Assembly (NCBI GenBank): GCA_030704615.1 | Contig: CM060731.1 | Location: forward strand, 80,104,001-80,168,000 | DNA: 64,000 nucleotides | From: Takakia lepidozioides | Taxonomy: Eukaryota; Plantae; Bryophyta | Direction: 5' to 3' | In this document: one piece after another, positions 1 through 64,000 of the stretch | Layout of the letters: every line of letters starts with the position of its first letter | How positions within the stretch are numbered: the stretch's first letter is position 1 | Made by a program: the position numbers and the translations under genes | Notes under the pieces: generated by a model | What the model was told of the DNA's origin: nothing | Seen by the model: the letters and a program-made list of their open reading frames with translations, nothing else | Databases searched by the model: none

Positions 1-3
1 CCG

Positions 4-3000
4 ATGGCCTTTGAGAAAGAGAGAGAGCTGGATATCAACCAGACGAAACTTCGATTGGAGAGTTCTGAGGAGCTCCGCTTGGATACAGATCCACAACTCT
101 CTCATGTAAATTTGAGTTCCAAGGGGTCTGGTTCAAAACGAAGGTGGGAGACCAGTGGGAGTGACTCATGGTTGCAGCTGGGTTTAGGGACCTCATCGAC
201 AAGTGCGGGCGAATCCAAACATATAGTACAGCCTTCTCAAGTTTCCAAGACACCTGTAACGAGGCCAGAAAGTGCAGATGTAGGTCCCTCTGGCAGAGAG
301 GGAAGACAAAGGATAATTGGCACTTCAATCACACCAACGTCTGAACGCCAAGAGGCATCGCACGAATTGGCCGTTCAAACTAGTCTCAGAGAACAGCACC
401 TATCACTTTCTCTGCCCCTTCGGCCAATTCAAACCCATCCCCATTATGGAAGTGATTCCCTAGGTAGAACAGCAGCTTTAGCAGTTAGTCCAGGGAGAGC
501 TGGTTTGGCATCATCTTACGGAGCCCATGCCCCAGTAACACAAACAGAGAGATTTGAAGGTTTAGACGCCTGGGCTGGAAGAGAAACGCAAGGCTGGTTC
601 GGACAACCAGTCGGCCAATTTTCAGGACCTATGAACACGAGACTAATACCTGTGGTTCCAGTAGTTCCTTTGCTGGCACGCACAATGGCATCTGCTACAC
701 CTCCTGGCACTGGCAGATTTATGCATAGATCTGGAGGAGTCGGTCAAGTTCCAAGTACGGATCAAAATGTCTATCCACCCACTAGCTTATTAAACTTTCC
801 TTTCCCAGAAAGGGGGCCACCTTTTGAACAGCTTTCTGGAGTAACAAGAGAACCAGCTGGAGCTAGGCAGAGTTCCGGAGAGGACATGCAAAGAGTAGAG
901 TCTTTATTTCCTCTGGGTCCACGAATGCAAAGGACAGTGCAATCCTCTCATCCTCCACAAACCGCAGTGAATTGGAGGGCACAACCAGGGGCAGGGCCCA
1001 GTATTCCTCAGAGACCTCAAGCTTTGGAAAGTAAGTTGCCCTGGTCCGAAACCGCCGTGAGTACATCTACAAGGATGCTGCAGCCCAGAGGGTTTTTAGA
1101 TTGGAGAGAAGCTAGCAACGTTGTTTTGCAGAATGCTGCTTTAGAGTCACAGAAAAGCCAAGTGGAAGCACAGGTCCTGGAAGGAGGATCGTGGCCAAAG
1201 TTTCTATACAATGAACCTCAACCTCCCCCTGAGCATGTTCATGTGACCAGCCAAAGGATAGCGAGGGAGCTGAATCCACTGCCATCTGGGAGGGAGTCTC
1301 AACAACACAGAGCAGGACTGAAATGGACCTTTGAGAAGTCAGGCGCTGGTCCTCATCAAACGAGCGCTGTGGTAAGAAGTTTAACACATGCAACGTAAAG
1401 CTCGCAACCTGTGCATTGTGCACATTGTTTGTGGGAAATTTGGCTCCATAGAAATGAGACATCTGACTGTTTCAGAATTATTTCTGTTAGGGTCCTCACT
1501 TTTGGCGAGTAACACAGCCAGTTACTTTCACCAATCTGAAACTATAGCGTTCAATTCTAACCGAGTAGATTATTATGTATCACAACTTTGTAGGATTCGT
1601 ACATGGAGGAAAATAACTAGACTGGGGATGTCACAAAGTGGGTGCCCAGGTTGCCGTCTTACTGTCAGCTACATAAGATGTTTTTCCTCTATGGAGCCAG
1701 GGAAAACATCATATGATCAACCATTATGGCATCTGTCGAACATGTTGTGGGAGGTTTAGGAGCTTGCACACAGGACTGGGGAAATGGTTGGAAGCATTGG
1801 GCCAGTAAGATCATGAGCCTCCTGTTTATTGGATTGCATCTTCTACTCCAAGATCTCTCAATCCAGAGTGAGGACCACCTGTCTGATGTGAAAACTATGT
1901 TGAGAAAAATGATTTAAATTCGAAGAGCTCATCTAAATCAAGTGCTGCACATCATTTACTTTAAAGACTTGTTCTTTTGCAGAGAGATCAATTGGCACCT
2001 GACCCATCTCAACTTGTTGAACGTTTATATACTTACTATAGTTTGTCTATACAGGAGTACTTAGGAGGAAGTAGCCGTAGAGACTCATAAATACTGACTG
2101 TTTTCCTCGATGAATTATCTAGCACCTGGCAGCATTGACGTCCGATGATAATCTATCATTGAACAGGGCTCCCACTCGCCAGCAGTCATTCCCTTTGGAA
2201 ATCCACTGTCCTTGAGTTAGCTCCTCATATCAAGTTCCTATGAGTTAAGCAGCATGTGGATTCATTCTTTATTATCTTTGCAGGAGCATAAGCTGGGGGA
2301 CCCGCCCACTCATTTGGTGCAGCAGCTTGAGGGAGCACCTGGCCCATCAGGAGAGGGGAGACTGACGTACTATCCTCGACAACGACCAAGCCAAATTAGT
2401 TGGCCCGATCCACCTGGGGGGAGCTTCTTCAATCCGTCTCCAGGAACTAGTAGCAGGCCTGAGCCAATATTTCTTGAGGTGCCCGTATCCAACCTCAGAT
2501 CTGCAAGTGGACCAGACCCTGGTCTATGGTTCACCCTTCAAGCAGCTGAGAACCAGTAATCACTCATCCTCTTTGCTTTTTCCTTGTTTGCTATGTGAAG
2601 TTTGAGAAAAAGCAACAGTGTTTTAAGTTCACATGCAGATTCAAGATGTTTCACTATGCATGTACTAGCTGACCTTTGTGCTACATAAGAGCAAGGAAAT
2701 GGTAAGCGAGGTTCTGATTTGAGCTCCATGGTATGGCCACATGTAATGAAAGCACTAGCCCTTCAATTGACAAAACGAACTTGAGGCTAGTATTTTCTGA
2801 AAGTTAAGCCAACTCTCTACCGCTCAATGAATTCAGATTGTGAGCGTTTGAAGGAGAGTACTACACTATCCTGAAGTTCTGTTTTCCGGGGTCTGTGGCT
2901 GCCTCTAATTTTCTATAGCTTGAACTCCTGGTGCTATTGTTCGGGATCGTACAAAACAAAATTCGACCATTAAGGCATCGAACACTAAGGGCGTATTTTG

Positions 3001-4871
3001 GAAACTGGTCCCCATATCGTGCAGAATTTTCAATGTTATCGAACTGTATCATTTCAGGTTGATAGTTAGGGGTAGGACATCTGTTTTTAGCTTGTCAAGA
3101 AGAAGGTAATCAGGATTTCAGTTCACACCAACGTAATTGTAGAACAAAATTGTTGCATATGGATTTAATTTATTTGTGGTGGAAGCATGGTGCAAGAAAA
3201 GGATCTTATGGAATCGTACATTAGAACGTGGTGATCCACCAGTCTAAACATTCTTGCAAGACAGTATCTTCTCTCAGCATTCTGAAGGGAGTTTGGCTTG
3301 AAACCCTGCATTTTAGTGCCTGGTTCTGTTGAATTCCTATTGAAGAACTAATGTGCGCATCCTGCAGGGCTGGGAACGCGCTGGAACAGATCCCACAAGT
3401 CTACATACGAGTGAAGTATGTCACTCACTACCTACAACGGCCACTTGATTTACTGCAGTTCTTGTCAGGGCAGGAAATGAGTACTTAAAGAGATATATAT
3501 ACATCAGAATGGAGTAGCAATATGATGTCAAAGAACTGAACTAAGGGTAGGAAGGAATAACGAAGCGACAGGTCAATGTGAACTACTAGTAAAGATAGGT
3601 CTCTGTAGTCGTTACTCAGACGTGTGCATCCTTATGGCATTGACTTTGGAGTCCGATGCAGCCATGCCATTTCCTAAGCAGTGCTTAGTCAGCTTCTCAC
3701 AGTATTCGACCTTGAGTGGAAATCAGACTGGAAGAAGACGCATGTATTATCGTCTCGCTAAATGATATCTATGAGGATGAAGACGGTCTTATTTTTACCG
3801 AACATGTACTTGAATAGTTGGCTCGGAGGTAGTTAAATTATATGATTAATTGTGATTGAGTTCCGGTGTAGAGATTGACCCAGAAATGCTGAAACCTTCC
3901 ATTTTTTCTGGCAGAGATGAGAGAATGACTGTGTCAGCAGTGAAGACGTACTTGGTGAACAAGTTTGGTCTTTCAGAATCAGAGGTACTCTGGCACTCTT
4001 TCACATTTCTGAACGTGTCTAGTGTACTGCTAATAATGGTCTTAGTTCCGGAAATGTAATACCCTCTGACGACACGCTCTTCCTTGAAATTCGAGGAAAA
4101 TAATCTGTACAGTCAATAATCTCCAAACATTAACCTCCATGGATCATATTAATCATAAGACCTTGACCAACAAAAAAGATCTCCCAGAGAAGAACTGTAA
4201 TCAAACTCCCGGAGTAATGGAGTCTCGCACAAAATCTGCACTCTATTTAGATTCCTAGCTGTGAATGTATTTTAAGCTGCTTATTGCTCTGTGGAAATGA
4301 AACTAGACCAAAGAGAGAAGGTTCAGGTTGATCTCTGTAGTCACGTTTACTTGCAGCAAGTAAAATAAATGTTGGATGTTGAACCCACCAACACTTCTGG
4401 TGCATTCACCTTCAGGACTAACTTCTGCAAGGTTGAGATAGTCATGATCTTTAGTAAATATGTAGTTGGACTTGGTTTTTGAAATTTATTTACTGAAATT
4501 TATTTACTGAAATTCATGGAAGGGTTTGTAGTTCTTTGAGCTCAGATTATCAGGAGTCCTTACATCAGATGTGCTTCATTCTAAAATATATTTGAAATTG
4601 ACTTATATTGATGCAGATAGAGATTGCATGCATGGGGCAACACTTGTCGCCCAGCCTCCCATTGCAGCATGTGCGCAATACTATCTGGCTGCCACTTAGC
4701 AGTAGGCCTGCTCAGATCCCGGAGCATCATGCCTCATCAGCTGATGTTGATGTACGATTACGGGAAGGAAGAGCCCGTCCACTTTCAGACGGTTCTGTTG
4801 TTCTCTCAGAGGATGTGGTTATGATCCTCACATACAGTCGGCACCCACCAGCTGCCTCTCCATCCCTTTGA
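4..4871 (+). CDS. LAX PANICLE 2-like / BMI1-DRIP C-terminal RAWUL-domain protein; exons 4-1371, 2284-2555, 3368-3415, 3915-3984, 4617-4871
   Basis: GT-AG introns with compatible phases join to give GLWFTLQAAENQAGNALEQIPQVYIRVKDERMTVSAVKTYLVNKFGLSESEIEIACMGQHLSPSLPLQHVRNTIWL, the plant RAWUL/LAX2 signature. The long low-complexity N-terminus has an LQLGL EAR-like motif. No RING seen. The start could lie upstream of the window. Confidence 0.8.
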
Positions 4872-7789
4872 CACATGCCTGTCCTTGGGTAAAGAGCACT
4901 CACAATTACATTTGGGGAGAGGAACACACGTAATTGGCCCAAATGAAACTGCTGGAACGTGATCCCATGGTGGTTTCTTGTATTTCTTCTTGTGAATGTT
5001 GTATCGATGGCCCTCGAGCTGGAGGTACCCTTCGAGTACTGATTTTTTCCCCGCTAATTGATTTCTGGACATGGGTACTGGCCCAGCCCACCTAGCATTT
5101 GATCCCTGATGCAATCCCTCAACAGTGTTCTGGCAGCGCATTTCTGCCAACGGCCTCAAATTTTGATCGTCTTTGACTGGAGAAACAAACTGAAACTTAA
5201 GTCTGATTGAACTTATTGAGTTGAGATTTCATGTAGATCTGGGTGCATCTTATATTTCTCCACTTACTTCACAGGTGGATGGTAGGCAGCCGGCAGCCAA
5301 ATACATGTCAATTCTGCTGTACGTGTGATGGAAGAACCTAAAAGTTGGTTAATCCTCCTGATGAGCAGGATGACATTGCTTGCTGCCATGTTTACTGTAA
5401 ACCACTTGCCGAGATGTAATATATCACCTTGATCAGGTAGGAACTCGCAGTATGTCTTTCATTCATCTCCCGTCGGACCACAAAAGGCAATGTGAGGGTT
5501 GTAGCCTTACGTCCTACATCCGTAATCACCTCACAGATTCACAGCTTATAAGACGTCATGAAAACCAATATCGCTGGACGGTACGAGGGATGTCCCTTTA
5601 GATATGCTCTATGTCCTTGTGGATGTAATGTATATCTCTCTCTCTCTCTCGCAGCCACCGCAATATTTATGCGGAACCAAGCCAAGTTTATTACTTGTCT
5701 AGATCCCAACTTTGTGATAGAGCTTCAGTTGGGTGTCTAGCAGTCACACATTACAGAAACTGATGTGCACAGGTACATTGATTTGCAGTATGAAACTCTT
5801 CAGTCTGTACTCAACCCAAGATCACGATTAAACTACAAGGGATATTAAACTGACGCAAGGCTCCCTCCAATCTGAGGCTAGTGCATGGCTCAAACTCTGT
5901 GCGTCTGTTGATACATGTTTCTTGGGCACTGTTAGTGGGAGGGAGGGACTGATTCTACTGAAGTTTTTGTTTTCTAGTTATTGTTATTACTTGAATTGTC
6001 TCATTTATTAATAACTTTTTTTTAATAAAAGGGAAACACCTGGGAGCGACAGCTCACAAATCAGGCCCTTAGCAGTGAGAGGAGAAATAACTTTATACAT
6101 TTCACTTTGATAAAAAATCTACCAAAGTACTTTCTTATACTCGGATCACAAAATCGGTTAAAAGCCCATTTTGTAGAACCAGCTTTCTTGCTTTTTTTCT
6201 TTTTTTTAAAAAAGGGAAACACCTTTCTTTTTTGTCATGATCATCTTTTCTCCTCTCTTTTTTTAAAAAATAATTGACAGAGGACTGTGGCCCTAAAGAA
6301 CTTTATTTTGAATTATTAGGGGGGGGAAAATTAAAACCCCTGAGCCAACCATAATTTTTTTTTCTTTTATAACTAAACGACTACCAAGGGCTTCTTAAAA
6401 TAAAAAAGGGCTTATTCCCCGTTTTAATTTATTTTTTATTTTTTAAAGTGATATGTTTCATCATATTGGCATCCCCACACAGAATACACACCGTGCTCCA
6501 GCAATTGGTACAAGCCTGGGAAGAAAGATGATAAAACCACTGTTGGGCGGTTCTGGTTGCCTCCAATTTTAGGAAACTAATTACCTGCAGTTGCGGTTAT
6601 TAAATTCTATACAGTTGCTAGATATGCGGTTCCAGTTGCTTGCGAAAAACCTTAAATAACCGGCAGTTTTCATCAAATAACCGTGGGTATGGGGCGGTTT
6701 TTTAAACGTTTCTTTGCTTGGATATTTGAATGCCCGACCTATGCGGGTTCCTAACTTGACCGGTTATTTCACTTTTTCAGCTCCGCCGGTCATACATACA
6801 TATAACCGTACCGGATATGTAACCGCCAGTATTAGAGAGAAATTTAAATAATCACCCAACATTGGATAAAATCCCCTTGGGTGGGAAAACCCTTCTTCTT
6901 TTGCACTGATTGGCCAACAGAGAAGCAAATTTAAAAAATTCAAATCTAATCGTGTAACCATGCCTAAGATTAAGCTTGGGTTCAAATGCAAAGATCACGC
7001 TTCCACGTTGAGGCACATCGTTATTGTAAGTTGCAAACATAGACTTGCACGACGTCATCCAAAGGTTTTATTTGATCCCTCTATGTGTAACCTTCTACCC
7101 ATTACACTATGGTATGATCCACCAAGACTCTTTTAAATATATTACTTAAACAATCATACCATCGAATTTGTGATGCCTGAACCAACTCGATTTTCCCTCC
7201 CAAAAGAAGGAGAAAAAAAAAACACTCTCAATATTGGCCTTCGTTGTGTCATGATGAAGAGATCATAGAATGAGCAGCTAGCACATTGTCAACCAAGACT
7301 GCTAGCCAACAAACAACTACATTATGGGATAATTCGCACCATAAGGTGATTTTCATTTACACTTAACGGTGCTTACCATGAAAATACCTATTCACATTGT
7401 CAAAATCCTACTAGAGCTAGGGCCGGTTTACCTTGTTTTTGTTCTGCCGCCAAATTTTTTGTTGTCTATTTTTCATCTAGCTGTGTAATTTTTTTGTTTC
7501 TCATTCATGCTTGCATCATCAATCACATTTTCACAATCCGTCAATATTGATATTTCTTATTAAATCCTTTGCGCCTTCGTCGCCAGCCTATTATCAACGG
7601 TTTGTGTGGTTGAGTTCATTTCATCATAGAATCTCATGTTGCTCTTTTCATTTCTCGCTGTCTTATTCACCATCCAATCTCATAACCCTATTTTAACTAA
7701 TTATGGACTGAACACATAGGCTGGGACTTAGCCTCCTTTTGTCTCCCGCGCTACCATTTGTTTACGTAGTATCGAGCCGAAGCAGTGAG

Positions 7790-8860
7790 AACTTGTGTCA
7801 TGGAACTGGATGATCGCAGGATATGCAATGCAGGGGCGTGGGATTGAGGCTTTGCGACCTATTCTTGAGCAACTGATGCAACTTTCTTGAGCTTATTCTT
7901 GAGCAAATGATGCAGGAAGGGCGAGGATATGCACAGCGGGGGTGTGGTATAGAGGCTTCGGAGACGTATGAGCAAATAATGCGGGAAAGGGTGAAGCCGG
8001 ACGGGTCACGTGTGTTTGTGTTTGCAATGCGTGTGCAAGCCTGGCAGCCCTAGAGAAGGGTAAAAGGTCCATGGTGCCATTGTCAAATTTGGAATTGTAC
8101 CCGATGTCATTCTGAACAATACCCTCGTGGACATGTATGTCAAATGTGGCAGTATTGAGGATACAAAGGGAGTGTTTGAGAATATGGCTGAACGAAATGT
8201 CGTGTCCTGGAGTGTGTGATGATCGCGGGATATTCCCCAGCATGGATGTAGGATGGAGGCATTGGAGACCTATGAGCAAATGATGCGGGAGGGGGAAAGG
8301 CAGACCTGGTCATGTTCGTTTGTATATGCAATGCTTGTGCGAGCCTGGCAACCCTGGAAAAGGGCAAAGAGGTTCATGGTGACATCATCAGAGCTGGAAT
8401 TGTACCCGACGTCATTCTAAACAATACCCTCGTGGACATGTATGCGAAATGTGGGTGCATCGAGGATGTGAAGGGAGTTTGCAATGGTATGGCTGAACAA
8501 TGCTTGCAGGGTATGCACAGCAAGGCCGCGAGAAGGAGGCTTTGGAGACCTACGATCAAATGATGGCGGAAGGGGTGAAGCCCGACCACATCACGTTTGC
8601 ATTTACAATGCATGTGCAAGCCTGGCAGCCCTGGAAAAGGGCAAAGAGGTCCATGGTGACATTGTCAGAGCTGGAATTGTATCCGATGTCATTCTGAACA
8701 GTACTCTTGTGGACATGTATGCAAAATGTGGGTGCATCGAGGATGCAAAGGGAGTGTTCAACAGTATGGTTGAACGAGATGTGGTGTCGTGGAGTGCTAT
8801 GATTGCAGGATATGCACAGCAAGGGCGCGGGATGGAGGCTCTGAAGACCTATGAGCACCT
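7790..8860 (+). pseudogene. Degenerate PLS-class PPR gene fragments
   Basis: Frameshifted P-L-S motifs such as NTLVDMYAKCGCIEDAKGVF, DVVSWSAMIAGYAQQG and ACASLAALEKGKEVH. Confidence 0.85.
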
Positions 8861-9014
8861 TCTTCAACACATTTCAGCCTGTTTCCCCTGTTATCAGAGT
8901 CGTCCCTAAATTTTTAGGTTGAATTCTACAAGTTAGCTCGTTGGTGCAAAAAGGTGAATGCCTGTTGGAAGCTCAAGTCAGCATAGGAACTTGTGTGATA
9001 AGTAGGGTTAGGGT

Positions 9015-9201
9015 TGTCGTGCGCATACATATCGCTACACAACTACATCGATGTCCAAAACCACACAACACATGTGCACGCCACACACTAGTATATCACT
9101 AGTTCACCACTAGTCCAACCACTAGTCCAACCACTAGGCTACACTAGTCAGTCACTAGGCTGCCACTATACTGCCCATTATGGCAGTCACTAGTCCACAC
9201 A
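9015..9201 (-). repeat. Terminal repeat B (distal copy, B2) of copy 1
   Basis: 187-bp direct repeat of 9532-9718 with 3 substitutions seen; rich in CACTAG units. Confidence 0.92.
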
Positions 9202-9203
9202 AT

Positions 9204-9529
9204 AGATAAAGATGAAGAATACAAGCACAAGCTCATGCGAGCTCACAAAGCTGAAGCATAAACTCATGCATATATAACCTCATCACTCAAATACAAGTCA
9301 AGCCAAGTGCACCCCACGCCATGGGGAATCTACACTACGGCGCCATAGCTAGGCGCGGTGAGGCTCAACTCGAGAAAGATGAGCCTCCCGCGCTTGCCGT
9401 GAAGATAACCACTCCAGGGCCTAAATCTGCCTTGACCCCTGGATTGACACTTGGGCCAATCCCAAATGTCAATATGTAAAAGCTAGCTATTTCCTAGCTA
9501 GTTTCACACTAGTGGTAAATAACTTGACA
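9204..9529 (-). repeat. Terminal repeat A (internal copy, A2) of copy 1
   Basis: Homologous to 30818-31128 and 45116-45429; its first ~50 nt also match 20463-20513. Confidence 0.9.
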
Positions 9530-9531
9530 GC

Positions 9532-9718
9532 TGTCGTGCGCATACATATCGCTACACAACTACATCGCTGTCCAAAACCACACAACACATGTGCACGCCA
9601 CACACTAGTATATCACTAGTTCACCACTAGTCCAACCACTAGTCCAACCACTAGGCTACACTAGTCAGTCACTAGGCTGCCACTATGCTGCCCACTATGG
9701 CAGTCACTAGTCCACACA
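9532..9718 (-). repeat. Terminal repeat B (PPT-proximal copy, B1) of copy 1
   Basis: Follows the polypurine tract; joined to A2 by GACA-GC-TGTC. Confidence 0.92.
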
Positions 9719-9719
9719 A

Positions 9720-9730
9720 TCGCCCCCCTA
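9720..9730 (-). other. Polypurine tract
   Basis: TAGGGGGGCGA lies immediately before TTGTG of B1; the same sequence occurs at 44871-44881 in copy 2. Confidence 0.75.
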
Positions 9731-9785
9731 GCTGGTGCTTAGGTCCCTCTAAGTCCAGGTAGCCACAAGATGTGATAGTGACCAT

Positions 9786-12053
9786 TGTAGTGTGAAAAGA
9801 AAGGGCGTGAATCCCCTTCTGTGCAAGTCTAGTTGTGTTCCTCCCCAGGTTGATTGTAAGGAAGGAAAGGAGCTCTCCTCTCAGGTGATCCAACCAGCAT
9901 CACTCGGTGTGGGTTTCCCTCAGGTCCTTCATGATCAGAGTTCACACAATCCTCATCCACGCCGCAGCGGAAGAGAAGACATGGATGGGGAGTCTGTATT
10001 GTTTTCACCCGTGATTCTACTTTTACACGACATCCTCTCCCTGGTACACTGCACCAGCCATGTTACCATGCTGTCTTCAGTGATGCAACCAGCCCTACGT
10101 CAGTGATGACCACTGCCCTTGTGGGCAGCTCCCTTGGTCAGCAACAAGTGGAATCCCCTTTGTAATAAGATCACGATTTGGAAGGAGGCAACTCAGATCT
10201 GCCATGAGTTGCAGGCCCACCAGTTTGGCCCTTCATGGGTTCATGCTTTCTTTATCTTACCGCCCCAATCATCCATTCCTCTCCATCCCCTCTTGCTGGT
10301 CAGCTCTCTCCCTTATGTTCCTCACTCTTTCCACTGTAGCATGTCTATGATGCAATGTAATGCGCATTCAGCCAAGCATCCAGTGCACCCAGCATTGAAA
10401 TCAACCTTGGTCACACAAGATATAATCAACCCTTTTATCAGTCCCTCTCTTGCCAATGACAGATCCTTCACACTCCCCTTTTCCCAGGTGCAGCCATTTG
10501 CCCAAGACAGCTCTCAACCCTTCTTGTTGGTTTCCAAACAGTTCTATCTAACTCTCACTGGTTTCCTCTACCTACCAAGCTAGTTCCACATTGACTGCAA
10601 TGTGTCAACATCCCAGGCCAGATTGTTTGTACAAGCTCACGACGCTGAAACAAGGAACAAGAATACAACAGCAGCAACCATTCTGTCCCAGCAACGAATC
10701 AACCCTGTTTCCATTCATTTTTCCTACTATACAATGTAACAGCAGGTGCATCCATCTCCAGTCCATCCTGGTTTGAAGTCCAGTGTCTTCATTCCTTTTC
10801 CAAAGCTCTTTTTCTTCCTCACATGTCAGTGTCTCTTACTACATACAAGAGACCGTCCAAAACTTCACAAAGCGATTTCTAAGTCACCAAAAAGAGAGCC
10901 ACTCTTCAAACTTATCTGTCTTATACTCTTTGAGGCGGTGGGTCTGCCTGTCACGAAGGCACCTTGTCCTCTCCCTCGTCAGCCATTTCCGACGTCTCTT
11001 CTTATCGTGATTCCAGTCCTCATTAAGGCATGACGGCTCTGCTTCAGCTGCTGGCACATCCTTGTGTCTGCCAACCTCTACCCTATCCTTCTACATGTGC
11101 ATTCCTTCCCTATGAAGTGATCTGGTCCTACAGCCTTTAAGACAGAGAGCAGATACAAAACTTAATTATAGATAGCTTAAGCGCCATACACACCAGAAGG
11201 CGGCACCGCTTCCTCTTGCACAGAATGCCAAGCCAGATCCCTTAACGTCGCTCTTTAAGGCAAGCTGATTCTTTTACAAAGTGATCCGGTCCTAAAGCTC
11301 AGAAACAGACAGCAGCTACTAGATTTGATCACAGATAACCTGAGGCGCTATACACACCAGCCTATATTTCTCATCTCCCAACACCTGCTGAGCCGCTCCA
11401 TCTCCTCATTAATGTGCTCATCAAGACAATGGCGACAGCAGTGGTGCACCGCCCTTGTCACAAACCTGATCCCTCTGGTTTGATCATTGCTTACGAAGAA
11501 GGCGGCACCGATTCTTCTTGCACAGAAAGCCAAGCAGGAGCTCTTAACATTTCTCTTAAAAGCAAGCTGATACCCTTTGCGTAGGTGGAACTTTCTCAGA
11601 TATCATGTGCTGCCAGCACCACTGCAGCAGCTGCGAAAAGATACACGCACTCTTCTTGCACAGAAAGCCAAGCAGGAGCTCTTAACATTTCTCTTAAAAG
11701 TAAGCTGATACCCTTTGCGTAGGTGGAACTTTCTCAGATATCCTGTGCTGCCAACACCACTGCAGCAGCTGCGAAAAGATACACGCACTCTTCCCCTTCG
11801 AATTTCACATCCTGCTTCTAGGGTTCAACATCATGGATGAAAATCATTCATCCTAGGGATGAAAAAGGCGCATGTCACAACTTAGCCATATTTTGTTCCT
11901 GGCAGATCAATAGCATAGTCTTTCCATGGAATTACCTCAAGTTATGGACAATTCCTCCCCTTCATCAGCACGAAGGGCACTCCCTTTGTAGTAGTGCCGA
12001 AACCTAAGGCCAAACAAAAACTTGAAATTTTTACCCCCTGCACTCACACTACA
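9786..12053. mobile_element. 2.27-kb nested insertion (probable solo LTR or non-autonomous element) in the 3' UTR of copy 1
   Basis: 10-bp inverted ends TGTAGTGTGA...TCACACTACA; TSD CCAT at 9782-9785 and 12054-12057; absent from the homologous site in copy 2 (~44815-44822). Confidence 0.85.
11513..11793. repeat. ~138-bp tandem duplication inside the nested insertion
   Basis: Unit tcttcttgcacagaaagccaagcagg... starts at 11513 and 11651; a diverged partial copy lies near 11200-11280. Confidence 0.8.
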
Positions 12054-12254
12054 CCATAGCTAGTCTCACTAAGTCCTCCACCACTATCCCTACTACACTC
12101 AAACTCAATAGATCAAGAGGCCGGGTGCAAGAGTTGCCCCATCGTTAGTCGCCGTCTTACAACCTGTGAACTTGAGCTTGGGATCTCATGTATTGACTCC
12201 TATGAGCTTGGCCTCCCATGTCTTGTTAGCTGCCTCCAGTCATGTCCACTGCCA

Positions 12255-13540
12255 CTATCCCAAGCAGTGTGGACACAACCAATCTCCGTCAGGAACCTTC
12301 TCAAGAGGTGGTGTCAAGCATCCCATATGCCAACCCCTTGAGCATCGATTACACACCAGCATGGTGGCTGCCCCTTTGGCAAACCCACAGAGCATGCACC
12401 TCAAACCTGCAGGTACCACTGCCAAGTTTGGGTCAACTCTGCCATCGACATTGGGAAGGTGACATGGCGCACAATTACGCACATGGTCTTTCCAAGTCAT
12501 GCCATCCCGACCCTCCAAGATCAGGACTCCTGAGGGCAACACCTCTTGAACCCTCAGAATAACACGCCCTGCAGTAACATCCAGAGTCGTAGGAGCAGTC
12601 TGCTGCAAATAGACATAGTCACCAGGGCTAAACCTCCGAACCCCAGGACGATATCCTCCACCACGTATAGTGGCATACCTCAACGTATCACGGTGTTGTG
12701 CAATGGCAATGTTCTCAAAAGCCATGGGCATGACTTTCTTGAACAACTTTGCACGCTGATCACATACACGTACCCACACGTCCGGATCGTCAAGGTTAAG
12801 GACTTGAGCAGTGTCCCTACGAATGGCTGCAGGCAAATCCGGCTCTCGGCCAAAGAGAAGGAAATATGGTGAGAAGGAGACAAGTGATGCTTGTTTGCTG
12901 AACCTGTAGCCCATGGCTAACCAAGGAACCTGAAGATCCCAATCTCCTAGGTGTTCCTTCTGCAAGCCATACTTGCGCAAACCCCTCTTCACCGTCTGAA
13001 CAACTCTCTCTGCCAAGCCATCGGCCTCAGGATGATCCTGAGAAGTGGTGCGGTGGTCTATCAAGGCTTTATCACACAAAGCCTGAAACTCCCCCAAGAA
13101 CTCTCTCCCTTGGTCCGTGAGTACCTCAGCTGGAGCACCAAATCGGCTAAGCACACGATCAAGAATGCATACGCAGCCCCCTCACTAGCCTTGTCAGGCA
13201 ATGGAACCAACTCAATCCACTTGGAGAAGTGCTCCACCATCACCAACACATATCTGTGGTGGCGCATAGTCAGTGGCAACGGTCCTGCGAAGTCAAGACT
13301 CCACCTGTAGCCCAATCCCATGATTGGTAAAGGATGCAACTGTGGTGTAGGGGCGTTGAATGAAGCACGCACCCTGTCACACACCATGCACCTAGCCAAC
13401 TGTTGCACCTCTGTATGCATACCACGCCACCAATACTGCCCCTGCAGTAAACTGTGAGTGCGTCGCACTCCAAAATGCCCAACTCCTCATGGGCATGCCG
13501 CACTAACCGTGCACGCTGTGTGGGGTGAGGCACAATCCTC
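12255..13540 (-). CDS. Integrase (HHCC Zn-binding, DDE core) with C-terminal PHD finger; frameshifted
   Basis: Motifs HAHEELGH...CMVC, WSLDFAGPLP, VLTDQGREF and DGLAERVVQTVK. PHD finger CMLC...CNRCSRGWHMGCLTPPL...W.CPHC at ~12260-12395. Confidence 0.92.
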
Positions 13541-15300
13541 ACCGACCATCCTCCCATACTCGAAGTAGGTGTATCCCCTCCCACTTGAACCTCTTGGCTC
13601 GTTGCAGGATCCGATCCCTCTCCCTGGCAGTCACAGTGGCTGTCGTGTCTCCCGTGCGGAGGTAGTCCAACACAGCCGAATCCTCATGTATATCTTTGGC
13701 ACCACCTGGCTCATCACTAGCCTCAGGGTCCTCAGACACTCCGTCTACAGTCATCCCTGTTGTAGGTCCAACCTGACCTCCCGATGCCAAGATACACAAA
13801 AATGCAGATGCGTGCCATCCCGGCACCATCTCCTCGTCCGTCTCACCATGCCACCGAGCTCCAGTGTCATCCTGCTGGCTCATGCATGGATTGCGACTCA
13901 ATCCATCCGCATCCCGATTGACCAAACCCGGTCGATGCACAACCTGAAAGTCATACTCCTGGAGTATGAATGCCCACCGTGCAAGCTTCCCCGTAAGCTT
14001 GTCTGACTCCATCAACCACTTGAGTGGCTGGTGATCCGTGACAAGGGTGAAAAGATTGCGGTATAGATAGCACCTGAAGTGTGCCACGGCCCACACTGCA
14101 GCTAAGCACTCTCCCTCATATGAGCTGTACTTAGCCTCTGCAGCGTTGTTCGAGCGGCTAGCATAAGCCACTACGAACTCTCTTCCCTCATCATCCACCT
14201 GTGTGAGCACCGCTCCAAGCCCCAGCATGCTCCAATCCGTATGCAGCTGAAAGGGACGCCCCCTGATAGGTCGTCTCAGGATAGGCGCCGAGGTCAACCT
14301 CGCCTTGAGCTCTTGAAAAGCTCGTTCCTGCTCATCTTCCCACTGCCACTCCTGGTCCACCTTGGTCAGCTTGGTTAGAGCCTTTGCAATGGTACTAAAT
14401 CCCTTGACAAACCGTCTATAATAGTTTGCCAACCCCATGAAAGCTCGAACTCGGCTCACATCCGTGGGGCGTGGAATTTGTGCAATGGCCTCTACCTTAG
14501 TCTGCTGTACCCCCAATCCTCCAGGATATATCATGTGACCCAGATACTCAATCTGGTTGTGGAAAAACTTGCACTTCCCCGGATGCAACTTCAATCCGTG
14601 CGCTCTCAAGCGCTCCAATACCACCTGAAGGTGTCTCTCATGCTCCTCCATCGTAACACTAAAGATGATGATGTCATCTATGTAGCACCGAGCAAAGTCC
14701 ACCCCTGCTAGAATCCTATCCATGACTCTCTGAAACTCTGCAGGAGCATTCTTAAGCCCAAATGGTAAGAACCGCCACTGATATAGGCAATCCTTGCCGT
14801 GCTCATTGATCCCCCAGAATGTCGTCTTCTGCTTGTCCGCCTCCTTGATTGGCAACTGGTGATATCCGGATCGTAAATCCAAAGTGCTAAAGACCTTAGC
14901 ATGCCCGATGGCATCAAAGATCTCCTCTGGTGTTGGCATGGCATACTTATCGGACTTGGTCTGACGATTTACAGGCCGGTAATCACCGCACATACGTCTC
15001 TCCGTCCAATTGCCATAGACATCCTTCTTGGCTGGCATCACTGTGGCTGAAGCATACTCTCCACCAGAGAGCTCCACCAAACCTGCCTCCCAGAGATCTT
15101 GAGTCCTCATCTGAATCAAAGACCTCTCCATGTCACTGTATCTATAGGGTCTCCGAAAGATTGGCGTGTCAGTGGCCAACTCAATACGGATCTCTTGACC
15201 CTTCAGTGCTCCCAAGTCCTTCAAACTGAAGGCAAAGCAATTCCTGTAAGCCCTCAGGAACCGCCGTATACGTCGTCTCTCTCCTCCGGTGACAATGGGT
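13539..15300 (-). CDS. Gypsy reverse transcriptase and RNase H
   Basis: Motifs RMCGDYRPVN, LDLRSGYHQ, LPFGLKNAP and YIDDII; RNase H motifs LHTDWS...ECLAAVWA...TDHQPL. Confidence 0.95.
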
Positions 15301-15370
15301 CCAATGTCAGGCTCCCAACTGCAACCTTAAGTCCAGTGGGCTTAGAGGTAGAGGACGCGTCCAGTGGTTG

Positions 15371-18300
15371 CTATGTTGCAACCTCTTGAGCAGTACTCCC
15401 TGCCTGCTCAGTCAATGACAAGGCCTCATCCTGCCCCATCATCTCATCCTTGAGGACCTCCTCAACCCGAGAAGAATCCCCAACCTCATCCATCACAGCC
15501 GCCTTGGCTGCCAACTCCCTCTGAACCTCGAGCACCTCCCACGTGTGCCATGGATGCATGCACCCCGTGGTCCTCACATGCTCGCCCCCACTCACTGCCT
15601 GTACCGTCTCGGTAGGCAGAGAGACCATCGAGGGAAGTGTACTCCGCACTCTGCGTTGCTCAGCCAGAGCCAAGCTGATAATCCAGGTCAAGCAATTGAG
15701 ATCCATTGCTTGCCCCAACACTTGACGACGTGATGCCTCAGAAAGAGACGACACCGCCGTGGTACCAGTGGTAAAACCCATTGCCCGCTCACGCTCGTCA
15801 GCATTAGGCTCCACTAACTGCTGCAACTGAGCATCCCACAGGAGGCCAGGTCCACTATCCCGGAAAGCATGCGATCCTGGGAAGCTGAGCAGTGTAGGTA
15901 ATGCTGCTCGTGGTTGACCCACCTTGTTGACCACTGCCAAAGGCGAACGGTCATCGTGTCTCACACGCTGAGACTGCCTCCCTGTGTCCAGAATGCTATC
16001 CACTGTGAGATGTGCTGGCCGCTGCACCCCATCAAATGCACGCTTGAGCAGTGCGGGTGGCATCAAGTTAGTCCACCATAGCCGTGGACGATGAGCCCGT
16101 GACCCCACTGTAGCTGCATCTAGCAACACTGCTGACCCAAGCCACGACCGGACTTGATGCACACTGGCCATCACCCTGGCCCGAGAATCGCCCATCAGTG
16201 GCACATTCTCCAAGATGTATGCTGGAGATACAGCTTGATGAAGCTGCAAGTGGCGCAAAACCCGCACCATCTCCCAAAACAGACCCGACCTCGAGTCTCG
16301 CAATCCATTGCCATGCCCGGCTGATGAATGCCCTTGGCAGGGCCAACCTGCCACTACCAGATCAATGGAGCCAACCCGCTCCAAATCCTGCGCCCCCAGC
16401 AACGAAATGTCTGCTGGCAAGGCCTGCTGATATCCACGAATTGCAGACACCGACAACAACTCAGGGTACCGCTGCACCAACTGAGCAACATGGCGAAGTG
16501 AAACGCGTCGTGCAGTCTCATCCCTCTCCACATACAGGTAACGCCGAACTCGTACACCTGCCTGTAACACAGCAGCCAATCCGGTGCTGATCCCGCCAAA
16601 CAAGTCCAGAAGACAAATGCCTTCATCCGGATACTGCCACACAATAGGTGTGGTGTCCAATGGAGACAACTGAGGTGGTCCTGGTGCAATCCCCGCACTC
16701 TCCTCCTCTCCTGACGGTACAAAAGCCTCCACCCAGGCTTGTTGCACCCGTCGATCAGCATCCCGCTGCAAATCCTTGCTCGTGCCCCACAATGGAGTCT
16801 GAGCAACCATGGTAGGCAACTCCGCCATACCATACATGTCATCCTGCTCTCCCGGAGGTGGCACATCCTCTGAATGAGCGTTGCCCTCAAGCAACTCTCT
16901 AGGCCAACTCACTGCCGCTGTGAATGCTGCTAGTGTCGGCATCTTGCCTCGCTGGGCAACCGCAACTCCTCCTATGAACGTCACAGGGAGCTGCACACGC
17001 CGGCCCTCCCCTGACTGCCATGCAGGCCTATAGGAAGCTGACTCCTCCCAAAAATCCAGGGTGAAGCCCATGGGGTACAACACTGCCCCACCAACCAGGA
17101 CATCGTATGAGACCGCGTCTGTCACAATGGCCTTGGCTCGCATCACTGAGCCATCTGTAGGGTGATCCGGCCGTAGTCTGATAGCCAACTCACGCCGTGT
17201 CATGCCCCGAGCCTGCTCCGATCCTCCCAGAGACGTCTGTATCTGGAAAGGACAAGGCTCCATATCCGCCTCCGTGAGGCCCAAGCCTGCAATAGCAGCT
17301 CTGCCCAGCATCAATGGCTGAGCTCCCGAGTCCAACAAGACCCGCAGTGGCCGGTACCTCTTGCCTGCCGGTCCACTCAAACAGAAAATGTCATCCTGGT
17401 TGTCTAACATGACAACTCCAGGTGTCACCATGGCGCGCTCAATGGCTGGCCTAGCTGGCAGCTCCATCAACCTGGCAGCTGCAGCTTGCCATGGCGCCGC
17501 CGTGGCAGTCTTGACCCTCAAATCCGAGGATCCCTCCGGCACTACACCTCCCACTATCTCCGCAGAAGATGAAGTAACCTCCCCACTCTCACAGAGTGTA
17601 GCTGCCAGCCTGAACACCTCAGCTGGTCTTACCCCCGGCGTCGCAATCATGGTAGCCGAGAACAATGGAGCCTGGCACACAGATGTGGCCGCTCCTAGCA
17701 GCACACTAGCTGCCGTAGCCTTGGCAACACTAGGTAGTGGTGCTACCCATGTAGCTCTCCCCAATGGCATAGTAACCTCCGCCTCGGTAACAGTCGGGCG
17801 AGAACTAGGTGCCATGGATGGCGTCGACACTGTCTCCGCCAATGTGAATGACTGAGGAAGCCTAGCCTGACGGCTTGCCTCCCCACGCTGTGGATCCAAC
17901 TCCACCTCTGCACCTCGTGGCTCAGGAACTCGTGCTGCTCCTCGAGTCACGGCTGCAGCAGACTCCACCTGCACTAGTGGTAGTGCTGCTCCACACATGA
18001 ATCCCATGCCTCCCATATCTCCTCCCTCAGGAGCAGGAGGTGGACCATCCGGCCTTAGAGCCGGTACCACCTGAGCTGTAGCCATGGCAGCGAGCCTCTG
18101 CTCTAGCTGCTGAAGCCGGTTGGCCATGCCTTGGTCAACACCCTGACCTCCGCGTCCTTGGCCATGTTGAGCTTGCCCTTGGCCTGCACCTCGTGGCTGG
18201 CCACCTCGTCCTCTTTGGGCTGCTCCACCTCGCCCCCGGCCACCATTGTTCCCTTGGAACTGGCCTGGGCGCAACTCAGGATGCAAACCATAACACTGGG

Positions 18301-19036
18301 CCTCTCCATGCCCGTGCTTGCCACAATGCCCACACTGCAATTGTGCAGGCTGTGCATGTGCCGGCCCTTTGCCTCCCTCTGGGCAATCCTTCTTGACATG
18401 GGGTCCTCCATATGTCCAGCACACCACATCCGCCCGTTGTTGGCCAGTAAATGAAGGGAGAGACCCCTGCATCTGAGGTCCTCTCTGCCCTTCCCTGAGT
18501 TTCACCTGAGCCCCCTTGTTGCCTTGAGCACGTTGAGGTAGTGGTTGGCTAGGAGCACCACTACCCCGTGGTGTCTCCTTAGCAAATCCCACCATGACCA
18601 CTCGTTCCTCCACCATGTTGAGCTCTATCCGCTCTGCCAGCAAAAACACATTTGCTAAGGTGGGTTGGGCCGCTTGTAGGAGAGTTGCATCCCGTACCCT
18701 TCTCCTCAGCTCCTTGTCCAATATCCCATACCAGAATTGGACTGCTTGAGCTTCCGTAACCCCTTGGGTTACCTTTATCAAGCGCCTCATGCGAGTGAAA
18801 ACCTCCCTCAAGCTCTTGGTCGGCTTCCGTTGGAACTCTTGCAAGCTCCGCAACTTCTCTGTCCTCACCCCTTGGTAGTTCCCTCTCAACTCTTCGAAGA
18901 ACTCCACAACAGGGTTGAAGGCAGGCACGGGTACTAGTGCTGGTGCGGTAGTGGCTTGGGTGGACGTCGTAGCTACTGTACCACCAGTCCCACTGCTACT
19001 TGCTGAAGTTGCCGGTGCAGCGGCAGGTGTAGCCAC
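15371..19036 (-). CDS. Gag C-terminal part, zinc knuckles, aspartic protease and C5-cytosine DNA methyltransferase (1221-aa open frame)
   Basis: CCHC knuckle CGHCGKHGHGEAQC; protease LLDSGA at ~17320-17340. MTase at ~15690-16620 has motifs I LDLFGG, IV GWPCQG, VI ENV, VIII AHRPRLWWTN, IX ERERAMGF and X RQVLGQA. Confidence 0.92.
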   Translation of the reverse strand: MATPAAAPATSASSSGTGGTVATTSTQATTAPALVPVPAFNPVVEFFEELRGNYQGVRTEKLRSLQEFQRKPTKSLREVFTRMRRLIKVTQGVTEAQAVQFWYGILDKELRRRVRDATLLQAAQPTLANVFLLAERIELNMVEERVVMVGFAKETPRGSGAPSQPLPQRAQGNKGAQVKLREGQRGPQMQGSLPSFTGQQRADVVCWTYGGPHVKKDCPEGGKGPAHAQPAQLQCGHCGKHGHGEAQCYGLHPELRPGQFQGNNGGRGRGGAAQRGRGGQPRGAGQGQAQHGQGRGGQGVDQGMANRLQQLEQRLAAMATAQVVPALRPDGPPPAPEGGDMGGMGFMCGAALPLVQVESAAAVTRGAARVPEPRGAEVELDPQRGEASRQARLPQSFTLAETVSTPSMAPSSRPTVTEAEVTMPLGRATWVAPLPSVAKATAASVLLGAATSVCQAPLFSATMIATPGVRPAEVFRLAATLCESGEVTSSSAEIVGGVVPEGSSDLRVKTATAAPWQAAAARLMELPARPAIERAMVTPGVVMLDNQDDIFCLSGPAGKRYRPLRVLLDSGAQPLMLGRAAIAGLGLTEADMEPCPFQIQTSLGGSEQARGMTRRELAIRLRPDHPTDGSVMRAKAIVTDAVSYDVLVGGAVLYPMGFTLDFWEESASYRPAWQSGEGRRVQLPVTFIGGVAVAQRGKMPTLAAFTAAVSWPRELLEGNAHSEDVPPPGEQDDMYGMAELPTMVAQTPLWGTSKDLQRDADRRVQQAWVEAFVPSGEEESAGIAPGPPQLSPLDTTPIVWQYPDEGICLLDLFGGISTGLAAVLQAGVRVRRYLYVERDETARRVSLRHVAQLVQRYPELLSVSAIRGYQQALPADISLLGAQDLERVGSIDLVVAGWPCQGHSSAGHGNGLRDSRSGLFWEMVRVLRHLQLHQAVSPAYILENVPLMGDSRARVMASVHQVRSWLGSAVLLDAATVGSRAHRPRLWWTNLMPPALLKRAFDGVQRPAHLTVDSILDTGRQSQRVRHDDRSPLAVVNKVGQPRAALPTLLSFPGSHAFRDSGPGLLWDAQLQQLVEPNADERERAMGFTTGTTAVSSLSEASRRQVLGQAMDLNCLTWIISLALAEQRRVRSTLPSMVSLPTETVQAVSGGEHVRTTGCMHPWHTWEVLEVQRELAAKAAVMDEVGDSSRVEEVLKDEMMGQDEALSLTEQAGSTAQEVAT

Positions 19037-19039
19037 TGC

Positions 19040-19560
19040 CCTCGTGGCTCTAGTGCCCCTAGTGATGGAGACATAGTCGGGTGACTAGTACATCCTCCAC
19101 TCCTCAATCTCAACCTCATGCCATCATCCATAGGCGGCCCCTCAAGGTGCTGAAACAGCCCCTTCCATGCCATGAAAGGCGTAAATAGTTGTGGATTGCG
19201 CATTTGCTGCAAATCACACCAACTATCAAACTCTTGGATAAAATCATCCAACTCGATGGTGTCCACCGCCCCAGAGTACCTTCGTGGCCCCTTGGTAGCT
19301 CCATACATCTCCTCCATTGTGTCCCACAACAATGGCAAAGAAACAACTTGCACCGCCGGTATGAGTCCTCCTGATTCACAATCCGAATCAGAACCTTCCG
19401 TAGAAGACACAGGAGGTGAAGGTGGCCTAAACCTCACACCTCGTCTCGTGTACCCACTAGTATCGCTAGTGCTCGAACCGGCACTGTCCCCAGCAACTAG
19501 TGGCACCTCCATGTTGACACTCAACCGGTCATGAACATGTCCATAACCCCCTCTCCACAA
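19040..19560 (-). pseudogene. Gag N-terminal region (frameshift and stop before the main ORF)
   Basis: PRRYSGAVDTIELDDFIQEFDSWCD...LFQHLEG resembles a retrotransposon capsid N-terminus and directly precedes the 1221-aa ORF. Confidence 0.7.
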
Positions 19561-20339
19561 GGTAACCGGGTAGAGAACCTGTTGCGGCTTATGGTTTGGA
19601 ATACTAAGTTCCTAACATAGCCTACACCTGTACCGGCATCCACCGCAAACACTCCTATGGTTGGCTGGTCATCACCTCCAACCTCACCACAGGAGAAACA
19701 ATGATGGTCTGGCTGGTCATCACCCCAGCCTCACCATCGACAGCATGCTCTAGGACTGGCCGGTGATCAAATCCGGACCAATCACCTATAAAAACAAGCG
19801 CCCACACAAAACTAGCATGGCGCACAGTCAAGCATGCAGGTATGGAGGGGATCCAAACACAAGAAATCATAACGACACTCCTGCAAGGACACCCCAGCCC
19901 AAACCCGGACTGACTCTTGCCTCCACCTACGGAAAGGTCTTGGCCTAATGAGAGGGTGGAAACTACAAGGAAGAGAAGCTAAAGCAATGCCTAACCCCAG
20001 CATGCCCTCATCCCAACACTCTTCCTCTCCTCTCTTCCCTCACTTGCATGACCATGGGAATATCATGAAGATACTCCTCAAACCGCCCTCAGCCAAGACA
20101 CAAACGCCAGCATTGAGGCATACCATGGAAATCTGAAGGCAAGACTTGCCATGGGGAAAAGCAAGACGAGTGGTTGTAGAGTGGACTGGCTTATATGGGA
20201 ACTCACTGGCCGTGTGCTAACACACTACTGGTACGCAATCCATTTGAAGACCCACGGGTTCATAAGAAATGACAAACACGAAAAGTACATATCCAGTTCT
20301 ATACTTGCGGCACGAGACATTCCTGCTGAGAATGTTACT

Positions 20340-20460
20340 CTTCCTTTGCATGAGGGACATGGCGGGCTGCTATACACCACATTGTTATTTTGGGCTTCCA
20401 ATACTGCTCGATATAGTCCACGAGCTTCAAAATTCGGCCTTCAAGACCACATGCCTGTCC
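20340..20460 (-). pseudogene. Possible MULE-type transposase fragment replacing most of the 5' repeat A
   Basis: LVDYIEQYWKPKITMWCIAARHVPHA resembles the Y...W......W....R..PHA segment of plant MULE transposases; the match is short. Confidence 0.35.
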
Positions 20461-20462
20461 TT

Positions 20463-20513
20463 AAGCTAGCTATTTCCTAGCTAGTTTCACACTAGTGGTA
20501 AAATAACTTGACA
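20463..20513 (-). repeat. 5' terminal repeat A (A1) of copy 1; only the first ~50 bp retained
   Basis: Matches ~9480-9529 with a single 1-nt indel. Confidence 0.85.
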
Positions 20514-21620
20514 GGGTGTTTGCTGGAACAGAGAGGCAGAGATAGCTGAAGGAGCAGGGATAGAGAGTGGGTTCAGATTCATCCAAGAGGGCCAGATTTC
20601 AAGCATAGGATTACTTATGATTCCCTGTGGATCAATACCTACAAGAAACCTACATAGGTAGATGGTCAACTGGATGCCGCAGCAGCAGCGGCACAACTGA
20701 TAAAATCAAGCACTGGTAATCAAGGCACCTTCTTCAACACATTTCACCCTGTTTTTCCCTCTTATCAGAATCGGCCCTAAATTTCCTGTTGAATTCTGCA
20801 AGTTAGCTGGTTGAGTGAATGTAGTTTGGAGTGACTTTGACATGATACTGCCACTGTGACAACATGAAAGTATCCAAAAACACGTAACAGAGATGAAAAG
20901 AACTTGTGGAATGAATACTTTTTTGACCCCAGTCAATGGTGGGACACTGAGGCAAAAAGATGAATGCATGTTAGACAAATCCTCCATGGATCAAGGACAA
21001 TGTGGTGAGGGCACCTTCTTCTTTGACCTTTTTCAGTCTGTTTTGCCCTCTCATCAGACTTGGCCCTGAGATGCATATTGAATTCTGTAAGTTAGCTTGT
21101 TGGGTGGATCTGTGGTGGTTTGGAGTGACTTCGACAAGTTACTGCCGATGTGGCCGCAGGAAGTATCCAGAAACAGATAATTGAGATGAGGAGAAGCTTT
21201 GGAATGAACACTCTGACCCCAGTCAATGGTGGGAAAATGGAGACAAAAAGGTGAATGCCTGTTGGACTACAGAGAGAAGCAGATGCAATATAGAATTGGA
21301 ACTACTGGAATAAGTCGGGCTCGGGTGTTTGCTGGAAATTTCACGCCGTTAGTGTCAGCTGCTAGCAGCAAGGCTGAGGATGTATTTATGATTTGTATGC
21401 AGGCAGGGATATATAGCTGAAGGACCAGGGATAGAGGTCCAGATTTATCCAAGAGGGCCGGGTTTCAAACACAAGATTAATTCTGATTTCCTGTGGATCA
21501 ATAGCTACAAATGGGTAGATGGTCAACTGGAAACAGCAGCGGCAACAACACAATTGATAGAACAAGACACTGCTAATGAAGGTACCTTCTTCAACACATT
21601 TCACCCTATTTTTCCCAAGG
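20514..21620. repeat. Dispersed local repeat family of unknown origin (two partial tandem units here)
   Basis: Shared blocks such as cttatcagaatcggccctaaattt and gagtgactttgacatgatactgcc recur at ~8870-9010, 26280-26890, 36980-38110 and 39180-39530. Confidence 0.75.
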
Positions 21621-22105
21621 TCTATGGCCATGAGGCTACAGCAAACAACGTCCTACGAGTACATTTCTCTTTGAGCCTGCTATGGAAGTAATAAGATTGT
21701 ATCTTTTTCTTATTACATAGTGAAAAGGGGAAGCCCCTGTAGTTCTTTGGTTCTGTTTCTGTTCTTGTCCCTCAGGCTACGGCAAACAACATCTTATGAG
21801 TACATTATGTTCTTGTCCCTCAGGCCCATTGGTCTTCCCATGGACGTGATAAACTTCTTTCTGTCTATCTTTAGCTCTATCTATTCTTTCTCTCTGTTGG
21901 TTGCTTTTATTCTTATGCCTTGAGCTTTAAGGAATGGAATAAATCATATTTTAATCTTCCAATAACTTCTAGCCATTGCTTGTAGTGTTGCTCTTTCACA
22001 TTAATTTACAACAGTCCCATGATGACTGACAGCCACCCCCACATCCCACACCACAGGGTCATATCAGTGGCCGATGCCTGAACTCTTTCAAATTCTACCG
22101 TAAGG

Positions 22106-23957
22106 CTATATCGACTCCCTCACCACCTTGGGAGCCATGAAAGTGCCAACCGGATTCTCGGGTGCTTTCCAAAAGCATGCCATAAACAAGAAATGGTCGG
22201 GGATGAAGTCACATGATCTACACGTGATGATGCAACAGATTTTGCCAGTGTGCATTCGGGGTACGATGGCGCCAGGTCCTCGAACAGCCATAATGCGTGT
22301 AAGTCGAGTGTTTAGGAAGATTTGTGCGAAGGTGTGGGATCCGAGGGACATTACATCGTTGCATGAGGATGTGGCTATGACCCTATGTTTGCTGGAGAAA
22401 GAATTCCCTCCATCATTCTTTGACGTCATGACGCACTTGCTAGTGCATCTTGTGTGGGCCCGTAGCCAGCCGGTGGATGTACCCCATGGAGAGGTACATG
22501 AAGGATCTGAAGGGGTATGTACGCAACATGGCACGGCCAGAGGGGAGTATGGCGGAGGGCTACATCCGCGACGAAGCCCTGGGCTTCATGACAGAGTATA
22601 TGTCTTCATTTGATGCAATGCAACGACGGGTGTCGGACGAGAACGAGGAAGAAGGAGTTGTAGGCGAGGTCCTAGAAGGTGGTGGAACAAAGCGTGCCAT
22701 GAGCCCGCGCCTTCGGGATGTGGCACATGATTATGTGCTGAACAACACAACAACCATGACACCATGGAGACAGTGGGTGCCAACTTACATCCCTCCTGTG
22801 CTATTCTTAATGGTCTTTGTATGCTGGAATTACATATATATTGTCACAAGTCATTCCGGCCACTATGGGAGTGGGATCGTGTACTAACAGGGTGCTTCAG
22901 ACGACTACAGAGGGTGTTTCGTAGATCTTGGTTGTTGCTTGCAAGTGATTATGAAGTAGGCTGCATCACTACAGTGTGCTTGAAAGGACACACACTCTGC
23001 ATGTGGCATGCATGTACAGTACGGTGTTGGTCAGGGGGACTGAGTTGCAGCTTCTATTTGGTTTCTGCCAGAAAGTACGCAGCGGAGAAGGTCCGCCTGA
23101 AAACGGAACGGAGTGCATTTGCAAAAGCATGGCGGAGGGGCGGTCGTAGGTGCAGATCCCCGGTGGAGTACCCCACAACAATGGAGGAGCTGCAGCCCTT
23201 TACAGTGTGGGTCAGATCTGCAATTGCAGTGTATGCATCAGAGAACGAGGACCCAGATGAGGGCATGGTGAGTCTGTCATTCCCCCCAGGGCTGATTGCC
23301 ACTTCGTACCGGTCAATGAAAGCATATGGCAATCACTATAGAGTGGACAATGCCAACACCAGCCTCCTGGTGACTTATGACAGCGGAGTGGCATCATTTC
23401 TTGAACAAGAGAGTAGGAGCTATGCACGAGATCGGAATCCAATTTCATGCCATGTGCAATATGTAGGAGTGATCAAAGAGATCCTTAAACTAGACTATGG
23501 TCTTGTGAAGCCAATTCTATTCCGTTGTTCTTGGGTAAAAGCCAATATGGTAGGAGAGAATGCCACCATGAAACGGGATGAGTACGGGTTCCTCCTTGCT
23601 GATTTCAGAAAAATGCTACCACAAGATGAAGAGCCATTCATCTTCCCATCGCAAGTTGAGCAAGTTTTCTTTTCAGATGACACCCATGCGCCGGGATGGA
23701 AGGTGGTTCTTCACAAGGACCCCCGGGCCAAACGAGTCGTGGCCGACGTCCATGATCTGGACCTAGGGGAGAATGCCGACCACGAGGGTCTGAGGGAACC
23801 ACGAAATCTACCAGATACGGCCGAACCAGTCTCTTTGGAAGGAGCAGTTACCTTTAATGAGGAAGACATTCCAGGGTTGGTAATTACCGCAAGGCAAATT
23901 GCAGATGTGGGTAGTGAAGGGGAAGATTATTTGGATACAGATAGTGAGCCCAGCTGA
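22106..23957 (+). mobile_element. CACTA/EnSpm TnpD-like transposase, 5'-truncated (DUF4218 and DUF4216 regions)
   Basis: KSHDLHVMMQQILP, FFDVMTHLLVHL, GPVASRWMYPMERYMKDLKGYVRN..RPEGSMAEGY and YVGVIKEILKLDY...LFRCSWV...EPFIFPSQVEQVFF. Probable intron ~22773-23070 and a frameshift at ~22450. Confidence 0.9.
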
Positions 23958-24779
23958 ATCTCAGTGTCCATTAAGCCAGCAGCTCATAGACGAGAGCTAT
24001 GCTAAGGACTCTTACTGTCCTTAGAACCCATTTTGTACAGTCCTGCAAGCGCGCAAGGGCGAGACAGTTAATAGTATCGATAATGTCCCGGTATGTGGTC
24101 CGTACTGTCTTGTGAACAAACCTTTTTTTTGTTCTGCCAATATTGTTTCTGACATGTGAGGAGAGGATCGTCTTCATGTACGGGAAGTAGACGTGAATGT
24201 GTGCATGCATTTTCTGGCCCATCTGCATGCTTTCCAGGAACAAAGACCAGTGGAATGGGGGGTGTCTCCAAAGGAGCAGGACCGAACGACACCTTTTTGT
24301 GCTTCCCTTGCTTTCCTTCTCACCGTTGTTGCATTCTCCCACCTGCCCAACAGCGGCACTCTCGAAGCAATAGCATGACATATGTTGCAACATGGTCTTC
24401 TTCATCAGTGAATGAGCTTTTTTGCTACATGTACTGCCACGTCCACATTAACGTTGATCCTTGCAAGCACTTGGCAAGACACCCCAGAGCCGCAAATCCA
24501 GCAACCACCACAAACACATCTAACTGATTGTAGTGACACGGGAATAGCTCACTTGTAGAGGAATTGAACCTCCAGCCAAATGAATGGCTCTGCCCCTTGT
24601 AGCACAAGTGCGATGCAAAAACAAGGTGAGTACAAAATGAAGAAGCACTTACGAGGTCCCCATCCCTCGGATGGGCTCCCACTTGTGCTCTGGAACTGTG
24701 CAGGCCTGACTAGCACCAAATTGCATGAATCCTAAGCCTGAATGTCAAATGCAGGTTTATGTCGCGATGCAGCACGCCA

Positions 24780-25460
24780 TCATCTTACCTGTAGTTTCCA
24801 GTTTCACTGGTGTCACAATTGCCTTCAAGTCAACATCAAAATTAAGTCCACCTATGCGCAAATCGCAGAATGTCTCATGACACCATCTGCCGCCGCTGGT
24901 TTGGCATGATATGATTGTAGTTCACAACCTTAATGAACGCTTTCAGCCTTGACCTCTTTGCGATCTTCTTCTGTGACTGCTTCTTCATAATTTATGAAAG
25001 GGAAAAGCAGCTACACATCAAATTCTTGCAAGTACAGGGGGGTACTCAGGCCTCCTTGGGAGAAAGAGTGCCATAAACACAAACACATCCTTAAATGTAA
25101 AAATTGGAGAAGCGAACGTCTGGTGGCAATAACTGCCTAAACCAGAATTATACTCCATTCCAGCGCACATGTAAAGGGTCGGATGATAACTCGGAATCCC
25201 AGTTGGAGATAATGAGACGAATACATTACTATCTTGCGAGTTTTAACTTTCTTGGAGGTAGTTTCCAGTTTATCTGGTGTCACAACTGCCTTCAAACTGG
25301 GTTTAGAGGAATTAAGTCCCACTCACAAATGCAGAATGTCTCCCTCATCTGCGTGGGGAAAATGGGGTTTGGCATGATATGATTGTAGTTCACAACCAAA
25401 GGGCATATTCTTCAGCCTTGACGTCTTTGCGATCTTCTTCTGTGACGCCTTCTGCATAAC
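24780..25460 (-). pseudogene. RPL27: Two tandem degenerate fragments of a 60S ribosomal protein L27 (eL27) gene
   Basis: First fragment: KKQSQKKIAKRSRLKAFIKVVNYNHIMP (~24903-24990) and FDVDLKAIVTP.KLETT. Second fragment: VVNYNHIMP...LKAVVTPDKLETTSKKVKTRK. Confidence 0.7.
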
Positions 25461-26879
25461 TTGTGAAATGGAAAAGCAGCTACACATCAAATTATTGCGA
25501 TGCCACTCAATGGCACTATGAACGTTTCGAGCATGCTGTCAGAAAGTTAGACGGGCAAAAACCCAATTCAGCAGCCTCACCTTGCGTGGATACTTGGGAA
25601 TTGATGCCAGAAGGGCATGCCCGTATGCGCGCTCCATCGTGCCTCCATCCAGCACATTCTGTAAATGTTGAATGACCAAGACCCCGATGTCACACCGTTC
25701 TGAGAAGCCACTACGCGCGCTCACAGTATACGAAGGCCTTGTTGTCAGGATTTGCATTCCCACGTCCCGCCATGTCCGACGCAGCACTTGCATCCTTGTC
25801 TCTGCCAGGTGGAGGCAACACATATTAAAATATCTATTCCCCCAAGGCCACATTTTGTTTACCTCTTTTTGTGAAAGCCACGTCAGCAAATGTGCTGCCG
25901 AGTCATGGGTGCAATGAATGCGCAGTGGTTCATGGAGTCGTTGAGTCGACTACATATTCACTTTAATGAATAAATATCTTTATTCCATTAATCGAATTAG
26001 GAAATAAAATTTATAGTCGCATGTGCAGTAATTACAACCACTTGTAATTTTGGCTTTTTTTCAAATTTTATGTATTTACGCAATTCGTAAAATAGCCCGG
26101 AATTCTGCTACGACTCCGAAGCCGTTGACCCCACTTCTGTCCGCCGTCTGAAATGCCCCCGTGGGCCCACATTGTCTGTTTCGACTCTCCAGTAGTCCCG
26201 TTTACTACCAAGTGGTTCCCGGAGTGGTCGCGGACATGCAGTCGAATCGGAAAAGACACGAATGCTTCTAGTGTATGTACCATCTACCCATGCAGGTTTC
26301 TTGTAGCTATCCTTCCACAGGGAATCATAAGTAATCTGGAGCTTGAAATTTGGCCCTCTTGGATGACACTCTATCCTTGCTCCTTCAGCTATCCATGCCT
26401 CTGCACAGATCATGCATACATCATTGCATTGATGTTAGCAACTGACAATGGCAGCCTAGATTTGTTCCAGCAAACACCCAACTCAACTTATGACACCAGT
26501 TCATATTCTCAATTGCATCTACCCCTATGTAATCCAAAGGCATTTACCTTCCAAGACGGTTGTCCCACCATTTACTGGGGTCAGAAAAGTATTCATTCCA
26601 CAGCTTCTCCTCTCTGTTACCTATTTCTGGATACTTTCCTATTGTCACTTTGGCAGTATCATGTCAAAGTCACTCCAAACTATCAAAGGTTCACTCAACC
26701 AGCTAACTTGCAGAATTCTTAAAACATGAAAATTTAGGGCGATTCTGATAAGAGGGGAAAACAGAGTGAAATGTGTTGAAGAATGTGCCTTGATTAGCAT
26801 AGCCTGATTTTATCAATTGTGCCGCTGCTGCTGCGGCTTCCAGTTGACCATCTACCCATGCAAGTTTCTTGGAGCTATT

Positions 26880-27600
26880 TTTCCACAGGGAATCACCCCT
26901 TCCCGCATCATTGCTCATAGGTCTCCAAAGCCTCCATCCGCGCCCTTGCTGTGCATATCCTGCACTCATCGCACTCCACGACACCACATCTCGTTCAGCC
27001 ATACTGTCGAACACTTCCTTTGCATCCTCGATGCACCCACATTTGGCATACATGCAGTCCACCAGGGCAGTGTTCAGAATGACATTGGGTACAATTCCAG
27101 ATTTGACGATGTCACTATGGTCCTCTTTGCCCTTTTCAAGAGCTCCCAGGCTTGCACATGCATTACAAACAAATGTGATGTGGTTGGGCTTCACCCCTTC
27201 GCGCAGCAGTTGCTCATAGGTCTCCAAAGCATTCCTACAACACCTATGTTAAATCCTGCCAACATTATATTCAACGTGATCAAAGTTCGTTGAGGCATTC
27301 CGTTGAACACTCGGTGTGCATTCACGATGCTCCTGCACTTAACATACATGTTCACAAGGGTGTTGAGGAGAAAAACACTTGGCGTGAATCCACTTTGGAT
27401 AATGTGAGTGTGCACCTGCTTTCCAGCTTCCAGACCCTTCAATTTGATGCACTTAAGCAAGAGACAGACATACATATCTGAATCTGCTGAAATGCTCCTT
27501 GGTTTAAAGGTTGTAGAGCCTCTTTCAGTCTGCCTGCCTCACAAAGCATCTTCACATGCCCAGAAGAGCCAGAAGAGGCATTATGGCCTCCCTCTCTTGA
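26880..27600 (-). pseudogene. PLS-class PPR gene 5' portion, frameshifted
   Basis: LCEAGRLKEAL; YVCLLLKCIKLKGLEAGKQVHTHIIQSGF..VFLLNTLVNMYVKC; followed by further PLS motifs. Confidence 0.85.
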
Positions 27601-27640
27601 TCCTCTTTTAGAAGCTGTGGTCATGGTTGAGGTGCCTGAT

Positions 27641-29243
27641 TTAAATCAGGGCTGCCAGGCCTGCAATGCACACAAACATGATGTGGCCGGGCTGAACCCC
27701 TTCCCCCATCATTTGCTCATAGGTCTCCAAAGCCTCCATCCCACGTCCCTGCTGTGCATACCCTGCAAGCATCGCACTCCACGACACCACATCTTGTTCA
27801 GCCATAGTGTTGAACACTCCCTTTGCATCCTCGATGCACCCACATTTTGCATACATGTCCACTAGGGTATTGTTCAAAATGACATTTGGTACAATTCCAG
27901 CTCTGAAGGTGTCACCATGGACCTCCTTCCCCTTTTCCAGAGCTGCCAGGGCAGTGTTTCGAATGACATTAGGTACAATTTCAGCTTTGATGATATCCCC
28001 ATGCACCTCTTTGCCCTTCTCCAGGGCTGCCAGGCCTGCAATGCATACAAACATGATGTGGTCAGGCTGAACCCCTTCCCCCATCATTTGCTCATAGGTC
28101 TCCAAAGCCTCCATCCCACGTCCCTGTTGTGTATACCCTGCAAGCATCGCACTCCACGACACCACATCTCGTTCAGCCATGGTGTTAAACACTCCCTTTG
28201 CATCCTCGATGCACCCACATTTTGCATACATGTCCACTAGGGTATTGTTCAAAATGACATTTGGTACAATTCCAGCTCTGAAGATGTCACCATGGACCTC
28301 CTTCCCCTTTTCCAGAGCTGCCAGGGCAGTGTTTCGAATGACATTAGGTACAATTCCAGCTTTGATGATATCCCCATGCACCTCTTTGCCCTTCTCCAGG
28401 GCTGCCAGGCCTGCAATGCATACAAACATGATGTGGCCAGGCTGAACCCCTTCCCCCATCATTTGCTCATAGGTCTCCAAAGCCTCCATCCCACGTCCCT
28501 GTTGTGTATACCCTTCAAGCATCGCACTCCACGACACCACATCTCGTTCAGCCATGGTGTTAAACACTCCCTTTGCATCCTCGATGCACCCACATTTTGC
28601 ATACATGTCCACTAGGGTATTGTTCAAAATGACATTTGGTACAATTCTAGCTCTGAAGATGTCACCACGGACCTCCTTCCCCTTTTCTAGAGCTGTCAAG
28701 GCAGTGTTTAGAATGACATTTGGTACAATTCCAGCTCTGAAGGTGTCACCATGGACCTCCTTCCCCTTTTCCAGAGCTGCCAGGGCAGTGTTTCGAATGA
28801 CATTAGGTACAATTTCAGCTTTGATGATATCCCTTCTCCAGGGCTGCCAGGCCTGCAATGCATACAAACATGATGTGGCCGGGCTGAACCACTTCCCCCA
28901 TCATTTCCTCATAGGTCTCCAAAGCCTCCATCCCACGTCCCTGTTGTGTATACCCTGCAAGCATCGCACTCCACGACACCACATCTCGTTCAGCCATAGT
29001 GTTGAACACTCCCTTTGCATCCTCGATGCACCCACATTTTGCATACATGTCCACTAGGGTATTGTTCAAAATGACATTTGGTACAATTCCAGCTCTAAAG
29101 GTGTCACCATGGACCTCCTTCCCCTTTTCCAGAGCTGCCAGGGCAGTGTTTCGAATGACATTAGGTACAATATCCCCATGCACCTCTTTGCCCTTCTCAA
29201 GGGCTGCCAGGCTTGCACAAGCATTGCAATGCACACAAACATG
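27641..29243 (-). pseudogene. Tandem array of near-identical PLS-PPR modules (~375-bp unit); 408-aa ORF at 27641-28867
   Basis: Unit marker gggctgccaggcctgcaatgc occurs at ~27649, 28024, 28399 and 28841. Confidence 0.88.
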
Positions 29244-30801
29244 ATGTGAGAGGGCAAAACAGGCTGAAATAGGTCAAAGAAGAAGGTGCCCTCACCACAT
29301 TGTCCTTGAGCTTGTGTCATGACTTGACCGACCATCAACCCAAAAGGACCTCTTGTGTGTGCTGCTTGTGTCTATAGTCAGGTAATGTCGGATTGGTCTG
29401 TGAGATCGAACTACCACGGTGCAGCTGAGTAGGCAGAGAGTGAAACACGGCCTGCTAAGACCAAGCTAACTCTCCCAAGAACGGCGAGCTCGCAAGAATG
29501 TTGCGAGCTTCTCCTCGTCTCATCTCCTCCTTCTCTCCTCCTTCCTGCATCATTTGCTCAACACCTCCATCCCACGCCCCTGCATATCCTGCGATCATCG
29601 CGTTCCATCCCTCGGCTACATGGTGTGGCGCATGAGACAAAAAAAAACGCCAAGTCCCAGCCCTCCTCTGTGTTCACGATTACCCTAATGGGCAACCTTA
29701 TTAGCAACTTTTTGACTTTTTAACCTTTTGCACTTTGATTCATTCTAGGTCGGAGGCTAAAATCCTGCTACCAGACTTGTCTAGAAAACCAAAACACCAC
29801 GTAGACAAACATTTGATAATGGTAATAAAATATATTATCATTGGGCTGGTTTGAACACTTGTTAGTAAATTTAGGTTAGGATTTTTTCGAAATATTCTGG
29901 TTTTTCTTTGATGTGTGAGATGACAAAGTCCAAGCATGTCACAGAAACAAGGAGTTCAACGTAAGGATGATGCAAGTGATTTGTGGCAAAAAGTGTAAAT
30001 CATGCCTATGCCTATTTATCCTAGTTGTGTCATAGGTTGCAACGGAACGGGGCCACCTTTGAATGCGATCCTCATGCTCATTTCACCAAGGGCATTATAG
30101 ACTTCATAATGTAGAGATTGAAAATGGGGTGTAGCAGGGCGTGATTCTTCACTTGCTAGTAGCCCATCGTGCAGATTTCTAAACATGAACATGAAGTTCA
30201 TAATCATTTGGGCATCATTCTCAAACTCCCCATACACCACAATGTGGAAATTCTATGGTCTCATTTCACACATGTGTGTAACATGCCATGTAAACTAAGC
30301 CAACTCCTGCCATACTCATGGCTGTTTTCACACCGTTCTTGCCTCGGGTATGGATCACATGTGAGACACCCCACAGTTAGGGCATATTTTGACCCACACC
30401 TTGGCTCACTCTACAGACTTGTGATAAAAACCGTGGAATGTGCCAGGTGTGAGATGGCAGAGCCGTGGAAAAAGCCGGTTTCTCTTCTAGTGGATAAGAG
30501 TAATGGTTTAGGGTACTAAGTGTCCGGCTTAAGCCTATGGAAGGGTTAAGGGAAGGGTAAAACGAAGGGTAAGGATTTGGAGGTGATGGTAAAGGTATAA
30601 ATGGACAGCTATGCAACGCCGCTCTTCAACATAGGCTATCCGCCTCTCTATCCATTGCAAACCTGCAACCTGTTCGCCTTTGCACTCTATCCGCTTTGGA
30701 TAGGCTCATGCACGGATCCCTGCACTCTAGGCTGAACCGCTTCTCATGATCTGAAAACACAAGTGCTACAAGTAACTTGAACATGGCACTCACAGACTCG
30801 A

Positions 30802-30817
30802 GCTCATCTTTCTCGAG
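30802..30817 (-). other. Primer-binding site complementary to the element's own LTR sequence
   Basis: CTCGAGAAAGATGAGC follows the TTATCA end of repeat A directly and is the reverse complement of the sequence at 30967-30982. Confidence 0.75.
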
Positions 30818-31128
30818 TGATAAAGAAGAATGATACAAGCACACAAGTTCTCTCACACTCACACACTCGCACATGAAAACATCACTCATATTAAGTCGAG
30901 CCAAATGCACCCCACGCCATGGGGAATCCACACTATGGCGCCATAGCTAGACGCGGTGAGGCTCAACTCGAGAAAGATGAGCCCACCGCGATCTGCCGTG
31001 AAGATAACAACGCCAGGTGCCCAAACATATATTGGCCCTTGGATTGATATTTGGGTCAATCCCAAATGTCAATATCAAAACTAACTATTTCCTAGCTAGT
31101 TTCACACTAGTGATAAAATAACTTGACA
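30818..31128 (-). repeat. Complete 5' repeat A (A1) of the Gypsy-MTase family; probably the displaced 5' end of copy 2
   Basis: TGTCAAG...TTATCA, about 95% identical by eye to 45116-45429; no B repeat upstream; 5' flank is CATC. Confidence 0.88.
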
Positions 31129-32089
31129 GATGAAACTCTATTTTAACTAATTCTGGACTTTTGTTTGGTCTAGAAATAATACAAGATATACGAACAATTA
31201 TAATCTATAATAGAAATAAAGAGATATATCTGTAATTATTTGACTATTTGTGCACTATATAACAACAAATTATGTAATCATCCACACATTCTACGCAAAA
31301 AATACAAGTATGTATTGTGGTCTTAGATGAACATCCACTGCCAAGTTGACGTTCATTAAAAGGAATGGGGGGATGCAATGAATCAAACAATGATGAGAGC
31401 TCTGATATCCAAAATGACATACACAAACAAACATGGAATAATGGCAGAACCAAATATTAAACAATGATGGCATGTGATGAACAGGACAACATGGAAAAAT
31501 GAGTCTGTCGGGATCTGATTGATGATATGAAACATTCATATTTTATTTGAGATTATATCATTCAAGGCGATGGACCAACAGAAAAATGAACGTCAACTGT
31601 CCATTTGTTCATGGACTTAATGCCATACAAACCATAGATTCTGAAGCCATAGAACCGTTACGGCTTATTCTAACTCATTAATAATACTAAGCCTCCTACC
31701 AAACGGCTCGCAGTCAAGGCATGTGTCCGAAGACGCCTCCGGTTACCACAGCCACTTGCAACGGTCTCCGCTCCAGAGGACACGGAGATACTTTCAGGAA
31801 GGTGAAACCGGCTGACATTGTCATCTGAAATGTTGTTGCCAACTCTACTTGATGCCCTTGAAGCCTCCCGGCACACCCGCCATTCTTCCCAATCACGCAA
31901 CTCTTGTTCCTCTTTTAGAATTCGTTCTTTGAATGTAACTGGGGACAAGCGATGGAAATGACAAATGTTAGGCCCAAAGTGGAAGTTTTGCATATGGATA
32001 TGTTGAGGTAAGAGTGCAAATGCAGCTGCAAAAGAATTGGAAAATCAAATTATGAACAAACAACAGAACAGTGGGATCCACGTGCCTAC

Positions 32090-32800
32090 CAAGGTAATCA
32101 GGTTCCTTTTGTTGTGGGATCCAAATATGATGATCAAGATATCTTCCATACCAGGCCCAACAGGCATGGTCTCGACCAATAGGCTTATGAGAACACTTTG
32201 CCCGGTTCTCGCTAATGTAATCAACGACTGTTGAAGCTCCAGCCATCTTTGATATATATGGCCACACTGCTTTTGTCATATCATCCCTGTCATGCAATCC
32301 GTTTGGTGAAGGCTTGAATGAGAAAGGGAAAAATCCAGTATTTTGTGGGTTTCGCAGGCCTTTTGATGGCTCATCATCTACAAGAAGTATTTGCCCCTGC
32401 GTAGCAAACGGTCTACCAGGGTACCTGACAATAACACTTCGAATATCCTTCACGAGATATTTCATCCCGGGCCTAATATAACCGGTGGTATCCTTTCAAT
32501 CCTCAGCAGACCATATGAATCAAAACTTCTTAACTATTTTCGTGGGAACGAAGCTCTCCAACATCCTACAAAGAACACCTCTATCAGCACATGACCAAAT
32601 GGCCACGTGAAAATGCTTCAATGCAAGGTCCAGATTCTCCAAGACTCCAGGCCGAGGCACCACAAACGGTCTGTCAGGAATTTGAAGTGTCACATTCCTG
32701 AAACAAAATTTCTCCTTAAACAGTTCACCGCCGGTTGGGGGTGGCCAGTAGCAGAAGAGTCTGTTGACACTCAAAATTAACAACATCTGTTTCCTCTTCC
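32090..32800 (-). pseudogene. FCP1/NIF-like HAD-fold domain (degenerate)
   Basis: LLILSVNRLFC...VVPRPGV...KHFHVAIWS...YLVKDI...ILLVDDEPSKGLRNP. Confidence 0.7.
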
Positions 32801-34419
32801 CCGCTGTTGCATGTAAAGGATGAGAGACAAAGTTATCCTAAGCAGGTTAATCACACATTGACATTAGTGTTTCTGCCATGAAGAATATACACGACCCAGA
32901 ATGATTGAGTGTATGGAAGATCAACACGATTGTGCAGAAAATGGCAAAATATTGCACAATGTTGTGGGCTTGGAATGTTTGAAGAGGAGGGTTAATATTG
33001 CTAAGAAGATGAACGTCGACTGCCAAGTGGAGGTTCACGAAAGTACCTTGTACGGAGGGAAATTGATGAGGGTATCGTGCTGCATCCCCGCCTGTTGAGA
33101 AAAGATGGAGGCAATTAGTGCATAACCAAACGAACAGAAAAGAGAAGAAAGTGGAGAAATGATATCGAATAATACCGATGTCGCCTTATTGGAAAGTCTC
33201 GCTAGCGAGCTTGATATCCGAACGGACGTGTTTTGACGAGACCCCGGTATGTCCCAGGTATTCCTCTTCTTCTTTGTGTCTGTTTTGTCTCTGACGAAGG
33301 ACTTTTCTCTGGTGGAACCGATTTGTAGAAGAGATGGAAATGGTTTGGGGGCCCTATTCCGCTTCCTCGGTGCAGAACATTGCGCCAACACTGCAGGGTC
33401 GGGAAGCCAAGAAGTTGCAATTGAAGTCTCGTCCTTGCCCTCGTCGAAAGGGTTGCGGAGAAGGGGAACGGAATGGAAATTGTCCCTTGAGCACTCCACA
33501 TCCTGAATGGAATTCACACGTAACGAAAGGGATTACCTCGGAACAGATTTCCAATGAAGACGTCGTTTGACAGGAAGGTCACAATCTGCAGATTTTCTGG
33601 CCTGGATTAAAACAAGAACATCAGACCCAGTACTAAGGAAAACAAAAGGACGAGTTAGAATTCAGATATAAGTAAATTTACCTAATTCCTTCTGATTTGG
33701 GCTGTCCAACCTTCATGCTGGGGAGAAAAAGAGGGAAGAGAGGCAACAGTGTGCTGCGGAGCTGCAGCCTCAGCCGCTTCCTCAACGGATGACATTCTCG
33801 AGCTAGATTTCAGACCCTTGACACTTAACATGGAGGGTGAGGATTGTAGAGTGAGGTCCATGAAATCCCCTGCACATTTGTCAAGTTGGCTTCCATCTTC
33901 GACATTCAATCCTAAACGATCATGTGACAGAACATCCTTTTCAGGAATGGACTGAAGAGAGGGTCGTGCAATTGAAGGGAAGCAAAGTGCCTGGATGATG
34001 CTTCACCGTCGATGACAGAAATTTCAACAGTAGTATGATTGTTGTCCCTCAGTGGACGAATTTATGATATGGAGGATTCCAATGGAGGTCCCGACAAGAA
34101 GTTGGCATCAACAGCATCGCCATGAACCTGCAGAAATTAACTTACAAGGTCAATGTACAGAAACGGGAGGTTGTCGGATTTGAAGAAGCCCCCGAGACGA
34201 GTTTTGGAGAAGGCTTGTATCTCAGAGGATCGGGATGGTATAGGGTGGAGAAACGCATGGATGAGACTAGGAAATAGCAAACAATTCCATGTCAATTCAG
34301 ATTGAAAAGGAAATCATAGTACACAATAGTTTTTATAGAAAAACAATACAACCTTTAAAAAAACCAATCAAAAATAAACATTGAATCACAGACGTGGTTG
34401 ATCAATAAAATCTTTAATT

Positions 34420-35120
34420 TGAAGCATCATATCGGAGATTCCCGTAATTAGAATCATCAACATAATCCAGGAGAGGCTTAAACTTGGGATCGGTGGAAAC
34501 ATTCTGACAAGGCTTAAGTCCTATCCTCTTTTCCCTGAGATAACTGGAAACGGTGCGAGATTTCTTCATTTCAAGCAAATATTTCTGAAGAACCTTCTGG
34601 AGATAGCAAGAATCCATCTCAAAGGATTCAAACTATTTTAGAATCAGACAGGATTCAGGCGGGTTCAACACACACTTAATAGCAGAATCGTCAATGAGTA
34701 GAGTGTTACTCCTATTGTACTGACCACCAAATCTTTGCCAGACCGTCATCAATGGCTTCAAGAACAGACTCGGCGGGTCGTATCCAGATATAAATTGAGG
34801 GTGGACAGAAGTAGGACAAGAGATACAATCTTCCTGAGACATAACAAATTCCGGCTGAGGAAGACCCTTAAGCATAAAGTCCAGGATAGGCTGCAAGTTC
34901 TTGTACATCATGTAGCTCCATATACCTAGACGGAAATGTTTGTTCAACTCTGTCTACATCTCACGATATTTTTCCCGCCTATAGACAAGTCGAAATCCAA
35001 CAAGAGCTGGTATCCTGTAGTCTGTCTCAGACATTCGGGGGACACTGTAGCTCTTCTGGTGCTTCAAGACTTTGCACAAAACTCCATTCAGGTCAAATAT
35101 TATCAAGCGCAATCTTTTCC
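34420..35120 (-). pseudogene. FCP1/NIF-like HAD-fold domain (DLNG type, frameshifted)
   Basis: LIIFDLNGVLC...KHFRLGIWS...FVMSQEDC...LFLKPL...YNRSNTLLIDDSAIKCVLNP. Confidence 0.8.
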
Positions 35121-35972
35121 CAACTGGAGAAACTGGTGCTGCAATCTATGAGAAATTCATACATCCACTCAGGTGGTAATCAAGATAAACCAAGGACAGG
35201 ATTGACATTTGGAGCAACGTCCACTGGACAGTCAAGGTTCAGGAAAATCTAGAGCAGCCATCTACATTTCAATCTGTTTCAAGGAAGCGTCAGGATATTT
35301 TTGTTTTCTAAGATAAACTTGTCACTGCAAATCCCATAGCAATAGTGTCGCACACCTCACTTTGGTAAGCTCCCCATTCAAGTCATAGTTACTCGCTTTG
35401 ATGCGCGCGCCTAACTCCCAACCTGGCCGCCGGGCCAACTCGGAGCTTCGGCTGCTCACCGGGACATAACGGTCCCCTTTCTTCCCCCAATAGACCCTCC
35501 ACCAATTTGGGCCTAGTGGAAATTCCCTTTGGTAGATGGCAGTCCGGAATAGCTCCCCACTCTTTGGTCGCTTTCCGGCTCGCTCGCTTACTCACTAGTT
35601 TTTGATCACCAACGGGCTTGTACCGTTCTCGGGGTTACTACTCCCTATATATACTTCTGTGACTGTCCGCAGGGGTTTCACAAAAAACCATGCCATTTTA
35701 TGGCGAACCACCATGAAGACCCTCGATTCCCGGTAATGAGTCGCGGTGAGTCTTGGCCCACCCACCACGGCCCCATTGGACCGTGGTGAGTCCCAAGACT
35801 CCCCACGACTCCCACCACCAGGTCTCCGCCCCATGGTGAGTCCTATGCCACCCCCCACTAAGTCCCACTAAGCTACCACCACCCTTGTGGAGCCACCCCC
35901 ACCGCCGGTGTGCGGGGCTCCACCTAGTGAGCGCCACCGCCTCCTTGAGTGCCTTGGGCACTCAAGGGTGCT

Positions 35973-36602
35973 TCAGCCCCCCGTACCTATTGCTGCCACC
36001 GCCCCCACCACAGGGGCAGCCCCTCTGCGTCCCGACCCCCTTCCCTCAATGCAAAGGGCCATGACAAAGAGGCATTTGACCTTTGGGTCATTATACGGTG
36101 GACATCCTATGGGTTTTTCCATGTTGAATATATCAGCATCTTTTCCGGATAACCGCAACTCTTCCAGGTGCGGTTTGAGTTCATCCAGAAGAAACTTGTC
36201 CTTGTATGGGTCGACGAGCGCTTTATATTTTTGAAAGAAGATACCGATCGACTTTGTCAAGTACGACTTATACATATTTTCTACTGTGTCGATAAGAAGT
36301 GTGTTTGATTTGTATGCTACAGGGTCGTCTACAGTGAAAAGGTCATAGAGACGTTTAAGATATATTGACGCTTTCAGATATTTGGGCCATTCGGCACTGA
36401 ACGTTTGTCTATGCTTCACGCAGTTCTCATTGCTGAATTCCCTGACCTTGTAAAACCTTCTTCCAAACAAAGCCAGCCCTATATCCAGGACATTTTCTAA
36501 CGGTCCAGTGTTCCAAAAGTAGACCTTCAAATGCTTAAGGACCCATTTCAGGAAGTCGTCCAACCCATTTCGGACTGCAAGCTTGAATTTTCCAACGCAC
36601 AC
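35973..36602 (-). pseudogene. FCP1/NIF-like HAD-fold domain (diverged)
   Basis: VRNGLDDFLKWVLKHLKVYFWNT...YLKRL...YKSNTLLIDT. Confidence 0.6.
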
Positions 36603-36821
36603 ACGGTAGTCATGGTTTTCCTGACTTTGACCATGACTTCCCTATATTTTTGGACCAAATGGGGCTTCACGGAGTCGTTGAAATAACTGCGTGGCTCCGT
36701 AATCCTCTGGGTGACTACGTTGGTAAACTTCGTCATGACTACATCATGTCAATTGACACACGTCGCTGTGGGGGGGGGTTGGGGATTTAATTTATTGTTA
36801 TTATAATTACTATAATAATAA

Positions 36822-36823
36822 TA

Positions 36824-36857
<34 letters not shown>
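36822..36857. repeat. (ATT)n microsatellite
   Basis: Direct run of attattatt... Confidence 0.9.
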
Positions 36858-36858
<1 letters not shown>

Positions 36859-38119
36859 TTTTGTTCAACATGGGACAGTGGCACATTATTAAATAACAAA
36901 TTTTTGAAATTATATTCTTAGATAAAATATTTATTCGCTCAGATACCAAAACACACCCTTGCGGGGAAGGAGAGTTTGCCTGAGTGCCTATGCTGAATTG
37001 CGTCTGTTACTCTCTGTAATCTAACAAGCATTCACTTTTTTGCCTCTGTTGTCCCACCATTGACTGAGGTCAGAAAAGTTCATTCCACAGCTTCTCCTCA
37101 TCTCTGTTACCTGTTTATAGATACTTTTTAATTGTCACTTTGGCAGTATCATGTCAAAGTCACTCCAAACTATCTACCATCTACCCATGCAGGTTTCTTG
37201 TAGCTATCCTTCCACAGGGAATCATCGGTAATCTAGAGCTTGAAATCCGGTTTTCTTGGATGATCTAGACCCACACTCTATCGCTGCTCCTTCAGCTATC
37301 CATCAGATCATGCATATATCCTTGCATTGCTGTTAGCAGCTGACAATGACAGCCTACATTTGTTCCAGCAAACACCCAACTCAACTTACCACACTAGTTC
37401 CTATTCTCAATTGCATCTGCTACTCTCTGTAATCCAACAGGCATTTATTTTTTTGCCTCGGTTGTCCCACCATTGACTGGGGTCAGAAAAGTATTCATTC
37501 CACAGCTTCCCCTCATCTCCGTTAACTGTTTTTCGATACTTTCCTGTTGTCACATTGGCAATATCATGTCAAAGTCACTCCAAACTAGACTCACTCAACC
37601 AGCTAACTTGCAGACATTGAAATTTAGGGCCGGTTCTGATAAGAGGGAAAAACAAGGTGACATGTGTTGAAGAAGGTGCCTTTATTAGCAGTGCTTGATT
37701 TTATCAATTGTGCCGCTACTCCTGCGGCTTCCAGTTCACCATCTACCCATGCAGGTTTCTTATAGCTAAATCCACAGGTAATCATAGGTAATCATGTGCT
37801 TGAAATCCGGCCATCTTGGATGAATCTGGACCCATACTCTATCCCTGCTCTTTCAGCTATCACTGCTTCTGCACAAATCATGCATACTTCCTTGCCTTGC
37901 AGCTGATAATGACAGCCTAGATTTGTTCTAGGAAACACCCAACTCAGCTTTCACACTAGTTCCTATGCTGAATTGCGTCTGCCCTCTATAATCTAACAGG
38001 CATTAACCTTTTTCCCTCGGTTGTTCCACCATTCCACAACTTCTCCTCGTCTCTGTGACCTGTTTCTGGATACTTTCCTGTTGTCACATTGGCATCATGT
38101 CAAAGTTCAGATCGACATC

Positions 38120-39120
38120 TAGTATAATTCCAGCTTGGACGATGTTACCACGAACCTCTTTGCTATTTTGCAGGGCTGCCAGGCTTGCACACATGTTGCA
38201 AATGTAACAAACGCGATATGGTTGCGCTGAAGTATCCCTTCCCACACCACTTGCTCATAGACCTCTCCAAAGGGCCTCCATCCCGCGCCGCTGTTGTGCA
38301 TATCCTGGGATCATCGTCCTCCATGCACCCCAATTTGGCATACAAGTCCACAAGGGCATAGTTCAGAACAACATTTGTTTAATTCCAGCTTGGACGATGT
38401 CATCACAAACCCCGTCTTCACTCATTGCCTACTCTAGTTAAGTGCAATTATGGGCTAGGCTGGTACCACATCTCATTCAGCCATATTATCAAAACAGCCA
38501 TGTATCCTTGTAGTTGCACCCTGCAACCTTGGCATACATGTCCACTACGGCAACGTTCAGAATCACATCAGATACAATACCAGCTTTGACAATATCACCG
38601 TGGACCTCTGTACCCTTTTTTAGGGCTGCCAGGCGTGCATTTGACATACATATCCACCAAGGCGGTGTTTAGAGTGACATCTAGTGGTACAATTCCAGAT
38701 TTGATAATGGACCTTTGCGTCCTTTCCAGGGCTACCAGGCTCGCATTTGACATACATGTACACCAGGGGAATGTTCAGAATGACATCAGGTACAATTCAA
38801 GCTTTGATGATGTCACCATGAACCTCTTGGCCCCTTCAAAGGGCTGCTAGGCTCGCATATGCATATTAACAAACACAAATGAACATGACTTGGTTTGGCT
38901 TTTTCCTTTCCCACATCATTTGTTCTTAGGTTTCCAAAGCCTTACTCCCACACCTATGCTACACACACCTTACAATCATGGCAGTCCACAACACCACATC
39001 TCATTTAGCCATGTTGTCGAACTCTCCCTTTGCATCAGGCTTGTTGCACCCACATTTGGCATACATGTCCACTAGGGCAGTGGTCAGAATGACAACTAGT
39101 ACTATTTCAGCTTTGACGAT
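38120..39120 (-). pseudogene. Highly decayed PPR remnants
   Basis: Repeated VDMY.KCG / VILN.ALVD / EVHGDI-like remnants on the minus strand. Confidence 0.7.
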
Positions 39121-40839
39121 GGCACATGGCCAAGAGATATCCCAATATCCCGCTACCAATGGGTTCAATGCATACTCTTGTCACATTGGCAGTATCATGT
39201 CAAAGTCACTCCAACTAGATTCACTCAACCAGCTAACTTGCAGAATTGAACATGAAAATTTAGGGCCGATTCTGATAAGAGGGGAAAATAGGGTGAAATG
39301 TGTTTCAGAAGGTGCCTTCATTAGCAGTGCTTGATTTTATCAATTGTGCCGCTGCTGCTGCGGCTTCCAATTGACCATCTTTCCATGCAGGTTTCTTGTA
39401 TCTATCCTTCCACAGGGAATCAGAGATAATCTAGAGCTTGAAATCTGGCCCTCTTCCACACTCTATCCCTGCTCCTTCAGCTATCTATGCCTCTGCACAA
39501 AATCATGCATACAACAATCATTCCAGCAAACACCCCCAACCCTACTTATCAACGAGCAACGAGCTAACTTACATAATTCAATATGCATCTCAAGGCCGAG
39601 TCTGATGAGAGGGCAAAACAGGCTGAAATAGGTCGAAGAAGAACCCATAGAGGATTTGACCGACCATCAACCCAAAAGGACCTCTTGTGTGTGCTGCTTG
39701 TGTCTTGTAGTCAGGTAATGTCGGATTGGTCTGTGAGAACCAGCACGGTGCAGATGAGCAGGCAGAGATTGAAACATGGCCTGCTAAGACTAAGCTGACT
39801 CTCCCAAGAACCTTGAAACATCAGGAAGAATACCAAATCATGGTACTAACAGGAGCCAACAGCCCACATTTGCAGGATGGACAAACTTCTTCATATCGTA
39901 CATTAAGGAAAAGCCACACCTTGCCATTGCGGTTGTCGCACCATCGTGAAGGATCTTTAAAAATCTCGTGCCAACTCTGCTCCGTGCTGCAAATGAAGGG
40001 CCGAGTCTGATGAGAGGGCAAAACAGGCTGAAATAGGTCGAAGAAGAAGGTGCCTTCACCACATTGTCCTCGACCTTGTGTCATGACCCATGGAGGATTT
40101 GACTGACCATGAACCCAAGAGGACCTCTTCAGTGTGCTGCTTGTTTCTGTAGTCAGGTAATGTCGGATTGGTCTGTGAGAACCACCACGGTGCAGCTGAG
40201 CGGGTAGAGATTGAAACACGGCATGCTAAGACCAAGCTGACTCTCCCAAGAACGACGAGCTCCCAGCCAAAACCTCATCGCACACATATCCTAGCGTTTC
40301 TAGGGTTGCTTGCTTCAGATGCGAAGGTTGCTCCAACTGCGGCCTCCCATGCATGTTTGCCTTCCCTCCCGCTTGCTCGCTCTAAGTCCCAGCCCTCTCT
40401 CTCTATCTCCCTCCCTCCCGCTCACTCTAATTCTATTCACGGCTACCGTGATGGGCAACTTTTTAAGTTTTTTAACCTTCTTGCAAACCCTATAAGCAAT
40501 TTTTTGAATTTGTTTTTTAAATATTAAAGGAAGACTCAGGCCCTTGAGGAGGGGGGGAAATTAACCCCCTTTCATTTGGGCCATGAGACCTACAGGACGA
40601 TCAACGCCCAAACATATCGTCACGAACAATCCCACACATGGGGTAGGGAAGCGGATTTGAACCCCGAACCACCGGGGCGACACACTGTGCACTTCCAGCT
40701 GATGTGCTTTTTTCAAATCTTTTGCACTTTGATTTTCTTTAAAAAAAATCATTCTAGTGGTTAGAGTCTCCGACATTTTTTCAAAATATAAATATTGATA
40801 TATTATATATATAACCAGAAAAGCATGTATCGACACGTG

Positions 40840-41169
40840 CAGTCATGTAGTGATTCATCCATGTGATGATCTGGCAGAATGCATTAGAGTGAGAGTCATA
40901 AAGTCATATGTCCGTCTAGCAATTTGTACACGTCATTCCAGTGTAGGTATGACCGTGACTGGTAGTCATATCTGCCATGCCAATATTCGTGGTCAAACAT
41001 GTTTGACCTGTGTTGCGCAAAGTCCGTAGTCATGCAATCGCATATACACCTTCCCCGGACCTGCGTTATGACTTCAAAAGGCATCTACGACTTCAAATGG
41101 CATTTCTGCCACAAATCTGTCATGACTGCACAGCCATGGGAGTCATAAAAGCCGCAATATGTTATAGTG
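40840..41169. mobile_element. CACTA element terminus with subterminal ATGAC/GTCAT repeats
   Basis: Ends ...gttatagtg (reverse complement CACTATAAC) at 41169; many gtcat/atgac motifs upstream; abuts the truncated MTase of Gypsy copy 2. Confidence 0.65.
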
Positions 41170-41172
41170 AAT

Positions 41173-44100
41173 ACTACCTACACTGCTCAGCTTCCCAAGA
41201 TCGCATGTTTTCCGGGATAGTGGACCTGGCCTCCTGTGGGATGCTCAGTTGCAGCAGTTAGTGAAGCCTTATGCCGACGAGCGAGAGCGGGCTATGGGTT
41301 TTTCCACTGGGACCACGGCGATGCCTTCTCTTTTTGAGGCATCGCGTCGTCAGGTATTGGGGCAAGCGATGGATCTCAATTGATTGACCTGGATTATCAA
41401 CTTTGCTATGGCTGAGCAACGTAGAGTGCGGAGTGCACTTCCCTTGACGGTCTCTCTTCCTACCGAGACGGTACAGGCAGTGAGTGGTGGCGAGCCGGTG
41501 AGGACCACGGGATGTAGACATCCATGGCACACGTGGGAGGTACTCGAGGTTCAGAGGGAGTTGGCAGCCAAGGCGGCTATGATGGATGAGGTTGGGGATT
41601 GAGGAGGTCCTCAAGGATGAGATGATGGGGTAGGGTGAGGCCTTGTCATTGACTGAGCAGGCAGGGAGTACTGCTCATGAGGTTGCGGCATAGCAACCAC
41701 GGGACGCGTCTCCTACGTCTAAGTCTGCTGGACTTAAGGTTGCAGTTACGGAGGACAATTGGGAGCCTGACATTGGACCCATTGTCACTAGAGGAGAGAG
41801 ACGACGTATACGGCGGTTCTTGAGGGCTTACAGGAATTGTTTTCCCTTCAGTTTGAAGGACTTGGGAGCACTAAAGGGTCAGGAAATTCGTATTGAGTTG
41901 GCCACGAACACGCAAATCTTTTGGAGACCCTATAGATACAGTGACATGGAGAGGTTTTTGATTCAGATGAGGACTCGAGATACACATTCTCCACTGGATT
42001 CCTCCAAATTTTCATCATTTTTCAGAGTTGTATTTTTTGTAGTTGTTTTTGTATTGTCAATGATTTCCATGGATGCGCAGCCCAGGGCTGGTTTGGTGGA
42101 GCTCTCTGGTGGAGAGTATGCTTCAGCCACAGTGATGCCAGCCAAGAAGGATGTCTATGGCAATTGGACGGAGAGACATATGTGCGGTGACTATGTAAAT
42201 CGTCAAACCAAGTCCGATAAGTATGTCATGCCCACACCTGAGGAGATCTTTGGTGCCATTGGGCATGCCAAGGTCTTTAGCACTGACTTGCGGTCCGGAT
42301 ATCACCAGTTGCCGATCAAGGAGGCGGACAGGCAGAAGACGGCATTCTGGGGGATCAATGAGCACGGGAAGGATTGCCTATATCAGTGGTGGTTCTTACC
42401 ATTCGGCTTAAGAACGCTCCTGCAGAGTTCCAGAGAGTCATGGACATGATTCTAGCAAGGGTGGACTTTGCTCAGTGCTACATAGATGACATCATCATCT
42501 TTAGTGCTATGGTGGAGGAGCACAAGAGACACCTTCAGGTGATGTTTGAGCGCTTGAGTGCGCACAGATTGAAATTACATCCGGGGAAGTGCAAGTTCTT
42601 CCAAAACCAGATTGAGTATCTGCGCCACATGATATATCCTGGAGGATTGGGGGTGCAGCAGACTAAGGTAGAGGCCATCGCACAGATTCCACGCCCCATG
42701 GATGTGAGCTGAGTTCGAGCTTTCATGGGGTTGGCAAACTACTACAACGGTTTGTCAAGGGATTTAGTATTATTGCAAAGGCTCTAACCAAGGTAGACCA
42801 GGAGTGGCAGTGGGAAGATGAGCAAGAGCGAGCTTTTCAGGAGCTCAAGGCGAGGTTGACCTCGGTGCCCATTTTGAGACGACCTATCAGGGGGCATCCC
42901 TTTCAGCTGCATACAGATTGGAGCATGCAAGCTTATGGGGAAGCTTGCATGGTGGGCACTTATACTCCAGGAGTATGACTTTCAGGTTGTGCATCGACCG
43001 AGTTTGGTCAATAGGGATGCGGATGGATTGAGTCGCAATCCATGCACGAGCCAGCAGGATGACACAGGAGCTCGGTGGCATGGTGAGACAGACGAGGAGA
43101 TGGTGCCGGAATGGCATGCATCTGTCTTTTTGTGTATCTTGGCATCGGGAGGTCAGGTTGGACCTACAACAGGGATGACTGTAGACAGAGTGTCTGAGGA
43201 CCCTGAGGCTAGTGATGAGCCAGGTGGTGCCAGAGATATACATGAGGATTCGGTTGTGTTGGACTACCTCCGCACTGGAGACACGGCAGCTCGTGTGACT
43301 GTCAAGGAGAGGGATCGGATCCTACAACGAGCCAAGAGGTTCAAGTGAGAGGGGATACACCTACTTTGAGTGTGGGAGGATGGTCGGGTGAGGATCGTGT
43401 CTCACCCAACACAGCGTGTACGATTAGTGCGGCATGCCCATGAGGAGTTGGGGCATTTTGGAGTGCAACGCACTCATAGTCTACTGCAGGGGCAGTATTG
43501 GTGGCGTGGTATGCACACAGAGGTACAACAGCTTGTGGCTAGGTGCATGGTATGTGACAGGGTGTGTGCTTCATTCAACGCCCCTACACCATAGTTGCAT
43601 CCTTTACCCATCATGGGATTGGGCTACAGGTGGAGTCTTGACTTCGCAGGGCCGTTGCCACTGACGATGCGCCACCACAGATATGTGTTGGTGATGGTGG
43701 AGCACTTCTTCAAGAGGATTGAGTTGGTTCCATTGTCTGACAAGGCTAGTGAGGGGGCTGCGTATGCATTCCTGGATCGTGTGCTTAGCCAATTCGGTGC
43801 TCCAGCTGAGGTACTCATGGACCAAGGGAGAGAGTTCTTGGGGGAGTTTCAGGCTTTGTGTGATAAAGCCTTGATAGACCACCGTACCACTTCTCGGGAT
43901 TATCCTGAGGCCGATGGCTTGGCAGAGAGAGTGGTGCAGACAGTGTAGAGGGGTTTGCGCAAGTATGGCTTGCAAAAAGGACACCTAGGAGATTGGGATC
44001 TTCAAGTACCTTGGTTAGCCATGGGCTACAGGTTTAGCAAGCAAGCATCACTTGCCTCCTTCTCACCATATTTCATTCTCTTTGGCCGAGAGCCAGACGT

Positions 44101-45659
44101 CTATTCGCAGGTAGGCTGCAGTAGTCCTCAACCTTGATGATCCGGATGTATGGACACAAGCATGTGCCCAGCGGGCAGAGTTGTTAAAGAGGGTCATGCC
44201 TATGGCTTTTGAGAACCTTGCTATTGCCCAACACCGAGACACATTGAGGTATGTCACTATATGTGGAGGGGGATATCGGCTGGGTGTTTGGCGTTTCCAC
44301 CCTGGGGACTATGTGTATCTGCAGCAGACAGTGCCTACGACCTTGGATGTCACAGCATGACGTGTGATTCTAAGGGTCAGGGAGGTGTTGCCTTCAGGAC
44401 TGTTGATTCTGGAGGGTCGAGATGGCATGGTATAGAGGATAGATCCCAACCTTGCAGTGGTACCTGCAGGGTTGCATTGCATGCTATGTGGGCAGCTCGT
44501 GGTGCCGCCACTATGCTGACCATGTGTGATCGATGCTCAAGAGGTTGGCACATGGGATGCTTGACACCACCTCTTGAGAGGGTTCCTGATGGAGATTGGT
44601 TATGTCCACACTGCTTGGGATAGTGGTAGTGGATATACTAGTGGTAGCTAACAAGACATGGGAGGCCAAGCTCATAGGAGTCAATACCCGAGATCTCAAG
44701 CTCAAGTTCACAGGTTACAAGACGGCGACTAACGATGGGGCAACTCTTGTACCCGGCCTCTTGATCTAACGAGTTTGAGTGTGGTAGGGATAGTGGTGGA
44801 GGACTTAGTGAGGCTATGGCCACTATCACATCTTGTGGCTACCTCGACTTAGAGGGACCTAAGCGCCAGCTAGGGGGGCGATTGTGATGGACTAGTGGCA
44901 GCCTAGTAATGGACTAGTGGCTACACTAGTGGTGGCTAGTGGCAGCCTAGTGGTTGGACTAGTGGCTACACTAGTGGTTGCACTAGTGGTGATTAGTGGT
45001 TGTCTAGTGGTAGCCTAGTAGTGCACTAGTGGTGGACTAGTGTTTGGTGTGCACATATGTTGTGTGGTTGTGGACAGGGATGTAATTGTGTAGCGATATG
45101 TATGCGTACGACAGCTGTCAAGTTATTTTACCACTAGTGTGAAACTTGCTAGGAAATAGTTAGTTTTGATATATTGACATTTGGGATTGATCCAAGTATC
45201 AATCCAGGGGCCAATATATGTTTGGGCACCTGGCGTTGTTATCTTCATGGCAGATCGCGGTGGGCTCATCTTTCTCGAGTTGAGCCTCACCGCGTCTAGC
45301 TATGGCGCCGTAGTGTGGATTCCCCATGGCGTGGGGTGTACTTGGCTCGACTTAATATGAGTGATGTTTTCATGTGCAAGTGTGAGAGTGTGAGAGAGCT
45401 TGTGTGCTTGTATCATTCTTTCTTTATCATTGTGATGGACTAGTGGCAGCCTAGTGATGGACTAGTGGCTGCACTAGTGGTGGCTAGTGACAGCCTCGTG
45501 GTGGACTAGTAGCTGCACTAGTGGTGACTAGTGGTTGTGTAGTGGCAGCCTAGTGGTCCACTAGTGGTGGACTAGTGATAGACTAGTGTTTGGTGTGCAC
45601 ATTTGTTGGGTGGTTGTGGACAACGATGTAGTTGTGTAGCGATATGTATGCGCACGACA
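41173..45659 (+). mobile_element. Gypsy-MTase copy 2 (5'-truncated within the MTase; decayed RT-RH-IN-PHD; PPT-B1-gc-A2-B2 end)
   Basis: Collinear with copy 1. B1 44883-45113, A2 45116-45429, B2 45431-45659. Right flank is CATC. Confidence 0.92.
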
Positions 45660-46037
45660 CATCAGTCTGTCTTGCTCATTTCATGCATTATGTGTGTATT
45701 GTTCATTTCATTTACCGACTCATTTGTGTCTCTACTGTTAGTCTGACCTATTGTAATGTACATAAAGAAGATTATACAAATCTCCTTCTACCACCCAATT
45801 TTCTTTTCATTTATATGGTAGGCTAAATTCAAGCTCAAACACTATTATGGCATGATGATCGCTTTGGGTTCCCTACTCATGTGTGTGATATTTTTTCTGC
45901 CAATGAACAAAATATGGACATGGTGTCAATACTGTAAAAGAGAGGAAGATTTTTGTCGAAGCAAACGTAACTTATGCTATCACTCCATCACCAGGAGCTA
46001 CCGTTTGGAAGGTGGACATTTTCATCTTTTAACCTGT

Positions 46038-46420
46038 AGGCCGCGACCTTTCCGTAGGTGGAGGCAAGAGTCAGTCCGGGTTTGAGCTGGGTTGCAGGAG
46101 CGACACTGTGGAGTTGTTTTTGGTTTAGGGGAGTTGTTGTTTTCATTCTAGTGTTTGGATCCCCTCCACACCTGCATGCTTGATTGTGTGTCATGCTAGT
46201 TTTGTGTGGGCGCTTGATTTTATAGGTGGTTGACTCGGGCTTGATCGCCGATCCAACCCTAGAGCATGCTGTCGATGGTGAGGCTGGGTTGATGACCAGT
46301 CAGACCATCTTTATTTCTCCTGTGGTGAGGTTGGAGGTGATGACCAGCCAACCATGGGAGTGCCTGCGGTGGATGCAGGTGCAGGTGCAGGTGCAGGCTA
46401 TGTTAGGAACCTAATATTCC
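46038..46420 (+). mobile_element. Fragment of the Gypsy-MTase 5' internal (leader) region
   Basis: Homologous to the reverse complement of ~19598-19946 (gacctttccgtaggtggaggcaagagtcagtccggg...). Confidence 0.8.
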
Positions 46421-48879
46421 AGGATTACTTCCCTGCAGGTAATCTTTTCGGGTTTTCAGCGCAATTCTTAACTGTGGGGGAGACCAGCCTGCAGGTAATT
46501 CTTTTGGACAGAATGTTGTTGGAGCCTATATGTACCTCCATTTGCTCCATTTTTTAACCTTCAGTGAATGGCGTGGTTTCCTGAGGTGGTTCCATTATGA
46601 GGAATGGCTGGTGGACTAAGGAGGCACTGGCGGACCCTGTGGAGGCTTGCATGGGGCCTTGGAGGCCAAGTTTAATGAGCTCGTGGAGATCGGTTTGAGG
46701 AGTGTCTATAGGATGGTCTCATGGTCCTGCAAGTGAGGCCGTACCAAGGCAATGCACTTGTCTACCTCCCCAAATGACTCCAAAGTTCCCATGTACCCAT
46801 ACATTAAATAACATGTTGGCCTGGTTATCCCTATTTTATAGCTGGGTTGGCCATAATGGGTGACATCCAACATACACATATGTGTCTATTAACTCGCGAC
46901 CACTTGTAAGGCGGCCTTGTGCCCTAACCATTGAGTCATCTGTTGGATTTTTTTATTTTTATTTTTATTTTTTTGGGTAAAGAGGGGTAACGGCCCTGAC
47001 AACTTTATTTGGAATGTTGGATATTACTGTTATTAGATAATACATTGGAATCATGTTAAAAATTTTAAAATCACATTCAACATTTCTTTTTGTAGTGTAT
47101 TGATCAATCTGATTTTGTGCAATGAAATCTTATGATACCTAGTCGACTTAACAATGATGCTAGTCAATCATGCAAATGGGATAGTAAAATCAAGTCACGT
47201 TGAGTATCGTTTGCGGCTATGAACGCACAATAAACATGATTCACCAACCCTATTTCTGTTGTAACATACAAAATACATTTAGAAGATTGAAATTTTTTAA
47301 ATTGCACTATTTAAGAAAAGTTGCATCACAATTGAATAGTAATATTCGTTTGAAAATAAATTCCTTAAACAAATTGTCTCATCAACACCAACGGAAATCC
47401 CCTTGGGTAATACATGGACCAGCTTAAGAGAATGCCCTGTTACTTAAGCAATAAGATCAAGATGTCATGGTGGAGGACTCACTTCCTAACTATTAGTTGT
47501 GGTATAATTCAAACAACTCACAAACCCTGACATTTATTAGACCCACTTCATCACTATTAATTTTGGAGCAATTTAGAATTAGGGTGGAGGCGGAAGTAAT
47601 AGCTATATCTAGTTCTCGTGTTTTCTTCTTTTACTATTTGTCCCTACTAATCGAGTAACCTCAATCAAGGCATGAGAGTAGTACTATAGATAAGCCTAAT
47701 AGTAGCTCAAGCCTGAAATGATACCCTAGTAAACACCCCAATATTATTTATATACACTTCATATGTCAAAGACTTCATAAATAGGTCATCGGAAAACGAG
47801 GTTTAAAAACTATTCTTTCGGCCGGTCATCTCTGTTTTTCTAAAAGAATTGGCAATTGTACAGTTTAGTATTTAACAATTGGTCACCTGATCGACCTCTA
47901 GGCATCTCAAGAGGCCATTCAGGTGGACTAGTTGCAAGGTACGTTTTGGTGATTAGTCTTCTCTTTCATCTTTCTTTTTTCCATTAAGAAACTAATTACT
48001 AGTTAAACTTAGAAATTTCTCAATTGTGTGGGTTGATAGAGTTGCAAAACCAAAAGGTATATGAGCTTCTAAGAAATATTTAACTGGCATGATGCACTCG
48101 AAATTACATCATACATGAGCATCTAAATACTAGTTAAAAGACAACGTCCTAAGATAAAGTACCTTGTAAACACCAAGAGAGTTTCCTAAGTTTAGGGAGA
48201 GAACCAGTAGTTATGCGAGTCTTCAATATTCGACTATGAATGAAATATGAAGGAGCAAGACTTGGCGGACAGAAAGCCGACCATACTTCTCAAACGCCTA
48301 TAAGCATTATATCAATGATGAACAAGTCGTTGTAAATGTTAGATTCAATCTTTGATTTTTTAAATAAAAATATATATGTTATGATTTTGGAATATTTTTT
48401 AATATCATTATTTTTTATTTACAATAATTTTTCATTCAACACAATATTTCTTTCCACCAAAAATGATGACGTCATATAATATATTTACATTGGTCAATAG
48501 CAAATGTTGTTTTGTAAGTTGAATCATGAACAATCTTATTGAATACCAATTGCAATGCTAATGATTGCATTAATTTCTCATCGACAGTGAACAATATAAT
48601 TCAACATATTGTGTATATGATTATATGTGTACTTTCTGTTGTAAATGACACCATCACCCCAAATATCACAGTTTAACAACGTTGCATTCAATGTATCATT
48701 TTGATATTACAAAATCGACCATAAAATTCATTAAATAATTATGGATCAAAATGGATCTATAAACATTGCAAATAGAATAGTAGTTGGTGTTTGCAATGTT
48801 GATGTAAAACATTACATACATATAATTTTATTTGTCCATCATCAAACAAATATATTATTAGAACATCTCCACCAGAGCA

Positions 48880-49420
48880 CCTTGAGTGCTACACCAAGAA
48901 GGCATTTCAGCAGATTCAAATACGTATATCTGTCTCTTGCTTAAGTGCATCAAGATGGAAGGTCTGGAAGCTGGAAAGCAGGTGCACACTCACATTATCC
49001 AAAGTGGATTCACGCCAAATGTTTTTTTACTCAATACCCTTGTCAACATGTATGTAAAGTGCGGGAGCATCATGGATGCTCACCAAGTGTTCAACAGAAT
49101 GCCTCAGCGATCTTTGATCACACGGAATATAATGTTGGCAGGATTTACCAAGCATGGGTATGGTAGGAATGCTTTGGAGACCTATGAGCAAATGCTGCGC
49201 GAAGGGGTGATGTCACCATGGACCTCTTTCCCCTTTTCCAGAGCTCCCAGGCTTGCACACGCATTGCAAACACAAACAAATGTGATGTGGTTGTCAAAGT
49301 TGGAATTGTACCACATGTCATTCTGAACACTGCCCTGGTGGACATGTATGCCAAATGTAGGTGCATTAAGGATGCAAAGGGAGTTTTCGACATGAACGAG
49401 ATGTGGTGTCGTGGAGTGTG
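48880..49420 (+). pseudogene. PLS-PPR 5' fragment with an internal micro-inversion
   Basis: Paralog of 27190-27500; segment 49209-49292 is in reverse orientation. Confidence 0.8.
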
Positions 49421-49470
49421 ATAAACTGGAGGGATCAGGAGAGTAATTTTACCATGGTTCCAGAGGGACA

Positions 49471-50070
49471 ATGGATGACGCCGTTAAAAGCGAATCCTCG
49501 CTCAAGTGCACGCCACCAACCAAGCAACCAGAATATTTCAAAGTGGGAGCTCACTTGAAGATTACACCAGGTGGGTTTTCTGTTGAAAATCCGCTTGTGT
49601 ATTTTGCAAAAGGTCTGTATTATCCCAAGGATGGGAAAATGTACATGAAGGGCTGTCGACCAGTAGATGCCAATTGGACGCTGCTCCAGGACAATACAGA
49701 TTCCTTAGATGATGGGCTTGACTGTTCCCTTGAAATTGTTCTAGAGTACCCCGCAATAGTTGCTAGGTGGCTCACAAGACCAACTGTGAAGATAGACATC
49801 ACCAGCCGGCGGAATGTGGACGAACCTTTTTACTTCAAACTGATGAATCTTGAGACTTTCCCGATCAGTTACAAGCGACAGCGAGATGAGATCATTTCTC
49901 GGAAGAGTCTGGAAGGGTCATTGAGTGTGGCAACCCTAACTTTGATGCTGCTATGTATCGGTGCCCAATTGTCACATGCCAAGCACCATCTGGAGTCGAC
50001 GCCCTACACCTCGCTTGGGATGCTTGGCGTGCAGACTGTGGACTACATAATTCCTCTTATCACAGGTTAG
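49471..50070 (+). pseudogene. Internal fragment of a DUF2921-family plant membrane protein gene
   Basis: GLYYPKDGKMYMKGCR...DGLDCSLEIVLEYP...IDITSRR..DEPFYF...SLGMLGVQ...IPLITG; no flanking exons recognised. Confidence 0.7.
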
Positions 50071-50928
50071 TAGCTGACTGATCACCTAAGATCTCTGCCC
50101 TTTTGAATAAGACAGAGATGGTTATAGCTCTTCCCCAGCCAAAGTCAGCTTTAATTTAGGGCTTCCTTTGTGTGATGTATAAAAATCTATAAATGGGAGT
50201 TTGGAGTTTGAGTGGGAGGGGGTGATCTACATCTTGTGACATGACAAAATGCAGGTGAACTTCACACAAATTTCATCGCTGCTGGGCCAGCAGGAACTGG
50301 AAGGCAAGCGTGTGCCTCGAATGGTGTCAGGCAAGACTTTGCCTTGCTTTCCCCCATGGGGTACTAGTGCTCGCGCCTGTGGTTTCATTAGTGATCGCTT
50401 CTTAACAGGGCTCAGGCCTCAAGAGTACTATTTCCATTGCATGGCAGGCCGCAAGGGGTAGGAAATTCTCCCTCTCTGTCCGTTTCTTGTTTGTCCTCAT
50501 CTCTCCTATCAGAGTGATTCTATAATGAAGAGTTGTTTCGAAGGGAGGTGTACCACTGGAGTAAGCATTCAGTGGTGGTAGTAGCCCTCATTCTGCACTC
50601 TGTCCCCTTCCAGTCTTTTGTGCTGTATCTACAACAGGTGTTTGGGTTTCTGGCCGTTGGGTTATGCAAGCAAAGCCTAATTATACATCTCCCTCCTCCT
50701 TGCAGAAAGCCCAATTTATGGTGCAAATTTGGCTTGAAAATGCATTGGCCTAAATAGGTATGATATAAGGGAGCAATATCCTACACTAGGCAGTGCATCT
50801 TCATTAATAATTTGGTAAAAACATATTGAACATGTATGATCCATTGATGTGCATTTTCTTGATTTATGTTTTCACTCATGCAGGTTGGTGGATACAGCTG
50901 TCAAGACATCACGGAGTGGCTATTTGCA

Positions 50929-53382
50929 ACCTGGGAGCCCTGGAAAAGGGGAAAGAGGTCCATGATGACATCGTCAAAGCTGAAATTGTGCCAGATGTCA
51001 CTACCCTGGTGGACATGAATGCCAAATGTGGGTGCATTAAGGATGCGAAGGGAGTTTTCAACACTATGGCTGAACGAGATGTGGTGTCATGGAACACGAT
51101 GCTTGCAGGGTATCCACAGCAGGGACGTGGTATGGAGGCCTTGGAGACCTATGATCAAATGATGGGGGAAGGGGTGAAGCCCGACCACATCACGTTTTTG
51201 TGCATTTGCAATGCGTGTGCAAGCCTGGCAGCTCTGGAAAAGAGCAAAGAGGTCCATGGCGACATGGTCAGAGCTGCAGTTGTACCAAATATCATTCTGA
51301 ACAATACCCTCGTGGACATGTATGAAGGGAGTGTTTGACAGTATGGCTGAACGAGATGTGGTGTCGTGGAGTGCGATGATTGCAGGATATGCACAGCAAG
51401 CGCGCGGGATGGAGGCTTTGGAGACCTATGAGCAAATGATGTGCGAAGGGGGTGAAGCCCAAACACATGACGTTTGTTTGCATTTGCAATGCGTGTGCAA
51501 GCCTGGCAGCCCTGGAAAAGTGCAAAGAGATCCATGGTGACATTATCAAATCTGGAATTGTACCCGATGTCATTTTGAACTCTACCTTGGTGGACATGTA
51601 TGTCAAATGTGGGTGCATCGAGGATGCAAATGGAGTGTTTGACAGTATGGCTGAACGTGGTGTGGTATCGTGGAGTGTGATGATTGCTAGATATGCACAA
51701 CAAGGGTGCGGGATAGAGGCTTTGGAGACCTATGAGCAAACGATGTGCAAAGGGGTGAAAACCAACCACATCACATTTGTTTGTGTTTGCATGCGTGTGC
51801 AAGCCTGGGAGCTCTGGAAAAGGGGAAAGAGGTCCATGGTGACATCGTCAAAGCTGGAATTGTACCAGATGTCATCCTAAAACACTGCCCTGGTGGACAT
51901 ATATGTCAACACTATGGCTGAACGAGATTGTGTGTCGTGGAACGCGATGCTTGCAGGGGTATGCACAACAAGAGCGTGGGATGGAGGCTTTGGAGACCTA
52001 TGAGCAAATGATAGGGGAAGGAGTGAAGCCCAACAACATCACGTTTGTGTGGATTTGCAGTGCGTGTCCAAGCCTGGCAGCCCTGGAAAAGGGCCAAGAG
52101 GTGCATGGTTGCATCGCCAAAGCTGGAATTGTACCAGACGTGATTTTGAACAATACCCTCGTGGACATGTATGCCAAATGTGGGAGCATTGAGGATGCGG
52201 AGGGAGTGTTCAACAGTATGGCTGAACGAGATTTGGTGTCATGGAACGCCGTGCTTGCAAGATATGCACAGCAGGGGTGTGGGATAGAGGCCTGGGAGAC
52301 CTATGAACAAATGATGGGGGAAGGGGTAAAGTGCAACCACATCACGTTTGTGTGCGTTTGCAATGCCTGTGCAAGCCTGGCAGCCCTGGAAAAGGGCAAA
52401 GAGGTGCATGGTGACATCCTCAAAGCTGGAATTGTACCAAATGTCATTCTGGACACTCCCATGTGAAAATGTATGTGAAATGTGGGTGCATCGAGGATGC
52501 AAAGGGAGTATTTGACAATGTGACTGAACGAAATGTGGTTGCACTTTTGAGGATGTAAATGAAGGAATGCAAAAGAACTCATATGGAGGTCCTGCAACTA
52601 TTTGAAGGAATAGAAAAGAACGGCTTGAAGCCGGACAGTATCACCTTTATATGTGTTCTCTCTACATGTAGCCACATTGGCCTACTGAATGAAGGAAGAC
52701 GCTACTTTGATTCCCTGAATCAAGATCATGGTGTCACCCCGCCAGTAAAGCACTTTGGCTGCATGGTGGATCTTATGGACGTGCGGGACAACTACATGAG
52801 GCAGTGGACCTGATTAATAAAATGCCAATCAATCCAGATGTTGTGGTGTGTAAGGCCTTGCTTGGTGCCTGCAGAATCCATGGCAATGTGGAGATGGCTG
52901 AATGTGTGGCAACATCTATCCTCAAGTGGGATGAACATGATGCCGTGACTTATGTGTTGCTATACCAAACATCTATGCTGCAGCTGGCAGGTGGGATGAC
53001 ACTGCAAAGGTGAGAAGAATGATGAAGGTCAGAGGGGTTAGAAAGGAGCCACATGACAAGTTGCATCCCAGAATTAAGGAAATCCATGCTGAGCTGAGAA
53101 GAGCGTATGGGCAGATGAAAGAGGCGGGGTATGTGCCTGACACACGTTTTTTATTGCATGATGTGGAAGAAAAGAATATTCTCTTTGCCACCACAGTGAG
53201 AAGCTGACCATTGGTTTTGGGCTGATCAGCACGACTCATCAAGAATCTTCAAGTGTGTGGAGACTGCCACACCTCCACCAAATTCATCTCAAAGATTGTT
53301 GGCCGAACAATTGTTGTATGGGACGCTAACTACTTTCCACCACTTTGAAGATGGGATTTGTTCTTGTGGTGATTACTGGTGA
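50929..53382 (+). pseudogene. PLS-E-E+-DYW PPR organellar RNA-editing factor, pseudogenised
   Basis: Multiple PLS triplets; E domain ALLGACRIHGNVEMAE; E+/PG-box region HPRIKEIHAEL...GYVPDT; DYW domain HSEKL...IKNL.VCGDCH...[12 protein letters not shown]-stop at 53371-53382. Many frameshifts. Confidence 0.92.
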
Positions 53383-53407
53383 AAGGATGTTTTCTTGGAA
53401 AGATGCT

Positions 53408-53562
53408 AGTGTCTTGCTTTCATTCATTGATCTGTGTAGCTACTCAGACCATCCACCATTTCCTGAGAGTACTGACCATCATGTACTGTTGAGTGCAAGA
53501 TGCAAGTGTCTTGCTTCATTCATTGATCTGTGTAGCTACTCAGACCATCCACCATTTCCTGA
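53408..53562. repeat. ~58-bp direct repeat downstream of the DYW stop
   Basis: agtgtcttgc...tcattgatctgtgtagctactcagaccatcc.ccatttcctga occurs twice. Confidence 0.75.
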
Positions 53563-54379
53563 TGGTGGGGTTTACCCGGCATAGGTGGAAAGTCAGACCA
53601 AAATTGCACTTGACTGAAGGGGTGATTTTTGACTGATTCTGGTGACAGTGGATGGAAATCAAAGTGTTGTCCTATTTCTAGGTTTGGGTGGTGGAGCTTC
53701 TCCAAAGCTTGAAGATGGAAGTGAATACGAATTTTAATGAGCTCGATGAGAGGGGCAGCCCTATGCACAAGTTTGTTCAGCATCTTAAATTTGGACATGT
53801 TTGTTTGTTTCTCGTGGTGTGGCTTTGGGTGGAGCCCTTGACGAACTTGCATGAATATTGTCAAAAGCTAGGCTTAACCCACCAAGATCCAATCCCATGG
53901 TGGATGCTTGAAAGTTCATATAGTGAATGTAAGGGTATTTGGGTATGTTGTTATTGATTGATGCGGCTTGTGAAAATTGAACCTTGAAATGCATATCCTC
54001 CATTTTTCTTCCAAAAAAAAAACAAAACACGGGATCTCTGCATGTAACACCGTGGGGATGACCCACCCATTTTTTTGTGAAAAATTGAAGGTAGTTCTCA
54101 GAATTCGTCGCTAGTAGTGCGAAACAACGCGAAGCCCTAGTATATATATATATATATATTGCTTTTGTGATACATAGATGTAGCGTAGGTGTGTTGGTTA
54201 GTCTGTAGTGTCTTAGAAATGTTATAACGTGGAGATCTTAGGTTCAAGTATGCATTGCATGATATATGTAGAACAATGAATATATCGCTAATAGACAGAA
54301 CCGGAGTTAATGGTCAATAAGTTTTTGAAATTCAAATTACAAATTCAAATTTTCCCGCCTAAATTCAAATGAACCCCCT

Positions 54380-54679
54380 TAAATTGCGACGTCCGGGCGT
54401 CGCACTTTGCGACCCCCAAACGGTGCTAATTCTGCATTGCAGAGTAGGTTTTATTTTATTTTATTTTTAAAAAAAAATTGGCGACGCCCGGGCGTCGCAA
54501 ATCGCGGTTTCGCCTTTTTGCGACCCCCATTCGTCGCAAATTTGTGACATTTTTTTGGCGACGCCCTTGCGACACCCAGACGTCACAAAATTGGTTCTCC
54601 CCCCCTGCCCGAAAAGGGCTGTTTTACGACGCCGTGGCGTGGCGGCGGCGTCGAAACCCCCCCTTTTTTCCTGTAGTGA
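54380..54679. mobile_element. CACTA element terminus with palindromic subterminal repeats
   Basis: Ends ...ttttttcctgtagtg (reverse complement CACTACAGGAAAA); repeated TTGCGAC...GTCGCAA inverted motifs. Confidence 0.8.
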
Positions 54680-55563
54680 TTTCAATCATGTCTCCCCGAT
54701 ATACATCATGAAATCCATTATTCTAATGTTGAAGCTTAGATCCTCTATACAGTGCAAGCAGCAAGATCAGAGAAAGAGTACCTCAATTGAGATAGCACGG
54801 CGCTGTAACTCAGCAAATCCTGCAAGCATGGCAACCACATACCTGCCGGTTAAAGCACATGGCACATCAGTATGGGTAAAACATCTCTTGGAGTGTAGAA
54901 ACACAAGACAAGCCCAACTTTTCTCTAGATTAAGCTCTAGTAGCACTCCCACATGAATGTCCAGATACGTATCTTAACATTATGAAATGAGTCCGGGGAA
55001 CAAACCCAAATGAAAGACTATTAATTATTTTCAATAGAGCAGCGACAAACCCAAGGAAAAAGCCTGTAGCATGGACTGACAACACAGCCCCTCCAATGAT
55101 TCCTAAGTGTGCCAAAACATATGAAGCACTTTGAGCTGGTGACATAAACACTGCCTCCGCTATACTGGTGGAGAGAAGTGTTCCTGGGATTGTCCCTATG
55201 TGTGAGGTAAGTGAAGCAGCATAAAGGAGATGAACGTTTGCTGAAAAAATATTGCGCCGGTATGTACAAAGATAAAGTGCCAACAAAAAGGATGAGCTTG
55301 ATTTTGGTGTACCTGCGCGACATGCAACTCTGTCTACATACTTCATAAGTCGTTGTCCCAAGACCCAAGTGGACAGGGGAGGCCGGTGAGTCTGTACCAC
55401 AAATGGTAATCATACAGCAGAGGGTGCTGCTGCCCAACGTGCAAAAGCCGCCGGCTGCAGGATGCTAGGCATGCGAACTCGGGCACAGCACGCCTCCTCT
55501 GCACCCCACTCCGTCCCAACCAGTGCAAAACAACCGTGCATGCATTGACTGCCGTCTGGCTTT

Positions 55564-56413
55564 CTAGTCAATCACTAGGCTGCCACTATGTTGCCCACTA
55601 TGGCAGTCACTAGTCCACACAATCAACCTCTTGAGCATCGATCACACACCAGCATGGTGGTTGCCCCTTTGGCAAACCCACAGAGCATGCACCTCAAACC
55701 TGCAGGTACCACTGCTGGAAGTTTGGGTCAACTCTGCCATCGACATTGGGAAGGTGACATGACGCACAATTACGCACATGGTCTTTCCAAATCATGCCAT
55801 CCCGACCCTCCAAGATCAGGACTCCTCAGGGCAACACCTCTTGAACCCTCAGAATAACACGCCCTGCAATGACATCCAGGGTCATAGGAGCAGTCTGCTG
55901 CAAATAAACATAGTCACCAGGGCTAAACCTCCGAACCCCGGGACGATATCCTTTACCATGTATAGTGGCATACCTCAACGTATCACGGTATTGTGCAATG
56001 GCAAGGTTCTCAAAAGCCATGGGCATGACTTTCTTGAACAACTTTGCACGTTGATCACATACACGTACCCACACGTCTGGATCGTCAAGGTTAAGGACTT
56101 GAGCAGTGTCCCTACGAATGGCTGCAGACAAATCCGGCTCTCGGCCAAAGAGAAGAAAATATGGTGAGAATGAGGCAAGTGATGCTTGCTTGCTGAACCT
56201 ATAGCCCATGGCTAACCAAGGCACTTGAAGATCCCAATCTCCTAGGTGTCCCTTCTGCAAGCCATACTTGCGCAAACCCCTCTTCACCGTCTGAACAACT
56301 CTCTCTGCCAAGCCATCGGCCTCAGGATGATCCCGAGAAGTGGTGCGGTGGTCTATCAAGGCTTTATCACACAAAGCCTGAAACTCCCCCAAGAACTCTC
56401 TCCCTTGGTCCGT
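55564..56413 (-). mobile_element. Gypsy-MTase copy 3 (integrase/partial PHD fragment fused to a partial B repeat)
   Basis: Near-identical to 12330-13118; B-repeat part at 55564-55623 resembles copy 1. Confidence 0.88.
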
Positions 56414-57825
56414 CGAGCATTTGGGGGTCTGCGATCTGCTACACGTAAGTGTCTTTGAATGCGACGATCAAAGGATCCGGTCACTTGCAGTTGCCGTCTC
56501 AAGGGCAGCATTGCAAGAATCAGAAATAAGTAAGAAAGATGGTGGAAGAAGCTGCAAACAACAAATGAGTGAAGTGGCAGGGCGATGCTCCATTTTTAAC
56601 ATGCTCCCCTTCCCACCATGGTGATAGAGCCACACAAATGGACTCCCTTCCCGCCACGGTGCAATTTCACGGCAACGGAACGGGATTGTCCGCCGAAACG
56701 TGATTTGGAGATGGCCTAAGACAAGTGGCGCAGGTTCTGGCCTTGTAGTCAGGTTGTTCACACTTCAATGCACACATTTCATACACATTCAACCATATGC
56801 CTAAGATCACAACGTCCTCAATCGTGAAAATTGAAATTCCACGTACGTCCTCCGTACCCATTTCTCATTCATGCTTGCATGTGATCCACGGGGTAATTTC
56901 CATGTTTTCCCAGCTGATGTGGGTTCGCAAATTCTCGGTGTGTAGGTGTGTGTGTGAGGACCTCAACCTGGCATGGTACGATGGGTGTTGAATGGACCCT
57001 TCTCTGCGATGGGAGAACCACTACAGTTGAGTTTGTTTTTGCTGAATCATTTGGCAGAGCACTGTGTTCACTTCTCACACATCATGCGCATTTTCTCCAA
57101 GAATGCATGTAAAGCGGAGCCATACACTGCATCATTGCAGTGTGTTTCCTTCGCCTAATTTTGAACGAAAAAAAAGGTAACGGATCCATGTTAGTTGTGT
57201 GAATCACTACATCTAGTTGTCTGGAGGATTGTAAGTGGTTTAGGGTTTAACGTCTCAAAGTCGAAAAGGCCATAGTGTCGGATGCACGACACGTGTTCAT
57301 ATTTGAAATCAACAACGGCCGGATCTTCACTACAGATCGGGGGGGGTGTGTGATCACACTCCCCTCCTTGTCCTTCTTTCCTCCTTTGAATGTCTTGGTC
57401 TTCCTCGCTCGTCTTTGTCTTGGTCATGGTCTATGTCCACGCCTAGTAAGAAGCGCTCGACCGCCGAGGCAGCATCACCTCCTCCCACTTCTGCACATTC
57501 CAGCCCCGCGGTGCGAAGGAGCCCCCGCCTGGCTTGACTGAATCCGGTACAGATGGTGTCAGTGCGAGAGGGAAGGCAGAGCGGTGGGCGGTCTTCGAGT
57601 TCGGATTTTGACACAAGCGAGTATAGCATGGGCGACGACGATGAGGTGGAGGACAGTTTGGCGGAAATTGCACCTCTATCTGCAGAGTCTCTCCAAAAGG
57701 TGCGCAAACGGCACAAACCCGCTGCGCATGAGGTGAGTTCTACCTCTACTTGTGTTCATGTTTTCTGGGCGTTGAGTTCTCCTGAAACTGAAACTGGGAT
57801 GCACATATCCATAAAGTTGTTCAAA

Positions 57826-58925
57826 CGGATCTCGTAGTATACAGGGCAGTAGAAGAAGAAGTGTTCTTCAGTTTCAATTTCCTTGTTGCGCCCTATGCAA
57901 GCTGGACATAGGCGGTCCTCCCGTTGCAGGTTTTCCATCTGCCAGTCTCTATCCGTAGGTTGTGGGAACCCACCCTGAACCGCCCCAATGCCCTCAAGAG
58001 GGAAGGAGGTAAGGGTGCTGAAAGGTAATTTGGTCTGAAGATTCTATCATCGCGGAGCACCAAGAATGTCTCTCGATAGAAGTGGAGCTTTGTTGTGAGA
58101 TTGGGTAGCATCCAAGTTCTCTTTACATGTAATTCCATAAGCTCTCTCCGAATGAGTCTGTTGCGGTCATGTCTGGATGTGATGTCCACCTCATATGGGT
58201 TCATTGGTAAAGCAGTAGGAAGTCCGTTATGTTTCAATAAACTGTCCACTCGAGCATACCAGGAGTTCCCGAAACCTGCAGCTTTGAGCCTCATAGATGT
58301 TGTGAGGGCCCTTGCCACTAGCCCTTTGGGTGGAAGGGCCCGCAATCTATGGAGAAAGATTGTAAGCCTGAATTGTGCCTCGGATTGCAATGGTACACAT
58401 GCAAACTCTGCACCTAGGATCTGAGATGGAGTTGTGCTCCGGGCACCAAGCATTGCTTGGAGAAAAGATGATTGTAATGGTTCCAAATTCTTTTCCCACC
58501 AGGAGACAGGGACACCAGGTGCCCAGAACTCACAACCATTGATGGTAGCAGGGCTGACGACGGTGTCAAACAGCCACTTTTTGGTCGGGGGATGCCGCAG
58601 ATGTATTTGCTTGCATTTGGCGTGAAGGCGGACGGAGGCCGCCTTACCTTTAGTCAATCTGTCTAAGGCAGTGGCTGCAAAGTGAAACTTGGGGGAGTGG
58701 ATAACCAGACCTAGGTACCGGTATGATTTGACAATCTCAATTTCCTGCTGGTTGAAGATGAATCTACGATCAGCCTGGCCATTGAAGACCATGATCTTGG
58801 TCTTGCTAAGATTGACTTGCATCCCGTAGTCTTTGCAGAACTGTTCCAAAATTTTGAGATGGCGTTGCAGAAAGACCGGGGATTGTGCCAAAGGGCAACA
58901 TCATCAGCGTAGAGGAGATCTGATT
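57826..58925 (-). mobile_element. Truncated non-LTR retrotransposon (LINE): RT C-terminus plus C-terminal CCHC region
   Basis: LLYADDVAL, VNLSKTKIMVF, YRYLG, RFRVGSHNLRIETGRW and RLCPAC...ETEEHFFFYCPVY. Confidence 0.88.
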
Positions 58926-61304
58926 GGGCAGAAAATGAAGTTAGGCAGAAAACATCCTTGAACATGTTTTCAATTTGTGACATGGGGGAGGACATCGTGG
59001 AAAAACCTTCAAGTCTACCACTGTGTGCAGAGGGACTAGTTTTTAAGTCAAGGAAATGTTGCTTTGTCACGTCATTGCACCTGCGTTGGAGTACGCATTT
59101 GCTATATGCGTTGATAACTCCAACGAGGCTAGGTCTGCAATATCCTTTCAATTGAATTGTGTCTGCACCTGTGTTTACCAACATTGAGAGTCTTTAGGCC
59201 TTTTGGGGCTCCGTTGTTGGGCTCCGCCATACAGCCATTTGCTGATTGTGTCAATAGATGTCCACTGGATATGTGCAAAACCCGGATGGATGTTCTATTT
59301 CCTGTAAGTTTCATGTGGTACTGATGTGAACCCGCCCACATTCTGTTTCTTCACCAATGAATGGCCTTACATGTTATGAGGACATTCTGTCCCTCTCCTT
59401 TCCAGTTTTTGGCACTTGCGCTGCAGGGGAGTGGGTTTGAGGTCAGCCAATCCATAGTTGTGTTGTGGGATGGTTTGTGCTCTGGTGACGTTGTGTTCAG
59501 TAGGACTACAGCTGATGCACCTTGTGTGTGGGATGTTTTTGGCAGCGGAAGGGGAGTGAAGCTGCAGCAAAGCACTCACAGCCACCACACAATGCCAACC
59601 AACACCAACCTTGGCACCCACCCCCTGCCGGATGGTCTCCACAACAGAGTGCACCATGGGGAGCCCCCCCTGCTTCGGGGTCGTGGCGCTGGCTTCCTGA
59701 TGTTGCCATGTCACAATGGGGGCCTCCCACATCTCCATACGGCCCTCCCCCCTCCGGCACACATCAGTCACCCCCCACAACGTATGACGGCGCTGCTCCC
59801 AGAGCATAGGGGCAGGAACGGACATCAGAGCTGAGGAAGAAATGACGCCATGCCATGAAACAATGGGAAGGAGATGGAGAGGGAAGGGTGGCTGCAGGGC
59901 TAAAGCGCCACAAGGTGGAGGTGCATGGAAATGGAGTCATCAATGCTGGCTGCGAAGGTAAGGAACACTGGCAGCGTGATTTGCGTGGCCTGGCATTGCG
60001 TTACCTTGCTCAAGCGTACAAGACATTGACCAACAGTCCCAGAGTGCCATGTCAACAGTAATAGAGGGCATAAATGGAATGTACGAGTACACACCTATCC
60101 CTGCCAATCGTGATTTTATAGTGAAGCAATGTGGGAAGATAATGAAAGGAGAAAGAGCAAAACTGAAAGATAAATGGGCGAAGACTGGTGTGAGGCCAAT
60201 GAACACTGAAACCCGCCTATTGGGATAAGCTTGTTGCCTACTGGAGTCCCCTCGTGGACTTGCAAAGGCTGAAGGGATGAAGCAAGCGCGTGCTTGTGTC
60301 ACGAACCCCTCGCGTTGGGGCCGGGCGGGAGTTGCAGGCCAAGCAGCCCGTTTGGTAATCTCCTCACCCCCTTCTCATTGTTCTTACGTTGTGGCATGTT
60401 CTGATGGAAGAGACACCCACGAGTGGGTTTTATTGCTTGTGCATAATTAGTTGTTATGTGATATGCAGGGTAGTGCTTTGTCCATATGCTCCTGGCATTT
60501 TGTACTGACAGTGTGTGGATGGGCAATACAGAAAAGACGCAAAGCGCGGAGCCCGTCATTGTCCGAGCTCGGGCGGAGCAAAAGAACGCTACGACTGGCA
60601 CCCCATCAGAGTCTGTTTTGAGCCAGGTATGTTTTGAAGTCCGTTTCCATTCATGAATCTGTTGTTGTACTAAGATTTGGTGGGTATGTGGGGCCCCCAC
60701 GCATGGTACACGAGGGGTGTTATGCCAAACCCAGCCATCTCCGAATGCCTGAAATCCTGCACATTCGCCTCTTCTTCTGGTTTTTAACAGTACGGGTGGT
60801 GTTTGTGTATGCGTAGGGAGCAGGGAACTCAATGGCAGCCCGCATCGGGCCCTGGAGAGGCTTGCGGCTCTCTCTGCGGAGCGGGAGAGGGGAATGGAAG
60901 CACAACTGAAGAAGATAGTGGAACTCATGATGGGGCAAAAAGGGGGTGTGACGGGTGGCATTATGGAAGCCCCCCCTGCTGCGACCATTGTACTTGACAA
61001 GGAGGAAGTAATTGTAGTGGGTAGGGATGTGACAGAGGTCCGGGCTGTTGTTGATGATATTCACAGTGGGGGGCAGGGTCCACTCGTTGAAGAGGGAGAG
61101 TCCAGCAAGTTGGTGGGGATGACATGGACGATGGGGGGGTCATTGCTCATGATGGGGGAAAAGGGGAAGCTGTAGGGGAGAGGGTGGTAGTTTGCCTGGT
61201 CCAGGCTGCAGGGGGACCGAAACTTTGCCCTCCGGGTGACTGTTGTCTCCCAACCCACTAAGGTGAGACCCCGTGACACCCCTTCAAAAGCTCATTTCAT
61301 AGAA

Positions 61305-61950
61305 AAGTCAAACTAATTGTTCTAGACCTGAACGGGATCCTGTGCCACTCTATTCCTAACTTTCAGCCCAACCCGAGGCGTCATTGGCCATGGGTGTTGA
61401 CCACCAACAAGTATGTTTTCCCAAGGCCCCACGTCTGCGAGTTTTTAAACCTTCTCTTCCGGTATTTCTACGTTGGGATATGGTCCTGTGCTTCCAAGGG
61501 GAATGTTGAGACATCCAGATTCAAAGTGGTGATGCAGGGGGTCAAGGGTTCTCCCCTCTTTGTGTGGTCGCAAGAGGAGTGTGACCCTTGACAGCCACAC
61601 CACCCCCAAAAGGGCCATGCCGTACAGAACTTACAGAAGAGACTGTCGAGGGTGTGGTCGGAATTTTTCTGGATTTAACGAATCCAACACCCTCCTAGTG
61701 GATGATTCACCACACAAAGGGAGGGGGAACTCCCCTTTGAACATGGTCCATCCATTGTCGTTTGATGTCACTGGCAATGTCAGTGAGGGGCCCGATTCAG
61801 ACTACATTTTAGAAACAGTCTGGCCCTACTGCCAAGATTTGTTTTGCTCCAAGGATGTGCATGTCTTCACAAGCACGCGAAAGCTGACCCCGACTGGCAG
61901 CTTGAATGTGGGAGAGGATGGGGTCGTTGGGGGAAGTACTTCTGCGCCCA
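61305..61950 (+). pseudogene. FCP1/NIF-like HAD-fold domain (DLNG type)
   Basis: KLIVLDLNGILC...VFPRPHVCEFL...FYVGIWSCA...FVWSQEEC...NESNTLLVDDSPHKG; frameshifted. Confidence 0.82.
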
Positions 61951-64000
61951 TGCAGGTGAAACTAACCTTACTGTTTGCAACATGACATCGAAGCCAAAGT
62001 CCATGTTTGTTTTGTCCCCCCGGATGCCCTCTCACGCAAGGCTGGCACTATATGTTTTGCAGGGACCACATGTACAGGGAGTGGCAGTGGGGTCGAATGT
62101 GAAGAAGGTGGGTCCTGCGCCTAGGACCATAGTGCTACAACGGCAGCATTCCGGATTTTCCCCCCGGCATGAGGAGGCAGCGCCCAAGGTATGGTTGTTC
62201 CCAGCCCCTCTCCGCAAACTTACTTGGTTGGTTTCCTTTATGGATACACTTCCTGAAGCGTTGCAATGTGTATTCATTGCAGGTGAGCAAGAGGAGTGCG
62301 CTGTCCCCGCACCATCATCGCAGCAGGACGTGGTTCCCCAGGCATGCATTCATGGCTCCTTGCTTTGCTGGCTGGTTTTTAGTAGGGTTATTTTTGCCAT
62401 AAGTTGTAGTGTGCAGGGTCTAAGCAGGGTGTTTGTTAGCTTGCCTCCGTGGAGGTTTGTTTATACCATTGCAACCACCAGAGTTCATGTTATTCTTATC
62501 CTTCTGACTAAACCTCTTTTTGCTGCTGCAATTGAAGACACATGGGCAGCTTTCCTCAGTTGCCACCCTCAGCGACGAGGCTTCGCTTCAAGGTACGTTG
62601 GTACACCGTGAATTTGCTGCTGATTCAGTATTGTGGCAACCAAGATCGTTTCCATGCCCAGCTGCGCTTGACTTTCATCCTGTCATTGCTATGTTTGTTG
62701 CTGAGTGGACCCTGATGTTGGTGTCTGCAGATATCAGATCTTGTGTTTCTCCTGAACCCCCATGACAAGCGGTCAAAGACAGCCCTGCCAAGGCGAAGTG
62801 GTGGGAATAGCCGGGGTTGACAAGTTCCACTGCAAGGACATTTGATCCGGGTGGTACAAGGTGAAAGTCCACGAGATCATGCTTCCAAGTGTTACATTGT
62901 CTTGCCCAAATGTGGACGATGCCCCCCCCCCCCAGACCACACTAGCGCACGTGAAAGGCACGGTGACTCTGTGGCCAGAGAAGAGTATGAGGAAAGGTGA
63001 AAGTATCAAGTGACATTTCATGTTTGTAGTCCATGTTGGGTGTGTAATGATACTTATAGAAGTGTGTATGATACTCACGTTACCAGTTTTGAACATTTGG
63101 GCCATGACAGTTTAAGTGATGTCCGACAACCATGTATGTTGGCATTTAGTCTTGCTCATATGCAGATGTGCCGTGACGGTCTCTAATTTGAATGTAATAT
63201 CACATTTCCTGACTTGTCGTCGTGTCCGTCCACCTTCTATGTGTATGTGTGATGGTCTTTGGTCTCCCTGTTGCCTCGTCTATTTGGTTCATTAGCGTGA
63301 TGTTGTGCATGCATCGTGGTCTGTGTTCTGAGTCTCGCCCAGTATCATTGCTTCTCAATTCCCCCTGCATATGGGTGAACCACTAAAACCAGTAGAATGC
63401 ATCAGAACCATATTTTCAGCTTAGAATGCAGGTCAGTTGGAAACTCACACAAACCACTACAAGTGCTCATTTTTTGTGCTTTCCTACTGTAGTGCAACCA
63501 ACTAGCACAGTGGCAGCGGAGTTGGCCAAAGCATCCCGAGATGGCACAAGCACTCTGCGTCTTTCCACTAGCAGTCGTACCCGTCACTGCCATTGCGTGG
63601 GGACGACGCCACGCGTCGACCCACACACTCTCCACGTGGTCCCCGTGGATTCGTCTGCCGGCAGTTGTGCAGTCAACTTCGCCAGTGGCTGTTGTGACGT
63701 CACATGCAGCACTCCAAGTGATGTGGCCGACTGCGATGTGGCGTCTTGGGCCCGTGGCCACGCGGCAGCATTGCCGTTCGTCGCGGCGCCGCCACATCGG
63801 CATCCACGTCCGCATCCACGTCCGCGTCCATGTGTCACCGCCGCCCCGGGTGAGTCAGTCCACTCATCCGGAGGGAAAAGTCAAAGTCAGCCCAAAAGGT
63901 CAGACACACGGGCGGCCCGCCTGGTTACGCCACGTGGTTCTTCAGCATTAATCGCATTAATTGCTGAGCAGTTGTTCGCGCGTCTGCGTCCTTTACCACT

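Follow-up and report, generated by a model that had tools for sequence, protein, structure and literature searches.

The palindromic 10-mer GACA-GC-TGTC at positions 9526–9535 is probably an integrase attachment (att) site of a Ty3/Gypsy-type element that has been shifted from the cDNA ends into the predicted U3. The reading, made from sequence, combines ordinary reverse transcription and end-joining with an integrase cut at this internal site. The internal position of the attachment site is well supported; a closed circle as the substrate is hypothetical. The window (the whole stretch of 64,000 nucleotides analysed) holds one copy, E1, on the minus strand, with the coding-strand layout X1 – internal – polypurine tract (PPT) – Y1 – gc – X2 – Y2. 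X and Y correspond to repeats B and A of the preliminary description. The features of E1 are as follows.

9011–9014, plus strand: target site duplication (TSD) GGGT, left.
9015–9203, minus strand: Y2 (A), the 3′-terminal repeat; GACA end in coding direction; 186 of 189 positions identical to Y1.
9204–9529, minus strand: X2 (B), predicted rest of U3 plus R and U5; TGTC start in coding direction.
9369–9385, minus strand: predicted self-primer and transcript-start sequence inside X2; complementary to the primer binding site (PBS) behind X in E3.
9526–9535, no strand: att-like palindrome GACA-GC-TGTC at the internal Y1–X2 junction; conserved across four LTR families.
9532–9720, minus strand: Y1 (A), which immediately follows the PPT with a (T)TGTG start; predicted first part of U3.
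9720–9731, minus strand: PPT; equivalent position in relatives.
12255–13181, minus strand: integrase core (second D and E motifs) and C-terminal PHD finger.
13182–13540, minus strand: integrase zinc-finger end and first D; upstream, in another frame, broken.
13539–15326, minus strand: reverse transcriptase (RT) – RNase H frame.
15371–19084, minus strand: gag-like (CCHC knuckle) – protease motif – C5 DNA methylase frame.
20089–20416, no strand: nested insertion of ~328 bp in the 5′ UTR; all four runs show skip-joints and a low contig depth there.
20463–20513, minus strand: X1 remnant, the first 51–52 bp of X, at the 5′ terminus.
20514–20517, plus strand: TSD GGGT, right.

The element is bounded by TGTC at 9015 and GACA at 20513, GGGT flanks both sides and the GC spacer is absent there. 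The termini claimed earlier, TGTC and GACA with no spacer, were thus confirmed. The junction had also been called head to head, which needs correcting: it joins the 3′ end of the element to its 5′ start (tail to head), and it is the 4-bp inverted ends that face each other across it. One contig of run X12 joins both E1 flanks with a single target copy; it may be a paralogue, since the target itself is a repeat. This target is a short repeat that follows PPR stretches and is present many times in the window. Degenerate PPR-repeat stretches are numerous (7800–8860, 26700–29600, 38000–39300 and 48900–52500), some of them in 375-bp tandem units.

The methylase domain of E1 matched PF00145 (E 1.4e-12), and a methylase was also present in the related contig L081, whose equivalent frame gave a weak Asp_protease_2 match for the protease. 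The D, D and E motifs of a DDE integrase were found in E1, E2 (a second copy in the window) and L081, and the HHCC zinc finger in E2 and L081, E1 being frameshifted. For a tyrosine recombinase, there was no Pfam match in 18 of the 21 listed short PPT–PHD frames or in three long plus-strand frames of L081. The rest of X1 and the PBS are likely deleted from E1, as contigs suggest that the 5′ UTR of other copies continues differently. About 2.3 kb between the PHD finger and the PPT of E1 (9721–12254) is absent from E2; it contains short internal duplications (11513–11793), and no Pfam match was found in its scanned frames. For the nested insertion (20089–20416), contigs connect one end to the other on the opposite strand, a possible sign of terminal inverted repeats.

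The other pieces of the family in the window are listed here.

41175–45659, plus strand: E2, a 5′-truncated copy (methylase end – RT – RNase H – integrase – PHD).
44872–44881, plus strand: PPT of E2.
44882–45113, plus strand: Y1 of E2.
45110–45119, no strand: att-like palindrome of E2, an exact match.
45116–45429, plus strand: X2 of E2.
45430–45659, plus strand: Y2 of E2, ending GACA.
30818–31129, minus strand: E3, a full-length terminal X with a TGTC start and a TTTATCA end.
30800–30817, minus strand: predicted self-priming PBS directly behind the X of E3; complementary to X positions ~146–163.

E2 belongs to a sister subfamily of E1. The X of E3 and X2 of E2 were identical at 291 of 303 positions (96%), and the outer four bases, GATG, are common to both. 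Since this outer flank matches, E3 is likely the 5′ end of E2 after an inversion. E3 (30800–31133) and E2 (41175–45663) are likely one insertion that was split by an inversion of ~10 kb and lost its gag. An empty site corresponding to E2/E3 was looked for in the window and not found. For the inverted copy behind E3, an initial reading as a micro-inversion gave way to that of a PBS. Y1 and Y2 of E2 showed 205 matches and 28 mismatches, much of this in a tandem array. They differ more from each other than the X copies of E2 and E3 do, for which misalignment and a second template molecule are indistinguishable causes. Just past the end of E2, the 5′ UTR of the family is represented by two pieces whose order is rearranged (46037–46421 and 46691–46738). 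At 55564–56413, an integrase–PHD fragment continues, with no PPT in between, into the initial 61 bp of Y. Frames at 22731–23957 and 35973–36641 matched DUF4216, which we take to be transposase-associated, and NIF phosphatase.

An exact search of the whole window for GACAGCTGTC gave two matches only, at 9526–9535 and 45110–45119, as the preliminary description had reported. With up to one mismatch, there were four matches in the window against 2.3 expected, and four were reached in 28 of 100 shuffles. The same description had neighbouring A and B sequences diverging between the copies, which was overstated: over 101 aligned bases at the junction, E1 and E2 agreed in 94 (93%), with 88% for the whole of A and 86% for the whole of B (gaps uncounted). 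Given this flank identity, the chance of an identical 10-mer in both copies was ~0.48. Because the flanks are so alike, the shared 10-mer of E1 and E2 is no evidence of selective conservation. The evidence for conservation of the 10-mer comes from other families instead of the two window copies.

Copy counts were based on Logan contigs and on relatives. For positions 9204–9800, the contigs numbered 8005 from run X1, possibly the source sample, and 138 from run X6. No substitution or InDel at ≥3% was found at 9526–9535 among these contigs, and 18 entries were listed for variants at other positions of 9204–9800. Exactly at position 9532, 41 contigs of run X1 leave the element for mixed flanks. 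Another 35 contigs continue to GACA and then diverge. The joint between X and Y occurred in at least six listed forms in the contigs of the organism.

Relatives were sought with an integrase scan of metagenomes, which gave 80 loci of 35–59% identity; duplicates were merged by flank, and classes were assigned from curated positions. A Y-nn-X junction was present in 27 of the 80 loci, corresponding to 16 independent insertions (15 of family F1 and 1 of F2). A single-Y end was present in 28 loci, also corresponding to 16 independent insertions. One locus (L065) was a deleted junction form and was moved out of the single-Y class, and 24 loci were unclassed (contig ends, nested insertions or truncation) and left out of the counts. 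The integrated forms were X-internal-PPT-Y-gc-X-Y or X-internal-PPT-Y, each with a TGTC start, a GACA end, no GC and a 4-bp TSD. In ten independent relatives with both ends visible, the TSD was 4 bp long, seven being perfect and three matching at three of four bases. A 5-bp TSD with the end at GAC was considered and rejected; it is possible for E1 alone and fitted fully in only one of the ten relatives. Insertion termini thus map to the palindrome, as had been expected, in E1, in these ten relatives and in the 41 contigs that exit at 9532.

The palindrome is perfect in young copies. The F3 contig L081 (RT 66% identical) carries a perfect 10-mer, and so does L216, another F3 contig, in which the Y-gc-X-Y end is uncollapsed and Y1 and Y2 are identical. 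L081 itself is a collapsed, self-overlapping contig. Both (G001) are plant-type retrotransposon contigs inside a cyanobacterial genome assembly, and contamination is likely. Variation of the spacer or palindrome among copies had been named beforehand as evidence against an att-like site. Formally, such variation exists, as the perfect 10-mer was found in none of the 16 independent old metagenome junctions; the spacer, however, was 2 bp long in all 16, and the changes fit the decay of GC by way of methyl-C. Of 31 junction changes, 29 were C>T or G>A, and 26 affected the four CHG cytosines in CAGCTG. As the copies are old (~14% apart), the simplest interpretation is that a methylated GC ancestor has decayed, the ancestor itself being reconstructed from the mutation bias.

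When the E1 LTR was compared by blastn with the F2 and F3 LTRs, the best match was the stretch at the palindrome; no match was found with the F1 LTR. An alignment of eight junctions showed a conserved island at the palindrome. In total, GACA-nn-TGTC stands at the equivalent place in four LTR families (three beyond that of the window), the LTRs of which can hardly be aligned elsewhere. A scan of viral contigs gave 66 loci of 27–40% identity, and no palindrome was found in the three examined (L149–L151). Of 68 loci from a scan of genome contigs, one (L081) was close; no palindrome was found in L082, L083 or L087.

These data bear on the idea that the arrangement is a one-off fossil (a tandem insertion, a rearrangement or an assembly error) or that the palindrome is a chance one without a role. 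The 93% identical flanks, with which two window copies share the 10-mer about half the time, and the collapsed L081 contig would fit it. It is contradicted by the conservation of the motif at the equivalent place in four LTR families, by independent insertions with differing 4-bp duplications and by the uncollapsed Y-gc-X-Y end of L216, and we regard it as extremely improbable.

Two other loci showed different structures. L064 contains a solo X-Y unit at 4711–5225 (minus strand) with a ragged joint and no clean TSD. L002 (3857–7120) and L003 (8810–11982) contain a different nested element behind the PHD finger, with direct repeats of ~750 bp beginning TGTCGCAACC and an antisense methylase-like frame.

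The position of the palindrome relative to the conventional LTR was the next point. A G-rich PPT precedes Y1 in every classed copy examined (the window copies and all 16 single-Y insertions). A self-complementary PBS was found behind X in three families, the sequences of which differ. In E3, it pairs over 16 nt perfectly with a site inside X. In F3 (L081), the pairing comprises 12 nt, two base pairs of which differ from those of E3 in a compensating manner, and in several F1 copies it comprises 11–15 nt of unrelated sequence. No long PBS complement was found in L019 and L046, which have a variant X and gave 7–9 nt only. As E1 has no PBS, E3 is the single source of the self-priming site in the window family. 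Fold z values were −5.0 and −2.9 for stretches that had been chosen to hold the pairing. TATAAAA was found 30–31 nt before the predicted primer in seven of the 11 F1 5′ ends examined, and the primer motif was not found in the remaining four.

With the PPT on one side of it and a Tf1-like self-priming site on the other, Y-gc-X probably represents the conventional LTR. It would correspond to U3-R-U5 and is still bounded by TG and CA in the window family. The palindrome would then lie in U3, ~145 nt before the predicted transcript start. Judging from the positions of the TATA box, the self-primer and the PBS, an RNA running from X1 to X2 would carry the palindrome once, in line with what the preliminary description had supposed. 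The integration ends appear to differ from the predicted cDNA ends because the palindrome lies inside the unit from the PPT to the predicted PBS, which agrees with the decoupling proposed in the preliminary description. The features on which the mechanism depends, namely the variable X–Y junction, the single-Y form and the self-priming site, were overlooked in that description.

A PAT/DIRS-like way of copying would place the ends elsewhere. The RNA would run from X1 to the terminal Y, both junctions would be inherited, the cDNA would end at the palindrome and the integrase would merely trim GC. The layout is that of the A1-B1-A2-B2 split direct repeats described for PAT and Ngaro (PMC4157794), and a 2-nt spacer is compatible with ordinary 3′ processing. 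However, the PPT before Y1 and the self-complementary PBS behind X1 both lie away from the palindrome, the TATA box is located ~130–170 nt inside X, and the X–Y joint varies between copies while the length of the att spacer is constant. Copying of this kind is improbable.

The X–Y joint was ragged, in contrast to the constant length of the att spacer. Of 17 F1 joints, seven had no extra base, two had one, three had two and one had four extra bases, three were ambiguous and one was complex, giving at least five forms. The four extra bases of the longest match the start of the PBS. Some of the variation (AT gain, substitutions) could be due to slippage or decay after insertion.

A mechanism based on an internal att site would run as follows. 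The RNA would start inside X1, prime itself in a Tf1-like manner and end in X2, carrying the palindrome once. Ordinary reverse transcription would place Y-gc-X at both cDNA ends, and these ends would be joined imprecisely, which would create the X–Y joint; a 2-LTR circle is the simplest form of such a product. The integrase would nick after CA on both strands of the site in the 5′ LTR, leaving 2-nt 5′ GC overhangs as in retroviral 3′ processing, and insertion would follow. The integrated form would be the end-joined molecule reopened at the palindrome of the 5′ LTR. X-internal-Y copies may come from 1-LTR circles or from the use of one half-site in each LTR, and they would be replication-incompetent, as they have neither the 3′ R nor the palindrome.

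The circle is the less certain part. The 5′ end is visible in six single-Y insertions, and none of them is the mirror product X-Y-gc-X-internal-Y. With its two equivalent sites, a free 2-LTR circle should yield this form too, so that an unexplained asymmetry is required. Among the classed insertions, 16 were single-Y and 16 junction-bearing, meaning that about half need no circle. The median divergence was 0.146 for single-Y (15) and 0.142 for junction insertions (16) (p = 0.37, or p = 0.50 if L065 is counted as single-Y; subfamily structure weakens the test). As single-Y copies are as common and no older, they may be primary products that arise without a circle.

The main rival explanation keeps the internal att site and dispenses with the closed circle: the RT jumps end-to-end onto the other cDNA end and recopies Y, and the integrase uses half-sites of an over-length linear DNA. 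Such a jump accounts for X-internal-Y-X-Y and X-internal-Y only, in line with the missing mirror form (0 of 6). The joints with 0–4 extra bases matching the PBS start also fit, and with single-Y copies no older than junction copies (p = 0.37) both may be primary products. On the other hand, no direct sign of run-on past one Y was seen, ragged joints are equally produced by host end-joining and the count behind the asymmetry is small. Overall, the jump is rather unlikely, though less so than PAT/DIRS-like copying.

The element is a structural variant of Ty3/Gypsy, not a canonical member. It shares with Ty3/Gypsy the order gag – protease – RT – RNase H – integrase, the DDE integrase with an HHCC zinc finger, TG..CA termini, a TSD within the 4–6 bp range, the PPT before Y1 and the self-complementary PBS behind X1. 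It departs in having no two complete and identical terminal LTRs: X stands alone at the 5′ end, with Y-gc-X-Y or Y at the 3′ end. In a quick RT tree of 42 rows, all from Gypsy with no other outgroup, E1 grouped with Marchantia P0007 (support 100) and with methylase/PHD elements; the group containing Klebsormidium was set off from the outgroups by a branch of support 100, with inner support of 67–91. The nearest named RT was Marchantia polymorpha P0007 (65%), and a Klebsormidium RT with a methylase, P0085, was 44% identical. Together with the wealth of PPR repeats in the host DNA, the Marchantia match suggests a seed-free land plant.

In insertion sequences of the IS3 family, such as IS911, a DDE enzyme acts on a circle junction in which the two ends abut across a short spacer. 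Their transposition is DNA-only, with long terminal inverted repeats and a junction made by the transposase. The likeness is in the abutted inverted ends and the short spacer (here GACA-GC-TGTC). The present element differs in having RT and RNase H; its inverted ends are 4 bp long, and RNA is the predicted template of its junction. The IS3 comparison drawn in the preliminary description is sound as an analogy and does not go beyond it.

The closest published layout is that of KnitGypsy-Dnmt3 from Klebsormidium nitens (de Mendoza et al. 2018, PMC5890265), for which the Fig. 4c legend gives the repeat structure of a DIRS element, explained in the Fig. 1e legend as A-coding-B-A-B. Gypsy domains with a C5 methyltransferase in the polyprotein and the A-coding-B-A-B layout are all found here as well; the published text available for KnitGypsy-Dnmt3 differs in that neither a mechanism of integration nor a junction sequence, TSD, PBS or single-Y form is given (PMC5890265). 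PAT, TOC, Kangaroo, Ngaro and VIPER are described with A1-B1-A2-B2 split direct repeats and a tyrosine recombinase (PMC4157794). They resemble the element in the split direct repeats with an internal copy of the end-to-start junction, whereas the integrase here is of the DDE type and the element shows TG..CA ends and a 4-bp TSD along with a PPT and a PBS.

In foamy virus, the integrase is reported to cleave both strands of a palindromic LTR–LTR junction after CA, with a 2-nt 5′ overhang as the product (PMC1180852), and for HIV-1, 2-LTR circles have been put forward as integration precursors (PMC4372172). Cleavage of a palindrome after CA in both strands, with processed-like ends, is also what is proposed here. 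In those viruses, as described, the palindrome comes from ligation of the cDNA ends and cutting restores a normal provirus; here it is internal to the LTR and separate from the ligated joint, and integration gives a permuted copy. Tf1, Tj1 and Tcn1 have a PBS directly behind the LTR and complementary to the RNA 5′ end (PMC7175516, PMC4600332, PMC6317226). The PBS of the element likewise adjoins the LTR and is complementary to the predicted RNA 5′ end. Tf1, Tj1 and Tcn1 differ in their ordinary terminal LTRs and chromovirus grouping, as the present clade has a PHD finger and stands apart from the chromovirus rows in the quick RT tree. As far as these sources go, the layout was known from one figure legend (KnitGypsy-Dnmt3, PMC5890265), and the mode of integration proposed here appears to be new. 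No description of the att site, junction or mechanism was found in the literature searched, which did not extend to Repbase Reports, theses, subscription journals or figure images.

In the textbook view, LTR elements integrate from the tips of linear cDNA, and 2-LTR circles are dead ends. Circles as integration precursors have been argued, in the sources seen, only as a side route for some retroviruses (PMC1180852, PMC4372172). LTR finders that require two full LTRs and a TSD, as described for REXdb (PMC6317226), would be expected to skip or mis-trim elements of the present kind. There is an even chance that, in this green-lineage Gypsy clade, end-joined cDNA is the obligatory productive intermediate, with an RNA-encoded att site in U3 that is cut by a DDE integrase. 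Only end-joined copies would then keep the 3′ R and the att site and be recopied, and the intact att site of each such genomic copy would be open to cutting by the integrase. The clade appears to separate cDNA ends from integration ends, which makes the question of circles as precursors testable with a 10-bp substrate. It may also illustrate a possible route from an ordinary LTR to split direct repeats.

Follow-up and report, generated by a model that had tools for sequence, protein, structure and literature searches.

The window, i.e. the whole analysed stretch of 64,000 nucleotides from Takakia lepidozioides (contig CM060731.1, positions 80,104,001 to 80,168,000), harbors one retrotransposon copy that can be followed from end to end (copy 1) and pieces of related copies. 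The following features were recognized:

9015..20513, minus strand: whole copy 1, ends TGTC...GACA
20463..20513, minus: remnant of the 5' repeat A; this copy lacks the remainder and the primer site
19085..19317, minus: gag, 5' portion, out of frame with ORF1; probably starts at MEEMYGATKGP
15371..19084, minus: ORF1, comprising Gag, two zinc knuckles, protease, methyltransferase, a 96-aa tail and TAG
18421-18383 and 18334-18293, minus: the two zinc knuckles of ORF1
16994..17425, minus: aspartic protease, LLDSGA at 17338-17321
15662..16669, minus: DNMT3-like C5 cytosine methyltransferase, motifs I-X in normal order
15365..15373, minus: ORF1 stop TAG followed by CAA CCA (UAG-CAR-YYA readthrough context, motif per PMC3542737)
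13890..15317, minus: reverse transcriptase (YIDD at 14684) and RNase H
12258..13480, minus: DDE integrase with frame breaks
12398-12264, minus: PHD finger at the integrase C-terminus
9786..12053, no strand assigned: 2.27-kb insertion nested within the 3' untranslated region
9723..9729, minus: polypurine-tract-like AGGGGGG just before B1
9532..9720, minus: repeat B1
9526..9535, minus: palindromic B/A junction GACAGCTGTC (CA-GC-TG)
9204..9529, minus: repeat A2, LTR-like, begins with TG
9015..9203, minus: repeat B2, differing from B1 at 3 of 189 bp
30802..31128, minus: lone 5' repeat A with a self-priming-type site
41175..45659, plus: copy 2, 3' part, from the methyltransferase end to B2, with many stops and frame breaks
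44881-45113, 45116-45428 and 45429-45659, plus: repeats B1, A2 and B2 of copy 2
55564..56413, minus: copy 3 fragment with the integrase end, part of the PHD finger and part of B

The domain order Gag-protease-reverse transcriptase-RNase H-integrase, with an integrase of the DDE type, is that of Ty3/Gypsy elements, and the position of a methyltransferase between protease and reverse transcriptase, as given in the initial annotation, was confirmed. The matches to Gag (Pfam, E 0.026), protease (Asp_protease_2, E 0.004) and rve are weak in the window copy and fall below the curated cut-offs, which rve exceeds in the related proteins P0187 and P0174. A 4-bp target duplication borders copy 1 on both sides (ACCC at 20517-20514 and 9014-9011). 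This copy is non-functional as it stands, with breaks in the 5' gag (near 19.1 kb), in the RNase H-integrase region (13.1-13.6 kb) and in the 5' repeat. Contigs of the family run on from this A remnant into the remainder of A, and the probable gag start resembles the N-termini of the Marchantia proteins P0125 and P0126. The nested insertion has 10-bp inverted ends and a 4-bp duplication (ATGG) and is missing from copy 2. The ORF1 frame itself (19084-15374, minus) is stop-free over 1237 aa. The enzyme had been described as encoded in frame within the polyprotein; this applies to Gag and protease, but ORF1 closes at TAG (15373-15371) before the reverse transcriptase. The enzyme thus belongs to ORF1 (Gag-protease-methyltransferase) and not to Pol.

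Copy 2 holds the 3' 80 codons of the domain at 41174-41413, 85% identical to copy 1 with one stop, which agrees with the earlier placement at 41173-41420. After the methyltransferase, TAG CAA CCA (41691) lies in frame with the reverse transcriptase, followed by RNase H, integrase and PHD finger. Directly after the lone A (31128-30818) comes a 16-nt sequence (30817-30802) that is exactly complementary to part of A. This lone A probably represents the 5' end of copy 2, displaced from the rest, because the CATC at its outer side is identical to the right flank of that copy. No tRNA gene was detected in the 64-kb window. A land-plant host is supported, among other matches, by a DUF2921 fragment that shows 51% identity to proteins from each of Sphagnum, Pteridium and Adiantum and 42-48% to those from named angiosperms.

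A profile search with the DNA_methylase family identified the C5 methyltransferase as PF00145 (E 1.4e-12) at about 16669-15662, a span slightly wider than the 15690..16620 assigned before. The frame is stop-free, as had been claimed, and all expected motifs are present: LDLFGGISTG (16609, motif I, FxG), GWPCQG (16348, motif IV, PC), ILENV (16216, motif VI, ENV), AHRPRLWWTN (16096), ERERAMGF (15796) and RQVLGQA (15727), the last three representing motifs VIII-X. Motif I precedes IV, VI and VIII-X, so that the domain is not circularly permuted and an identity as DRM was rejected. Among PDB sequences, the copy 1 domain matched DNMT3A with E 1e-11, DRM with 4e-6 and M.HhaI with 5e-4; a family profile gave 1e-24, 3e-12 and 4e-7, respectively, with DNMT2 far behind, and the DRM matches were restricted to residues 23-148. 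The predicted structure (pLDDT 91.7) is closest to DNMT3A/B (Z 27.9, rmsd 2.6, 272-278 residues aligned), followed by 4dkj (Z 23.9) and M.HhaI (Z 22.8). Sequence and predicted fold thus place the domain with the DNMT3 type, nearer to DNMT3 than to DRM, DNMT2 or bacterial enzymes, in agreement with the initial annotation. Fold and motif order are those of the vertebrate DNMT3A/3B catalytic domain, whereas the element domain is only 19-26% identical to these structures, has a longer target-recognition region and lacks PWWP and ADD; domain searches detected no targeting domain of its own in ORF1.

The domain was found at 80 loci, and in at least 53 of them, with domain and reverse transcriptase both in reach, the domain has the same position, which identifies the domain as a family trait; as these loci were chosen by the domain, they do not give the share of family copies that carry it. 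Contig depth over the domain was within the range of reverse transcriptase and integrase, a measure that cannot rank element parts and in which two runs may be the source sample, and none of 15 joints among those listed skips the domain. One further run, possibly of RNA, likewise has contigs on the family and was left out of account. Comparison of copy 1 with 42 loci gave a median pN of 0.195, a pS of 0.717 and a dN/dS of 0.097 (defined for 38 of 42), similar to the reverse transcriptase (0.077; 24 of 30); these values are rough, given the saturation of pS and the prevalence among the loci of old copies from a small number of hosts. Neutral evolution is therefore not indicated, and the between-family value lies under the Ka/Ks of 0.2 that characterizes KnitGypsy-Dnmt3. 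Between the two window copies, dN/dS over 80 codons was about 0.33 for the domain and 0.23-0.37 for the reverse transcriptase, and 4 of 43 full-length domains are stop-free. The catalytic Cys is present in 40 of 42 loci, and E, N and V of ENV in 40, 40 and 41; together with the SAM-binding FGG these are among the best-kept columns.

Relatives of the domain occur in Marchantia, Calypogeia, Riccia, Sphagnum, Klebsormidium and Monoraphidium, with 37-77% identity to the homologues from liverworts, peat moss and algal elements, and no relatives were found among viral contigs (15 pattern matches). In a tree that contains neither host DNMT3 nor a bacterial outgroup, the domain nests among retroelement-borne homologues down to the algal ones, and the methyltransferase and reverse transcriptase trees share their main clades. 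The element is related to that of Klebsormidium and does not represent an independent event in land plants. That a single element recently captured a host DNMT3 exon which then evolved neutrally, a possibility raised at the outset, is largely refuted and exceedingly improbable. Bryophytes do have host DNMT3 (PMC10952607; bioRxiv 10.1101/2021.02.12.428880), whose plant representatives are absent from the tree, and the best solved relatives are DNMT3 enzymes, but the constant position, the dN/dS near 0.1, the shared clades and the far higher identity to element homologues than to vertebrate DNMT3 argue against such an origin.

The stop behind the enzyme is conserved. Of 55 junctions, 48 have TAG or TAA at the same column (among distinct junctions, 42 of 48) and 7 have no stop there; CAA follows directly in 47 of the 48, although the linker protein is strongly divergent between the window and the moss-like family. 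In a third subfamily the sequence reads TAA-CAA-TTA or TAA-CAA-TCA (L076, L057). The window copies match the tobamovirus-type (type I) readthrough consensus UAG-CAR-YYA (PMC3542737) exactly, whereas most moss-like copies carry CAA-CCC instead; among the 55 junctions, the strict CAR-YYA context is confined to the two window copies, L057 and L076. In copy 1 the reverse transcriptase sits in a different frame from ORF1 because of a break near 15317, which is absent from copy 2. No stable RNA structure was found 3' of the stop (fold z 0.29 and -0.97). ORF1-like proteins in databases form one 56-row clade (SH-aLRT 98) and end 59-183 aa past the domain (79 aa in Marchantia P0125 and P0126, 81 aa in Calypogeia P0124). 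The conserved stop between domain and reverse transcriptase suggests that the enzyme is likely made at the level of Gag and that the stop is leaky. Such amounts are not required everywhere, since the domain runs on into the reverse transcriptase in Klebsormidium P0187 and ten other proteins, algal-type ones among them, and lies between RNase H and integrase, or before integrase, in a 16-row clade.

Reverse transcriptase and integrase could also be supplied by reinitiation, splicing or a second promoter, with the enzyme still acting on cDNA. CAA-CCC followed by ATG is found in 43 of 55 junctions, which would permit reinitiation in the moss-like family with its ATG three codons from the stop, and Marchantia and Sphagnum gene models (P0128, P0131, P0133, P0137, P0163) join both frames. 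However, neither window copy has an ATG between the stop and the start of the reverse transcriptase, the frame is kept across the stop with its almost invariable CAA, and the joined models are probably predictions on decayed copies. Synthesis without readthrough thus appears quite unlikely.

The ends have the TG..CA termini and a target duplication within the 4-6 bp of Ty3/Gypsy elements, but not two equal LTRs: the repeats are arranged A-coding-B-A-B and the element ends with A and B. This arrangement is complete in copy 1, copy 2, L049 and L055/L059 and partial in L003, L009, L016 and L051, and 4-bp duplications flank copy 1, copy 2, L049, L055/L059, L017, L035 and L071. A GGGGG-bearing purine tract precedes B1 in 14 of the 17 loci with B1 (L043 and L048 have one change each; in L026 it is deleted). 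Immediately 3' of the 5' A, 12 of 17 loci carry CTCAAAGAA, whose complement lies within A, about 25 nt downstream of a TATA-like box; in the window family, another complementary pair of 16 nt forms the self-priming-type site (fold z -5.6). Split repeats, TG..CA ends, 4-bp duplications, this site and the palindromic B/A junction suggest integration from a circle. The A2/B2 junction, which is precise in most copies (L009, L016, L051, L055/L059 and copy 2) and has extra bases in L049 and copy 1, counts against the circle step, and no circle was observed. The short form A-coding-B, considered as the product of a one-LTR circle, was dropped as evidence, because the same right flank occurs in L035 (short) and L051 (long), so that the short form is not independent support.

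Taken together, these features favor a reading to which we assign a probability of roughly 60%: a DNMT3 encoded in ORF1, upstream of a probable readthrough stop, is packed into the particle and likely methylates the new double-stranded cDNA before integration. Readthrough at UAG-CAA-CCA would yield a minority of full-length polyprotein with reverse transcriptase and integrase, and the enzyme would enter the particle in Gag-like amounts and be freed by the protease. Reverse transcription would be self-primed just behind the 5' A and the plus strand primed at the purine tract before B, giving a linear B-A-coding-B-A cDNA. Its ends might be joined into a circle or head-to-tail dimer, which the DDE integrase would cut at the palindromic B/A site to restore the genomic A-coding-B-A-B form. 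The new copy would arrive methylated and could be marked as self or pre-silenced.

A footprint of such methylation was not observed in the element. CpG is not depleted (observed/expected 0.44-0.61, no lower than the 0.51 of the whole window), and C-to-T changes between copies 1 and 2 (CG 51/475, CHG 52/658, CHH 109/2554) follow the spectrum expected from host methylation. This lack of a compositional footprint is compatible with a domain that has been retained because it binds nucleic acids or serves the particle or integration complex in some other non-catalytic way, e.g. by shielding the CpG-rich B end, or with one acting on RNA. The stretch just before the B end is common to the window and moss-like families while the remainder of B differs. 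In yeast, no methylation was obtained with the KnitGypsy-Dnmt3 domain, a result that also counts against methylation of the cDNA but that its authors deem inconclusive (PMC5890265). Such a role is very unlikely given the conservation of Cys, ENV and FGG and the DNMT3-type sequence and fold, with DNMT2 far behind.

An active enzyme might instead work mainly in the nucleus after release from Gag, on integrated copies of its own, the insertion site or host genes, and alter host silencing. Its place in ORF1 would make it abundant beyond the needs of a single cDNA per particle, the integrase bears a PHD chromatin reader, and stray activity on the host methylome has been discussed by de Mendoza et al. 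(PMC5890265). On the other hand, ORF1 has no targeting domain, selection on a selfish element favors effects in cis, and in other clades the domain is tied to Pol beside reverse transcriptase or integrase, which travel with the cDNA. Nuclear action is thus rather unlikely compared with methylation of the cDNA. More tentatively, the elements could represent an old green-lineage Gypsy clade, widespread in bryophytes and abundant in this land plant, self-primed and circle-integrating, with a capsid-level DNMT3 that is expressed via a leaky stop and would methylate each new copy before its contact with host chromatin, and with a domain that moved once within the polyprotein; they may add to bryophyte methylomes.

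These results extend retrotransposon-borne DNMT3 from one alga to land plants, including the model liverwort Marchantia, where several such loci carry annotations as hypothetical host genes (Mp4g09160, Mp8g17980) and may bias the number of methyltransferases attributed to plants. What element-borne DNMTs methylate is a question left by the 2018 paper (PMC5890265), and the stop-free domain of copy 1 offers a direct route to it. The stop behind the enzyme would imply selection on enzyme amount. The end anatomy provides a testable answer to DIRS-like split repeats in an element with a DDE integrase and may link methyltransferase carriage to circular intermediates.

A literature search of mainly open-access text retrieved no report of the element family in land plants. 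The accessible text of the REXdb plant-lineage paper (PMC6317226; Phygy, Selgy, Tcn1, Chlamyvir) mentions no PHD, methyltransferase, methylase or Marchantia, and the species table of PMC5890265, as far as accessible, has no Marchantia, Sphagnum or Monoraphidium. A 2026 preprint on EpiLTR/DAM-LTR elements, retroelements with a DNA methyltransferase, names 'streptophytes (Gypsy-DNMT3)' in one clause of its accessible text, without land-plant data (bioRxiv 10.64898/2026.05.21.726589). In the literature covered, elements of this kind are described for one alga only; the tree of the preprint may have land-plant rows. The EpiLTR enzymes are reported there as sister to DNMT4, whereas the window domain is of the DNMT3 type. 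Troyka, with CG..CG ends and a 3-bp duplication and described from animals only (PMC12440569), was rejected as a match to the TG..CA ends and 4-bp duplication found here. Tf1 and Tj1 likewise prime themselves from a site complementary to a stretch within the 5' repeat, and Tj1 has a stop between gag and pol; according to the available text (PMC4600332), they differ in their ordinary paired LTRs and lack methyltransferase and B repeats. SymbioDIRS-Dnmt3 shares the A-coding-B-A-B repeats and a Dnmt3 domain that is active there; DIRS-borne domains methylate CG de novo in yeast, with cDNA as the substrate proposed by the authors (PMC5890265). Membership in DIRS, Ngaro or PAT was rejected in view of the rve-type DDE integrase with PHD finger, the 4-bp duplications and the lack of a tyrosine recombinase. 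The closest known system is KnitGypsy-Dnmt3 of Klebsormidium nitens, which de Mendoza et al. (2018, PMC5890265) regard as acquired within the K. nitens lineage. Like the window element, it is a Gypsy element with DIRS-like A-coding-B-A-B repeats and an intronless, non-rearranged Dnmt3-type domain under purifying selection, and Klebsormidium KFL_009030040 (P0187) is 46% identical over the domain with the order protease-methyltransferase-reverse transcriptase-RNase H-integrase. PHD finger, target duplication, self-priming site and B/A palindrome are not mentioned for KnitGypsy-Dnmt3 in the accessible text. Its domain is placed in the Pol ORF, whereas that of the window element resides in ORF1 ahead of a conserved stop, in a land-plant host and in a separate clade of both trees.

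An ORF scan of the window revealed 1237 stop-free codons on the minus strand (ORF1, 19084 to 15374), which harbor a Gag-like region, two zinc knuckles, the protease motif LLDSGA and a C5 methyltransferase (PF00145, E 1.4e-12). Pfam matches for Gag and protease of copy 1 were weak; downstream of the methyltransferase, the same analysis detected RT, RNase H, integrase and a PHD finger. The identity of these parts is nearly certain. All methyltransferase motifs listed in the initial annotation are present in copy 1 in normal order, and the 3' part of the domain recurs in copy 2 as stated there (last 80 codons, 41174-41413). Its placement of the domain in frame within the Gypsy polyprotein holds for Gag and protease but not for RT, as ORF1 stops at a TAG first. 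The best solved relatives by sequence were DNMT3A (E 1e-11), next DNMT3B, then DRM (4e-6, limited to the N-terminal part) and M.HhaI (5e-4); a profile of 47 homologues gave 1e-24 for DNMT3A, 3e-12 for DRM and 4e-7 for M.HhaI. With the predicted structure (pLDDT 91.7), every row among the Foldseek matches listed was a DNMT3, and a second structure aligner scored DNMT3A/B at Z 27.9 (rmsd 2.6, 272-278 residues aligned) versus 23.9 and 22.8 for bacterial enzymes. Identity to vertebrate DNMT3 structures is 19-26%. Sequence, profile and fold thus put DNMT3A/B ahead of DRM and bacterial enzymes, in agreement with the DNMT3-like type initially proposed, and the copy 1 methyltransferase is a DNMT3-type domain.

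The ORF1 stop reads TAG CAA CCA and is located 96 codons past the methyltransferase domain. In copy 2, RT continues in the frame of this stop; in copy 1 the frame is interrupted near 15317. A junction survey covered 82 sequences, 55 of which contain both the methyltransferase end and the RT start. TAG or TAA occupies the aligned column in 48 of these 55 junctions (42 of 48 distinct ones), directly followed by CAA in 47 of the 48, and among 34 linkers in frame it is the sole stop in 20. The exceptions, all metagenome-scan loci, are L057 (TAA-CAA-TCA) and L076 (TAA-CAA-TTA), both with the stop at another column, L065 and L070 with TAG-CAA near RT, L044 with a changed codon, and L053 and L054 without such a stop. 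UAG-CAR-YYA is the tobamovirus-type readthrough signal, which according to PMC3542737 functions with UAA too. CAA-CCC-ATG follows the stop in 43/55 junctions, departing from this consensus at the sixth base; such junctions may be open to reinitiation at the ATG, which counts against readthrough. The window copies lack an ATG of this kind, and folding of the stretch after the stop found no RNA structure. Many database proteins, seen as protein sequences only, terminate 59-183 residues past the domain. We assign readthrough at the ORF1 stop a probability of about 0.8. The enzyme belongs to ORF1; we infer that each Gag would be synthesized together with it, with RT and integrase arising by readthrough only.

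A protein search yielded 222 relatives of similar length, 120 of them listed, and 71 longer ones; named relatives came from Marchantia, Calypogeia, Riccia, Sphagnum, Klebsormidium and Monoraphidium. Several Marchantia proteins (P0125, P0126, P0128, P0155 and others) are element ORF1s that the gene annotation lists as hypothetical genes of the host (Mp4g09160, Mp8g17980, Mp6g11220, Mp8g15430); the domain of P0125 is apparently complete. Of 295 stretches from the metagenome scan, 159 were confirmed; 80 loci were retained, and those placed in the methyltransferase tree mostly group with Sphagnum proteins. As far as contigs extend, the loci share the copy 1 order Gag-PR-MT-RT-RH-IN-PHD, which bears out the methyltransferase as a family trait. 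Between copy 1 and the 42 loci where a single match covers 90% or more of the domain, median pN was 0.195, pS 0.717 and dN/dS 0.097 (38 defined), near the RT value of 0.077 (24/30 defined); the proposed comparison among copies thus points to purifying selection, the figures being rough owing to saturated synonymous sites and non-independent loci. The catalytic cysteine is present in 40/42 loci, and a stop-free domain in 4/43 of the set with at least 90% coverage, including copy 1. Two runs, possibly including the source sample, gave 87,672 and 99,184 contigs across 8.7 kb of the element. The family is abundant in Takakia lepidozioides.

The methyltransferase tree (86 domains, quick method, midpoint root, long-branch warnings) was drawn without most short matches and all rows below 240 matched residues, Monoraphidium included. 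Stop-ended proteins form one 56-row clade (SH-aLRT 98), which also includes five gene models from bryophytes that are fused to RT. The window domain branches outside a Calypogeia, Sphagnum and Marchantia group (98). The Klebsormidium protein P0187 belongs to a different clade (100), whose members mostly run open into RT; another clade (100) of 16 rows has the methyltransferase behind RNase H or before integrase in nearly all. A 23-row RT tree shows the same main groups, so domain and element descended together, and the position in the 16-row clade shows that the domain moved at least once. A clade comprising P0165, P0169, P0172-P0175, P0178, P0181, P0182 and P0191 carries it between RNase H and integrase and has long extensions past the PHD finger; its single named member is Monoraphidium. 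The order RT-RH-MT in the Monoraphidium fragment suggests a chlorophyte branch of such elements. The tree covers retroelement-borne homologues. P0023, a 53%-identical domain labelled as coming from a bacterial metagenome-assembled genome, groups with the eukaryotic element clade and is therefore likely contamination. Synonymous sites of the element and its tree position indicate a host not close to Sphagnum or Marchantia.

The element copies lie among the following features.
20513-9015, minus strand: copy 1, TGTC..GACA ends, 4-bp duplication
12053-9786: 2.27-kb insertion inside copy 1, 10-bp inverted TG..CA ends, 4-bp duplication, internal 138-bp tandem repeat
22731-23957, plus strand: DUF4216 ORF (Pfam)
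35973-36641, minus strand: NIF-phosphatase-like ORF (Pfam)
49447-50070, plus strand: fragment of a DUF2921 (E3-ligase-associated) gene amid PPR debris
57893-58900, minus strand: LINE-like RT, C-terminal part (Pfam)

The DUF4216 ORF presumably belongs to a CACTA-type transposon. Many decayed PPR gene fragments, tandem and inverted, occur at 7900-8900, 26900-29250, 38300-39130 and 48900-52540, among them a recurring non-coding repeat (20530-21620, 26270-26900, 37170-38100, 39170-39520). The PPR arrays, which we take to be PLS type, and the DUF2921 fragment, for which the names among 21 matches or their clusters are all land-plant, indicate a land-plant host.

Copy 1 is arranged A-coding-B1-A2-B2, A and B being split terminal repeats. 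With 3/189 sites differing between B1 and B2, copy 1 inserted fairly recently. Its 5' gag and 5' repeat are broken, as are the regions near 15317 and at 13.1-13.6 kb; the 2.27-kb insertion (longest ORF at most 157 aa) may represent a solo LTR or a non-autonomous element. The 3' end of copy 1 is repeated in copy 2, whose flank is shared by a lone A at 31128-30818. A single target duplication is common to the 5' repeat (31128-30802) and the 3' body (41175-45659) of copy 2. The two lie on opposite strands with 10 kb between them, which points to a local inversion or rearrangement. Element 5' untranslated pieces lie directly behind copy 2 in swapped order (46037-46421, 46691-46738). In four scan loci (L057, L060, L068, L072), RT-RNase H contains a second, inverted copy of the protease and methyltransferase start, which is an insertion, nested or rearranged.

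L049 and L055/L059 are complete A-coding-B-A-B elements, each with its own duplication; the same arrangement is reported for KnitGypsy-Dnmt3 of Klebsormidium (PMC5890265). Window and moss-like families share a purine tract directly before B1, the palindrome GACA-GC-TGTC at the B|A junction and, in differing letters, a complement of an A-internal stretch directly behind the 5' A. The window version of the complement spans 16 nt (fold z -5.6), and CTCAAAGAA occurs in 12/17 loci with a 5' A end; Tf1 has the same self-priming layout (PMC4600332). L017, L035 and L071 show a short form, A-coding-B, with own duplications. This would fit a one-repeat-circle product, yet L035 (short) and L051 (long) have one right flank, and the short form can be accounted for by recombination or by collapse in the assembly.

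In the proposed life cycle, Gag-protease-methyltransferase would assemble the particle, a few readthrough products would supply RT and integrase, and the protease would free the methyltransferase, which may methylate naked cDNA or a circle and so deliver a premethylated copy at integration. Ordinary reverse transcription from the self-primer and purine-tract primer would give B-A-coding-B-A; if this product were circularized end to end and then cut at the left B|A palindrome, it would yield exactly A-coding-B-A-B with TG and CA ends. Circle integration, deduced from this anatomy, is somewhat favored. Catalytic activity of the predicted enzyme is quite probable, and we lean towards cDNA as its main substrate. 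Against the mechanism count the reported inactivity of the KnitGypsy-Dnmt3 domain in yeast (PMC5890265) and a search of the element's base composition, which found no self-methylation footprint.

In the literature searched, no land-plant report of a retrotransposon-borne DNMT3 turned up. The precedent named initially, dinoflagellates and Klebsormidium, is confirmed by PMC5890265, and two later papers mention such enzymes for 'streptophytes' in one clause. New are a further host with a stop-free methyltransferase domain, the conserved stop tying the enzyme to Gag, the second place occupied by the domain, and the structure of the element's ends.

Follow-up and report, generated by a model that had tools for sequence, protein, structure and literature searches.

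In the portions of the published work covered here, the self-priming element Tf1 is described with an 11-nt primer that RNase H separates from base 12 (PMC7175516), with a “pretzel” of three duplexes around the primer-binding site (PBS) (bioRxiv 10.1101/2022.12.06.519325), and with a primer that is copied into the PBS for about half of the cDNAs (PMC11042837). For plants, the text of Neumann 2019 reports predicted self-priming in 12% of its elements, in the Tcn1 and TAR lineages (PMC6317226). Because the search in that study needed paired LTRs flanked by duplications (PMC6317226), it would probably miss elements with a split-repeat layout. DIRS-like repeats combined with Gypsy-like domains are given for KnitGypsy-Dnmt3 in the legend of Fig. 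4c of de Mendoza 2018 (PMC5890265), and the main text and three supplementary text files of that report contain no analysis of the PBS, of priming or of target duplications. The replication of this lineage is not worked out in the literature that we searched, which included PMC4600332 and PMC2864245 and had subscription journals and Repbase outside its scope; it yielded no report of self-priming in the lineage, and the text of bioRxiv 10.64898/2026.05.21.726589, as far as covered, does not mention a primer or a PBS.

Here we analyzed a 64,000-nt stretch of the genome of Takakia lepidozioides (the window; contig CM060731.1), which contains a 17-nt inverted repeat. Judged by its sequence, the outer arm of this repeat is the PBS of a KnitGypsy-Dnmt3-type Gypsy element that has decayed and is present in many copies.

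Organization of the element

The window is plant-like, with PPR-type repeats, and holds three pieces of one Gypsy family, which we call E1, E2 and E3. E1 (9015..20513, minus strand) is the most complete copy. Its reading frames are broken, and ACCC stands on either flank as a target duplication of 4 bp. Of its 5′ repeat A only 51-52 bp remain (20463-20513, minus) and the PBS is lost, while the coding order on the minus strand is gag, protease region, C5 DNA methylase, RT-RNase H, integrase and PHD. The 3′ repeats follow in the order PPT, B (about 9532-9718), GC, A (9204-9529), T and B (9015-9203), all on the minus strand. Between the PHD end and the polypurine tract (PPT) lies a 2.3-kb insertion (9786-12060) that has internal short repeats and no second copy in the window.

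Domains identified in E1 are PF00145 (C5 DNA methylase), RVT_1, RT_RNaseH, PHD PF00628 and rve, the latter as a weak match below the cut-off; the closest relative of solved structure is the Ty3 RT. E1 thus combines a C5 DNA methylase in pol with a Gypsy RT, RNase H and integrase, as expected of a Gypsy-DNMT3 element, with the methylase assigned at the level of the C5 family. The A-coding-B-A-B layout is present in E1 and in nine related loci that have both A and both B copies, two of these loci being one insertion.

E2 carries the inverted repeat and consists of a 5′ A copy, the PBS and about 190 nt of leader, all on the minus strand. The leader (30610..30801, minus) is the start of the 5′ untranslated region of the family according to a family-level table of contig depth, and because this depth declines at positions lower than about 30610-30630, E2 is taken to be cut off at its leader. 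E3 (41174..45659, plus) is a 3′ half with the methylase end, RT, integrase, PHD and PPT (44872-44881) in broken frames, followed on the plus strand by B (44883-45113), GC, A (45116-45429, with the inner arm at 45264-45279), T and B (45431-45659). The A copies of E2 and E3 are 95% identical to each other and both 87% identical to that of E1, and the CATC on the 5′ flank of E2 (31129..31132, minus) equals, in element sense, the CATC after the end of E3 at 45659, a possible shared target duplication. Because of these equal flanks and the 95% identity, E2 and E3 may represent opposite ends of a single element; it may have been broken by an inversion with deletion (E2, 30818-31132, minus; E3, 41174-45663, plus).

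Several other features of the window were recorded. An integrase-PHD fragment at 55564-56413 (minus), 96% identical to E1, is fused to the first bases of B, with the PHD end and the purine tract skipped. The sequence upstream of the E1 gag (19597-20085) recurs with 80-83% identity at 46037-46738, just past E3, either as the leader of another copy or as a separate repeat. Fragments of PPR-like repeats, many of which contain short internal duplications, are clustered on both strands (7787-8857, 26893-29249, 38104-39129 and 48890-52539). Further frames encode a LINE-like RT fragment (57893-58900), a DUF2921 fragment (49447-50070), a NIF phosphatase-like sequence (35973-36641) and DUF4216 (22731-23957), the last of which we take to be of CACTA type.

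The inverted repeat and its two arms

Sequence comparison bore out the perfect inverted repeat of an earlier note on this DNA: the 17-nt arms at 30802-30818 and 30966-30982 are 100% identical and 147 nt apart. Read in element sense on the minus strand, the 5′ copy of repeat A (30818..31128) has 311 bp, from TG at 31128 to CA at 30818, with a predicted promoter part (31128-30979) and a predicted R-U5 of 161 nt (30978-30818). The sequence CTCGAGAAAGATGAGC (30817-30802, minus) adjoins the terminal CA of repeat A directly, and the A of this CA supplies the 17th pair of the inverted repeat. We therefore refer to 30802..30817 (minus) as the PBS; it has a 12-nt core at 30806-30817, and its base 13 (30805) is dimorphic among copies.

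The 16-mer has four sites in the window, all with 0 mismatches (9369-9384, 30802-30817, 30967-30982 and 45264-45279), against a chance expectation of 0.34 matches at up to 3 mismatches. The longest complement within A is 16 nt at the PBS, compared to a maximum of 12 over 125,482 window positions outside the A copies. The inverted repeat is far above chance. The earlier note had also held that the inner arm keeps its sequence in all three A copies while its surroundings differ. The first half of this statement is correct, but the surroundings differ only in the upstream part and at the U5 end. Because the ~80 nt downstream of the arm are nearly as conserved as the arm, its conservation alone is weak evidence, and we rejected a function deduced from it alone.

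Contigs of the host show that A followed by the window-type PBS is the norm of this high-copy family, and that either varied flanks or the end of B lie upstream of A. Variation was measured on contigs of public runs, where X1, X2 and X3 are one sample and summed contig depth does not equal copy number. The complement does not reach 16-17 nt in all host copies, since base 13 varies while its partner at 30979 is unchanged: the variant 30805 C>G takes 55% (X1), 37% (X2), 26% (X3) and 46% (X5) of the summed contig depth. No other difference within the two arms reaches 2% in the DNA runs, and a G>C change at the partner position is absent from them. In run X8, single contigs vary at 30975, 30976 and 30979 in the inner arm, which counts against a self-priming reading.

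Related elements in other genomes

At E ≤1e-20, 494 of 2519 candidates are integrase-PHD relatives. The best 120 of these 494 include proteins from Calypogeia, Marchantia, Sphagnum, Klebsormidium and chlorophytes; Marchantia polymorpha has relatives of the lineage among these listed matches, and the K. nitens protein P0087 is an integrase-PHD relative with 52% identity. With an alignment of 31 integrase sequences as query, 525 related metagenome loci were matched, and the best 80 were taken for analysis. In these, 23 5′ A copies together with the sequence behind them were identified by self-comparison and by searching with 3′ A copies, of which three (L022, L068 and L027) were dropped as repeat captures of one insertion; one weak locus from viral contigs was left out. 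When 21 loci were screened de novo for inverted repeats of 12 nt, L053, L055 and L057 were obtained again and L009 was newly found, whereas the other matches of this screen lay away from element ends and were taken as chance. The final set comprises 22 copies in six LTR families, namely the window family, F1, F2, F3, F4 (locus L033) and L009.

F4 has the B type of F3, and a polypurine tract precedes B in all families. Exact 4-bp target duplications flank five of seven related elements, with three of four bases matching in one and none in another. In L009, PPT-B-GT-A-PBS-leader stand in one run (8540-9040), and a one-LTR circle would look alike; the contig is probably an assembly collapsed across A.

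Covariation of the PBS with the LTR

The six families have six different PBS sequences, with the cores CTCGAGAAAGAT (window), CTCAAAGAACT (F1), TCTAGAAAAACT (F2), AATCACCAAAAGT (F3), AAAATCCAAAAAATT (F4) and CTTGACAAGAAT (L009), and each is complementary to its own LTR at about position 148-177 of repeat A. Watson-Crick pairs form at 12/12 positions in the window family, 11/11 in F1, 12/12 in F2, 13/13 in F3, 14/15 in F4 (with the 3′ A copy) and 12/12 in L009. When one well-kept copy is chosen per row, 10 of the first 11 positions show at least two pair types. Within F1, the variant L065 keeps 11/11 pairs through two compensatory changes when it is paired with its own 3′ A copy. The covariation of the arms across subfamilies, which had been proposed as a check, is therefore found.

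We applied the criterion of Neumann 2019, as given in the text covered, of an exact complement of at least 10 nt starting 0-5 nt after the LTR (PMC6317226). The window PBS has 16 nt by this measure. A complement was found in the own A for 10 of the 22 copies and in any A of the family for 18 of 22, but in only 5 of 838 comparisons with other families. Four of these five involve the window PBS and one 10-mer near the U5 end of F1. At the F1 U5 end, ATCTTTCTCG (about 1997-2006 in L011) lies ~20 nt before the A end and equals the first 10 nt of the predicted primer of the window family, by chance or as a relic. A best 12-mer match of at least 11 occurs in 12/21 copies for the own A and in 2/302 cross-family comparisons. 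When the test is slid along the end of A, the maximum is at offset 0 (12/21), with 0/21 at offsets of -6 or less (upstream) and of +12 or more (downstream). As had been pointed out for the window, the PBS does not start with TGG; judged by this triplet, a complement to a tRNA 3′ end is absent from the first 8 nt of the PBS in all 22 copies and all six families. ARAGORN detected no tRNA gene in the window, nor in 59 of the 81 loci scanned.

For twelve of the 22 copies the own A contains no exact 10-nt match, for four of them (L043, L076, L072 and L026) no family member does either, and two F1 copies are without part of the inner site. We read these failures as the decay of dead copies. As the primer may be copied into the PBS, the compensation between the two could arise by copying and not by selection; by either route it implies self-priming. 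The tRNA-independent self-priming put forward in the earlier note is supported by the six families, by the 18 within-family against 5 cross-family matches and by the missing TGG, and we consider it likely, from these comparisons of sequence, that the elements prime from the first ~12 bases of their own RNA and not from a tRNA. This reading would fix the RNA start and the cDNA end for a lineage that is widespread among seed-free plants and algae.

Predicted RNA start and primer length

In F1, F2, F3 and L009 the first paired base is an A preceded by a pyrimidine, and a TATA box lies 29-32 nt upstream of it. Measured on 3′ A copies, the distance from TATA to primer is 30-31 nt in F1 (7/8), 31-32 nt in F2 (16/16) and 29 nt in F3 (3/5), and it is 29 nt in L009. 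A canonical TATA at -30 is missing from the window family and from F4; where the relatives have it, the window family has the non-canonical TTATCTT (31001..31007, minus), 28-29 nt before A30978 and kept in all three A copies. From the TATA spacing in the relatives and the uncompensated base 13 (30805), the start is predicted at 30978, which gives the R-U5 its length of 161 nt. The self-primer is thus predicted as 12 nt long (30967..30978, minus), and it probably starts at A30978, within about 4 nt, and not at G30982. The start near 30982 and the R-U5 of about 165 nt that had been proposed earlier are less likely.

Could the primer be longer, with 16 nt from a start at G30982, or could starts be mixed, with longer primers sometimes overwriting the bases after the PBS? 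The complement does continue upstream of the predicted start, by 4 nt in the window copy, where it reaches 30982, by 3 nt in L009 and by up to about 9 nt in F1, and the primer copy often carried by Tf1 cDNA provides a route for overwriting (PMC11042837, in the portion covered). Some F1 copies have a complement of 16-21 nt, a length for which a fixed start does not account. However, base 13 is mismatched in 26-55% of the depth while its partner is invariant, the distance from TATA singles out the A in four families, the extension in F2 and F3 is just 0-1 nt, and the upstream GCTC is accounted for separately by a local hairpin (see below). We regard a longer primer as possible but rather improbable, and keep the 12-nt primer.

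At the base just past the PBS core, the window family, F1 (5 C and 2 A of 8) and F2 (5 C and 2 A of 8 in the aligned column) have C or the complement of base -1, and F3 has T. A mutation hot spot at this base was considered and is not established: its dimorphism is one of 7 by transversion in F1 and one of 15 in F2, it follows a subfamily within F1, and F3 has T.

Folding of the 5′ end

In RNA folds from the predicted start, the minimum-energy structure contains a primer:PBS helix of at least 9 pairs in 11 of 14 cases, and the three folds that miss it are all of decayed 5′ copies. The window RNA fold with the long-range helix has a z of -4.98, although 3 of the 12 primer:PBS pairs of this copy go to a competing register. 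In several families the predicted helix runs a few pairs further into U5. For a duplex on the downstream side of the PBS, the window offers a 7-bp candidate (-8.7 kcal/mol), and F2 and F3 offer nothing consistent. The PBS of the window can also fold with its own downstream bases (minus 30817-30797) into a 6-bp stem of -6.9 kcal/mol; a similar stem has up to 10 bp in F1 and is absent from F3 and F4.

A hairpin is predicted across the predicted start (30955..30987, minus), in which the upstream GTGGGCTCA pairs with TGAGCCTCAC after the primer. Folded on the identical 40-mer of the 45116-45429 copy, it has -17.8 kcal/mol and a z of -3.7. Folding of 15 copies plus L009, with z from mononucleotide shuffles, predicts a start-straddling hairpin in five of the six families, with differing sequences; F2 is without a notable one. 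The energies are -17.8 and -18.0 kcal/mol in the window family, -11.3 to -14.6 in F1, -7.3 to -10.8 in F3, -7.4 in F4 (z only -1.7) and -17.6 in L009 (12 bp, perfect). Because the upstream sequence must be transcribed, the hairpin is possible only in the 3′ A copy or in read-through RNA, and in the 3′ A copy it may hide the primer sequence. Co-folding with the upstream sequence weakens PBS binding in the window family (from -10.3 to -4.2 and -2.5 kcal/mol) and in F3 (from -17.5 to -8.8), changes it little in F2 and has the reverse effect in F1 (from -7.2 to -12.3). Masking of the primer is therefore a hypothesis with mixed support.

The pairing might alternatively be a by-product, either structural (a 5′-leader stem for packaging or translation control) or of copying (a fold-back scar), with priming achieved otherwise, for example as in DIRS elements. 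The A...B-A-B layout is DIRS-like (PMC5890265, in the text covered), and both sites are near-palindromic, with local hairpins in several families. Yet the helix begins exactly at the A end and its other arm lies ~30 nt past TATA, which is the geometry that a primer needs. Moreover, a normal polypurine tract precedes B in every family, and the weak rve match stands together with 4-bp duplications, a tyrosine recombinase being undetected in the frames scanned. We judge this explanation unlikely. Priming by a host tRNA, a tRNA half or another small RNA, with an incidental match inside the LTR, is very improbable, because all six PBS sequences, though unrelated, match the LTR of their own family at the corresponding place and because Neumann 2019, in the portion covered, saw half-tRNA priming, which is known in plants and does not need TGG, only in Ty1/copia lineages (PMC6317226).

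Proposed replication and integration route

Under self-priming, transcription would start inside A, at the predicted A30978 (±4 nt), and the RNA 5′ end would loop over the 161-nt R-U5 so that its first 12 nt pair with the PBS. The RNase H of the element, a domain present in E1 (RT_RNaseH), would then cut after the last paired base, as in Tf1, and free a 3′-OH directed into U5; this cleavage is a prediction from the domain content. Minus-strand DNA would copy R-U5 and jump to the 3′ A copy. With the PBS directly at the end of A and the PPT directly before B, normal reverse transcription would yield a cDNA with B-GC-A (B-nn-A) at both ends. Inserted copies, with their 4-bp duplications, have the form A...B-A-B, starting with A and ending with B. 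The primer site would therefore mark the end of the cDNA, which differs from the integrated end.

To arrive at the inserted form, the cDNA ends might be joined and the circle then opened at CA|GC|TG. Of 36 loci matched by a tolerant pattern, 33 retain CA-nn-TG at the B|A junction, as such or with a transition. The A|B junction is ragged, and A often ends in something other than CA beside the PBS in F2 and F3. This pattern, with B|A kept and A|B ragged, fits a cDNA whose ends are joined and which is then opened at the inner site, and the difference between a cDNA end at A and an inserted end at B makes this route testable.

A wider joint reading, which we put forward tentatively and consider less likely than not, combines self-priming invented or kept outside the chromoviruses, a hairpin lock on the 3′ primer copy, a PBS rewritten in each cycle from the capped primer, and an end-joined circle opened at the inner CA-nn-TG. 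Reverse transcriptases can place a C opposite the cap. If the joint reading were true, the C often found just past the PBS would be a copy of the cap, and since the hairpin needs the upstream promoter sequence, only a true capped 5′ end would reach the PBS.

Comparison with known systems

A close counterpart in layout is KnitGypsy-Dnmt3 of Klebsormidium nitens (de Mendoza 2018, PMC5890265), which, in the text covered, shares with our elements the Gypsy domains, the DNMT in pol and the DIRS-like A-coding-B-A-B repeats. Membership in DIRS/Ngaro was rejected, since the frames scanned have no match to a recombinase family and exact 4-bp duplications are present in five of seven relatives and in E1.

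The TAR lineage of Ty1/copia (Houba, Osr-1) is, in the portion covered, another case of predicted plant self-priming outside Tf1/sushi, but it belongs to the copia superfamily and has ordinary LTRs, unlike the elements studied here (PMC6317226). Because TAR is predicted to self-prime outside Tf1/sushi, self-priming has arisen more than once, and the present lineage is a probable further case of tRNA-free priming beyond Tf1/sushi and TAR.

The earlier note had drawn the parallel to Tf1/sushi. It stands for the priming geometry and is not supported for group membership. As in Tf1/Tf2 (Schizosaccharomyces pombe) and in the Tf1/sushi group including the plant Tcn1, in the portions of the reports covered, the PBS lies right after the 5′ LTR and its complement of 11-15 nt lies at the predicted RNA start inside the LTR (PMC7175516, bioRxiv 10.1101/2022.12.06.519325, PMC6317226). 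A complement to tRNA is likewise missing (here judged by TGG), and in several families the helix extends into U5, as in that group. On the other hand, our lineage has a PHD finger in place of the chromodomain, a C5 methylase in pol, split A...B-A-B repeats and 4-bp duplications. A chromodomain (Chromo) was not found in the window element, which has PHD PF00628 instead, while the same scan detects Chromo in an unrelated element of L078. That element (11795-15326, minus) and those in L067 and L017 are chromodomain-bearing Gypsy elements beside family members, with RTs 33-34% identical to those of the lineage. In a quick, unrooted tree of 40 RTs without named references, 36 family rows stand apart (SH-aLRT 97) from the two rows of chromovirus type and from two further outsiders. 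Tf1/sushi membership was rejected on the chromodomain test, and the RT identity to a chromodomain-bearing neighbour is 34%; the elements nevertheless probably work like Tf1. In contrast to Tf1, the third duplex of the “pretzel” is inconsistent across families, and a hairpin spans the predicted start in five of the six. The surprise is limited, as the chemistry of priming is already known from Tf1; what is likely new is its setting, in a chromodomain-less split-repeat lineage of mosses and liverworts.
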